A stretch of 64,000 bases of DNA, taken from positions 586,520,001 to 586,584,000 of the forward strand of contig NC_091286.1 of NCBI RefSeq assembly GCF_032444005.1, in the 5' to 3' direction. Made by a program: the position numbers and the translations under genes. Below, in pieces: positions 1 to 64,000 of the stretch (the first letter of the stretch is position 1; the number at the start of each line of letters is the position of its first letter). The notes under the pieces were generated by a model, which made no database searches, was not told the origin of the DNA, and worked only from the letters and a program-made list of their open reading frames with translations. Source of the stretch: Ranitomeya imitator (Eukaryota).

Positions 1-44
1 CTCCTTTACCCTGTGTAATACTTTTCATGTCGATCTTTGTGCAG

Positions 45-242
45 CTGAAGAGTCAGCTTACCCAGGCCGAGCTCTCCTACAGCAGTGTCCTAGATGGGAT
101 GAAGAAGGAGATCTCTCAGCTCACAGAGGAGCTGCACCAGAGAGACACCGGCATGGCCTCCTGTAGCTGTGTTGCCAAAGACTGGGAGAGGAAGATTCAG
201 GCTGAGAAAGAAAGAGCGGACAGAGAAGCATCAGAGCATAAA
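45..242 (+). CDS. CEP63: CEP63 internal coding exon (coiled coil, LKSQLTQAEL...EASEHK)
   Basis: ttgtgcag|CTG acceptor and AAA|gtaggt donor; 198 nt, phase 0-0, open heptad-like frame; chains in phase to the diagnostic CEP63 last exon. Confidence 0.85.
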
Positions 243-683
243 GTAGGTGCCAATATTAAAGAGGTCATAAGGATAAAAAGCATGGTTCTTCTATAGTTTT
301 TGGGCTTCTTCCTGAGGTTTGACCTCTAGGTCCCCTATCCATCCCTAGAACAGGGCTGTCCCATCTGGAGTGGAGCTTTTGTGTTCATTGTCTATGAGAC
401 TTCTGGAAATAGTACAGCGCTCGGATATTTCTGCCTGTAGGATGGAAAGAGCCATTGATTACGAGGGGCAAGCTTACACTGGAGGAGTTTCCAGACCAGG
501 TCTTATCAAGCTTTGTTTGCTGAGGCCTCACCGGAGCTCATAGTCCTTGCCAAAATGAATCACAGAATGTTGAGGCCTATTCTTCGGGAGCAATCAGCAT
601 GTCATTGTGGTGGTGTTCTCTCGCTCTCTTTCATATTTATTCATCAGCTCATTTTGTTTTGTATGCAATTTTATTGTTTGAAG

Positions 684-770
684 GTTTCGTTGGCAGCTCT
701 TGAGACCTTGCGAGAGGAGAACCGGCAACTGACTGCGACGTTGGAGAGACAAGAGCCAGAAGTGCGTCTG
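684..770 (+). CDS. CEP63: CEP63 internal coding exon (VSLAALETLREENRQL...EVRL)
   Basis: ttgaag|GTT acceptor and CTG|gtaaga donor; 87 nt, phase 0-0. Confidence 0.85.
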
Positions 771-943
771 GTAAGATGGAGGCCCCGCCGTACTGTACAC
801 ACAAGACACCTACAAATGTTATTGCCTCTTACATTGCACCACTGCGTAATGAACAGAGTAGGAATTGACTTTGGCTTGTTATAGCTTTGCGTTGCATCGT
901 TTCCATTTTGTGCATTTTTGCCCCATGTTATTTACATTCTCAG

Positions 944-1062
944 GCATTAGATAACCTGGAGTGTGAGAATCAGAGACTACAGAAAGAATTGTCACAGGCC
1001 AGGAGAAATCTGGAGCTCGTCCTGCACACCAGGCAGACTGACATCCAGAGTGCCGTGGAAAG
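944..1062 (+). CDS. CEP63: CEP63 internal coding exon (ALDNLECENQRLQKEL...SAVER)
   Basis: ttctcag|GCA acceptor and AG|gtaaga donor; 119 nt, phase 0-2; coiled-coil composition. Confidence 0.85.
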
Positions 1063-1210
1063 GTAAGAAAACCTAGCTCGCTGTCAACCCCTTATCAGAC
1101 CAAGCTGATAGCATAAGCCTTGTGGGGGGTATTGAACTATAAAAAAAAATCAAAAATCCAACTTCACAGTTCTAATATCTGCCTGCGTTCTGCAGAAACT
1201 GAAGTGTAAG

Positions 1211-1489
1211 CAAATATTCTAATTAGGGTGCTTGGTGCACCTTGGGTGTGGCTGAGGGGCTCCGCACACTGTTCCTCCCACTGGTTTTGCATGTCTCTGC
1301 CTCCTTCCTTGGCGATTGACAGTTCTGGCTTGCCTAGAATGGGCTCTGTCTGCAGAGAGAGCTCGGGCACGCCAGTAATGTCGATCACCAGTGAGGGAGG
1401 CAAAGATACGCAAATTCATTAGGTGGAACATTGCACTTAGCCTCTTGGCTACACTCAGGGTGCACTGAGCATCCTAATTGGCATATTTG
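1211..1489. mobile_element. Degenerate MITE-like inverted repeat
   Basis: ~49-bp imperfect inverted arms (caaatattctaattagggtgcttggtgcacc... / ...gggtgcactgagcatcctaattggcatatttg); no TSD identified. Confidence 0.4.
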
Positions 1490-2284
1490 ATTTTTTCACA
1501 GTCAGTTTAGCTGACAGCCAATTTTTTGTGCTTAAGTTTTTATTTTTCTTCATTCGAAAAGCCAATACTTTTTTTATCTTTACCTAGGCTTAGCCTTACG
1601 TTGCCTTATATTTTGCAGGACAAATTGTAGTTTGGATTAACATTATTCATTTTACTGTACAAAGTATTGAAAAATGGAAACAAATTCCAAGTGCACTGAA
1701 ATGGTGAAAAATGCCTTTTGGGTTATGTTTTTCCGGCTCTTATTGTGTAGTAAATATTTATTGTTTTTTTTTTTTTTCGGACTATGAGACGCACTGAGGT
1801 TTTAGACGAGGAAGATAGAAAACAAAATTGAAGCAAAAAGTGTGGTCAATTCTGTACGAATATCCCCCTTTCTGGCATATATATATGTCCCCAATCGAGG
1901 TATACATGGCCCCCTCATCCGCATCCTGGTATACATGGCCCCTTCATCCCCATCCTGGTATACATGGCCCCCCTCATCCCTATCCAGGTATGTATGCCCC
2001 CCCTCGTCCCTATCCTGGTATACATGGCCCCTTCATCCCCATCCTGGTATGCATGGCCCCCCTCATCCCTATCCAGGTATGCATGTATGCATCCCTATCC
2101 TGGTATACATGGCCCCTTCATCCCCATCCTGGTATATATGGCCCCCCTCATGCCTATCCAGGTATGTATGGCCCCCCTCCTCCCTATCCTGGTATACATG
2201 GCCCCTTCATCCCCATCCTGGTATACATGGCCCCCCTCATCCCTATCCAGGTATGCATGGCCCCTTCATCCCCATCCTGATATA

Positions 2285-3891
2285 CAGTGGGGCAAAAAAG
2301 TATTTAGTCAGTCAGCAATAGTGCAAGTTCCACCACTTAAAAAGATGAGAGGCGTCTGTAATTTACATCATAGGTAGACCTCAACTATGGGAGACAAACT
2401 GAGAAATAAAAATCCAGAAAATCACATTGTCTGTTTTTTTATCATTTTTTTTGCATTTTATGGTGGAAAATAAGTATTTGGTCAGAAACAAACAATCAAG
2501 ATTTCTGGCTCTCACAGACCTGTAACTTCTTCTTTAAGAGTCTCCTCTTTCCTCCACTCATTACCTGTAGTAATGGCACCTGTTTAAACTTGTTATCAGT
2601 ATAGAAAGACACCTGTGCACACCCTCAAACAGTCTGACTCCAAACTCCACTATGGTGAAGACCAAAGAGCTGTCAAAGGACACCAGAAACAAAATTGTAG
2701 CCCTGCACCAGGCTGGGAAGACTGAATCTGCAATAGTCAACCAGCTTGGAGTGAAGAAATCAACAGTGGGAGCAATAATTAGAAAATGGAAGACATACAA
2801 GACCACTGATAATCTCCCTCGATCTGGGGCTCCACGCAAAATCCCACCCCGTGGGGTCAGAATGATCACAAGAACAGTGAGCAAAAATCCCAGAACCACG
2901 CGGGGGGACCTAGTGAATGAACTGCAGAGAGCTGGGACCAATGTAACAAGGCCTACCATAAGTAACACACTACACCACCATGGACTCAGATCCTGCAGTG
3001 CCAGACGTGTCCCACTGCTTAAGCCAGTACATGTCCGGGCCTGTCTGAAGTTTGCTAGAGAGCATTTGGATGATCCAGAGGAGTTTTGGGAGAATGTCCT
3101 ATGGTCTGATGAAACCAAACTGGAACTGTTTGGTAGAAACACAACTTGTCGTGTTTGGAGGAAAAAGAATACTGAGTTGCATCCATCAAACACCATACCT
3201 ACTGTAAAGCATGGTGGTGGAAACATCATGCTTTGGGGCTGTTTCTCTGCAAAGGGGCCAGGACGACTGATCCGGGTACATGAAATCATGAATGGGGCCA
3301 TGTATCGTGAGATTTTGAGTGCAATCCTCCTTCCATCAGCAAGGGCATTGAAGATGAAACGTGGCTGGGTCTTTCAACATGACAATGATCCAAAGCACAC
3401 CGCCAGGGCAACGAAGGAGTGGCTTCGTAAGAAGCATTTCAAGGTCCTGGAGTGGCCTAGCCAGTCTCCAGATCTCAACCCTATAGAAAACCTTTGGAGG
3501 GAGTTGAAAGTCCGTGTTGCCAAGCGAAAAGCCAAAAACATCACTGCTCTAGAGGAGATCTGCATGGAGGAATGGGCCAACATACCAACAACAGTGTGTG
3601 GCAACCTTGTGAAGACTTACAGAAAACGTTTGACCTCTGTCATTGCCAACAAAGGATATATTACAAAGTATTGAGATGAAATTTTGTTTCTGACCAAATA
3701 CTTATTTTCCACCATAATATGCAAATAAAATGTTAAAAAAACAGACAATGTGATTTTCTGGATTTTTTTTTTCTCAGTTTGTCTCCCATAGTTGAGGTCT
3801 ACCTATGATGTAAATTACAGACGCCTCTCATCTTTTTAAGTGGTGGAACTTGCACTATTGCTGACTGACTAAATACTTTTTTGCCCCACTG
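2285..3891 (+). mobile_element. Full-length Tc1-family DNA transposon (IR/DR type, ~205-bp TIRs)
   Basis: TA TSD (2283-2284 / 3892-3893); near-identical TIRs beginning cagtggggcaaaaaagtatttagtc; intact transposase ORF. Confidence 0.97.
2652..3674 (+). CDS. Intact Tc1 transposase, 340 aa, DD34E
   Basis: Paired-like HTH N-terminus; [19 protein letters not shown]...SPDLNPIE with 34 residues between the second D and E. Confidence 0.95.
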
Positions 3892-4604
3892 TACATGGCC
3901 CCCCTCATCCCCATCCTGGTATACATGGCCCCCCTCATCCCCATCCTGGTATACATGGCCCCCCTCATCCCTATCCAGGTATGTATGCCCTCCTTGTCCC
4001 TATCCTGGTATACATGGCCCCTTCATCCCCATCCTGGTATACATGGCCCCCCTCATCCCTATCCAGGTATGCATGGCCCCTTCATCCCCATCCTGATATA
4101 CATGGCCCCCCTCATCCCCATCCTGGTATACATGGCTCCCCTCATCCCTATCCTGGTATACATGGCCCCCCTCATCCCCATCCTGGTATACATGGCCCCC
4201 CTCATCCCTATCCAGGTATGTATGCCCTCCTTGTCCCTATCCTGGTATACATGGCCCCTTCATCCCCATCCTGGTATACATGGCCCCCCTCATCCCTATC
4301 CTGGTATACATGGCCCCCCTCATCCCCATCCTGGTATACATGGCCCCCCTCATCCCTATCCTGGTATACATGGCCCCCCTCATCCCCATCCTGGTATACA
4401 TGGCCCCTTCATCCCCATCCTGGTATACATGGCCCCCCTCATCCCTATCCAGGTATGTATGCCCTCCTTGTCCCTATCCTGGTATACATGGCCCCTTCAT
4501 CCCCATCCTGGTATACATGGCCCCCCTCATCCCTATCCAGGTATGCATGGCCCCTTCATCCCCATCCTGATATACATGGCCCCCCTCATCCCCATCCTGG
4601 TATA

Positions 4605-6256
4605 CAGTTAGGGCCAGAAATATTTGGACAGTGACACAATTTTCGCGAGTTGGGCTCTGCATGCCACCACATTGGATTTGAAATGAAACCTCTACAACAG
4701 AATTCAAGTGCAGATTGTAACGTTTAATTTGAAGGGTTGAACAAAAATATCTGATAGAAAATGTAGGAATTGTACACATTTCTTTACAAACACTCCACAT
4801 TTTAGGAGGTCAAAAGTAATTGGACAAATAAACATAACCCAAACAAAATATCTTTATTTTCAATATTTTGTTGCAAATCCTTTGGAGGCAATCACTGCCT
4901 TAAGTCTAGAACCCATGGACATCACCAAACGCTGGGTTTCCTCCTTCTTAATGCTTTGCCAGGCCTTTACAGCCGCAGCCTTCAGGTCTTGCTTGTTTGT
5001 GGGTCTTTCCGTCTTAAGTCTGGATTTGAGCAAGTGAAATGCATGCTCAATTGGGTTTAGATCTGGAGATTGACTTGGCCATTGCAGAATGTTCCACTTT
5101 TTGGCACTCATGAACTCCTGGGTAGCTTTGGCTGTATGCTTGGGGTCATTGTCCATCTGTACTATGAAGCGCCGTCCAATCAACTTTGCAGCATTTGGCT
5201 GAATCTGGGCTGAAAGTATATCCCGGTACACTTCAGAATTCATCCGGCTACTCTTGTCTGCTCTTATGTCATCAATAAACACAAGTGACCCAGTGCCATT
5301 GAAAGCCATGCATGCCCATGCCATCACGTTGCCTCCACCATGTTTTACAGAGGATGTGGTGTGCCTTGGATCATGTGCCGTTCCGTTTCTTCTCCAAACT
5401 TTTTTCTTCCCATCATTCTGGTACAGGTTGATCTTTGTCTCATCTGTCCATAGAATACTTTTCCAGAACTGAGCTGGCTTCTTGAGGTGTTTTTCTGCAA
5501 ATTTAACTCTGGCCTGTCTATTTTTGGTATTGATGAATGGTTTGCATCTAGATGTGAACCCTTTGTATTTACTGTCATGGAGTCTTCTCTTTACTGTTGA
5601 CTTAGAGACAGATACACCTACTTCACTGAGAGTGTTCTGGACTTCAGTTGATGTTGTGAACGGGTTCTTCTTCACCAAATTAAGTATGCGGCGATCATCC
5701 ACCACTGTTGTCATCCGTGGACGCCCAGGCCTTTTTGAGTTCCCAAGCTCACCAGTCAATTCCTTTTTTCTCAGAATGTACCCAACTGTTGATTTTGCTA
5801 CTCCAAGCATGTCTGCTATCTCTCTGATGGATTTTTTCTTTTTTTTCAGCCTCAGGATGTTCTGCTTCACCTCAATTGAGAGTTCCTTTGACCGCATGTT
5901 GTCTGCTCACAGCAACAGCTTCCAAATGCAAAACCACACACCTGGAATCCACCCCTGACCTTTTAACTACTTCATTGATTACAGGTTAACGAGGGAGACG
6001 CCTTCAGAGTTAATTGCAGCCCTTAGAGTCCATTGTCCAATTACTTTTGGTCCCTTGAAAAAGAGGACGCTATGCATTACAGAGCTATGATTCCTAAACC
6101 CTTTCTCCGATTTGGATGTGGAAACTATCATATTGCAGCTGGGAGTGTGCACTTTCAGCCCATATTATATATATAATTGTATTTCTGAACATGTTTTTGT
6201 AAACAGCTAAAATAACAAAACTTGTGTCACTGTCCAAATATTTCTGGCCCTAACTG
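4605..6256 (-). mobile_element. Full-length Tc1-family DNA transposon (second, different family)
   Basis: TA TSD (4603-4604 / 6257-6258); 35-bp identical terminal repeats cagttagggccagaaatatttggacagtgacacaa plus inner DR-like sites near 4803 and 6031; intact ORF. Confidence 0.97.
4860..5897 (-). CDS. Intact Tc1 transposase, 345 aa, DD34E
   Basis: WTDETK, KHGGG, QMDNDPKH...SPDLNPIE (34 spacing); no stops. Confidence 0.95.
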   Translation of the reverse strand: MRSKELSIEVKQNILRLKKKKKSIREIADMLGVAKSTVGYILRKKELTGELGNSKRPGRPRMTTVVDDRRILNLVKKNPFTTSTEVQNTLSEVGVSVSKSTVKRRLHDSKYKGFTSRCKPFINTKNRQARVKFAEKHLKKPAQFWKSILWTDETKINLYQNDGKKKVWRRNGTAHDPRHTTSSVKHGGGNVMAWACMAFNGTGSLVFIDDIRADKSSRMNSEVYRDILSAQIQPNAAKLIGRRFIVQMDNDPKHTAKATQEFMSAKKWNILQWPSQSPDLNPIEHAFHLLKSRLKTERPTNKQDLKAAAVKAWQSIKKEETQRLVMSMGSRLKAVIASKGFATKY

Positions 6257-8261
6257 TACATGGCCCCCCTCATCCCCATCCTGGTATACATGGCCCCCCT
6301 CATCCCTATCCAGGTATGTATGCCCTCCTTGTCCCTATCCTGGTATACATGGCCCCTTCATCCCCATCCTGGTATACATGGCCCCCCTCATGCCTATCCA
6401 GGTATGTATGGCCCCCCTCCTCCCTATCCTGGTATACATGGCCCCTTCATCCCCATCCTGGTATACATGGCCCCCCTCATCCCTATCCAGGTATGCATGG
6501 CCCCTTCATCCCCATCCTGATATACATGGCCCCCCTCATCCCCATCCTGGTATACATGGCCCCCCTCATCCCTATCCAGGTATGTATGCCCTCCTTGTCC
6601 CTATCCTGGTATACATGGTCCCTTCATCCCCATCCTGGTATACATGGCCCCCCTCATCCCTATCCAGGTATGCATGGCCCCCTCATCCCCATCCTGATAT
6701 ACATGGCCCCCCTCATCCCCATCCTGGTATACATGGCCCCCCTCATCCCTATCCTGGTATACATGGCCCCCCTCATCCCCATCCTGGTATACATGTCCCC
6801 CCTCATCCCTATCCAGGTATGTATGCCCTCCTTGTCCCTATCCTGGTATACATGGCCCCTTCATCCCCATCCTGGTATACATGGCCCCCCTCATCCCTAT
6901 CCAGGTATGTATGGCCCCTTCATCCCCATCCTGATATACATGGCCCCACTCATCCCCATCCTGGTATACATGGCCCCCCTCATCCCTATCCTGGTATACA
7001 TGGCCCCTTCATCCCCATCCTGGTATAAATGGCCCCCCCTCATCCCTATTCAGGTATGCATGCCCCCCCTCGTCTCTATCCTGGTATACATGGCCCCCCT
7101 CATCCCCATCCTGATATACATGGCCCCACTCATCCCCATCCTGGTATACATGGCCCCCCTCATCCCTATCCAGGTATGCATGGCCCCTTCATCCCCATTC
7201 TGATATACATGGCCCCCCTCATCCCCATCCTGGTATACATGGCCCCCCTCATCCCTATTCAGGTATGCATGCCCCCCCTCGTCTCTATCCTGGTATACAT
7301 GGCCCCTTCATCCCCATCCTGATATTCATGCCCCCCCCCAACCCCATCTTGGTATGCATGACCTATATCAGAAAAACCTACAATAAAGCATTAAACATCC
7401 TACTTGCCTTCCCTGTGCTCCCTCTCACTGCTTTGGGGTCTGCGTTGGACTACTCTACTCTATCCCTCTGTTCCCTGGTCAAGGGTGATTTTTCTATATT
7501 TTGTCTGAAATACCAGAGCATTTCAGAAAAAAAAAATCATGCTGCCTGTGGCTTGATCAGCATGAACTGACAGATAGGTTCCTTTTAATGACTGATGAGT
7601 ATTTGTTTTTGACAATAAGTTATCATGAGGCTTGGTTTCATGCCAGACAAATTGTTTTATTCTCAGGCACTGGTTTAATGTACATATAAATCATTGGAAA
7701 TCATAAATCACACCAAATAACCCGTTAAATTAATTCACCTGGTCATGACTTTTTTTTTATTTTTGTATTTGATATGTATTTTATTTGAAATATACTGTGT
7801 ATATAATTTTTTTTCTTTTTTCTTTGTTCTTTTGGATTTTTACATAATTTTCACCCCAAGAGATCAGGAAGACATCTGGGGAACATATATATTTTTATAT
7901 TGTGCATTTTTCCACTGTAACTGGAGCATCCGTAGGAAACCCAGTTACAGGGGAAAATAGCCTCCTGCTGTGCTGGACTGGATCTGCTAGCACCAAGCAT
8001 CTTTGGTCTTTCTGGGCAGCCACCCGGCGGTCCTACAGAAGCATCGGCCTTTCTCCCCAAGCACGGAGTGGCTTGGTTTATTCCTGCTTCTGCCGCCTTC
8101 TCCCCAGGGTCCTGCGCTGTGTCTGACAGCTGGGAACAAAACCTTACCCTACTAGATTGCAGATTCTTTAACCTTGAGCTGTAAATGTACAGTTTTGCAG
8201 AGTTGATGCCCAGAATGAACAAATCTTGAGACGTTTGGTCCTTATGAGGTTAATAGTTTAA

Positions 8262-10597
8262 CCCTCCGTCACATACAATATTCGGACTAACGAGTTCACA
8301 TACAATGTGCCTGTCAGGCGCCTGCTGGAAAAATACCTATAATATCTAATGTTTGCAATTTCAGAGCTCTAAAAGTGATCAGTGACCTTCATAGGGATGT
8401 AATAAAAGAGACTACACATAATCAGTTGCAAAAAAAAACATTTACTTAACATAAAACTAATAACTATGAAATACAAACTTTTCAAAACTCCCGCCAAATA
8501 GTCCCCAGTTCGACTCTCTCAAAAAAATGTACAAAGAAAATTTTTGAACACAAACTTAATTTTAAGGTACCTTAAGTACTATTAAAAACATATTCAATCA
8601 GAAGTAGATGCTGAGGTTTCCCCAGAAAAGTCACGCTTGCAGAGCAAAGAGCAAGAATTACACACCATTTTTGCATGTGTCAGGCAAATTGCTTTATGAC
8701 ATTTGAGACATTCATAATTTGAAAGCATTCTGGTTCCGCTTTCCGTTTGGCAGGTGGTGCAGCTCCTTCTTTTGTGAGGTGGTGCAGATGGTGACTTTTC
8801 ACCATCATCTTCTGGGCGGAACCTTTTGAGCTGAACTTGAAGGCGAGAGGGGATACCGATAGTTTTCACGCTTCTCCTGCGTAGCTCTCCAAGTACTAGT
8901 TCATGGGCCGATTTTTTCAGATACAATCGTCTACGGAGTGGTTCAAGATTGTTTTCAAGATAAATTACTTGTGAATTTATACCACCCAAATTCAACATAG
9001 CAAAAAATATGACCATTGGCCAGCGTTTGATGTTTCTGCTGACGTTGAAAGTGGAGCACATCTGATCTGCTGTATCCACACCCCCTTTGGTGGCATTGTA
9101 AAATGTAATTATCACCGGTTTTTTTCTGCCCCAGTCCCAGGATCGATGGCAGCATCATCATGAAGTGTTGATAGAAGAAGTACGATTTTTTTGGCATGTG
9201 GTACATAGGAAACTAAAGCCTTTCCATTATGGAATGCAAACATACTGCTGTACTGTTGTCTCTCTTTCACACTTACAAACTGTGGCGGCAATTCCCTTTT
9301 GTTTTTTCTTACAGTTCCCACATATGACAGCTTCTGAATTTTCAGATAATCAATCAGATCACAACTTGTAAACCAATTGTCAGCTGTAATATTGCGACCC
9401 GATCCAAATAAGGGTTCAGCCAGTCTTTTTACAACATCAATGGGTTTGTTGCTCACACAGTAAGGACCTTCTGGTTGTTTTCCTGCATAAACTTCCAGGT
9501 TGTAAGTGTAGGTCTTACTGGCATCAACAAGGGCATAAATTTTTATCCCATATTTGTTTGGCTTTGATGGAATATATTGACGAAAGGCACATCTACCACG
9601 AAAACCAGGGAGCATTTCGTCAATAGTGAGATTCTCTCCAGGGTAATAACTTTGTTTACAGTTTACAACAAATCTTTGAAATATATCACGAATTGGAGCA
9701 AGTCGGTCATGTGTTTTGCGTTCGGTTCGGGTAGTTCTGTCGTCAAACCGAAGGCAACGAATTAGAATCTTGAATCTGTTTATGGACATAACCAGGCTAA
9801 ATTTTTCAACTCCATCCCCATCTTTACCCCAAAGTTCCTCCAAACTTTGTCTATTTGCCCTATAAGCTCCTGCAAGGTACAGTAATCCAAAAAAAGCACG
9901 CAGTTCTATTTCATCTGTGGGCTTGATGGTTCTGTTGCAGATGTACTTGTCCTTTATAATGTCTATATATTGGTTGGTATATGTGACAATAGAGTCCAGA
10001 ATGTCATCTGTAAATATACTGTTCCAGCATTCAACTGCAGTTTTTGCATTACGTGCAGTTCCTATTACTGCAGGAAGGTGAGTAATAATGTTTAAAGGTT
10101 CCCTACATTTTTTCTGGAATGGCTTCTTGTTCCATTTAGTATTTTTATCTTTTCCAATATAATATGATCCAACTTCTTCATCCTCACCACTGTCACCATC
10201 TTGCTCTGTTTCAGAATCCAGGACACATTCTTCCACCTCATCATGAGAATCAATCTCACTTTCCTCTCCTAAATCCTCATTCAGTGTGAGGTCTCTATCA
10301 TCTAACAGCATGTTTGTTACTTCCTCAACATCAAGTTGTTTGGATAAATTGTACATTTAAAACATAAAATACCAACCTTACTGAATGTGACGTATTCACA
10401 TACAATGAGCCTGAGAGATCTGTGCAGCTATATCCTCTCCCCTGAAGCTCTGAAATCCAACTGTGATATCAGGTTTCACAGACCTTCAAGAGACAGGAGA
10501 CTACCTGGAGGGAGGTGGTTTCCTCACAATCTGGTGAGGAAGGAGAAATGAAAGTAAAAGAGAAGCGCCTGTCAGATCAGTTGTATGTGACGGAGGG
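8262..10597 (-). mobile_element. piggyBac-family transposon, near full length
   Basis: TTAA TSD (8258-8261 / 10598-10601); 17-bp TIRs ccctccgtcacatacaa; DDD transposase with C-terminal Cys-rich domain. Confidence 0.97.
8594..10356 (-). pseudogene. piggyBac transposase (~587 aa if repaired) broken by one frameshift in an A7 run at ~9119-9125
   Basis: ORFs 10356-9112 (LTIDEML, ITADNWF) and 9115-8594 (KGGVDTADQM, CxxC...CxxC...CxxH...CxxC) join as EKKPVIITFYN if one A is added. Confidence 0.9.
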
Positions 10598-10720
10598 TTA
10601 AACTCTGCTCTTTAATTTTATGCTCTTCCATTGAGAAATCAGCAGAATAATATTTCTTCGTAAGTAATTAAAATGCGTTCTGGCCACAATCTCTCTTCCA
10701 GTTTGTCTGTAATTCTGTAG

Positions 10721-10943
10721 GAGGACACAGGATCTGTTGGACAGACATGAGGACGAGCTGAAGGCACTGAATGAGCGTCTGAATGACGTATCGCAGCGGT
10801 ACGAGGAGCTGCGGCAAACGGCAGGCTCCAAGCAGGAAGCTGCCGGTGTCCAGCAAGGATCCAGTAGGCCAAGTTCTCTGGAGCACAAGTCTTCTGAACT
10901 TCACAAGGTTGATGATGGAAGTGCTGAAGATTCCTGCCAAGAG
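10721..10943 (+). CDS. CEP63: CEP63 penultimate coding exon (RTQDLLDRHEDELKALNERL...DSCQE)
   Basis: ttctgtag|G acceptor in phase 2 matches the 1062 donor; GAG|gtgata donor (weaker, so the 3' boundary is less certain) gives phase 0, matching the last exon. Confidence 0.75.
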
Positions 10944-11545
10944 GTGATACTATAACCTGTACTCATCACTTTCATTTTCTTCCTACCATTCTGTCAGTAG
11001 AGGTCACAAAGTCCAATGTGACTAGTGCGGCAGCGCATGTGTGATCCACCTCAACTTTCACTGGTGATGGCCTTTGGGAGTAGTAGTCGGCGTGTTTGGA
11101 GCCCTAGTCATAGATGCACACTAGTGCCCAACTGAGACATTATTGTGATCAGTGCGTGTGGGGTTTTTTAGTTACGTAGGTCCCACCAAACCATACGTCT
11201 GTCACCTGCCCAGAGGATGGATGGTAATTGTTGGTTTTGGGATAAAGCCTTTGAATGTATGCTTGCACTGTTATCAGTTTTTAGGTTCACCCCCCCCTCC
11301 ACTATAGTTACTGTACAACTTCATATACCGTACTGTTCAGAACACAAGAAGAACCTTACTGTAAGACTCTTCGCACTTTTGCACATAAAAAATAGCAAAA
11401 AATGTTTTCTTAGAATTAAAACCTCCCTGTTGGTGTAAATAAGTCAAGGGGTCAGTATCAATGAGCAGAAGCCATTAACACCATTATGAATACTTTTGGC
11501 TGGTCCTACTAGTGTTCTTCTGCATCATGCACATAATGCTCATAA

Positions 11546-14500
11546 TATACACAACTCTGCAGCACACACAATACTACTGAATGCACAGTACACAAACGCT
11601 CCGCTGCACAAACAGTGCATATACACAACTCTGCAGCACACACAACACTGCTGAATGCACAGTACACAAACGCTCCGCTGCACAAACAGTGCATATACAC
11701 AACTCTGCAGCACACACTACACTGCTGAATGCACAGTACACAAACGCTCTGCTGCACAAACAGTGCATATACACAACTCTGCAGCACACACAACACTGCT
11801 GAATGCACAGTACACAAACGCTCTGCTGCACAAACAGTGCATATACACAACTCTGCAGCACACACTACACTGCTGAATGCACAGTACACAAACGCTCTGC
11901 TGCACAAACAGTGCATATACACAACTCTGCAGCACACACAATACTACTGAATGCACAGTACACAAACGCTCCGCTGCACAAACAGTGCATATACACAACT
12001 CTGCAGCACACACTACACTGCTGAATGCACAGTACACAAACGCTCTGCTGCACAAACAGTACATATACACAACTCTGCAGCACACACAACACTGCTGAAT
12101 GCACAGTACACAAACGCTCTGCTGCACAAACAGTGCATATACACAACTCTGCAGCACACACAATACTACTGAATGCACAGTACACAAACGCTCCGCTGCA
12201 CAAACAGTGCATATACACAACTCTGCAGCACACACAGCACTGCTGAATGCACAGTACACAAACGCTCCGCTGCACAAACAGTGCATATACACAACTCTGC
12301 AGCACACACAACACTGCTGTATGCACAGTACACAAAGGCTCCGCTGCACAAACAGTGCATATACACAACTCTGCAGCACACACAATACTACTGAATGCAC
12401 AGTACACAAACGCTCCGCTGCACAAACAGTGCATATACACAACTCTGCAGCACACACAACACTGCTGAATGCACAGTACACAAACGCTCCGCTGCACAAA
12501 CAGTGCATATACACAACTCTGCAGCACACACAACACTGCTGAATGCACAGTACACAAACGCTCCGCTGCACAAACAGTGCATATACACAACTCTGCAGCA
12601 CACACAACACTGCTGTATGCACAGTACACAAACGCTCCGCTGCACAAACAGTGCATATACACAACTCTGCAGCACACACAACACTGCTGTATGCACAGTA
12701 CACAAACGCTCCGCTGCACAAACAGTGCATATACACAACTCTGCAGCACACACAACACTGCTGTATGCACAGTACACAAACGCTCTGCTGCACAAACAGT
12801 ACATATACACAACTCTGCAGCACACACAACACTGCTGTATGCACAGTACACAAACGCTCTGCTGCACAAACAGTACATATACACAACTCTGCAGCACACA
12901 CAACACTGCTGTATGCACAGTACACAAACGCTCCGCTGCACACAGTATATATACAAACTCTGCAGCACACACAACACTGCTGTATGAACAGTACACAAAC
13001 GCTCCACTACACAAACAGTATATATACACAACTCTGCAGCACACACAACACTGCTGTATGAACAGTACACAAACGCTCTGCTGCACAAACAGTACATATA
13101 CACAACTCTGCAGCACACACAACACTGCTGTATGCACAGTACACAAACGCTCCGCTGCACAAACAGTGCATATACAAACTCTGCAGCACACACAACACTG
13201 CTGTCTGCACAGTACACAAACGCTCCGCTGCACAAACAGTGCATATACACAACTCTGCAGCACACACAACACTGCTGTATGCATAGTACACAAACGCTCC
13301 GCTGCACAAACAGTGCATATACACAACTCTGCAGCACACACAACACTGCTGTATGCACAGTACACAAACGCTCCGCTGCACAAACAGTGCATATACACAA
13401 CTCTGCAGCACACACAACACTGCTGTATGCACAGTACACAAACGCTCCGCTGCACAAACAGTGCATATACACAACTCTGCAGCACACACAACACTGCTGT
13501 ATGCATAGTACACAAACGCTCCGCTGCACAAACAGTGCATATACACAACTCTGCAGCACACACAACACTGCTGTATGCATAGTACACAAACGCTCCGCTG
13601 CACAAACAGTGCATATACACAACTCTGCAGCACACACAACACTGCAGTATGAACAGTACACAAACGCTCCGCTGCACAAACAGTGCATATACACAACTCT
13701 GCAGCACACACAACACTGCTGTATGCACAGTACACAAACGCTCCGCTGCACAAACAGTGCATATACACAACTCTGCAGCACACACAACACTGCTGTATGC
13801 ATAGTACACAAACGCTCCGCTGCACAAACAGTGCATATACACAACTCTGCAGCACACACAACACTGCAGTATGAACAGTACACAAACGCTCCGCTGCACA
13901 AACAGTGCATATACACAACTCTGCAGCACACACATAACTGCTGTATGCACAGTCCATAAACGCTCCGCTGCACAAACAGTACATATACACAACTCTGCAG
14001 CACACACAACACTGCTGAATGCACAGTACACAAACGCTCTGCTGCACAAACAGTGCATATACACAACTCTGCAGCACACACAATACTACTGAATGCACAG
14101 TACACAAACGCTCCGCTGCACAAACAGTGCATATACACAACTCTGCAGCACACACAACACTGCTGTATGAACAGTACACAAATGCTCCGCTGCACAAACA
14201 GTATATATACAAACTCTGCAGCACACACAATACTACTGAATGCACAGTACATAAACGCTCCGCTGCACAAACAGTGCATATACACAACTCTGCAGCACAC
14301 ACAACACTGCTGTATGCATAGTACACAAACGCTCCGCTGCACAAACAGTGCATATACACAACTCTGCAGCACACACAACACTGCAGTATGAACAGTACAC
14401 AAACGCTCCGCTGCACAAACAGTGCATATACACAACTCTGCAGCACACACAACACTGCTGTATGCACAGTACACAAACGCTCCGCTGCACAAACAGTGCA

Positions 14501-17500
14501 TATACACAACTCTGCAGCACACACAACACTGCTGTATGCATAGTACACAAACGCTCCGCTGCACAAACAGTGCATATACACAACTCTGCAGCACACACAA
14601 CACTGCAGTATGAACAGTACACAAACGCTCCGCTGCACAAACAGTGCATATACACAACTCTGCAGCACACACATAACTGCTGTATGCACAGTCCATAAAC
14701 GCTCCGCTGCACAAACAGTACATATACACAACTCTGCAGCACACACAACACTGCTGTATGCACAGTACACAAACGCTCCGCTGCACAAACAGTGCATATA
14801 CAAACTCTGCAGCACACACAACACTGCTGTCTGCACAGTACACAAACGCTCCGCTGCACAAACAGTGCATATACACAACTCTGCAGCACACACAACACTG
14901 CTGTATGCATAGTACACAAACGCTCCGCTGCACAAACAGTGCATATACACAACTCTGCAGCACACACAACACTGCTGTATGCACAGTACACAAACGCTCC
15001 GCTGCACAAACAGTGCATATACACAACTCTGCAGCACACACAACACTGCTGTATGCACAGTACACAAACGCTCTGCTGCACAAACAGTACATATACACAA
15101 CTCTGCAGCACACACAACACTGCTGAATGCACAGTACACAAACGCTCTGCTGCACAAACAGTGCATATACACAACTCTGCAGCACACACAATACTACTGA
15201 ATGCACAGTACACAAACGCTCCGCTGCACAAACAGTGCATATACACAACTCTGCAGCACACACAGCACTGCTGAATGCACAGTACACAAACGCTCCGCTG
15301 CACAAACAGTGCATATACACAACTCTGCAGCACACACAACACTGCTGTATGCACAGTACACAAAGGCTCCGCTGCACAAACAGTGCATATACACAACTCT
15401 GCAGCACACACAATACTACTGAATGCACAGTACACAAACGCTCCGCTGCACAAACAGTGCATATACACAACTCTGCAGCACACACAACACTGCTGAATGC
15501 ACAGTACACAAACGCTCCGCTGCACAAACAGTGCATATACACAACTCTGCAGCACACACAACACTGCTGAATGCACAGTACACAAACGCTCCGCTGCACA
15601 AACAGTGCATATACACAACTCTGCAGCACACACAACACTGCTGTATGCACAGTACACAAACGCTCCGCTGCACAAACAGTGCATATACACAACTCTGCAG
15701 CACACACAACACTGCTGTATGCACAGTACACAAACGCTCCGCTGCACAAACAGTGCATATACACAACTCTGCAGCACACACAACACTGCTGTATGCACAG
15801 TACACAAACGCTCTGCTGCACAAACAGTACATATACACAACTCTGCAGCACACACAACACTGCTGTATGCACAGTACACAAACGCTCTGCTGCACAAACA
15901 GTACATATACACAACTCTGCAGCACACACAACACTGCTGTATGCACAGTACACAAACGCTCCGCTGCACACAGTATATATACAAACTCTGCAGCACACAC
16001 AACACTGCTGTATGAACAGTACACAAACGCTCCACTACACAAACAGTATATATACACAACTCTGCAGCACACACAACACTGCTGTATGAACAGTACACAA
16101 ACGCTCTGCTGCACAAACAGTACATATACACAACTCTGCAGCACACACAACACTGCTGTATGCACAGTACACAAACGCTCCGCTGCACAAACAGTGCATA
16201 TACAAACTCTGCAGCACACACAACACTGCTGTCTGCACAGTACACAAACGCTCCGCTGCACAAACAGTGCATATACACAACTCTGCAGCACACACAACAC
16301 TGCTGTATGCATAGTACACAAACGCTCCGCTGCACAAACAGTGCATATACACAACTCTGCAGCACACACAACACTGCTGTATGCACAGTACACAAACGCT
16401 CCGCTGCACAAACAGTGCATATACACAACTCTGCAGCACACACAACACTGCTGTATGCACAGTACACAAACGCTCCGCTGCACAAACAGTGCATATACAC
16501 AACTCTGCAGCACACACAACACTGCTGTATGCATAGTACACAAACGCTCCGCTGCACAAACAGTGCATATACACAACTCTGCAGCACACACAACACTGCT
16601 GTATGCATAGTACACAAACGCTCCGCTGCACAAACAGTGCATATACACAACTCTGCAGCACACACAACACTGCAGTATGAACAGTACACAAACGCTCCGC
16701 TGCACAAACAGTGCATATACACAACTCTGCAGCACACACAACACTGCTGTATGCACAGTACACAAACGCTCCGCTGCACAAACAGTGCATATACACAACT
16801 CTGCAGCACACACAACACTGCTGTATGCATAGTACACAAACGCTCCGCTGCACAAACAGTGCATATACACAACTCTGCAGCACACACAACACTGCAGTAT
16901 GAACAGTACACAAACGCTCCGCTGCACAAACAGTGCATATACACAACTCTGCAGCACACACATAACTGCTGTATGCACAGTCCATAAACGCTCCGCTGCA
17001 CAAACAGTACATATACACAACTCTGCAGCACACACAACACTGCTGAATGCACAGTACACAAACGCTCTGCTGCACAAACAGTGCATATACACAACTCTGC
17101 AGCACACACAATACTACTGAATGCACAGTACACAAACGCTCCGCTGCACAAACAGTGCATATACACAACTCTGCAGCACACACAACACTGCTGTATGAAC
17201 AGTACACAAATGCTCCGCTGCACAAACAGTATATATACAAACTCTGCAGCACACACAATACTACTGAATGCACAGTACATAAACGCTCCGCTGCACAAAC
17301 AGTGCATATACACAACTCTGCAGCACACACAACACTGCTGTATGCATAGTACACAAACGCTCCGCTGCACAAACAGTGCATATACACAACTCTGCAGCAC
17401 ACACAACACTGCAGTATGAACAGTACACAAACGCTCCGCTGCACAAACAGTGCATATACACAACTCTGCAGCACACACAACACTGCTGTATGCACAGTAC

Positions 17501-18594
17501 ACAAACGCTCCGCTGCACAAACAGTGCATATACACAACTCTGCAGCACACACAACACTGCTGTATGCATAGTACACAAACGCTCCGCTGCACAAACAGTG
17601 CATATACACAACTCTGCAGCACACACAACACTGCAGTATGAACAGTACACAAACGCTCCGCTGCACAAACAGTGCATATACACAACTCTGCAGCACACAC
17701 ATAACTGCTGTATGCACAGTCCATAAACGCTCCGCTGCACAAACAGTACATATACACAACTCTGCAGCACACACAACACTGCTGAATGCACAGTACACAA
17801 ACGCTCTGCTGCACAAACAGTGCATATACACAACTCTGCAGCACACACAACACTGCTGTATGAACAGTACACAAATGCTCCGCTGCACAAACAGTATATA
17901 TACAAACTCTGCAGCACACACAACACTGCTGTATGCACAGTACACAAACGCTCTGCTGCACAAACAGTGCATATACACAACTCTGCAGCACACACAACAC
18001 TGCTGTATGAACAGTACACAAATGCTCCGCTGCACAAACAGTATATATACAAACTCTGCAGCACACACAACACTGCTGTATGCACAGTACACAAACGCTC
18101 TGCTGCACAAACAGTGCATATACACAACTCTGCAGCACACACAACACTGCTGTATGCACAGTACATAAACGCTCCGCTGCACAAACAGTGCATATACACA
18201 ACTCTGCAGCACACACAACACTGCTGAATGCACAGTACACAAACGCTCTGCTGCACAAACAGTGCATATACACAACTCTGCAGCACACACAACACTGCTG
18301 TATGCACAGTACACAAACGCTCTGCTGCACAAACAGTACATATACACAACTCTGCAGCACACACAACACTGCTGTATGAACAGTACACAAACGCTCCGCT
18401 GCACAAACAGTACATATACACAACTCTGCAGCACACACAACACTGCTGTATGAACAGTACACAAACGCTCCGCTGCACAAACAGTGCATATACACAACTC
18501 TGCAGCACACACAACACTGCTGTATGAACAGTACACAAACGCTCCGCTGCACAAACAGTACATATACACAACTCTGCAGCACACACAACACTGC
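11546..18594. repeat. 74-bp satellite, ~95 copies, in the last CEP63 intron
   Basis: Unit cacaactctgcagcacacacaacactgctgtatgcacagtacacaaacgctccgctgcacaaacagtgcatata; ORF-track starts recur every 74 nt. Confidence 0.98.
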
Positions 18595-18849
18595 TCTCTG
18601 CACTGTAAACTCACAATTCTGCAGTATGCACATGTATAGAGTAATAGTTGTGACCCATATATACATATGCACAGCTAATGAGTGAAGAAAAATCTCCACT
18701 AAAAATGCCAGTTTTGCCTCTGCGTTATGATCTGCCAAGAGATGCAGAAATAAACACTTGTGTGCACATACCCTTGAAGTCAGGAAAATACCATGTTTTT
18801 GGACTTTTGTTTAGCTTTAACTTGCAGGATGCGTTTTCTGTTTCTGCAG

Positions 18850-19011
18850 CTCCCACTACCACCCTCCTCCTCACTGAACACCATTGCATCAAGGTTTCTT
18901 CAGGAGGAAGAGCTCCGGTCACAGGACCTTCTTCAGCGCCTGGACTCTCACATTGAGGAATTAAAGCAGGAAAGTCAGCGGACAGTGCAGCACTTCAGCA
19001 ACCTAAAATAA
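18850..19011 (+). CDS. CEP63: CEP63 last coding exon
   Basis: tttctgcag|CTC acceptor; encodes ...[42 protein letters not shown], which I recognise as the CEP63 C-terminus (FLEEEELRS...LDAHIEELKRESEKTV), distinct from paralogue DEUP1; adjacency to KY agrees. Confidence 0.92.
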
Positions 19012-19982
19012 GCTGATGTCATAAAGAAGTGGTCTCCAGCATGTGCCGGCTGTCATCCGGTCCGGGGGCTCCCTCCAATAATGTGTGCAGCCTGTATTGT
19101 GAAATCCGGTGACCACAGGGGGCTAATGTGGCCATATTATGGATGTAGCCAATATGTGCTTCACCACCGTGGGGAAGGGAAGCGCAGCTTTAAGCTGCTA
19201 ACAGCTGAACTTTTGAGCTCAAGGGACTTGGGCTTGTAACGGAAGAAGAAACCGAATATATGCCGGTATACCGGCCGTCTAGTAACCAGTAAATGACCGC
19301 TGCCTCGCATGTACATTACTTTTACCTACGGATATTATCTGGCTGAGTACAAGGAAAAGGTTCTGTAGTTTGCGGATAGAATATTCCTCTTTAATATGCT
19401 GTTATAAAGTCCTGCAGGCTCTTACCACTGATGAAAACGGGTGCTACTTGCTCTCAGGACTAATTTCGGGATGCTGATGCCAGACACCCACCCTAGTCTA
19501 TCTTATGACACAACTAATTGACTTGACTAACATCTTTTGTGTGGAAAAAAAACGCTTCCGATTTAAAGGGATTGTCTTCTGCTATTTCTTCAGGAGCGCA
19601 CCGCTCTCCAGCCTCCATGCTTCCTGCTTGCCTGGTGAAGATGTGCTCCTGATTGATGAACTGTATCAGCTGAGCTGGTGACATATCGGCCCGAACTCTG
19701 TGCTCTCCGATGCTGCCACTACACACGTTTGCCCCTGCAGCATCAGAGGAGCGCAGGGACATTGAAACTGGCTGAATCCAGCGATTTGGCAGAGCTACAA
19801 ACACCAATGAGACCATGATTGGTGAACTAGGCAGCGAGCAGGAAGCTATAAAATTAAAAACCGTTCTGTTTCTGAGAGCAGAAAAGATTTTTAATGCAAG
19901 GTAAATTGCAAAGTTGCTTGTTTTTCCACGCACTTAGTAATTTTACACATTTAAAAAGATAACCCTTTTCCCCCCCTTTTAA

Positions 19983-20375
19983 AGGGAATCTGTCTGCAGG
20001 TTTTTGCTATATAATCTGAGAGCAGCATAATATAGGGAAATAAAGCCTGATTCCAGTGATGTATCACTTACTGGGCTACTTGCTGTAGTTTTGATAGAAT
20101 CCCTGTTTTCTCTGCTGTAGCTGTTCTCTGAATGCTGAGCTCTGTAGAACCCCGCGCACACCACTGATTGGCAGCAAGCAGCCAATCGGTGGTGGGGGTG
20201 GAGTTACACAGATTATCCCGACTGCCCTCCATGTGAGACTTAGTCCTCTAGTGATAATACTAATTGTATTGAAAATACAACACCGCCTAAGTGACACATC
20301 ACTGGAATCGGGTTCTCTTGCCCTACATTATGCTGCTCTCAGATTAAATGGCAAAAACTTGATGACAGATTCCTT
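19983..20375. mobile_element. T2/Kolobok-type MITE
   Basis: TTAA at both ends; ~90-bp imperfect TIRs (agggaatctgtc...tcactta / taagtgac...gacagattcctt). Confidence 0.8.
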
Positions 20376-20541
20376 TTAATAAAGGTATGTTAAAGTCCTT
20401 GACAGTAGCAGTCCCAGCTTCATATATATGAAACATCTGTATTTTATATGTTGTTTTTTATTTATTACATTTTCTTAATTTTTGTATGTAATGCATTGCA
20501 AGCCTCAGTAAGACTAGGAATTGTCATGCTTGTGTGTATAT

Positions 20542-20690
20542 NNNNNNNNNNNNNNNNNNNNNNNNNNNNNNNNNNNNNNNNNNNNNNNNNNNNNNNNNNN
20601 NNNNNNNNNNNNNNNNNNNNNNNNNNNNNNNNNNNNNNNNNNNNNNNNNNNNNNNNNNNNNNNNNNNNNNNNNNNNNNNNNNNNNNNNNN
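20542..20690. other. Assembly gap (149 N)
   Basis: Run of N bases. Confidence 1.
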
Positions 20691-21399
20691 CTCTAGATAT
20701 ATATACATACATAGTGCGTGTGTCTATTAGTATACACGTGCATGCATACGCTTTTCCACATCCTAATTCCGCAAAACATCTCTTTAGTCTGTTTGCAGCA
20801 TTCTCTGTGATATATTCTGTGTTACTAGTTAATTATCAGTATGACGTATAAGATAAAATTCTGTTTATTTTAAAAGTGTAATTTATTTTTTTAGGAATTC
20901 AGCACTGACGGCTGGTTCTATTTTTTGATGAACACTTTTGTTCAATTGAAATATTTTGTTACAAAATAAATGATAATTTCTACATTTGTGTCCTGTTTAT
21001 GTTGCATGGGTAATTATGATAATTGCACCATCTCTTTGCTTGGTACACACCAGGATAATACATCTAGGACAATCTGTTTAGTAGGAACCTGTAACATCAC
21101 TTCTGCATTTACGAATGTAATCCCTGTGGAGCATCCACAACAAAATCTGTGATATGAAAGGAAAAAATGTTTCTTGGAAATTTGTCAGTATTTTAGTACA
21201 TATAATGTATTTGTTTTCACAGCAAATCATTGTGAAATTACTAATATTGGCTGTATAGGAAATTAGTCGTGCTTTTATTTGCAGTTACAACCAAACACAT
21301 TCAACCTCCGTACAAATTAGATTAGTTTTAAAGCTTTTGCTGTTTTTCATAAGTCAATCAAAGAAGAACAGTTTTTATAGCTCAAGACAAAAAGTGGTT

Positions 21400-22250
21400 T
21401 CTCCAAATTCAACATAAAATTTCACTTTTAATGCAGTCTCAGAATTATTCATTGCCTTCATGACACATATCTTTAGTAATTCGTAAAGCCCCTTTGATTA
21501 TTATGACCTGCTTTAAACATGATGTATAGCCACACAACAGCTTCTGAGCCACCACCATACTTCACTGCAGGTGGGTTGTTCCTTTCAGCATCTTTTTCAT
21601 GCCTTCTCCTTTATAAGCTTGAACAGTATGTTTTGTTTCATCGTTCCACAGAAGAGAATCCCAAAACGTCTGTGTCTTAGTTATATAGTTTTGAGCATTT
21701 TAAAGTCTAGTGCTTTTGGGTCCGTAGAAGTGTACGTTGTTGTCTGGCATGGATACCTTCAGCGTTTACTGTGCACTTTTTTGTGAAAACTGATACCGCA
21801 GTTGCTGCTGCCAATAAATCTTATGGCACTGCTTTTTCGATGGTTTTTTATTACCTGACTCCTCAGGAATCTGATGGCAACCGATGACAGCTACATCTTT
21901 CTGCCTTGTCCAGAAAGTGTAGCGAGTGTGAATAGAGCTGTGATTCTATTGCTATCGTAATTGTGGGTGCGCATCTTTGCAATGGTACCCTAAGGTACAT
22001 TTATCCTGCGCTCTCTGGTGAGCGCTTAGGTCTGGGTTTCCGTGTGAATCCCACAAAATGCAATTCAGATGAATCCTCCCATGGAAACGCTTATGAGGCA
22101 GATGGGGTCACTTTGGACTTCTTCTGGTCTGTGTTCCCGGCAGTGTCCCATAATTTTTGGCGCCGTTTTAGCCCACAAGTGTGGGTGACCATAGTTTTGT
22201 GCATGCCTAAAAAGATGGATACCACTGGAACAGACACCAAACGGACTCCA
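21400..22250 (-). mobile_element. Highly decayed Tc1-like transposase remnant (boundaries approximate)
   Basis: Minus-strand translations FWDSLLWNDET (~21635-21670) and PAVKYGGG (~21548-21572) resemble the Tc1 WSDETK and PTVKHGGG motifs. Confidence 0.5.
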
Positions 22251-23608
22251 AATTGTCTCCTTCTACCTCATTATGGTGGGTGGTTCCATCGCGGGGTTTG
22301 TCTAAATTACATTTTTGTGGAATTTACACAGAAAGGAAGTGCTCAGTGTAGATCATAAAAAAGTGATCCCAGACTTATACTGAAAGTGATCAAAAAATGT
22401 TATGTACTCTGAAGTGTTACCAACAAAACCCCCTAACTTATCCCACGTAAAATGACCCCCCCCCCCCCAGGTCCGTCATCTGTTACTATAGGGGATTCCC
22501 ATGTTACTGGTAGAACAAAGACTCTGGAAAATTGACACTTCTCTAAACCCCATTAAATAGAATCAAGTGAAATCTGCTCTCTAAATGCCCTCCTCCTTCT
22601 GAGACCCACTGTGCCTAAACTGCAGTAAGAGGCCACATGCTGGGCATTAATGTAGTGGAGAGAGCGCATTTAACAATTTATGGGGTGCATGTTGCCAGAA
22701 TCACAAGCTGGCAACAATGTATGGGGGTGCTACACTGTATAGTGGCACTACACAGTATGGGGGCACAATGTATGGGCACTAAATGGGCTTATTTGCAATT
22801 CTCCAGGAAAAAAAGCCTGGAGTGGATGTTACAAAATAGTCACTACAGCGGTAGAGGAATTCAATTAGAAGTGCAATTTCTACATTGGGGTCACTTTTTA
22901 GAGTTTTTTTTGGGGCTCCTCTATTGTCGCCTGTAAACTATTCTAGCAAAATCTCTGCTCCAAAAGCCAAATAGCGCTCCTTCCTTTTCAGCCTTGACAT
23001 GTGGCCTAGCAGTAGTTTCTGATGACACATGGGACAGCACAGCGTTTGGGAGAAATTACACAATAAATTATGGGTTCCAGTTTGACAAATTTGCATCAAA
23101 TAAAAAAAATATATTTTTACTAATAAAATGTAATATTTCCACGTCTCAATTTTATAAAATTCTGTGATTCATCTATGGGTTCAAAATACTCACTACACCA
23201 CTAGATGAATTAATTAAGCAGTTAAATTGCCAATATGTTGTCATCTGGGGGGGTTCCGCTGTTCTGACACCTCCGGGGCTCAGCTAATGGAGCCCACAAT
23301 CTAGTCAAACAAAATCTAAAAGCCAATTAGTTCTCCTTCCCACTAGTGTACAACCACATATGGGGTACCGCCACATTCAGTAAAAATTATATAATCAATT
23401 GGGATCCATCTCCTAATACTCCTCATGTAAATTATAAATTTGGTGATAAAACTGTATTTTAGTGGAGAACATGTATTTTTTGTTTTCACATCTAAATCTT
23501 ATAAAGTTTTGGGAATTACCTGTAGGTTACAAAGCTCAGTACACCAATAGAGGGTTAAAAAATATTCCTGACTGCAGTTTTGAAGTGTATGAGGAGTGCA
23601 GTTTTTAA

Positions 23609-24755
23609 CCCTCCGTCACATACAACTGATCTGACAGGCGCTTCTCTTTTACTTTCATTTCTCCTTCCTCACCAGATTGTGAGGAAACCCCCTCCCTCCA
23701 GGTAGTCTCCTGTCTCTTGAAGGTCTGTGAAACCTGATATCACAGTTGGATTTCAGAGCTTCAGGGGAGAGGATATAGCTGCACAGATCGCTCAGGCTCA
23801 TTGTATGTGAATACGTCACATTCAGTAAGGTTGGTATTTTATGTTTTTATTCATCACAATAGTTTATTTAGCTTGTTTTATGAATGTATAGCACAAAATG
23901 TGAGGATATTTCATAGAAATAAGGGAGATTTTATAAAAGAAAGTGTGCTGCTCAGGCATATACAGTAGTTCCCTAACATATTCCTTCTCTTGCTTCAGAT
24001 TATCTGCTGAAATGGAGAGGAAAATGTACAATTTATCCAAACAACTTGATGTTGAGGAAGTAACAAACATGCTGTTAGATGATAGAGACCTCACACTGAA
24101 TGAGGATTTAGGAGAGGAAAGTGAGATTGATTCTCATGATGAGGTGGAAGAATGTGTCCTGGATTCTGAAACAGAGCAAGATGGTGACAGTGGTGAGGAT
24201 GAAGAAGTTGATGGTGAAAAGTCACCATCTGCACCACCTCACAAAAGAAGGAGATGCACCACCTGCCAAACGGAAAGCGGAACCAGAAGGCTTTCAAATT
24301 ATGAATGTCTAAAATGTCATAAAGCAATTTGCCTGACACATGCAAAAATGGTGTGTAATTCTTGCTATTTGCTCTGCAAGTGTGACTTTTCTGGGGAAAC
24401 CTCAGCATCTACTTCTGATTGAATATGTTTTTAATAGTACTTAAGGTACCTTAAAATTAAGTTTGTGTTCAAAAATTTTCTTTGTACATTTTTTTGAGAG
24501 AGTCGAACTGGGGACTATTTGGCGGGAGTTTTGAAAAGTTTGTATTTCATAGTTATTAGTTTTATGTTAAGTAAATGTTTTTTTTTTGCAACTGATTATG
24601 TGTAGTCTCTTTTATTACATCCCTATGAAGGTCACTGATCACTTTTAGAGCACTGAAATTGCAAACATTAGATATTATAGGTATTTTTCCAGCAGGCGCC
24701 TGACAGGCACATTGTATGTGAACTCGTTAGTCCGAATATTGTATGTGACGGAGGG
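23609..24755 (+). mobile_element. piggyBac internal-deletion derivative of the 8262-10597 family
   Basis: TTAA TSD (23605-23608 / 24756-24759); same 17-bp TIRs; both ends nearly identical to the longer copy; ~1.36-kb core missing at 24210/24211. Confidence 0.96.
24012..24422 (+). CDS. 136-aa in-frame fusion ORF: piggyBac acidic N-terminus joined to the C-terminal Cys-rich domain
   Basis: MERKMYNLSKQ...EDEEV|DGEKSP...CTTC...CLKC...CLTH...CNSC*; open frame across the deletion junction; expression unknown. Confidence 0.55.
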   Translation: MERKMYNLSKQLDVEEVTNMLLDDRDLTLNEDLGEESEIDSHDEVEECVLDSETEQDGDSGEDEEVDGEKSPSAPPHKRRRCTTCQTESGTRRLSNYECLKCHKAICLTHAKMVCNSCYLLCKCDFSGETSASTSD

Positions 24756-25134
24756 TTAAAATGGTGTCACATTTTGGGAGTTTCCAATATATAAGCCCCG
24801 CTAAGTCCATATAAATCTTAATAGGTCCCTAAAGAAAAAGGTTTTGTAAATTTCTTGAAAAAAATTGAGATTGCTGTAAAAAAAAAAAAAAATGTTGACA
24901 GCCGCAACACATGCATGAATGTCGTTGACAATCAGGCAATCCCTGCATATGTTGTGGCTGTTGAACAGCCGCTAGACATACAGCCGCGAGGACTCGAACA
25001 TATTTTTCGAGCACGACAAAGTCGCTTGGTTATCACACGAGCATGGTCGGATAAAACCTTATCCCAGCACATTCGCTCATCACTAGTTCCAGACTTATTA
25101 CCACATAAAGTGACATTGGTCAGATTTCAAAGAT

Positions 25135-26097
25135 TTGGAGAGTGATCTGCTGCCTGAAACATCCTTCAGCATGACCAGTTTGGCAGTGGGTCAGTAATGG
25201 TGTGGGGTGGCATTTCTTTGGAGGGCCGCACAGCCCTCCATGTGCTCGCCAGAGGTAGCCTGACTGCCATTAGGTACCGAGATGAGATCCTCAGACCCCT
25301 TGTGAGACCATATGCTGCTGCGATTGGCCCTAGGTGCCTCATAATGCAGGACAATGCCAGACCTCATGTGGCTGGAGTGTGTCAGCTGTTCCTGCAAGAT
25401 GATGGATTGAAGCTATGCACTGGCCCGCCCGTTCCCCAGACCTGAATCTGATTGAACACATCTGGAACATCATGTCTCGCACCATCCACCAATGTCACAT
25501 TGCACCACAGACTGTCCAGGAGTTGGCGGATGCCTTAGTTCAAGGGTGTCAAACTGCATTCCTTGAGGGCTGCAAACAGGTCATGTTTTCAAGATTTCCT
25601 TGTACTGCACAGGTGATAATTTAATCACCAGCTCATTATTTGTGTAGGTGATTCAATTATCCCCTGTGCAGTACAAGGAAATCCTGAAAACATGACCTGT
25701 TTGCAGCCCTTGAGGAATGCAGTTTGACACCCCTGCCTTAGTTCCAGGTCTGGGAGGAGATCCCTCAGGAGACCATCCGCCGCCTCATCAGGAGCATGCC
25801 CAGGCATTGTATGGAGGTCATACAGGCACGTGGAGGCCACACACACTACTGAGCATAATTTCCTTGTCTTGAGACATTTCCACTGAAGTTGGATCAGCCT
25901 GTAACTTAATTTTCCACTTTGATTTTGAGCATCATTCCAACTCCAAACCCCCGTGGGATATTAGTTGATCATTTTTAGGTTTTATTGTTCTCAACACATT
26001 CCAATATGTAATGAATAAAGATTTACAAATAGAATATTTCATTCAGTGATATCTAGGATGTGGGATTTTAGTGTTCCCTTTATTTTTTTGAGCAGTG
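25135..26097 (+). mobile_element. 3' remnant of a Tc1-family element
   Basis: Frameshifted motifs VWGGIS, QDNARPH, WPARSPDLNLIEHIW; right end gtgttccctttatttttttgagcagtg resembles a common Tc1 TIR. Confidence 0.85.
25541..25735. mobile_element. hAT-type palindromic MITE inserted in the Tc1 remnant
   Basis: Exact 8-bp TSD ccttagtt (25533-25540 / 25736-25743); ~80-bp inverted arms. Confidence 0.92.
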
Positions 26098-27632
26098 CTT
26101 ATTCTTAAATCATGATGAAATACCTCTGAAACGTTGATGATCAGTATCAATTCTCCATTCTTCTATGGATTTTAAATATTGAAATAAAGTGCTAATTTTA
26201 ACCCATTTAGATCGAGCTGGAAAGCATCATTTCCTCAACCTTAGGGTCTTATCCTCTTACCAATAATGCTTAGAAATACAGCAAATAAACTTGACTGATC
26301 CGCTGTAAGGACCCGCACATTTTGTGCCTTTAGGACAGAAAGATAATTTAGGACAAAGATAAGTTTTGTCAATGTCACATTCTAGTAGCTGAAATATTTG
26401 TATTTTTTGTCTTATTCCAGAGAAATCCACTTTTTATAATATTTAAATGAGCTGTGAAAGTAAATAAAAGGGGGCATCACCAGTGTAGATCAGGGGAGCA
26501 GACTTTCAGTCACATGCCTCTCACTGGTAACTCCCCCTTTCATTTAAAAATAAGCTCTGGAGGCAAATTCTCAGGGAGATCTACGTACGGCCCATAGATC
26601 TTAACAGGTCATTTACTTATTAAAGATGTAGATTTCTCTGGAATTAGATATCGTATCTCAGATATCAAGGTATCATTTTATTCTGCCTCCTATGACCTGC
26701 ATGCCCATATAGACTGCTTAGTTCCATGGAGCTGTTGCAAATCTTGAAAAATCACCAGGCAGAACCAATGGCGACTTCCAGATCATGTCTGCTAATCACG
26801 GCTCGCACTGTCTAGAGCTGTGTGCTTCTACAAATGCCCTATTATCTCTGTGAAAATATAGTGATAGTAGTGTAGATTCGGAACAAACCACTGATGGCTG
26901 ATTTTGTTACGGCTGAGATGTGCTGAGCTTTACAATATTACTAATACTACAGCTGTACCACTCACCAGAACTGTCACGGAGGAGAACCTGCCCCGCCGGA
27001 CACCAGGAAGTAAGAAGACTGCAGAGGTGCGAGCTGCTCAAGAGACAACTTGAGAATAACCCCTTAAAAATAAAACCAGGAAACTGGTGCAAGAATTAGA
27101 CCAAAGCTTGCAAAACTAAGAAAAACAGTCACTGAAACCGGAAGGTGCAAAAACCTAAAAGTTTAATTTTTTTCACAACATTGTTTATGGTGACAGTGAA
27201 GCAATATTTTAACAGATGCAGTAGGATATTCATTCAAACCAGTGTTTTCAATGCCCATCTAAACCTGATTTTTAGATATACACTTATAATTGTGCTGCAA
27301 TTTAAGGCAGAAATCAAAGTTAATCTCCTGATCCACAGTTGGCCACATTCTGTCCTGTAATCAATATGTTGTTGTCCCTGTCTTCCATGTGGCAGATACA
27401 GTGGAGCCCCATCATGGTCAGTATTTTTGCAAGTCTACTAGCTCACAATATAGCTGCCCCTTCTTTCCCCTCCACCTGCTCACACTGAAGATAGACCAGG
27501 TAGTTGAGTCAAATCTGAGCTGATGGAAACACAGGACTTTTCTACCGATCTATACAGTTGAGAAGTTCCTGTTTGAGTAAGATATTAAAGGAAGTTCACC
27601 TGTGCCTCTCATTCACTGGAAAACCATTTTAA

Positions 27633-27810
27633 AGGGACACTGTCACCTGGATTTGGATGGAACAATCTTCAGCCATGGAGGAGGGGTTTTGGGGTTTTTG
27701 ATTCACCCTTTCCTTACCCGCTGGCTGCATGCTGGCTGCAATATTGGATTGAAGTTCATTCTCTGTCCTCCATAGTACACACCTGCGCAAGGCAAGATTG
27801 CTTTGTGCAG
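27633..27810. mobile_element. Half copy of the T2/Kolobok-type MITE at 53119-53446
   Basis: TTAA + agggacactgtcacctg...; matches the left arm of the 53119 element and stops just past its centre. Confidence 0.8.
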
Positions 27811-28374
27811 ATTTTTCTGGTATAAAAATATTACAAATTTTCATTAATTCGCTTACACTAGTGGTTAGTGCAAAGTTTGTTGAAACAATGGTGGCCATTT
27901 AAATCGAAAGTTAGAGGTATTCTTTAAGTAAGGTATTGAAATTAAGAACTTTTTTTTTGCCTTTTTCCGAAAGGGCTCTTGAGTCTCTTACTCTTCTTCA
28001 CTGCATAACAATGATGAGGAGGGTTTTGAATGACTCGGCAGTCAAGCATGTGTGCTGCCGCTCTACTCAGTCTATGGGACTAATATAAAATTTGACAATT
28101 TCATAGTCTTTAAGTAGAGTGACTGCACACAGTCCCCAGTGCTGCTCCGTTCAACTATATCCTCACTTCCAAAATGTTCATACTTGTTTTTTTATTTAAC
28201 CTGTGCTGTAGATAAGCGAAAAATTGCCATTAGTGGGAAAACCCTTAGAGTGGATCTGTCACCAGGTTTCACAATTAAAAACTAGATAGACTAATATATA
28301 GATCTCATAGAACTAATGAGGCTAGTAAATATTCTTTAAAAAATCCATGATATAATGGTGCGGTATACTGCTAA

Positions 28375-29870
28375 TCTACTATATAATTGTCTAAGGGTCA
28401 CTTTCGTCTGTCTGTCACGGATATTCATTGGTCGCGGCCTCTGTCTGTCCTGGAAATCCAAGTCACTGATTGGTCGCGGCAAAACAGCCACGACCAATCA
28501 GCGACGGGCACAGTCCGGAAGAAAATGGCCGTTCCTTACTACCCGCAGTCAGTGGCCGGCGCCCGCATACTCCCCTCCACTCACCGCTCACACAGGGTTA
28601 ATGCCGGCGGTAATGGACCGCATTATGCCGCGGGTACCACACTCCTTTACCGCCGCTATTAACCCTGTGTGTCCCCAACCTTTTACTATTGATGCTGCCT
28701 ATGTGGCATCAATATTAAAAAAATGTAATGTTAAAAATAATTAAAAAACAAAAAACCTGCTATACTCACCCTCCGTTGTCTGCTGAGCCGCTCGCGCCTG
28801 CCACCATCTTCCGCTCCCAGCGATGCATTGCAAAATTACCCAGAAGACTTAGCGGTCTCGTGAGACCACTAAGTCATCTGGGTAATTTCGCAATGCATCC
28901 TGGGAACGGAAGATGGCGGCAGCCGAGCGCCTATCGCCGGAGCTCCGCTGGATCCCAGGAGGTGAGTATATAACTATTTTTTATTTTAGTTATTTTTTTT
29001 AACAGGGATAGGGTGCCCACACTGCTGTATACTACGTGGGCTGTGTTAGATACCGCGTGGCTCTGTGCTGTATACTGCATAGGGAGTATTATATACTATG
29101 TGGGCTGTGTGATATACTCCGTGGGCTGTGCTATATATTACGTTGCCACTGTTATATACTGTGTGGGCTGTGCTATATACTACGTGACTGGGCAATATAC
29201 TACGTGGCTCTGTGCTGTATACTACGTGGCTCTGTGCTGTATACTACGTGGCTCTGTGCTGTATACTACGTGGCTCTGTGCTGTATGCTATGTAGCTGGG
29301 CAATATACTACGTGACTGGGCAATATACTACGTGACTGGGCAATATACTACGTGGCTGGGCAATATACTTCGTGGCTCTGTGCTGTATATTACGTCGCTG
29401 GGCAATATACTTTGTGACTGGGCAATATATTACATCACTGGGCAATATACTACGTGTCTGTGCTGTATACTACGTCACTGGGCAATATACTACGTGACTG
29501 GGCAATATACTACGTGACTGGGCAATATACTACGTGGCTGGGCATTATACTACGTGGCTGGGCAATATACTACGTGACTGGGCAATATACTACGTGTCTG
29601 TGCTGTATACTACGTCACTGGGCAATATACTACGTGACTGGGCAATATACTACGTGTCTGTGCTGTATACTACGTGGCTCTGTGCTGTATACTACGTGGC
29701 TGGGCAATATACTACGTGGCTGGGCAATATACTACGTGACTGGGCAATATACTACGTGGCTGGGCAATATACTACGTCGCTGGGCAATATACTATGTGGA
29801 CTGTGAAATATACTACGTGGACATGCATATTCTAGAATACCCGATGCGTTAGAATCGAGCCACCATCTAG
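28375..29870 (+). mobile_element. Non-autonomous Helitron
   Basis: Sits between A and T; 5' TC (tctactatataattgtc...), 3' CTAG, subterminal hairpin cccgat...atcgag; no TSD; no Rep/helicase ORF. Confidence 0.8.
29020..29820. repeat. 20-22-bp minisatellite inside the Helitron
   Basis: Units gggcaatatactacgtgact / ctgtgctgtatactacgtggct. Confidence 0.92.
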
Positions 29871-30441
29871 TACTAAAATAAGTACTTTAGGCAGTGAAAC
29901 ATTCAAAAAGAAGAATAGCGTTTTACGTACGTGGCTTTTCAAAGCAAGTCTACAGCCTCTTCAAGACTAATAGAGCTAGTTTGTATTGGGAACTCTGATG
30001 TCATATCCACTTTCATGCTTCCATTAACCAGTTGTAAGAACTGACTTAATATTGTTTTAACAAAATAGTTGAGCCATAATGTAACAAGAGATTTTGGCGA
30101 CTCTAGGTGCTCCGTACACGCCTCGATGACTTAAAGCCAGCGGATCCCCCAAGAAATAAACTGAACTTTCTTCCGCTACCCATGCTTTCAGTAAAGCGTC
30201 CGGTCAGCATTGTTACGCTATAAACCTGCAGATTAACAGTGTTTGAGGATGTGACTGGTTCCCTTAACACAAAAAACTTTTTTAAGCAATGGATCATTTT
30301 GTTATGATGATACATTGACTTTAAGTGTTAGGAAGCAGAAGTTCAGAGATGGAAGACAGGCGAAATGTAGAGAGCGCAGGAGGCAGCCGGTGATAAAGAA
30401 GACTTCTCTACATTGATCCTAAGGTCGAAAATAATTACACC

Positions 30442-30447
30442 TTTATT
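30442..30447 (-). promoter_or_regulatory. Candidate KY polyadenylation signal (AATAAA)
   Basis: tttatt on the + strand ~500 nt past the KY stop; motif only. Confidence 0.3.
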
Positions 30448-30939
30448 TAAAACTGTCCATATCATAAGTGTATGTTGTATGTTACAATACTTGCTTTCTG
30501 TCCTTACAGTGTAATAAGATGCATTGCGTTGAATGTACGTTGCCGTTCACAGCGGTACAATGCAGCCATTCATTCTGCAGGACTATTGCTCAATCACTCA
30601 CAAATAAAGCACTAATGGCAGGAAAATGATAATATATACAGTCTCATCAGTAAGAATAAACGTCTGCTTATTAAATGTCCATGTCGAAAGCACTCGGAAA
30701 ATGTGGCTATTAAAAAAAAAAAAGAAAAAAAGTTGTCAGATAACCCCGGTAAATACACTATAACAGTTTTAACCGTTAGCTGAAATCCTGATAAAGTGCA
30801 TTAATATGACACACTAAAAAGCTTTCAATGTAGTTGATCATCCATATCTAGTTTTAGCACCTCTGACAAGTGTTCTCATTAAGATGATTCATATTGTAAG
30901 GGAGCTGGTGCATTGGAAAGGAGATTCCGATTTGCAAAG

Positions 30940-33347
30940 CTAAGAGGAATATGAGCTTTCTATTAAACGCTGATGAACTGCACCCTTCACCTGATAGCTG
31001 AGCACTAGAGCATAATTCTTGTTCAGATTATTTGTCACTAGCACTTGAATGTCCTTGCTTCCAGCTGTGCTACAGACCCCTTCCCAAAATCCATCTCGAC
31101 TTAATGTCAGAGGCCAAAAGTTCTTGCTTTTGATGGCCACTGCTGCCAATCCTTTGGCCTTAATTCTGAACTGTACCTCACTGTTTGCTGGCAGGATCTC
31201 AGTCCTTGGCTCCAGCAGTTCATAATTCATATTCCAAGCACTATATCTTATCGGAAAGAATGGCCACCGTACTTTTGTATTGGAGCAACATAAGAGATAA
31301 TTGCAAGCATAGTCATAAACATTGCTTGGGTCTGTCGTCTTCTTAGTGCAAATCTTCAGCACATAGTTGCCAGCTTTGGGCAGCTGGATTTCAAATTCAA
31401 CTCTGCCCTCCTTCTCTGCTTGGAAAATGTACCTTCTTCTTGCTTCCTCTGATGTGATGTCGTCAGAGTGGAGGGTCGCCATAACGTCAATCTTTTCATC
31501 CAAAGCAAAACTGATGCAGGAACGACCGTCGTCTGTTTGAATTGTTGGGTCCAGGTGGGATGGACGAAGAAGTCCTTTCTTATCAGAGAGATAACTAGGC
31601 CCAACAGGGTTGCATAACTCAAGTGGTAGCAGGGGCCATTTTACTTGAGCGTTAATGCAAGAAATTATATAATTACAAGCAAACTTAAAACTTCCCTGCT
31701 CAGACTCGGTGTAAATCTTCAGAACATACATCCCAGCTTGTGGCAGCTGTACGTGGAACTCCACTCTGTTCTGTCTCTGGACTTGTAGGATATGTCTCCT
31801 TTCACCCTCTTCTGTCAAAAGCACATCTTCAGATTGCAGTCTGGCAAATATAGCCATCTCTTTCTTAAGGGTGAAAGCTAGAGAGCACCGTCCATCACTA
31901 GTGTGCATGATTGGTTCTGTTTGGGAAGGTTGGAAAAGACCTTTTTTCTCAGATAATGGTGTAGGCCCACCAGGGTTTTGGAGTATGTAAGGGAATGGCG
32001 GCCATGCTACCTTTGGGTTTGAACATGATATAAGATAACTACATACAAGCTCATAGTTTCCTGGCTGAAATTTGTTATCTGCATACACTCTTAACTCATA
32101 TGAACCACTTTTAGGAAGCTGGATGTGGAACTCAACCTGCCGCTGTTTATGAGTTTGGAGAATGTATCTTCTTTCCATTTGGCTATTCCACTTGTTATCA
32201 TCTGAGTGTAAAGTAGCTAAACAGCTCATATCTTTGTCGAGAGAAAAATTTAAGGAGCAACGTCCATCTGGGCTATTAATTACTTGCCCCAACTGTGATG
32301 GCTGGATGAAACTTTTCTTGTCTGTTGTATTGTTAGAACCTACGGGTATGTGCAGTACAACAGGTGCCTCATTGCTGGATGTTTCGATACTGGAACAACA
32401 AATCAAGTAATTACCAATATATTCAAAGTTGATAGGTGAGGATTTACTGTCAGCAAATATCTGAAGAACATAAGATCCTGATTGAGGTAGGCGGACTTGT
32501 AGTTCCAAGTGCTGTCCTCTTTGTGTTTGCATAATGTAGCGCTTCCCTCCACAGTCACTTAGAGATGGATCATCGTTCAGAAGAGCTGTCAGAATTTTGA
32601 GATTATCTTTCAATGTAAATGATATACTTAACTGTCCGTTTGAAGAGTAAATAATTGGATCCCGACACGATGGTTGCAGAAGGCCTTTCTTCTCCATTAG
32701 GGCAGTTGGCCCAACAGGGTTTTGCAGCTTCTTGGGAAAGGGTGGCCATGACACGTCTGGATTTGTACATATGATAAGGTAATTACAAAAGCATTCAAAC
32801 TTTCCTTGGCCGCTGGAACTGTGCATTTTTAAGGCATAGTGCCCTGGTTGAGGAAGATGGACCTTAAACTCTACTCTGTTGCCTCGGAGAGTTTGCAGGA
32901 CATGTTTCCTTTCATCTCCAGGTTTGATAAGTTCACTATGCAAAGTTGCTATTACAACATTTCTTTTGGCTAGTGTGAAGCCGATAGTACAGCGGCCATC
33001 CGGAGTGTTAATCACTGGGTCACGGGAAGTAAGCTGAAGAAACCCCTTCTTGTCTGTCAGCCAACTTGGGCCAACCACAACATCTAATTCTCTAGGGATC
33101 CTTAATACAGGATCTACAGAGCCGCAACTGATTATATATTCTACAACGGTTTCATATGTTTCTTTTGTGCTGTCATAAGGTTTGGTATAAAGTTCCAGTC
33201 GATGTCTGCCTGTGGCTTGTGGATACACCTCCAGCTGCATTCCATGTTTTGTTAGGATCAGAAGACCAGGCTTCTCCGTTTTATTTAAAGTAAAGGAAAA
33301 AAGAGCAGGTAAATGTCCTTCGATGGAAAATGTGGCTTTTCCGTTAA
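30940..33347 (-). CDS. KY: KY terminal exon (801 aa) with five tandem Ig-like modules
   Basis: ttgcag|TT acceptor; (V)NGKATFSIEG...MQLEVYP start and ...WPLTLSRDGFWEGVCSTAG...LSYQV end match the KY C-terminus as I recall it; 2,408 nt stop-free. Confidence 0.93.
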
Positions 33348-33558
33348 CTGCAAGAGATTGGAAAAGTCGTCAACAACCACGTTTATGTTCTAGCTACCAT
33401 ATTTTACCATTCGTAGCAGTTTTGGTTAACAATAATTCAAAAGAAGCACCATGTTTAATCAATGTTGTGTCTAAATATAACATTTTCAACCAAGCCACCC
33501 AAATATGAAAAAGGCCAGAAGAATATCCCCATCAAGGTGTTTATATGGCTTGCTATAC

Positions 33559-33749
33559 CTGTTTCTACCTGGAGAGTCTCTGGATAGGATGCTATCAGCC
33601 CGGCATTGTAGAAGCTGCTCTTGTGACATAAGTTCCCTTCAAACTGTTTGAGTGAAAGCGGAACTTGTAATAGTTGCCAGTTCTGGTTATCAGGGAAATG
33701 TTCTTCTATGAATAAGGCTGGATGCGTCAGGAAATAAAATTCATTGTAC
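33559..33749 (-). CDS. KY: KY exon (YNEFYFLTHPALFIEEHFPD...VET)
   Basis: tgtgcag|G acceptor and G|gtatag donor; 191 nt, phase 2-1; diagnostic KY motif. Confidence 0.95.
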
Positions 33750-34539
33750 CTGCACAAAAATTACATTTCATGACCTACATTGCCAACATTTCATCTTTTG
33801 TCACGTAGTATAAAATTTGAATTGTTCAGATACCAAATTGGGAAGGGAATTTGAGTATCTGGTCAACACCACATAGAGCTAGGGTATATTTCCAAATCCC
33901 CTTAAGCAGTCAAATGACTAGTAAAAACAATTTGAAAATCAACTGGTTACCACCTGATAAGATATTTCTGAACTTGCAAACGACACCTAAAATGAAAATA
34001 GAGAACAGGCCAATGCATCAGGTAGTTATTTGGCACAAAAACTGCTTGAAGCATCGCAAATGTTTTGCACACGTCACAGTTACGCAAAAAGTTTGTAACT
34101 GTAAGCATGTTTACATCTGTCCCTACCAGTTCCTCCTCTTTTTAAAATACCATAGATTGAGTTCGGTTTGTAATTTGTTAGAATTTGCCCCACAGGAGTG
34201 GCATAAATCACAACAGAAATGTACATTGGTCAAGCCTTGGAGTGGCGGATGGCAGTTAAAGGATGTGCCAAATCTAATCAAGACTGGCGTAGAAAAATAA
34301 ATCGGGGTCTATGTTTCTATAGATCTAAAGGTTCCCTGTTTTTGTAGATTATAGCTCACTAATGCACATTCCAGCTTTTAGATGGCCATTTGGAAAGGTG
34401 ATAGAACAATAAAAAATGCATTACATGCCTGTTATAGAACTTGCAGTTTTGGCGCTGTTGCTCGCATGCTAGCTGCCATTTTCTGTGTACCTATCTACAG
34501 AAGACCGCTACATTCAGCATCTGGCTGCAGCAGTATATG

Positions 34540-34753
34540 CAGGGTCGTATTTGCCACTAGGCACTTGAGGGCACGTGCCTAGGGCGGGAGGATTCATGGG
34601 GGGGTGGCGCCTGAGCAAGGTTCCTTTTTTTTTTTCTCACATAGCACTTGTCTGTATTCCTCACTAGTGTAACTCCAGCCTTATTCATATTCGCCAATGG
34701 GGGAGGCAGCACTAAAAGTGCCTAGGGCAGCATAAACTCTAAATACGGCCCTG
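34540..34753. mobile_element. hAT-type MITE
   Basis: Exact 8-bp TSD agtatatg; TIRs cagggtcgtattt / aaatacggccctg. Confidence 0.9.
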
Positions 34754-34856
34754 AGTATATGGCACAAGACCAGTGATTCACTGGAGAATGTGTGTGTAGA
34801 CAGCATGTCATTGCTGCAGCCAAGTAAACCGAATGACAGGTGGTGTTAATGGTTAA

Positions 34857-35255
34857 ATGGAACCTGTCACCAGATTTTGCAGTTATCAGTTACAGCCACC
34901 ACCTTTCGGGGCCGATATATTGCATTCTATAATGCTGTATATAAGCCCCCAAGCTGACCTGTAAGAGAAGAAAAATGACTTATTCTACTCACTTGCAGTG
35001 CGGTTTGGTCCGAGGGGTGTCACTCTTCTTGTTTCGGCACCTGCTAACTGCTTGTGATGCCGTCCTTCACAAGAATCAAGAAGGAGGACGGCATCGCAAG
35101 GAGATGGGGGGCGCTGTACCAAAAACAGCGACACCCCTTGGACCAGAAAGCCCCGCAGGTGAGTATAATAAAAGTTATTTTTCTTCTCTTACAGGTCGGG
35201 TTGGGGCTTATATACAGCAGTATAGAATGCTATATATAGCAGCCCTGAAAGGTGG
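34857..35255. mobile_element. T2/Kolobok-type MITE lacking its right terminus
   Basis: TTAA + atggaacctgtcaccag; internal inverted arms (~34895-34950 vs ~35200-35255). Confidence 0.6.
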
Positions 35256-35853
35256 TGACCCTGATTTATCAAAGTGCTTATACCAGAATGTGAAAAAATT
35301 AAAAAAAAACTGCAAAATGTTTGCACAATGTGAATTGATACACAAGAAAGAAATTGTGACTTTTCCCATTCTCCCATGACAGAACCACCTGAGAGAGGAT
35401 ATTCGCCCATCAAGGACAGGAAACCTAAGGAATAAAAGGGAGGTACCTCTCCTCCCCATCAGTTTGGTTTTCTGTCCTTAAGGGAACCTAAGAAGAGCGG
35501 TATGTTGGACTTACCAAGGTCTGGAGGCTGTCCAGGACTGGATGTCTTTTGGAGGGGTGAGGTACCACTAGACAAGAGGTCGGTGCAGTGCTGTGCAGGT
35601 ATAGACCTCTTGGTAAAAGTCTTGCGGACACGACGTCCCAGGACTGCAGGTGCACACCAGGACTGCAGGAGCACCCCATGCTGAGTGTGCTGGGGCATGC
35701 TTTTAGGTCTGCGCATGCGAGGGGTACACTGGTGAAAGATCCAGCGCACTTGTCACTGGGGTGCGCCCGACCTTTCAACAGTGTACCCCTCGCGTGCGAA
35801 GACTTTGAAGCATGATCACCCAGATTTGCGCCCGAGCGAGACGCAGAATGTAT

Positions 35854-37085
35854 GTAACATAGTAACATAGTAAGGCCGAAAAAAGACATTTGTCCATCCA
35901 GTTCAGCCTATATTCCATCATAATAAATCCCCAGATCTACGTCCTTCTACAGAACCTAATAATTGTATGATACAATATTGTTCTGCTCCAGGAAGACATC
36001 CAGGCCTCTCTTGAACCCCTCGACTGAGTTCGCCATCACCACCTCCTCAGGCAAGCAATTCCAGATTCTCACTGCCCTAACAGTAGAGAATCCTCTTCTA
36101 TGTTGGTGGAAAAACCTTCTCTCCTCCAGACGCAAAGAATGCCCCCTTGTGCCCGTCACCTTCCTTGGTATAAACAGGTCCTCAGCGAGATATTTGTATT
36201 GTCCCCTTATATACTTATACATGGTTATTAGATCGCCCCTCAGTCGTCTTTTTTCTAGACTAAATAATCCTAATTTCGCAAAATCTATCTGGGTATTGTA
36301 GTTTTCCCATCCCCTTTATTAATTTTGTTGCCCTCCTTTGTACTCTCTCTAGTTCCATTATATCCTTCCTGAGCACCGGTGCCCAAAACTGGACACAGTA
36401 CTCCATGTGCGGTCTAACTAGGGATTTGTACAGAGGCAGTATAATGCTCTCATCATGTGTATCCAGACCTCTTTTAATGCACCCTATGATCCTGTTTGCC
36501 TTGGCAGCTGCTGCCTGGCACTGGCTGCTCCAGGTAAGTTTATCATTAACTAGGATCTCCAAGTCCTTCTCCCTGTCAGATTTACCCACATTGGCTATGC
36601 GCCAGTCCTGCGGAACAGACCCTGTCGCTATAGAGTCCCTAAAAATAAGAAATAATGGTTTATCTATTACATTACTTAGTTCTCTTAGTACTCGTGGGTG
36701 TATGCCATCCGGACCCGGAGATTTATCTATTTTAATCTTATTTAGCCGGTTTCGCACCTCTTCTTGGGTTAGATTGGTGACCCTTAATATAGGGTTTTCA
36801 TTGTTTCTTGGGATTTCACCTAGCATTTCATTTTCCATCGTGAATACCGTGGAGAAGAAGGTGTTTAATATGTTAGCTTTTTCCTCGTCATCTACAACCA
36901 TTCTTTCCTCACTATTTTTTAAGGGGCCTACATTTTCAGTTTTTATTCTTTTACTATTGATATAGTTGAAGAACAGTTTGGGATTAGTTTTACTCTCCTT
37001 AGCAATGTGCTTCTCTGTTTCCTTTTTGGCAGCTTTAATTAGTTTTTTAGATAAAGTATTTTTCTCCCTATAGTTTTTTAGAGCT
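35854..37085 (-). mobile_element. CR1-type LINE, 5'-truncated, with RT core deleted
   Basis: Tail of 8-mer repeats (aacatagt)n on the + strand; KSPGPDGIHPRVL and LPLYKSLVRPHMEYC motifs; same family as 57786-58869. Confidence 0.9.
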
Positions 37086-38829
37086 GTCTGGTGTGTCCCA
37101 ATGACAAAGTTTGCTGGAAACCAGATGCGGCCATCCAGGTCTGTGCATGCGAAGGGCATGCCAGATTCAAATTACTTCATTGGCCTGGAATCCGAGGGGT
37201 GGGGGCCCTGGACGGAGGTGTACCCCAGTATATATGGGGATGGTTGCAGGATAATGGCGGCATTTGGAGCAGTCTTCAGGATGGATATGCAAAAGTAGAC
37301 ACCACAGCAGCAACAATGCCAAAAGCGTCATCAACAGGGGTGCAGCAGTGGCACTCGGACAAGCAGCAGCAAGACCGGCCAGAGGAGGAAAGCCGGTCAT
37401 GAGTCCACCACCTCCAGGAGAGAACTTTCCTGTGAACTGATCCAACCTTCATCTCCAGTACCATAGATTGAATGACAGAATGGTGAGTGATCTACGTGAA
37501 AGTTCACCATGTTAAATAGGTCCCTTTTCTCTATGTATTTTTTACTAGGAAAGGCCCATAAAATGTAGCACCGAGCAAAATAATAAGGAATGTGCTCTGT
37601 GCAGCGAAGGTTTACCCAGTACATATACAAAGAGACCATGTCCCGATTGCATTCAAAACACCATCTCTGACCAGACCCTCAGTTTTGCTATGGACCTAAA
37701 GTCCATAATTAAATCAGAAATTAAAGACTCACTAAAACAACTAATGAAGCAGGAAATGGGGAAAAAGAGGCCAAAACAGCAGTCATCTGATTTGGATGGT
37801 TTAGTAGTATTGGAGTATAGGGATGATTCAGACTTGTCTTCTGGCTCCTCATCCTCTATTATTGAAACAGGTGGTAGGCCATGTTTTCTAGTGGAAGTTA
37901 GTGAAAGCAATCAGGACAACTATGAGAATTGCAGATTCTAAAACCCCTAGAACAGCCCAGGACATCATTTACGGGGGTTTAAAGCAGAAGAAAAGGCGTT
38001 CATTCTCAGTCAATGAGGAGATTAAAATGCCCATTGACAAAGAATGGAAAATACCTGAGAAAAAGGGTCTGCTACCATCTTCAAAGATAAGGTATCCATT
38101 TGACTAGGAGGAAGCAGGCATATGGGAGAAGACCTCTAAAATTGATGTAACAGTGGAAAATTCCCCTAAAAAGTCTACATTGCCTTTTGTTGATCTTGGC
38201 ACTTTTAGGGACCCCCTGGATAAAAAAGCGGAGATTTATTTAAAAGAAGCATGGGAATCATTGGCAGTGGTATTAAAGCCAGTAATAGCAGCAACCTGCA
38301 TGGCCAAATCTATGATAGTTTGTTTACAACAACTTGAGGATCAAATCAGTAACAACACCCCTAGAGATAAGATCGTGGCAATTTTTGCACTAATGCAGGA
38401 GCTGCTGCCTTTCTCGCTGACGCTTCGGCAGGTTGAGTTAGCTTGGCATCCATGTCAGTAAATTTATCAAACGCTGCCCATAGAACATTGTGGCTCAAGA
38501 GCTGATCAGGGAATACCCAATCTAAGGCCAAATTATGCTCAGTCCCATGCGAAGGAAAATATCTCTTTGGTCAAGCACTTGATGATATTTTAGACAAGGT
38601 GGCAGACAGGGGGAAGGGATTTGCCAGTGTGTTCATTCCACAGTATAAAAATTCCTTTCACAAGAGGAGATATAACGGAAACAAGCCCCTCAGAGAACAG
38701 GGAAAGTGGAAGGATAGGAAGTCAAGAAGCGGAGGCTTCATGTTCGGGGCCCTTTCTCTGAGGCAAGAAAGCCCTCTAAATGACGGGCTTCCCTAAGTAG
38801 GAGGAAGGCTGTCCCACTTCCGGCCTTCC

Positions 38830-39453
38830 TTGGAGAAAATATCCAACACCTGGATTCTGAGAATAATACAGTCAGGGCTGGGACTAGAATTCAGGTCTAC
38901 TCCTGGGCACATCTTCAGGACATCATCTCCCAGAACTCCTGGGGAACAATTAGCCCTGGAGGTGGAAGTACTAAGCTTACTACAGAAACAGGTTCTGGTG
39001 GAGGTGCCGTTTCAGCAGCAGGAGAATGGATTCCATTCTTCCCTATTCCTGATAAGAAAACCCAACTGTACTTTCATCATTATAGTCAGCTTGAAGGGAC
39101 TAAACAAGTTTCTGGGCTATAGGCCCTTTAAGATGGAGTCCATAAGATCGACCATAAAAATACAATTCCTGGGCTGTTATAAGAGTGTCCTGGACTTAAA
39201 GGATGCTTTCTACCACATCCCAATCCATGTGAGAGACCAGCAGTACCTGAGAGTAGCCTTGTATGCAAACAAGCAAGTTAGGTACTTTCAGTACAGTGCC
39301 CTACCCTTCAGTTGTCTATCCATGGCTCCAAAGATAATTGAGAAGATTATTCTAGAAGTAACAGAACATCTCCGAGCACTAAATGTTTTGATAGTCCCGT
39401 ATCTGGATGATTTGTTGGTAATCGGCCAATCAATAGAAGACTGCAATCAATAA
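38830..39453 (+). pseudogene. DIRS reverse transcriptase fragment
   Basis: LDLKDAFYHIPIH, LPF, YLDDLL motifs; flanked by stops and frameshifts. Confidence 0.85.
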
Positions 39454-40268
39454 CTGATGCAAGTCAGAGCTCCCATGACCCAGCCAGGATGGATATTAAA
39501 TCTGAGAAATCAAAACTAGAAACCCTAAGAATTCAGTCATTCAGTCACTCAACAGCTATTTAGAAGGGAAGATTACACTTTCCTGGGTATCTATCGATTC
39601 CGTGGCTTGGTCGCTGGAGTCGAAGAATCTGTCACAGGGAATACCATGGTAATATCAGATCAGGGTTGTGATTGTGCCAGCTGCAAGTGTGGAAGGATGG
39701 GGAGTACATCTCAGAGATTATGTAGTCTAGGGAGTCTGGTCGGAAAAGGAGTAAGACTATTCATCAAACATGAAAGCGCTACTGGCAGTAAAGAATGCAG
39801 TAGTGAGTTATGTCAGACACTCAGATGACGGTTGCTTACCACACCCATCAGGGAGGTGCAAGATCTCGCCCTCTGATGTTGGTGACAGAGAAAATCCTTC
39901 GGTTTGCGGAACAGCATCAATTAGTACTGACCGCGCTACACATAAGAGTGAAGGAAAACAAGAAAGCAGACTTCTTCGGTAGAAATACATAAAAGGGCGT
40001 GGCCTGAGAGTCCATGTGAGCGGACGTGCGGCTGTGAGCTCCCGCCGCTGTATATCTTAAAATCCTGCAGAGCCGCTGCTGTTTGTTCCCTGAGGGGGCT
40101 TACCGGCTGCGGGGAGACTTGTGGAGCCTGGTGGCGCTGAGCGGTAGCGCTGAAACCGGCGAACATGACAAGGAGACGGCAGAAGGACGCAGGAGCCGGG
40201 GATGCAGGCGCAATCCAAGATGGCGCCGACACAAGGGAGAAAAGGAGAACGCCGCATGCAGAAAGCGT

Positions 40269-41201
40269 ATGGAGGTGGCGGCAAAGCTCCAGCAGTTTGC
40301 GAGAGCGGAGGCCGCAGAGGAGGGAGCCGGAGCTGATACCGAAGAGGAGGAGGAGGAGAGCCCAGCAGGAGAACATGAGGTACAAAAGGGGAGAAAGGAG
40401 AGTAAAATGGCGGTAGCAGAAGGGGGACCCGAGGAAATGGCGCCAGAAGCTGAGCCTACCTTAAGAGACGTTTTTGCGCTGGTTTCTTCATGTAAACAGT
40501 CTCTGACCTTACAGATACAGGAGGTTAAGGGAGACACAGCCCAGATAAACGCAGCCATGCAGAAGATTGACAAACGTGTGGGGGAGGTAGAGGAGAGAGT
40601 GAGCACTGCAGAAGACCATATAGTGCAGCTGCAAAAAGCAGAGAAAAAGTTCACTCAAGCAATAGCTGAATTGGCGGCGAAAAATGAGGACCTTGAGAAC
40701 AGGTCCAGAAGAAACAATATTCGCATAGTGGGCATCCCTGAAAAAGCTGAAGGGAGGAATCCAACGGAATATATTGAAAACTGGCTGTTAGAGACTTTTG
40801 GAGATATGGCGCTAACAAAAGTGTTCGCGGTAGAGAGAGCGCATAGGGTCCCACCGAAACCACCTGTCCCTGGAGCGAATCCCCGTACCATGCTCGCCAA
40901 AATTCTAAATTATAGAGACAGAGACATTATCCTGAGGAAGGCCAGAGACATGACGGATCTGACAGTTGAAGGCCAAAAGATTGCTATCTACCCAGACTAT
41001 TCTACTTTGGTGCAGAGACAACGGATGATGTTCACGGGTATAAAGAGACGGCTGAGGGAGCTGGGAGTGCAATACTCTATGATGTTTCCAGCAAGACTGA
41101 GGGTGGTGGCGTTTGATAAAATTCACTTTTTTCAGAAGCCGGAGGAAGCTACCCAGTGGATCGATATCAATGCTAAAAAGCTTAAAGGAAAAGGAGACTG
41201 A
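40269..41201 (+). CDS. L1 ORF1p (coiled coil, RRM, CTD); start codon uncertain
   Basis: LENRSRRNNIRIVGIPE and IYPDYS...YSMMFPARLRV motifs; first in-frame ATG at 40269; an out-of-frame ATG at 40165 could be the true start if a frameshift has occurred. Confidence 0.88.
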   Translation: MEVAAKLQQFARAEAAEEGAGADTEEEEEESPAGEHEVQKGRKESKMAVAEGGPEEMAPEAEPTLRDVFALVSSCKQSLTLQIQEVKGDTAQINAAMQKIDKRVGEVEERVSTAEDHIVQLQKAEKKFTQAIAELAAKNEDLENRSRRNNIRIVGIPEKAEGRNPTEYIENWLLETFGDMALTKVFAVERAHRVPPKPPVPGANPRTMLAKILNYRDRDIILRKARDMTDLTVEGQKIAIYPDYSTLVQRQRMMFTGIKRRLRELGVQYSMMFPARLRVVAFDKIHFFQKPEEATQWIDINAKKLKGKGD

Positions 41202-41273
41202 AACTGTGGGAAGAGTCTGATTAGTGGGAAGTTAGACAGCTCGTGCTCAAAAAAGATGATACTTTGAGTGAAG

Positions 41274-44200
41274 ATGAGCCAAGTGATGGGGACCCGTTTT
41301 AAGATTTTGTGCTGGAATGTGAGAGGCCTAGGGAAGAAATCCAGACGTGCCGCGTGTTTGCAACATGTAAGAGACCAACGGGCCTCAATGATTTGCTTGC
41401 TGGAGACGCATTTGGTAAGGGAAAAGGTGGATGTTCTGAATAGACGGTGGATCCAGAAGGGATATCATTCTACCTTCTCCACGTATGCAAGAGGAGTCTC
41501 AATCTTGGTTCCAGCGGGAGTTCAGTATGAGGAGGTGAAGGTATATGTGGATGTGGATGGGCAGTACGTACTAATACAGTGTATATTGTATGGAGTGATG
41601 TTGTGTGTTGCCGCGATGTATATTCCGCCCCCCTACTCTAGCAGGAAAATTAGAGAAGTAATGGAGCGAGTGGAAAGATGGGGACCGACACCGTTAATAA
41701 TTATCGGGGATCTAAACAACATCTGTGATGAATATTGGGACAAAAATAAAAATACTCAGAATAGGTCGGAGGGACACATAACAACATTTGGCACCTATAT
41801 ACAGGAGATAGGTATGATTGATCTTTGGAGGGTCAGACATATTGGAGAGAGAGGGTACTCATGTTATTCACCAGCGCATGCCACGCTCTCTAGGATTGAT
41901 ATGGCTCTGGGTAACAGGATTTTGGACACGTTGGTTGGGGCGGTGAGATATCTGCCAAGGGCCCTGTCAGACCATAGTCCAATTGAAGTAGAGGTTAGAT
42001 TGGAGGGGGCACGTTCGACAAGTGGGAGAGAATGGAAGATTCATCCCAATTGGTTACAGAGTATTGAGTTGGAAAGTATAGGACGGGAGGTGGCGGAATT
42101 CTCTCTCTTAAATGATGGAAGCACTGATGCTCTTACAATCTGGGATGCAATGAAGGCGTATCTGAGGGGACTACTGTTTAGGGACATTAGTAGGTGTAAG
42201 CGGAGGACGAGGGAGGCAGAAAAAGCGGCAATTGAGGAGTTGAAGGAAGCAGAAGACGGGATGGCCACACTGGGAACTCCTGAGGCAGAGAGAAGGATGA
42301 AAAATGCACAAAATCATTTGGAAAAAATTCTGTTAGGCAAAGCTGAGAGGAAACGGGATTTCCAAAGGGTATTGTTTTATCAGGAGGGAGAAACAGTGGG
42401 ACATATGCTGTCGGTAGTGGCTGCTGCTCAGAGAGGGTCTTCATATATACACTCTTTGGAATCTGCAAGTGGAGGTAGAATGAAGGAAACGCCTGAAATC
42501 TTGAGGGCCTTCGCGGACTTCTATGCAGATTTGTATTCCTCTCGGGTTGGTGAATTGGTCGAGGACACATTGACTTTCTTGGAGGGTCTGGATCTGCCGA
42601 GACTGAATGAGGCAGATAGGGAGAGCCTTGAGGCCCCTATCACTGAGGAGGAATTGAGTCGGGCATTGATGTCTATGACTAATGGGAAGGCGCCTGGGAT
42701 TGATGGGCTACCAGCTGAGATCTATAAAGGTTTGGCAGAAGTGTTGATTCCTAGATTAAAAATGGTACTGGAGGAAGCTAGGTCCTGTGGGTGCTTGCCA
42801 GCCTCTATGAGAGAGGCCATAATAGTGGTTATTCCAAAGGAGGATAAGGACTTGGGGAAACCGGAGTCTTACTGCCCAATTTCTTTACTAATTATTGATG
42901 TCAAGCATCTGGCCAAAGTGTTGGCTCTCCGCCTCTCTAGTGTTATTGCGAGTCTGGTGCACTCGGACCAATCTGGCTTTATGCCTGATAGATCAACGGC
43001 GATCAATTTGCGGAGATTATATGTAAATTTGCAGGTAGAGTCTGATAACTGTGGTCGAAGAGTGATTGCATCGCTAGATGCGCATAAGGCGTTTGACAGT
43101 GTTGAATGGGGATACCTCTGGCAGGTGCTGGAACGTATGGGGTTTGGTCCGCAGTTTGTGGCCTGGATACAGCTGTTGTATTCATTACCGTCGGCTAGAA
43201 TTAGAGTAAACGGGGAGCTGTCTCGACCTATAGAGCTGGCTAGGGGCACTAGGCAGGGATGCCCGCTCTCACCCCTCCTGTTCGCGTTGGCTGTAGAACC
43301 TCTTGCTGCTAAGATTCGGCAGTCTGATAGGGTCCCTGGGTTTAGGTATGGGAAAGTAGAGGAAAAAATAGCGTTATACGCGGATGATGTTTTGCTGTTC
43401 CTGGCGGATCCAGACGATTCACTAAGAGGGGCCATTGAAATTGTTGAGAGATTTGGTACTGTGTCGGGACTAACAATTAATTGGGATAAGTCGGTTCTTT
43501 TTAGGGTGGATGACGTTGGAGAGAATGTGAGTGAGGATGTTGGGGATGAGAGGCTAAAGGTGGTTTCCCAATTTAAATACCTTGGAATATGGATTTCGGT
43601 GCCAATTGAGGAGTTCCTGCAAAGGAATTTGACTCCTGTTATGGGGGTACTCAAGGCGAAGGTAGATGCCTGGAATAAACTACATCTATCGGTCGTCGGT
43701 AGGGTAAACCTTATTAAAATGGTCCTGATGCCAAAAATTCTATATGTTCTACGTAACGCACCAATTTGGATCCCTCGGGGGAAGTTCAGGCAGATTAATG
43801 CCCTCTTTAGAAGTTTGATATGGGGAAGACAATATCCACGTATTAGCCTGGAGACGCTTCAGCGACCCAAGGAAGATGGTGGATTGGCTTTGCCCAACCC
43901 GGAAATATACTTCCTTGCGGCCCAGAGCCAGCATTTGAAGGGCTGGGCGCGAGGGGCGTCATCCAGTGCAGTACAACATCTAATGGAAGAGGTGACGGAC
44001 CGACGACCGGTGGTCAGGTGTTTGGAGGATGGCTCCTTGGGCGCTTTGGGGAGAGTATACCCAACCCTGTTCCTGATTCGCAAATTATGGAATAGACTAA
44101 GGCAGATTCGCGGGGTTACAGGGTTGACTAGATTCACACCGATATGGTCTAACAACAATTTAAAGGAATTTGAGGCCTTGGGGGGACTGATGGAATGGCA

Positions 44201-45038
44201 GAATAAGGGAATTTGCTTTGTTCACCAGATAATCCAGCAGCAGGCATTGAAGTCCTTTTCCCAATTGCAGGTAGAATTTGGTCTGCGATCCACAGGGGAA
44301 TATCAGTATGCGCAGATGAGACATGCCTTTAGAGCTCAGAATAAAAAGGTTGATATCAGTGTTCAAGATGATATAGTGTTGGAGTATGTGTGTGGTGACG
44401 GGACTACAAGGGGAGTTATTTCCACTCTGTATAAGGACCTTATGCACACGTTTTTGCTAGATTTCCCTATAAAGGCGAGAGCTAAGTGGGAGAGGGACGT
44501 GGGGTCGATGGAGAATGAAACCTGGGAATTGGTGATGGAGTGGGTTCCGCGACTATCCTTGAGTGAACCATATAGACTCTCGCAGCTATATATTCTGCAT
44601 AGAGTATATAAATCTCCGGAAGTGCTATACAAAGCGGAATTGCGTGCCAATTCTGAGTGCCCGAGGTGTGCGAGTGAGAATGCAGGAATATATCACATGA
44701 TGTGGACGTGTCCTAGGCTGGCTGCTTTTTGGGTGGTGGTTTTGAGCCAGGTTGAAGTAGCGTATAAGTGTAGAGTTCTTAGAGACCCGATAGTATGCGT
44801 GCTGGGATATGTGGAAGAAATTGGAGTTGACAATACTTGGAAGATTGCAATCGCTAGGCTACTATACATGGCCAGGAAAGTAATAGCACGAAATTGGATA
44901 AATGCGGAACCACCTGCGAGAAGGGAATTTCTCCAATATGTTCAACATGGTCTAAAATTGGAAAAGGGGGTGTACAAAAAAAGGGGGAAAATAGAAATGT
45001 TTAATAAGATGTGGTCTCCTTGGCTTGAATTGGATTGA
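41274..45038 (+). CDS. Intact L1 ORF2p (APE endonuclease, RT, C-terminal Cys-rich motif), ~1,254 aa
   Basis: WNVRGL, GDLN, SDH; KAPGIDG, LDAHKAFD, GTRQGCPLSPLLF, YADD; CPRC...HMMWTC; no stops. Confidence 0.97.
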   Translation: MSQVMGTRFKILCWNVRGLGKKSRRAACLQHVRDQRASMICLLETHLVREKVDVLNRRWIQKGYHSTFSTYARGVSILVPAGVQYEEVKVYVDVDGQYVLIQCILYGVMLCVAAMYIPPPYSSRKIREVMERVERWGPTPLIIIGDLNNICDEYWDKNKNTQNRSEGHITTFGTYIQEIGMIDLWRVRHIGERGYSCYSPAHATLSRIDMALGNRILDTLVGAVRYLPRALSDHSPIEVEVRLEGARSTSGREWKIHPNWLQSIELESIGREVAEFSLLNDGSTDALTIWDAMKAYLRGLLFRDISRCKRRTREAEKAAIEELKEAEDGMATLGTPEAERRMKNAQNHLEKILLGKAERKRDFQRVLFYQEGETVGHMLSVVAAAQRGSSYIHSLESASGGRMKETPEILRAFADFYADLYSSRVGELVEDTLTFLEGLDLPRLNEADRESLEAPITEEELSRALMSMTNGKAPGIDGLPAEIYKGLAEVLIPRLKMVLEEARSCGCLPASMREAIIVVIPKEDKDLGKPESYCPISLLIIDVKHLAKVLALRLSSVIASLVHSDQSGFMPDRSTAINLRRLYVNLQVESDNCGRRVIASLDAHKAFDSVEWGYLWQVLERMGFGPQFVAWIQLLYSLPSARIRVNGELSRPIELARGTRQGCPLSPLLFALAVEPLAAKIRQSDRVPGFRYGKVEEKIALYADDVLLFLADPDDSLRGAIEIVERFGTVSGLTINWDKSVLFRVDDVGENVSEDVGDERLKVVSQFKYLGIWISVPIEEFLQRNLTPVMGVLKAKVDAWNKLHLSVVGRVNLIKMVLMPKILYVLRNAPIWIPRGKFRQINALFRSLIWGRQYPRISLETLQRPKEDGGLALPNPEIYFLAAQSQHLKGWARGASSSAVQHLMEEVTDRRPVVRCLEDGSLGALGRVYPTLFLIRKLWNRLRQIRGVTGLTRFTPIWSNNNLKEFEALGGLMEWQNKGICFVHQIIQQQALKSFSQLQVEFGLRSTGEYQYAQMRHAFRAQNKKVDISVQDDIVLEYVCGDGTTRGVISTLYKDLMHTFLLDFPIKARAKWERDVGSMENETWELVMEWVPRLSLSEPYRLSQLYILHRVYKSPEVLYKAELRANSECPRCASENAGIYHMMWTCPRLAAFWVVVLSQVEVAYKCRVLRDPIVCVLGYVEEIGVDNTWKIAIARLLYMARKVIARNWINAEPPARREFLQYVQHGLKLEKGVYKKRGKIEMFNKMWSPWLELD

Positions 45039-45749
45039 GGAGTATAGACGTCGAGTTCCTTAAGACCTGGATAAGGATAAATTGCACGAGGCAGAGAAGG
45101 CCTCAGTGGGGTGAAGATTGGGATTGAGCTGTCTTAGGGGGAGGGGGGTAGTTGGGGTAATGTTGGGGTTTATTAAATAAGAAAATGTGTATGTGATATA
45201 TTGCAATGTAAATGGCATTCTGACGTTCTTCTTTATATTGTTAATAAAAATCTATTTAAATCAAAAAAAGAAATACATTAAAACAGGGGGAATGGGAGCT
45301 GAATCCAGTAATATTCCAACAAATTGTGGAACGATGGGGGCAGCCAGAAATAGACCTGTTCGCAAATAGGCGAAACAAAAAAACAAAAAACTTGGGCTAT
45401 CTAAATCCGAGAGAAAGACCATATGCAGTGGATGCACTACACAATCCCTGGGACTTCAATCTAGTCTATGCCTTCCCCCGTTAATGTTGATTCTGGCAGT
45501 AGTAAGGAAGATTCAGGAAGAAATAGCAGACGTCATCCTAATTGCTCCATTTTGGCCCAAGAGGCCATGTACTCGTGGATGAGGATGATGTCCTTGTTGG
45601 ATCCTTAGATTCTCCCAGATATCCTGGATCTTCTCAGGCAGGGCCCAATTTGTCATCCTCACAGGGCAGGCCTGCATTTAACGAACTGGAGTTTTAGAGG
45701 TCACTATTAATCCAAAAGGGCTTCTCAGCCTTAGTCACTACCCTGCTGC

Positions 45750-46147
45750 AGAGCAGGAAGCCAATAACAACTAGAACATATGTTAGTACATGGGCAAAAT
45801 TCTTGTCTAGTTCAGGACAATCCTTTGATGGAAAAGTTCCGATAAAGGCCATATTAGAGTTTCTTTAAAAGGGTAAGGAGATAGGCCTGTCCACTAGCAA
45901 CCTTAAGGTGCAAGTATCTGCTCTAGGGGCCCTTTATAATTATAACCTAGCAGCAGATAGCTGGATAATTAGGTTTATTAAAGCATGTGATAAATTGAGA
46001 CTGAAAATGCCTCCTTGGCATCTAAACCTGGTCATGGAAGCATTAACAATATCTCCCTTTGAGCTCTTAGATGAGGTACCAGTCAAGATACTCACCCTAA
46101 AGATAGTAATATTAGTGGTCCTAACATCAGCTCACAGAGTCAGTTGA
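45750..46147 (+). pseudogene. DIRS tyrosine recombinase N-terminal fragment
   Basis: LKVQVSAL, PPWHLNLVMEAL..SPFE, LTLK...LTSAHRVS; the rest appears deleted. Confidence 0.75.
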
Positions 46148-46827
46148 TTGGTGATGGTTGTGTTAATAACTGTCAAGGTCCTATCATGCTCTGAAACCCA
46201 ACTGATGAGGAGGAGAGGTTACTGCCTTTTTATTCAGTAGGTTTCCTGTCCTTGATGGACGGATACCCTCTCTCAGTTGGTACTGTCATGGGCTCTGTAA
46301 AATCCTGTTACTGGTAAGTAACTAAGATTTGGGGCAGGGTGAGACAGGGGGTGCTAACACCTGCCTGAAAAATCAAAAGAGGTGTACACAACTGTTAATG
46401 AATTCAGCGCATTATAAGTGAAGTGCAACTCTTAATAAATTTTTCCTGCATTTTATTCCTGCATGCCCCTCAATAACAAAACACCAGTCTTAATGAATCA
46501 AGGCTTTGGTTTTTTTAATTAATTACATTTCCACCCTAACTTCACATGTGGCAGACATGCTCATCATAGCCAAAAAACTCCTAGTTCAAGAATTGCTTAA
46601 TTTTGAAGGTGCAAATTGCCTCTTTGGAGAGGATGAGAACTCTATAGCACTACCTGTTGTTATCACCAATCTTACAAGTCACTATCGACCCTTTAACAAG
46701 CCTTGCCATATGACTTAGGATGAAAGCCAAATCAGAATCTCAATTTGCAGCCACAGTGCTTAGGGGTATTGCCCCTTGTCAGTGCAAAGTATGAGCTCTT
46801 ATTTGGCTATATGAGAGGCTCTGGACT

Positions 46828-47144
46828 GAGGTCTAAGGGGTAACATTTCTCCTTGTGGAGAGTGACATATTGGCCCTGGCATGACAATGTAAGGAGACAT
46901 TGTCTCATTGTCTGGGAAATTTAATATGCAAATTGCCTCTTCAGAGAGGAAGAGGACTAGAACTCTATAGTGACTTGTAGGATTGCTCCTTCCAGCAGGT
47001 GGTGCTATAGAGTTCTACTTCCCTTCGTCTTTAAAGAGGCAATTTGAATATTAAATTTCCCAGATGAACAAATAAGCCTCCTACGTGGGCTTGCCAGCAA
47101 CGGTAAGTAACTCTCCTCAAGGAGAAACGTTACCTCTTAGACCT
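46828..47144. mobile_element. Palindromic MITE-like element
   Basis: Arms ggtctaaggggtaacatttctcc / ggagaaacgttacctcttagacc and inner arms around ~46985; TSD not resolved. Confidence 0.55.
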
Positions 47145-47253
47145 TAATTTTGAAGGGAAACCATTTTTTCACCCACCAACTGCACTGTTGTTAAAATGGG
47201 CAGCAAAGTTTTGTGGGTGAACAGTTGCTTCCCTGCATAATCAAGTTATCATA

Positions 47254-47967
47254 CAGTGGCATGTAAAAGTTTGGGCACCCATGGTCAAAATTATTGTTAC
47301 TGTGACACAAAAAGGAGAATGATCAGATACAAAAGTTTGGACTCCGTGCATGGTTAGTAACTAGTAGCACCCTCTTTTGCAAGTAGCTATCACTGAAATT
47401 TTGCTTGGTCTTCCAGACCTTATCTTGGCCTCCACTGTTCCTGTTAACTGTCATTTCTTAATTACATTTGGAACTGAGGAAAGGGCAACTTTAAAACACT
47501 TTTCTATCTTCTTATAGTCTTCTCCTGCTTTGTGGGCCTCCACCATTTTCATTTTCAGAGTGCTAGGCAGCTGCTTAGAAGAACCCATGGCTGCTGATTT
47601 TTTGGCACAAGGTTAGAGGAGCCAGGGTGTTGCAAAGCTGGGAAATTTGCATCACCTGGCCTTTCCTAACGCTGATAGTGAACAAGCCATAACCCTAAAA
47701 GGCTAATCAAGGTCTGAAACCATGGTTAAAGTTATCTGAGCACACAAATCCCCAAGGGAGACCAATGTTTTGCATCGGACCATTTTCCTTTTTGTAATTT
47801 TAAAAATATAAAAAAATGACAAAATATTTCCTTTGTATTTTAGGCAAAAATATATACAAGTATGTCTCATCTTTAACTTTAGTCCTTTCAGAGATAATTT
47901 CCTCTTCATCTTGCTTAACTGTTCACAATAACAGTAACTCTGACCAGGGTGCCTAAACATGACACTG
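47254..47967 (-). mobile_element. Non-autonomous Tc1 deletion derivative
   Basis: TA flanks; degenerate TIRs cagtggcatgtaaaagtttgggcaccc / gggtgcctaaacatgacactg; minus-strand MVEAHKAGEDYKKI remnant. Confidence 0.75.
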
Positions 47968-48497
47968 TACATCAAATAGTTCAAAAAGCCTGAGCCACTG
48001 TGGTTTTCAATCGCAAGCATTTTGCGTTTGTGTGAACATTGACTTTGGATAATTTCACACCCGTTCGTTGGTCCCGTCGAGGCTTACGTCTGAACCACCC
48101 TCAAAATGGGACTCGGCATAGACACCGACAGGCCCATAGACTATAATGGTGCCGACAGAGAACATGTGTTTTGTCGTGCATCATTTTCGGGCATGTTACG
48201 CCTATTGGAGGCGGACACTCAGATGTAGTAGATTGCGTCTGGGTGTCTGTCTCCAGTAGGAGTACACACACGAAAATAATGAATGACATAGCACACGTTC
48301 GCTCTGCCGACACCATTATAGTCTACGGCGCCGCCTCCTCATAGGCCCGAATCCCGATTTGCGCAGCTTGGATGTAAGCCCTGACAGGTCTAATGAATGG
48401 TGCCTGAATTCAATGTGTAAACACCCTTACTTATTTTTCTCTTCAATGGAAAGCCTAGATTTTCTACTGTTTTTATTTGTAGACGATCTCTCAGGAG

Positions 48498-50384
48498 TAG
48501 TGTTGAGCGATACCGTCCGATACTTGAAAGCATCGGTATCGGATAGTATCGGCCGATACCCGAAAAATATTGGATATCGCCGATATCCGATACCAATACA
48601 AGTCAATGGGACATCAAGTATCGGAAGGTATTCTCATGGTTCCCAGGGTCTGAAGGAGAGGAAACTCTCCTTCAGGCCCTGGGATCCATAGGGATGTGGA
48701 AAATAAAGAATTAAAATAAAAAATATTGATATGTTTACCTCTCCGGCGGCCCCTGAACTCAGCGCGGGTAACCGGCAGGCTTCTTTGTTCAAAATCAGCG
48801 CTTTTAGGACCTGAGAATCACGTCCCGGCTTCTGATTGGTCGCGGGCCGCCCATGTGACCGCCACGCGACCAATCACAAGCCGCGACGTCACCGCAAGCT
48901 ATTAACGCGCTCATTTTTAAAAATGAGCGCGTTAATAGCTTGCGGTGACGTCGCGGCTTGTGATTGGTCGCGGCCACGCGACCAATCACAAGCCGCTACG
49001 TCTTTGAAAGCCATTAACGCGCTCATTTTTAAAAATGAGCGCGTTAATAGCTTGCGGTGACGTCGCGGCTTGTGATTGGTCGCGGCCACGCGACCAATCA
49101 CAAGCCGCTACGTCTTTGAAAGCCATTAACGCGCTCATTTTTAAAAATGAGCGCGTTAATAGCTTGCGGTGACGTCGCGGCTTGTGATTGGTCGCGGCCA
49201 CGCGACCAATCACAAGCCGCTACGTCTTTGAAAGCCATTAACGCGCTCATTTTTAAAAATGAGCGCGTTAATAGCTTGCGGTGACGTCGCGGCTTGTGAT
49301 TGGTCGCGGCCACGCGACCAATCACAAGCCGCTACGTCTTTGAAAGCCATTAACGCGCTCATTTTTAAAAATGAGCGCGTTAATAGCTTGCGGTGACGTC
49401 ACGGCTTGTGATTGGTCGCGTGGCCGCGACCAATCACAAGCCGCTACGTCTTTGAAAGTCATTAACGCGCTCATTTTTAAAAATGAGCGCGTTAATAGCT
49501 TGCGGTGACGTCGCGGCTTGTGATTGGTCGCGGCCACGCGACCAATCACAAGCCGCTACGTCTTTGAAAGCCATTAACGCGCTCATTTTTAAAAATGAGC
49601 GCGTTAATAGCTTGCGGTGACGTCGCGGCTTGTGATTGGTCGCGTGGCCGCGACCAATCACAAGCCGCTACGTCTTTGAAAGTCATTAACGCGCTCATTT
49701 TTAAAAATGAGCGCGTTAATAGCTTGCGGTGACGTCGCGGCTTGTGATTGGTCGCGGCCACGCGACCAATCACAAGCCGCTACGTCTTTGAAAGCCATTA
49801 ACGCGCTCATTTTTAAAAATGAGCACGTTAATAGCTTGCGGTGACGTCGCGGCTTGTGATTGGTCGCGGCCACGCGACCAATCACAAGCCGCTACGTCTT
49901 TGAAAGCCATTAACGCGCTCATTTTTAAAAATGAGCGCGTTAATAGCTTGTGGTGACGTCGCGGCTTGTGATTGGTCGCGTGGCCGCGACCAATCACAAG
50001 CCGCTACGTCTTTGAAAGTCATTAACGCGCTCATTTTTCAAAAATGAGTGCGCTAATAGCTTGCGGTGACGTCGCGGCTTGTGATTGGTCGCGTGGCGGT
50101 CACATGGGCGGCCCGCGACCAATCAGAAGCCGGGACGTGATTCTCAGGTCCTAAAAGCGCTGATTTTGAACAACGAAGCCTGCCGGTTACCCGCGCTGAG
50201 TCCAGGGGCCGCCGGAGAGGTAAATATATCAATATTTTTTATTTTAATTCTTTATTTTACACATCTCTATGTATCCGATACCGATACCCGATACCACAAA
50301 AGTATCGGATCTCGGTATCGGAATTCCGATACCGCAAGTATCGGCCGATACCCGATACTTGCGGTATCGGAATGCTCAACACTA
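48498..50384. mobile_element. Non-autonomous hAT-type fold-back element
   Basis: Exact 8-bp TSD ctcaggag (48490-48497 / 50385-50392); TIR tagtgttgagc; long inverted inner arms (~48690-48870 vs ~50090-50260). Confidence 0.92.
48868..50095. repeat. 112-bp tandem array of palindromic modules (11 centres)
   Basis: Each unit has the 34-bp palindrome ttaacgcgctcattttt|aaaaatgagcgcgttaa and a 20-bp-stem hairpin gcggcttgtgattggtcgcg-NNNN-cgcgaccaatcacaagccgc; exact 112-nt period. Confidence 0.97.
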
Positions 50385-51270
50385 CTCAGGAGTTCTACAT
50401 ACAACTGTTTCTTTACAGAAATGGATTGTGAGCAAGATATAAAGATGTCCACAGCAGGTATGGACTGGGGCTGAAATTCAGCCCTGGCATTTGAAATCAC
50501 ACAGGCCCATGCTGTTCCCGTCCCAAGCACCTAATGGGATATATTACCCTGGATGGAGGAAAGCAAGATTTACTAAAAGACCAATGTTTCTAATGATACC
50601 TGTGGGCTACTGGATGATGGAGTCAGTGACTTTGTGTCCTGACACAACTCTTAACAGTATGGGTGCCTTGAGAACACTGATTCTGTTAACAACGTAGCAG
50701 ACAAGGCAGCCCATGACCAGACAGGTCCTTCTAGCATTTGCCAGAATTGCCAGATGGCCAGTCCGGCCCTGAAGTCCAGGGGGCACCAGTTCTGTGGGCA
50801 AAAATGCTTTGCTATTTGGAGTATCTGGAGGAGAATTGATTAAAGTTTGGCTATATTCATTTTTTTGTAATATTTAGCCCATGGGGTGAAGGTCTAAATA
50901 TTCAGCATCCAACCACTGAGACTAGTATGAAGTGTATATGGACATGTATAATATTAGATTACTGAAGATAATAAATTCACAAAGCAAAATTCCTAAATGT
51001 TATTAAGTTTCTCCTAATTTTGTATCATACAGCATTTAAAATTCAAAATATGTAAGAAATCTTTGTGTTCTGGAAGATCAGCCATGCGCTTTCCCTCTCT
51101 CACTATGCTTTTTTCTGGCAGTAAGGCAACTGTCTGCAGCAGGACACTCTCACCCCTCTGACTTGTCTCCCTGATTTCTAAGGCTCTGTTTGGAGAACTT
51201 AAATCTTTGTATGGCATTTATTTAGCATGCCAATGGCAAATGGTAGCAAATTAAATTTAGTTTTACTTAC

Positions 51271-51459
51271 CGAAAATTAAACTTACTACTACTGCTGTCT
51301 GTAAGTCCTGCTCCCCACGTAGAGTCTAGAAGATGCCATTTCTTGTTTAGATAAACCGCATTCCAGGCATGGTTTGTTTCGTCCGAGAACGTCTGGCCTA
51401 ACTCATAGCAGTGGCCTTTAGAATAGCCACCAATTTTTAGGCACTTTATGGCAGCAAGT
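51271..51459 (-). CDS. KY: KY exon with catalytic His and Asp (GYSKG...NHAWNAV...LDSTWGAG)
   Basis: ctccag|A acceptor and CG|gtaagt donor; 189 nt, phase 2-2. Confidence 0.95.
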
Positions 51460-51801
51460 CTGGAGGTTGGATGAAAATATAGGTAAGTGTGTTCATCATT
51501 GTTTTTTTATTCATTTATTTTTTTTTGCGAGAATAATTGAGTTTTACCATTCTGATAAGAGTACATTCATGTGTGCTCGAGGCAGCATGTTCAACCGAAA
51601 GATGGTCCACAAGCAGCAAGCAGTTTATGAAATCGTTGGACATTGATCGCCTGGATACTAGGGATTGTTTCATTTAATTACTATACAAGCGCCTGCTTTT
51701 TTAAGTAAAGGTCACATCTCCTAGTCTATGCCACCAAACTTACCGCGCCATAGCTCTCTGATATTTAATACATGGCATAAGTAAACTTCATTGTCTCCTA
51801 C

Positions 51802-51919
51802 CTGCACATGGTCTCAAAGAGACTTGCATATCCCTCACAGGCTCCTTTTCCTGTAAGCAGTATCTGGTTGGGGTCACCGCACCACTTTGTCTTATCCTCC
51901 AGAGCTTCCAAGTCATATT
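51802..51919 (-). CDS. KY: KY exon with catalytic Cys (EYDL...GKGACEGYASLFETMCR)
   Basis: tacgcag|AA acceptor and AG|gtagga donor; 118 nt, phase 1-2. Confidence 0.95.
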
Positions 51920-51962
51920 CTGCGTAAGATGGGAAATGCATTTAGCTCCGAACATACATGAG

Positions 51963-52420
51963 TAATAATAATAATAATAATAATCTTTATATAGCGCCAA
52001 CATATTCCGCAGTGCTTTACAGTTTAACAGTTTCAAACACAAAAGTCATAAGTAACAACGTTAGCAATACAATAATTAAAGCAAAATAAGACGACCCTGC
52101 TTGTGAGAGCTTACAATCTACAATGAGGTGGGGGAGATGCAAAATACAGGTGTGTATTTACAATGATGTATTTACAATGATGGTCTAGCCATCTTCAGGG
52201 GGTGGGGGATAGATGGGGATAGTGAATGGGCTACACACACACACAAACATAAAATGACTTTGATTAGTGAACGTGATAGGCCGCTCTGAACAAATGTGTT
52301 TTGAGCGAGCGCCTAAAACTATGCAAATTATGGATGGTCCTAATATCTTGGGGTAGAGTATTCCAGAGGATTGGCGCAGCACGGGAGAAGTCTTGGAGTC
52401 GGGAGTGGGAGGTACGGATT
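51963..52420 (-). mobile_element. L2 LINE 3' fragment
   Basis: Minus-strand ...QDFSRAAPILWNTLP...FRRSLKTHLFRAAY* (L2 ORF2 C-terminus), 3' UTR and (ATT)n tail. Confidence 0.85.
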
Positions 52421-53118
52421 TGAAAGCTTGTAGAGAAAACGTTGGGAGCTTTACCTGATGCATACTGTAACATTGACATAGACTGTAATTCAACAAAAAG
52501 TACGGGCATACCGATTGTTTATCTGTATAAGAAAGTGCAGCAGACAGGTTTCCTATATATAGGGAAACTGCAAAGAAACGTATATCATGAGATGTATGTT
52601 TCTTTACAATGGGTGCCTATTAAGAGTTGGTGCAAATCTATTCGCGTGACTAGGCCCATTGACCAGAACATGTAATATTCATGGCACTCTTACAGTAAAG
52701 GAATGTGGTGCCCAAGTAGGGTATTCTGCCCGTAGCAAGTATAGTTGAAGAAACTTGGCACTCACAAAGAAATAAATTATGAAGAAAGGTTCCATTTATT
52801 AAGCATCCAAAAAATATTGTTGTTAAACGTTTTCGGTCATGGTGTGGACATTCATCAGAACTGGTGCAGCCGCTGAAATTGTATATCCCAGTGTAGTTGT
52901 CCTGTCATCTAGAGGTACTTAAACAAGGACTCAGGCTGCCTGCATGCCACGTGAGAGGAGGAACCCGATGTAGGCTGGCGCATAGGAAGTCGCCGATCTA
53001 CGTCGCAGGGGAAGGCGATGTTCCATTTAGTGCACTGGTATAGGATATGTGTCTGTCACACTAGATTGGACCTTTACTATGTGACATATGTTCAAATAGC
53101 CCACCAGCACTGACTTAA

Positions 53119-53446
53119 AGGGACTCTGTCACCTGAATTTGGCGGGACTGGTTTTGGGTCATATGGGCGGAGTTTTGGGGTGTTTGATTCACCCTTTCCT
53201 TACCCGCTGGCTGCATGCTGGCTGCAATATTGGATTGAAGTTCATTCTTTGTCCTCCATAGTACATGCCTGCGCAAAGCAATCTTGCCTTGTGCAGGCAT
53301 GTACTACAGAGGACAGAGAATGAACTTCAATCCAATATTGCAGCCAGCATGCAGCCAGCGGGTAAGGAAAGGGTGAATCAAACACCCCAAAACTCCGCCC
53401 ATATGACCCAAAACCAGTCCCGCCAAATTCAGGTGACAGGTTCCCT
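53119..53446. mobile_element. T2/Kolobok-type MITE forming a near-perfect 328-bp hairpin
   Basis: TTAA TSD (53115-53118 / 53447-53450); ~155-bp arms with few mismatches. Confidence 0.92.
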
Positions 53447-53733
53447 TTAAAGAGTATCTGTCATTTCTCCTGATATTTCTGTATTAGTACAAAACTTGTA
53501 TTTTTGTATTTTCCATGAAATAACAATTCTGGAGCATCTTCCCATAACATGGTGCCATTCCCCTTGTTATCCCTTGTAGAAAATGATGAATAAATTGACA
53601 GTTGGGCATTTCCATTGCTCTGGTCTAAAGGGTGTGTCCACACACTTTTCGATACTGTCAGCACTGATTGGACAGTGTAACCATGGGCGGACATACCGCC
53701 GCTTCAACCGATGCAACGGGTGGCCCCTGTTGG

Positions 53734-55985
53734 CAGGGCCGGCATTAGGGGCAGGCAGCTGCCTAGGGCCCCTGCTCCCCCAGAGCCCCAAGCTAGCGGC
53801 ACATCACGCAGCCACTATGGGGCCCCTGTAAGGCCCTGCCCGCCTGCCGCTAGCGCCGACTCCCTCGCCGCATTGAACTATACCGGTGTAAGCCGATACA
53901 GTTCAAAGCAATGATGGAGGAGAGAATGTCAGCTGACGCTCCCTCTCCCATCATTCCCCGCTCTGCCTCGCACACTGCTTGCCAGGCAGTGCAGCAGCTG
54001 AGAGAGGAGCAGGGAGCAGCGCAGGCACGAGGAGAGGTGTGGAGTGTTTTTTTTTCTATAACAGTGAGTACTGGACTGTGGGGCCATTTTCGAGGGGGAG
54101 ATGCAGGCTGTGCTACGTACTACGTGGCTGTGCTATATACTACATGGCTGTGCTATATGCTATGTGGCTGTGCTATATACTACATAGGCTGTGTTATATA
54201 CCATGTGGCTGTTATATACTATGTGGCTGTGTTATATACTACGTGGGATGTGTTATATACTATGTGGGATGTGTTATATACTACGTGGGCTGTGTTATAT
54301 ACTATGGCTGTGTTATATACTACGTCGTTTTGCTATATACTATGTGGCTGTGCTATATACTATGCGGGCTGTGCTATATACTACGTGGGCTGTGTTATAT
54401 ACTACGTGGCTGTGTTATATACTAAGTGGCTGTGTTATATACTACGTTGCTGTATTATATACTATGTGGCTGTGTTATATACTACGTGGGTCTGTGTTAT
54501 ATACTACGTGGTTGTGTTATATACTACGTGGGCTGTGTTATATAATTCGTGGCTGTGTTATATACTACACGGGCTGTGTTATATACTGTGCGGGCTGTGC
54601 TATATACTACGCGGGCTGTGCTATATAATATGCGGGCTGTGTTATATACTATGCGGGCTGTGTTATATACTATTGGGGATATATTATATACTATTGGGGG
54701 GTATATTATATCCTATGAGGGATGATGTGTTATATTCTATGGGGCAGGCTGTGTTATATACTATGGGGGCTGCATTATATTCTATGGGGGCTACATTATA
54801 TACTATGTGGAGGTGGGCTACATTATTTTGTATGGGGGCTGTATTAGATTTTATGAGGGAGGATTGCATCATACTCTTTGATGGGGCTACATTATATTCT
54901 ATGGGGAGGTTGGCTGTAATATATTCTATTCGGGGCTACAATATATAATATGGGGGGCTGTATTATATTTATATTCTATGATGGGTGATTGCATCATACT
55001 CTATGAGGGGGCTATGTTATACTATATGAGGGGGGCTGCATTATATTTCATGGGGGTTACATTATACTCTGTGGGGTGGTCGCATTATGCTCTATGGGGT
55101 GGCTGCATTATACTATACTGTATGTGGGCTGCATTATACTATATGTGGGCTGCATTATACTGTATCAAGGACTTTGGGGAATACATTATACTATATGAAC
55201 AACTATGTGGTGCATTACACTACGGGAAGTGAATTGTACTACATTGATGACTATAGCGGTGCATTGTACTATATGGAGCACTATGAGGAGTGTATTATAG
55301 TATGTGGAGGGCTGAGCAGTGTAGTTTAATATATAGAGGACTATGAGGAGTGTATTATACTATATGGAGGACTGAGGAGTGTATTATACTATATGGAGGA
55401 GTGAGCAGTGTATTTTAATATATGGAGGGCTATGAGGATTGTATTATACTATATGGAGGACTGAGGAGTGTATTATACTATATGGAGGACTATGGTGCAT
55501 ATTATATTATAATGAGGACTCTGGGGTGTGCATTTTACAATATGGAGGACTGTGGTGCATGGTGCACATTATAATATGTGGAGGACTATGGGGTGTATTA
55601 TACTAAACAAGCAAAATGCTGCCTATTCATCGAGCGATTGGATTGAAAATGCCAGAACAAAAATCATTGTTCTCAGTAGATGTTCTCAGTAGGACATCGC
55701 CGGTGTAAACTGTAGATGTGCTGCTGATAACATGATGATGTATGGTGATCTGTTAGTGATCTATTAGTGATCATTCTGTCCCCACCATTCTTTCTCAGTT
55801 GGTGTAAAGAGGCTGGTAAACAAGCGTTGAATGACTTCAGTATTGTCGATCACACTCATTTAGCGGCCTGAACTCAGCGCTTGTAAATACAACCGAAATG
55901 TTTCTGTGAGATGTGCAATATGTTAGCATTTGGGGCCCCATTTTAAACTTTGCCTAAGGCCTCACTTTGCCTAAAACCAGCCCTG
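53734..55985. mobile_element. Probable second hAT-type element nested in the 53682-56865 element
   Basis: Termini cagggccggcattag / ctaaaaccagccctg; flanks cctgttgg vs ccagcagg match only 5/8. Confidence 0.5.
54110..55600. repeat. 20-22-bp minisatellite grading into related ~27-bp units
   Basis: gtgggctgtgttatatactac units changing to tatgggg...cattatat and tatggaggactgaggagtgtattatac. Confidence 0.9.
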
Positions 55986-56747
55986 CCAGCAGGGCTGCTA
56001 TTATTGACGGCAATCTGGCCAGTTTATCCGGCCCCGAAGCTTCGGTGGGCCCCTGGCCAGATTGCCCTCATGTGCGGCGGGCAGGGAGCAATCCCTGCAG
56101 CTCCGCTGCCTGCAGGAGAACATGGCAGTGGAGCAGAGCTGCAGGGAATGGGTCCATCCTGCTTCCTGCCTGCGCTTCCTGTCTCACACAGCAGTGGCTA
56201 AATTACATCATCATTCAGCACTGCTGCTGTGCGAGACAGGAAGCTGCCCGCGATGGTGCGGCTTCAGGATACCGTGCGCAGAGGTGAGGTGAGTGTATGT
56301 GTATGCAGAGAGTTGAATGGTGCTGTGTGTGTGTGTGTGTGTGTGTAGGAGGAGGAGAGGGCAATGCCCATCATTGATGATGGGGCAGAAGGCAATGATT
56401 GGGTTGACAGAGGGCAATGATGAGGCTGCTGGGGCGGAAGGCAATGATTGGGTTGACGGAGAGGCCAATCATAGGTGTTGTGGGGAGGAGGAAATGATGG
56501 AGGTGGTGAATGGGCAATAATAGGGTGGTGGGAAGAAAGCAATAATGGATGTGGTGAAGAGGGCAATCATGGGAGTGGGGGAGAGGGCAATAATGGGATG
56601 GGGGTGTGGGGGAATAGGATGAGAGGAAAGGGTATTTATAATGGATTTAGGAATGAGGAGGTGGAGTAAGACGTTATTATTGATTGATATGTCTCAAACA
56701 GTCCCTTAGTATATAGTGTACTCACTTATGTATAGCACAGTCCCTTA

Positions 56748-56758
56748 GTGTGTGTGTG

Positions 56759-56789
<31 letters not shown>
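56748..56789. repeat. Compound microsatellite (GT)(CT)(AT)
   Basis: Directly visible. Confidence 0.85.
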
Positions 56790-57103
56790 CTTTGTTGCCT
56801 TAAAAGGAGGGGGGCCCAGACACATTTCCTGCACAGGGGCCCCAAGGTGTCTGTGTCCGCCCCTGAGTGTAACGACACCCTCCCAACCTGTAACCCCCAG
56901 GTGCCAATTTATTCATTCATTTCTAGGAAGTACAACAAAGAATCGGCACAGGGCACAGTAATAAAAACAAAACAAAAAGTACACAAACGTTATTGTATTC
57001 TATGGAATATAAAGTATTACTGAAACAGACCTGTCCGGCCAGAAAGTGAGTGCGATGTGGCAGTGTATAGGTAAGGAGAAGGGAGAGAAACTGCAGGAGC
57101 CGT

Positions 57104-57365
57104 GGGGCAGCACGGTGGCTCAGCGGTGACTCAACGGTGGCTTCCAGCATTGGAGTCCTGGGTTCAAATCCTACCAAGGACAACATCTGCAAGGAGTTTG
57201 TATGTTCTCCCCGTGTTTGCGTGGGTTTCCTCCGGGTTCTCCGGTTTCCTCCCACATTCCAAAGATATACTGATAGGGAATTGTGAGCCCCATAGGGGAC
57301 AGTGATGATAATGTGTGCAAACTGTAAAGCGCTGCGGAATAGGTTACCGCTATATAAAAAAAATA
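57104..57365 (+). mobile_element. tRNA-derived V-SINE with L2-like tail
   Basis: A box tggctcagcgg, B box gggttcaaatcc, V-domain gtgggtttcctccggg..ctccggtttcctcccaca, 3' ctgtaaagcgctgcggaata...gctatataaa. Confidence 0.85.
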
Positions 57366-57476
57366 AAGAAGATAAAGAAGGAGCCAAAGCACAAATGTTC
57401 CTTATAATGAATCGTACTATATACCTGCAATGCATTGTACAACATATCGTGCTATGAAACAAAAAAGTCTTCTCAC

Positions 57477-57585
57477 CAATGTGGTGACAAATCCAAATCC
57501 AGATGGCGCGGACTTTCTCCAGGTCAGTTCGTGCCATCTTCACCAGTGATTTCACCAACTCCTCCACTGTATTTGGTTTTGCAAC
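57477..57585 (-). CDS. KY: KY exon (VAKPNTVEELVKSL...DLEKVRAIWIWICHHI)
   Basis: tttgtag|GTT acceptor and G|gtgaga donor; 109 nt, phase 0-1. Confidence 0.95.
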
Positions 57586-57785
57586 CTACAAATACAGACA
57601 CAAAATTAACAGGAACCTGTCATCAGAATCCCTTCTTTAATGATTCCTGTATTAGCCCTAAACCCTAAAGGTGTTTAAAAATCAAGTTTAATTGTCTCTG
57701 CTCACCCTGCCTGCAGGTTTAGTCCGGGATCGTTCAATGCCACCGCACTGGGGGAGCATGTCCAGAGCAATGTAACTAATATCAT

Positions 57786-58869
57786 AGAAAGCAGAGGGTG
57801 GTTATAAATGGTATATTCTCTAACTGGGTCGCTGTGACCAGTGGGGTACCGCAGGGGTCGGTATTGGGACCTGTTCTCTTCAACATATTCATTAATGATC
57901 TGGTAGAAGGTTTACACAGTAAAATATCGATATTTGCAGATTATACAAAACTATGTAAAGCAGTTAATACAAGAGAAGATAGTATTCTGCTACAGATGGA
58001 TCTGGATAAGTTGGAAACTTGGGCTGAAAGGTGGCAGATGAGGTTTAACAATGATAAATGTAAGGTTATACACATGGGAAGAAGGAATCAATATCACCAT
58101 TACACACTGAACGGGAAACCACTGGGTAAATCTGACAGGGAGAAGGACTTGGGGATCCTAGTTAATGATAAACTTACCTGGAGCAGCCAGTGCCAGGCAG
58201 CAGCTGCCAAGGCAGACAGGATCATGGGGTGCATTAAAAGAGGTCTGGATACACATGATGAGAGCATTATACTGCCTCTGTACAAATCCCTAGTTAGACC
58301 GCACATGGAGTACTGTGTCCAGTTTTGGGCACCGGTGCTCAGGAAGGATATAATGGAACTAGAGAGAGTACAAAGGAGGGCAACAAAATTAATAAAGGGG
58401 ATGGGAGAACTACAATACCCAGATAGATTAGCGAAATTAGGATTATTTAGTCTAGAAAAAAGACGACTGAGGGGCGATCTAATAACCATGTATAAGTACC
58501 GTATATAAGGGGACAATACAAATATCTCACTGAGGATCTGTTTATACCAAGGAAGGTGACGGGCACAAGGGGGCATTCTTTGCGTCTGGAAGAGAGAAGG
58601 TTTTTCCACCAACATAGAAGAGGATTCTTTACTGTTAGGGCATTGAGAATCTGGAATTGCTTGCCTGAGGAGGTGGTGATGGCGAACTCAGTCGAAGCGT
58701 TCAAGAGAGGCCTGGATGTCTTCCTAGAGCAGAACAATATTGTATCATGCAATTATTAGGTTCTGTAGAAGGACGTAGATCTGGGGATTTATTATGATGG
58801 AATATAGGCTGAACTGGATAGACAAATGTCTTTTTTCGGCCTTACTAACTATGTTACTATGTTACTATG
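57786..58869 (+). mobile_element. CR1-type LINE 3' fragment
   Basis: SGVPQGSVLGPVLF, FADYTKL (catalytic D mutated), frame break ~58500, (actatgtt)n tail. Confidence 0.92.
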
Positions 58870-59155
58870 AGTGTCCAGAAAGGAGGAGACTGGGGATGAC
58901 TTATTTTCTACTCGCTGCTCTTCCTGCACGCTCCGCAATGTTACTTAGATTGCCCCGTCCAGTGCAGTTGCAGTGATTGACAGCATCCCCAAACTAGTCC
59001 GGGGACTGCAGTCCTGGGGAGCAGGAACCATTAAACTTGCCATTAAACACATTCAGCACTTAGAGCTAAAGCAGGCATAATTTAAGAGTGTATTAGGAGG
59101 CTGATAATGGTCCTAATACCTTCTAGGGGTAAAGCCTGATGACCTGTTACAATTA

Positions 59156-60803
<1,648 letters not shown>

Positions 60804-61403
60804 TAAATAGCTTTCAATCAGACCTGAGTATGCCACACTTAGAATGGATGTTAGAGTCAGCTGTAGCATCAGTGATCAATCAAGACCTGGTGCAATCTTA
60901 TTTATCAATTCAGTAGATAAAATTCAAACATTTAAAAAAAAAAAGCATAAAGATATTTTACAACTAGTCTAGAAGTAACAGTTTTATAAAGTGATGCCTT
61001 TTGTGTAATTCCTTGGAGAGGATTTCCACCCAAACTCAGCCTTATGCTATATTAAATGTGACAGGATGGTTCCAAAGGATGGGTGATAAATGTCCATTTG
61101 CTGGAATACTGATAGATGAGATGAATGTGACTTTTGAGCACCTGTTCATCGAGTGGCATGGTTGGTCATCCATGCAGGCTGCTGCTCCATTCATTGTTTA
61201 TTGAACCAAGTAAGAGAGCTGGAGTACAGCTGTTTTGCTATCTCAGTCAGTACCATAGACAATAAATGAAGCAATGGATAGATAAGTGATAAACAGGGAC
61301 AGACATACTGTTGGTGCAACCTAAATCAGTTGCATAGGGATCCAGGATACGTAGAGACAGGCATCTCTGAAACTCTTAGCCAATTTTGTTATTCCTGGTC
61401 AGC

Positions 61404-62099
61404 TGTCACAACTCTGCTGTCAGGTGTCCCAGACCAAGGGCTCCTTCCCTGTCCCTAGCGCTAGAGGCACCCTAGCTCGCCCTGTTCCCCGGATTACTTC
61501 TGATGGTGAAGACGCCAGGTCACGTACCTTGCCTTAGCTCCTGAATTCGCCTCCTGTCTGTACCCTTCCCCCACCCAGGGAAGAGGGGAGTAGTAGTGCA
61601 CCTTAATATAACAACCAGACTAACAAGTTAAGACAAACAGGGATAAAGGAAAATACCAATCATAAAAATATACTCACACAAACAACAAAGGAAAACACCG
61701 TGGAGTGGACGATGAGTGGACGATGGGGAAAACCAAAGTAGGAGAAGAAGGGGATCAGCACACACCCAAAACCTCACAACAGTCTCAGATATATCCACCA
61801 AACATGTTATCAAACAGCTACAACAAACCACCATCTACTAACCAAGCAGCATGAAGCTATCTCTGGCAATGAGTGCTTGCCAGGGCCCAGATTATATAGG
61901 AGATGAGAGTGGCTAATAGTGAACAGCAGAGACCCTTAATGCAGGACAGCTTCCAAGAGCTCTCAACTGAGCAGATTAACCCCTGCACTGCTAAAAGAAA
62001 CCTGCACCATTTCATATGAAGGTGAAGTGTTCCTAATCAGTGCAGGAATAGAAGAAATCAGACGCTGCTGGCTTCTGGCTCCTTTCTAAACTTGTGACA
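61404..62099. mobile_element. Probable solo LTR
   Basis: Inverted termini tgtcacaa...ttgtgaca; 5-bp flanks tcagc / tcagt (4/5); non-coding. Confidence 0.65.
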
Positions 62100-63238
62100 T
62101 CAGTCTTGATAATTCTGACCTTGGCTTTATTCCAATTTGTGCTTCTGCCTCCCTCCTTGATTGTCTACCTGATGCTTGCTCTGCTCATAGTTCTAACTTT
62201 AACTCAGTTTCTTTCTGTTCTCTAGTCTCATCCTCTGACCAGTCATATTCTGACTGAATATCTGATGGCAAGTGACAACCCTCAGCTCCATTCCTGATCA
62301 CACCAGTATTCCAGCAGCGCTACCGCAGCCATACTGACTATTTTGAGGATCTTCTTACAGTAAAATGCAGACCTCCTGCAGAGGCTATAGCGTGAACCTT
62401 TCATCAAAGGTTTGGGGCTTAGAGAATCCACCTTCTGCTACATGATCATAGCTCGGGTATTAGTTTGTCAGCATGTTTCATCACTGACACAGTGTCATTT
62501 TTACCATATGTTTCTTAGAAACCAATTCAGTTTCTGTTGTGATTTTGCAAAAACATCTGATTGACAAACATAATTACCAAGGTTTTGCTACCACTGGGTA
62601 CAAATCCTTCATAATACATTGTTTTACTTGTAACTATTTTTACAAACTGAACCTACCGCCGTTAGGACACACTATTGTGATTTTCCTGCATTTTGTCGAC
62701 AAGCTATATAATCTTAATTCCTTTTTACTTTGGTTGGCTAATGAAAGCAATATGTAAGAGAACATAATATGATTTTTTAAAAAAGTGGTCTGATACCTAT
62801 GAAGACATCCTGGTTCTATAAAGGTGTTTGAGAAGTGACAACACCTTCAGTCACAGTCACTGTTCCTAACACTAGAGTGAAACGTATTCTCATCAGGGGG
62901 CGGTGATAGAAGCAGTGTGAGTGATACCAGTGCCGACTCATGATAATGTCCTGTTTCAGGAGATGACGATAGACATTGCGGAGAAGTGAGTGCAGCCACG
63001 GCCTCCTGTGACGTCTTATTTGAGACTCCTCTCAAATGAAACGTCACAAGAAGTAAAGTTAAAAAAAAAAACACATATAGGAAATAGCATGATAGAGATA
63101 TGGTATAGAGCGACACTAATTCTAAAACTGTTTAAGATTATTTATTTATAAAGGGCTTTATAGGTATTGGATCACCCCTTTAATTTTTAAATCAAAAGAC
63201 TTTGAGAAAATGTATAGATACCTTCAAGTTTTTCTTAC

Positions 63239-63321
63239 CTGTACAGCATATGCATCAAGTTTCTCGAAGTTCTTCAAGTTGACGGGCATTGACTTAAGAC
63301 AGCATTTATCCCATGGGTAAG
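63239..63321 (-). CDS. KY: KY exon (AYPWDKCCLKSMPVNLKNFEKLDAYAVQ); upstream exons lie beyond the window
   Basis: ttttcag|CT acceptor and CAG|gtaaga donor; 83 nt, phase 1-0; YPWD and FEKLD motifs. Confidence 0.9.
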
Positions 63322-64000
63322 CTGAAAAAATATTCTTTAGTGAATGATACATGTAAAAGTTTGACAGCAAATGTTGTGATTTTTATTAATATTCTAGAAA
63401 AAAAGGAACTATGATTTAGCCCAACAATAAAGAGGAAACGAGGACTTAATTTCAGATTTGGATCTGTTTCAGAACATCGTTATCCTTCATTCCTTGGACA
63501 AGACTGTGCCTCATGTACTCTGCGGCATTCTACACAAGTTGACTTGATGTTGTCATTATCACTTAACTTCATATTCTTTAAAATATTTTTTGCCTCTATT
63601 CTGCCAATAATGTATGATTATATTATATAATATAAATGATATGATTATTATTGCCAATATGGACAAAGTGATACTTTAAGTGCCCCCTAAGTGCCAGAAT
63701 TGAGCTTTTTGTGATAATCACACACATTTGATTAGTAGTCTTCCCTCTATGAGCATGCAAGCAGAGACAGATGTCAATCACTCATTAGGACCGCCCACTG
63801 GACTCCTAAGTATTGTAAGAACTGGGATTTAAATGAATAAAATACAGACTATACAAAATCTTCTACGATATATCTGTCTACTCAGCTTCTATTGCCTTAC
63901 GACATATTGCCTGCAGATCAGACATTTTGAATATGACAGATTTCCTGTAAATTATTTCTATGAGATAAGTTCCGCTCTTTTTCCTGTCATGTCTATGGGC

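Follow-up and report, generated by a model that had tools for sequence, protein, structure and literature searches.

A tandem array of five Ig-like modules in the terminal exon of amphibian KY

The DNA analysed here, a window of 64,000 nucleotides from the forward strand of Ranitomeya imitator contig NC_091286.1 (positions 586,520,001 to 586,584,000), carries six exons of KY (kyphoscoliosis peptidase) and, about 12 kb downstream and convergent (tail-to-tail) with them, the last coding exon of CEP63 (Table 1), which is 65% identical to its X. laevis counterpart. KY is a disease gene, known from the mouse ky mutant and from human KY myopathy. R. variabilis KY (P0001, 1140 aa, 98% identical) served as a proxy for the full-length product, the window exons being handled singly. 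Against this protein the six exons correspond to approximately residues 107-1140, or about 1,034 aa, close to the 1,030 aa that had been estimated from the sequence alone, and the first ~106 residues are encoded past the end of the window. The transglutaminase-like core (PF01841) was detected in R. variabilis KY (E=3.9e-18), and its Cys-His-Asp motifs (GKGACEGYASLF, NHAWNAV and LLDSTWG) are encoded by the window exons themselves. The exon holding the His and Asp motifs is followed by a gtaagt donor at 51270-51265, and the penultimate exon sits between the core and a divergent “module 0”, which itself starts in that exon, upstream of the terminal exon.

Table 1. Features of the KY-CEP63 locus, in window coordinates; P0001 is R. 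variabilis KY.
Feature	Position	Strand	Basis
CEP63 last coding exon, CEP152-binding coiled coil	18850..19011 (bounds approximate)	+	Pfam PF25771 E=4e-21; stop 19009-19011
3' UTR, at least to here	30232..30939	-	RNA contig (run X2)
Terminal coding exon of KY	30940..33347	-	Open frame; acceptor cag/TT 33350-33346; RNA joint 33347-33559
C-terminal tail domain, 101 aa	30943..31245	-	AF2 strands at exon residues 708-786; aligns in all orthologues
R5, 120 aa, VGPSY (exon residues 581-700)	31246..31605	-	HMM 191 bits; dN/dS 0.082
R4, 122 aa, GGPTP (exon residues 459-580)	31606..31971	-	HMM 198 bits; dN/dS 0.110
R3, 124 aa, VGSNN (exon residues 335-458)	31972..32343	-	HMM 207 bits; dN/dS 0.073
R2-R3 junction (exon residues 321-345)	32311..32385	-	pLDDT <50, predicted disordered
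R2, 124 aa, VGPTA (exon residues 211-334)	32344..32715	-	HMM 190 bits; dN/dS 0.170
R1, 120 aa, VGPSW (exon residues 91-210)	32716..33075	-	HMM 185 bits; dN/dS 0.135
Module 0, C-terminal part (LEVYP)	33076..33345	-	Weak module-HMM/Pfam stretch; AF2 strands at exon residues 4-74
Last intron, 211 nt, GT..AG	33348..33558	-	Joint 33347/33559 in contigs of runs X2 and X18
Penultimate exon, 192 nt, P0001 residues 275-338	33559..33750	-	tblastn 100%; contigs X2, X18
Exon with His (NHAWNAV) and Asp (LLDSTWG) of core	51271..51476 (bounds approximate)	-	tblastn, P0001 residues 207-275
Exon with Cys motif (GKGACEGYASLF) of core	51786..51926 (bounds approximate)	-	tblastn, P0001 residues 171-217
KY exon, P0001 residues 137-172	57478..57585	-	tblastn 100%
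KY exon, P0001 residues 107-139	63230..63328	-	tblastn 94%

The terminal exon forms a single open reading frame of 801 complete codons, with a split Val codon at its 5' end, delimited by an acceptor AG at 33349-33348 and a stop codon at 30942-30940, and is 98% identical to residues 340-1140 of R. variabilis KY. Within it we identified five tandem Ig-like modules of 120-124 aa (Pfam PF23265, Ig-like_KY), here termed R1-R5 and together spanning window positions 33075-31246, with the same number, lengths and starting residues as in the original prediction. Since self-BLASTP of the exon yielded nothing beyond the identity match, the modules were delimited through a module alignment and a hidden Markov model, which scored each of them at 185-207 bits. 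The Pfam model matched the exon in six stretches (E=2.7e-96; 319 bits in total against a cut-off of 27 bits), a correspondence far beyond chance, with each module exceeding the PF23265 gathering score and predicted to adopt a beta-sandwich fold; the sixth stretch corresponds to module 0 and contains LEVYP. Pairwise identities between modules range from 36 to 48%. The four motifs originally ascribed to every repeat hold roughly across the array, but R2 departs from them, possessing NGQLSISF and LELQV and lacking the WP linker. R2 is also the most diverged module, and a linker comparison found anurans to be without its C-terminal W-P-x-F-P linker; R4 is the best conserved of the internal modules, with 78% mean identity to other anurans. 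The tail domain that follows R5 is a further beta-sandwich, outside PF23265 and present in all KY proteins.

At the nucleotide level, Tandem Repeats Finder (TRF) detected no repeat in the exon and a DNA repeat search recovered one weak 25-nt pair between R1 and R3; such a loss of DNA-level tandem repetition is as expected for an old duplication. The RNA evidence comprises assembled contigs of runs with no recorded library type, the longest being from a related species at ~95% identity. One contig (run X2) is unbroken over 30232-33347 with no internal splicing, and contigs continue into the upstream exons, so that transcripts retain all of the repeats, as had been proposed. In one further contig (X15) the penultimate exon is skipped in frame, 33348 being joined to exon-4 sequence. 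An assembly artefact was considered and rejected, given that the modules are only ~40% identical and that independent transcripts and 18 orthologues concur.

On positional and phylogenetic grounds, the gene is best regarded as the frog's true KY orthologue, in line with its initial naming. In a quick IQ-TREE reconstruction (71 rows by 551 columns) the five-module clade (98) was placed as sister to amniote KY with moderate support (SH-aLRT 91), and a tree in which all amphibian KY-family genes were forced together was borderline worse (p-AU 0.054). It is very unlikely that the gene is instead a KY-like paralogue, with the true amphibian KY being the one-module gene that NCBI names KY in caecilians. 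Such a reading could draw on the presence of several amphibian KY-family genes with one to five modules, on the name “kyphoscoliosis peptidase” attached to one-module genes of Microcaecilia and Geotrypetes, and on a sister support that at 91 is not decisive, but it is largely refuted by synteny: CEP63 lies tail-to-tail downstream of the five-module gene in the window, in X. laevis and in Hymenochirus, as it does beside bird KY (in Rhea, where an Eph receptor lies upstream as well). The five-module clade furthermore tracks the species tree and joins amniote KY, with the other amphibian clades branching outside. The higher count of PF23265 stretches, six in frog KY versus two in mouse KY, is a variant feature and no argument against the orthology favoured here.

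Five modules were found in 14 of 14 anuran, 3 of 3 salamander and 1 of 1 caecilian orthologues sampled, all of them existing annotated proteins of 1087-1227 aa. A single canonical module is present in the sharks, ray-finned fishes, lungfish and amniotes examined, the KY proteins of mouse, marmot, opossum, bird, turtle and lizard consisting of module 0 plus one canonical module. These sequences made up the amniote comparison, human KY being left out, and they agree with the single such module given for the 661-aa mammalian protein in the original prediction; two 661-aa Logan protein clusters (P0066, P0078), possibly mammalian, entered the bulk module count only. Owing to its four extra modules, frog KY is ~480 aa longer than amniote KY, near the predicted ~490 aa. 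Two models depart from this distribution. That of coelacanth contains two modules but stops short at its end, so that the extra modules may have originated earlier among sarcopterygians and later been lost, and a Hymenochirus gene model (P0038) omits four modules, an annotation artefact since the underlying DNA holds an unbroken 794-aa exon. The five-module form thus appears to be an old, amphibian-wide variant that is not specific to this frog. As it is common to the amphibians sampled and already in databases, it is not a novelty of this genome, contrary to what was first supposed: Xenopus laevis (1133 aa, annotated) and other amphibians already have five modules, and it is mammals and fishes that do not. 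The proteins can be found in RefSeq and UniProt, Pfam has a curated family for the domain, and amphioxus has relatives with several modules. In the literature library searched, queries on amphibian and Xenopus KY and on KY-like genes turned up no description of the expansion.

Selection was estimated from a single pairwise comparison, in which dN/dS was 0.07-0.17 for the individual modules and 0.07-0.19 for every segment of the exon; module by module, the array is conserved to the same degree as module 0, R5 and the tail. Together with the occurrence of five modules in three amphibian orders, these ratios bear out the earlier view of an old expansion under selection, and indicate that the extra modules are old and subject to purifying selection. 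A tolerated neutral insertion acting as a passive spacer, or modules absent from the mature protein, might be read from the lesser conservation of R2 and from the Hymenochirus model without four modules, but is hardly credible when that model is an artefact, the whole exon is present in RNA contigs, dN/dS is comparably low in the extra modules and in the ancestral parts, and an intact frame and a count of five are kept in 18 species whose last common ancestor lies at the base of living amphibians. Taken jointly, we place the probability that the identity, architecture, distribution and selection of a five-module amphibian KY are as described here at roughly 85%.

The four extra modules would have arisen in the common stem lineage of the living amphibian orders, through tandem duplication within the exon, and the order of these duplications would no longer be recoverable. 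R5 is the ancestral terminal module and the counterpart of the single amniote and fish module; in module trees the r5 modules of the three amphibian orders form one clade, with r1-r4 left unresolved. An A-B-A-B-A arrangement had been proposed from DKK and ATLHS in R1, R3 and R5 and from LQNP.GPT..EKKGL.QPS in R2 and R4; these signatures are present, but neither identities, trees nor AU tests lend support to the order. The corresponding scenario, in which a two-module unit was duplicated (AB to ABAB, followed by a further A) so that R1/R3 constitute one lineage and R2/R4 another, is somewhat doubtful. A constraint uniting r2 and r4 is slightly likelier than the free tree and one uniting r1 and r3 costs 0.02 lnL, yet r1+r2 and r3+r4 fit equally (lnL differences 1.73 and 0.25; p-AU ~0.48), AU tests rejecting neither r1+r3/r2+r4 nor r1+r2/r3+r4. 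Anuran r2 groups with r4 at a weak support of 76, but mean between-position identities (r1-r3 45.5, r2-r4 45.5, r1-r4 48.3, r3-r4 46.4) show no alternation, r1-r4 exceeding r1-r3. The two copies of the 25-nt pair in R1 and R3 lie 732 nt apart, precisely the length of two modules, but are 76% identical and could reflect chance and shared codons. Anuran R2 and R4 do have VGPT..L.EKKGL in common, against which ATLHS, EKxGLLQPS and WPxFP are ancestral states: amniotes have ASLHSD, while EKxGLLQPS and W-P-x-F-P..NP belong to the general module consensus, and in other anurans R1 and R5 lack the D of DKK. R5, as the ancestral terminal module, also lies outside the internal-module clade and would be no copy of “A”. 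Beyond in-exon tandem duplication in the amphibian stem lineage, some parallel duplication or concerted evolution is possible, as the module tree did not group r1-r3 of anurans with their positional counterparts in salamanders or the caecilian.

We examined the potential structural consequences of the array with AlphaFold2 (AF2) models. Individual modules were predicted as seven strands with a short helix (pLDDT 91), and the R3-R4 pair reached a pLDDT of 91.3 and a pTM of 0.87. The whole exon was modelled as a chain of seven beta-sandwiches in which pLDDT drops under 50 at two places only, the R2-R3 junction and the C-terminus; its pTM of 0.51 is too low to fix how the modules are arranged overall. 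The R2-R3 linker is variable in anurans; salamanders and the caecilian retain WPPFP..LQNP VGPS. Each module would fold as a filamin-like beta-sandwich, the conserved W-P-x-F-P..NP linker would fix the orientation of adjoining modules, and anurans alone would have exchanged the R2-R3 linker for a variable, disordered hinge. As the modules are predicted to fold, the linkers are conserved and anurans carry this hinge, the array probably represents a longer, partly jointed scaffold arm, extended by roughly four Ig domains. Such an arm would move the transglutaminase-like head farther from the conserved tail, or provide additional surfaces for protein binding at the Z-disc. Taken alone, this functional reading of the array as an arm or scaffold is tentative. 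For mouse and zebrafish KY, skeletal-muscle expression, Z-disc localisation and binding of FLNC and IGFN1 are reported (PMC6078408, PMC5493368). The original prediction of a Z-disc/filamin-C binding arm goes further than these reports, in which KY as bait picks up FLNC and IGFN1 (PMC5493368, PMC6078408); nothing was found in them showing that the modules bind FLNC.

A broader reading, which we regard as unlikely, is that module number in the KY family is a selected and evolvable setting of length or valency. This would involve at least two independent in-exon amplifications in amphibians (from one to five modules in KY and from one to four in the anuran KY-like gene), an exchange of internal modules among adjacent paralogues in salamanders, and the addition of a mid-array hinge in anurans. 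If so, the array might serve as a spacer fitted to the geometry of the amphibian Z-disc or cytoskeleton, with a natural allelic series of 1, 2, 3, 4 and 5 modules for dissecting KY function. More generally, amphibian KY proteins, with between one and five modules, form a naturally occurring series that is conserved and under selection and could be used to ask how arm length or module number relates to Z-disc targeting, FLNC and IGFN1 binding, and mechanosensing. For annotation, the terminal exon readily gives rise to faulty gene models, that of Hymenochirus being a case in point. The discovery value is modest, with proteins, Pfam domain and amphioxus multi-module relatives already on record.

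Compared with known systems, frog KY has in common with mammalian and avian KY a transglutaminase-like core with Cys-His-Asp motifs, module 0, the terminal module and the tail, as well as the terminal-exon layout and the CEP63 neighbour. It differs in its four extra internal modules (six PF23265 stretches in ~1140 aa, against two in the 650-700 aa of amniote KY) and, in anurans, in the predicted disordered R2-R3 hinge. Amphibian KY-like paralogues (1014 aa for R. variabilis LOC143808524, 948 aa in X. laevis and 892-927 aa in salamanders) comprise the same domain types and C-terminal tandem Ig-like_KY modules, but possess one to four canonical modules and are 36-46% identical. In the anuran paralogue the internal modules descend from that gene's terminal module (clade 96), so that this expansion was independent. 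The four-module salamander gene combines a paralogue backbone with KY-type internal modules. The R. variabilis KY-family genes span more than 100 kb, and no neighbouring gene was found within 10 kb of the X. laevis KY-like paralogue.

Tandem arrays of five to eight PF23265 domains occur in amphioxus (Branchiostoma) KY proteins of 1152-1902 aa, so module number varies across the family. A transglutaminase core was matched in one of the two proteins scanned (P0179), none being reported for P0175. These proteins differ from frog KY in being 24-27% identical and in their module counts and extra regions, and their arrays need not be homologous, as arrays, to that of amphibians. Filamin and titin Ig-repeat rods resemble the KY modules in predicted fold and in their beads-on-a-string layout. 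Pfam hits at E up to 1 contained no match to the filamin family, a PDB sequence-profile search found nothing relevant, and Foldseek with the two-module model gave generic tandem-Ig matches only (TM ~0.25). The nearest solved folds to the modelled modules are filamin repeats (TRIM45, FLNB, and FLNC d14-15; Z 7.5-8, rmsd 2.6-3.2 over ~88 residues), and as a Z near 8 is the level of a common arrangement, the predicted resemblance to filamin is at the level of fold only. From filamin repeats the KY modules are distinguished by a short helix of their own and by the W-P-x-F-P linker.

We identified a single open reading frame spanning the terminal exon of KY (kyphoscoliosis peptidase), which encodes the C-terminal portion of module 0 (the first Ig-like domain, divergent in sequence), then five canonical Ig-like_KY modules in tandem (R1 to R5, from N- to C-terminus) and the tail of the protein. 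Pairwise identities between the five modules were 36-48%, each scored 185-207 bits with the module HMM, and Pfam assigned the exon product to PF23265 (Ig-like_KY; E=2.7e-96, six stretches). Tandem-repeat searches, including TRF, found no DNA-level tandem repeat left in this exon. The original prediction's description of five tandem modules in an open exon is therefore correct. R3 and R1 share a 25-nt direct match (76%), the two copies lying 732 nt apart, the length of exactly two modules; this is the sole DNA-level echo of the module repeat, and it may have arisen by chance.

Features of the KY locus and its surroundings (window coordinates unless a locus is named)
Feature	Position	Strand	Details
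KY terminal exon	33347-30940	-	one open frame
Acceptor of terminal exon	33350-33346	-	cag/TT
Module 0, C-terminal part	5' end of terminal exon	-	contains LEVYP
R1 to R5	33075-31246	-	120, 124, 124, 122, 120 residues (module alignment)
R2-R3 junction	32311-32385	-	residues 321-345, pLDDT <50
KY tail	3' of R5, same exon	-	101 residues
25-nt direct match	R3 32301-32325; R1 33033-33057		
Penultimate KY exon	33559-33750	-	192 nt
CEP63 last coding exon	~18850-19011	opposite to KY	PF25771, E=4e-21
Run of N	20542-20690		149 N (gap in the assembly, or masking); lies between KY and CEP63
30-bp-unit arrays	1890-2286, 3892-4606, 6257-7360		TRF also scores 59- and 89-bp periods
Tc1/Sleeping-Beauty-like transposase ORF	2652-3674	+	
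Tc1/Sleeping-Beauty-like transposase ORF	4860-5897	-	
piggyBac-type transposase ORF	9112-10356	-	414 aa; PF13843 DDE_Tnp_1_7, E=2.8e-66
74-bp satellite	11545-18607		95.6 copies, 95% match; strong GC and AT skew
L1-type LINE	40083-45038	+	antisense to KY, in 17.5-kb KY intron
112-bp tandem array	48861-50093		11 copies, 96% match; same intron as the LINE
Hymenochirus boettgeri KY exon	L005 21063-23441		intact over 794 aa

The top database matches were a Ranitomeya variabilis kyphoscoliosis peptidase (P0001; 1140 aa, 98%) and an unnamed R. imitator product (1065 aa, 99%). P0001 served as a stand-in for the full-length product, the window exons being handled singly; mapped exon by exon, the six window exons correspond to its residues ~107-1140 and encode the transglutaminase-like core's Cys, His and Asp motifs, and the coding DNA for residues 1 to ~106 lies past the window end. 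A gene tree of 71 proteins, based on the N-terminal part, last module and tail, placed the five-module amphibian genes in one clade (support 98) whose topology matches the species tree, with amniote KY as its sister (SH-aLRT 91). Furthermore, the last coding exon of CEP63 lies ~12 kb beyond the KY stop; CEP63 is also tail-to-tail with the five-module genes of Xenopus laevis and Hymenochirus. In the bird Rhea, whose KY has one module, CEP63 flanks KY in the same manner, with an Eph receptor on the other side. On the basis of gene tree and synteny, the gene is the KY orthologue and not a paralogue, in agreement with the KY identity originally predicted.

Assembled contigs from two public runs join 33347 to 33559, removing a 211-nt GT..AG intron, and then enter the next upstream exon. 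The X2 contig (4450 nt) covers 30232-33347 gap-free, spliced to upstream exons, and is ~95% identical, so derives from a related species; an X18 contig (>=99% identical) has the identical 33347/33559 junction. These junctions show processed RNA, the library types of the runs not being on record, and contig evidence is read here as presence of spliced sequence, not as expression level or tissue. In a contig from a further run, X15, the terminal exon (33348) is joined straight to exon-4 sequence, skipping the penultimate exon in frame; the 64 aa thereby lost lie between module 0 and the transglutaminase-like core, and the contig may represent an alternative isoform.

Exactly five canonical modules were found in all 18 amphibian KY orthologues (14 anurans from Ascaphus to Ranitomeya, 3 salamanders and 1 caecilian; 1087-1227 aa), which bears out the predicted age of the expansion. 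A single canonical module was found in KY of chimaera, sharks, rays, bichir, sturgeon, gar, teleosts, lungfish and every amniote sampled, confirming the predicted extra length of the frog protein; by Pfam count, frog KY has 6 PF23265 stretches and mouse KY 2. The coelacanth model has 2 canonical modules and stops at a module boundary, and amphibian KY-like paralogues have 1, 2, 3 or 4. An apparent one-module Hymenochirus boettgeri protein (P0038, 528 aa) was rejected as an annotation artefact, its model dropping four modules from an exon unbroken in the DNA; gene models of this type could mislead domain counts. Among more distant relatives, recovered when 1.84 billion representatives were searched exhaustively without a profile, tandem Ig-like_KY arrays are frequent: there are 5-8 PF23265 domains in amphioxus KY proteins, and 3 each in one shark and one lungfish "KY-like" protein. 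Across the KY family, module number is thus labile, and the amphibian array is a lineage-specific re-expansion. By the original prediction's own criterion, the array is not new with respect to Xenopus, which has five modules; mammals and fishes have one. It is a known gene with a known domain in an amphibian-wide variant, models of which are already in RefSeq and UniProt; our search of the accessible literature found no paper describing the expansion.

In module trees (124 columns, quick searches), the R5 modules of all three amphibian orders clustered together by position; R5 corresponds to the one ancestral module. R1-R4 of five-module genes formed one clade (96), and each position was a strongly supported clade among anurans; branching order among R1-R4 was not resolved in these trees. 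The original prediction had proposed duplication of a two-domain unit in A-B-A-B-A order, with R1, R3 and R5 set against R2 and R4. Relative to the free tree, AU tests gave similar fits for the pairings this order implies (r1+r3, lnL 0.02 lower, p-AU 0.507; r2+r4, 2.35 higher, 0.539) and for others (r1+r2, 1.73 lower, 0.482; r3+r4, 0.25 lower, 0.487), and mean identities did not alternate (r1-r3 45.5, r2-r4 45.5, r1-r4 48.3). The motifs cited for it are also uninformative: ATLHS is the ancestral state (amniote ASLHSD), EKxGLLQPS and W-P-x-F-P..NP are consensus in all modules, and other anurans lack the D of DKK in R1 and R5. The alternating order is therefore neither supported nor excluded; R5, the ancestral terminal module, is no copy of the "A" unit.

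The internal modules of the anuran KY-like paralogue grouped as sister to the terminal module of that paralogue (96), which makes this expansion a second, independent one. Two salamander four-module proteins (P0021, Lissotriton; P0022, Ambystoma) group with salamander one-module paralogues by backbone and last module, and their internal modules 1-3 nest among those of five-module KY, which suggests recombination or gene conversion between same-chromosome paralogues. Monophyly of all amphibian KY-family genes, which bears on paralogue age relative to the amphibian-amniote split, gave p-AU 0.054.

Comparing the exon with a related frog's transcript-like Logan contig of 2948 nt (protein 88% identical), we obtained dN/dS of 0.135, 0.170, 0.073, 0.110 and 0.082 for R1 to R5, in keeping with the predicted selection, and 0.188 for the tail. 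The extra modules are conserved 65-78% across anurans, equal to ancestral parts of KY. The gene is shown to be a KY orthologue with four added Ig-like modules, both selected and transcribed.

Elsewhere in the window, the L1-type LINE retains apparently intact ORFs (ORF1, 372 aa, L1 RBD-like; ORF2, 1256 aa, endonuclease and reverse transcriptase), the 74-bp satellite stops ~240 bp ahead of the last CEP63 coding exon, and the two Tc1/Sleeping-Beauty-like ORFs are interleaved with the 30-bp arrays.

From a 118-row alignment of module pairs, AlphaFold2 modelled R3 and R4 as two beta-sandwiches of seven strands that each include a short helix and are set in a defined orientation to one another (pLDDT 91.3, pTM 0.87). 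The whole exon product, with 19 orthologues aligned, was predicted as seven beta-sandwich domains (pLDDT 79.9, pTM 0.51), falling below pLDDT 50 only at an R2 loop (263-268), the R2-R3 junction and the extreme C-terminus. At this junction, in all frogs and in anurans only, W-P-x-F-P..NP VGPSWL.EKKG is replaced by a variable Ser/Glu/Pro-rich segment, salamanders and the caecilian keeping the R2 C-terminal W-P-x-F-P linker and canonical R3 N-terminus; the segment is a predicted anuran-specific hinge. The modules may thus form a semi-rigid chain, exceeding that of amniotes by some four Ig domains and in anurans carrying a flexible joint, which would extend the arm between transglutaminase-like head and conserved tail, or multiply interaction surfaces. 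Published work (PMC6078408, PMC5493368) reports that KY is located at the Z-disc and that the protein as a whole picks up FLNC and IGFN1; as these reports concern the whole protein, the proposed filamin-C-binding role of the arm is unsupported.

In a PDB sequence-profile search, none of the solved structures matched by sequence. By fold, filamin-type Ig repeats were nearest (Z 7.5-8, rmsd 2.6-3.2 over ~88 residues), a central-pair protein chain aligned across both R3-R4 modules (Z 9.6), and titin and NCAM tandems were among Foldseek matches to the two-module model, scores which, for these predicted structures, show a common Ig-like arrangement rather than family membership.
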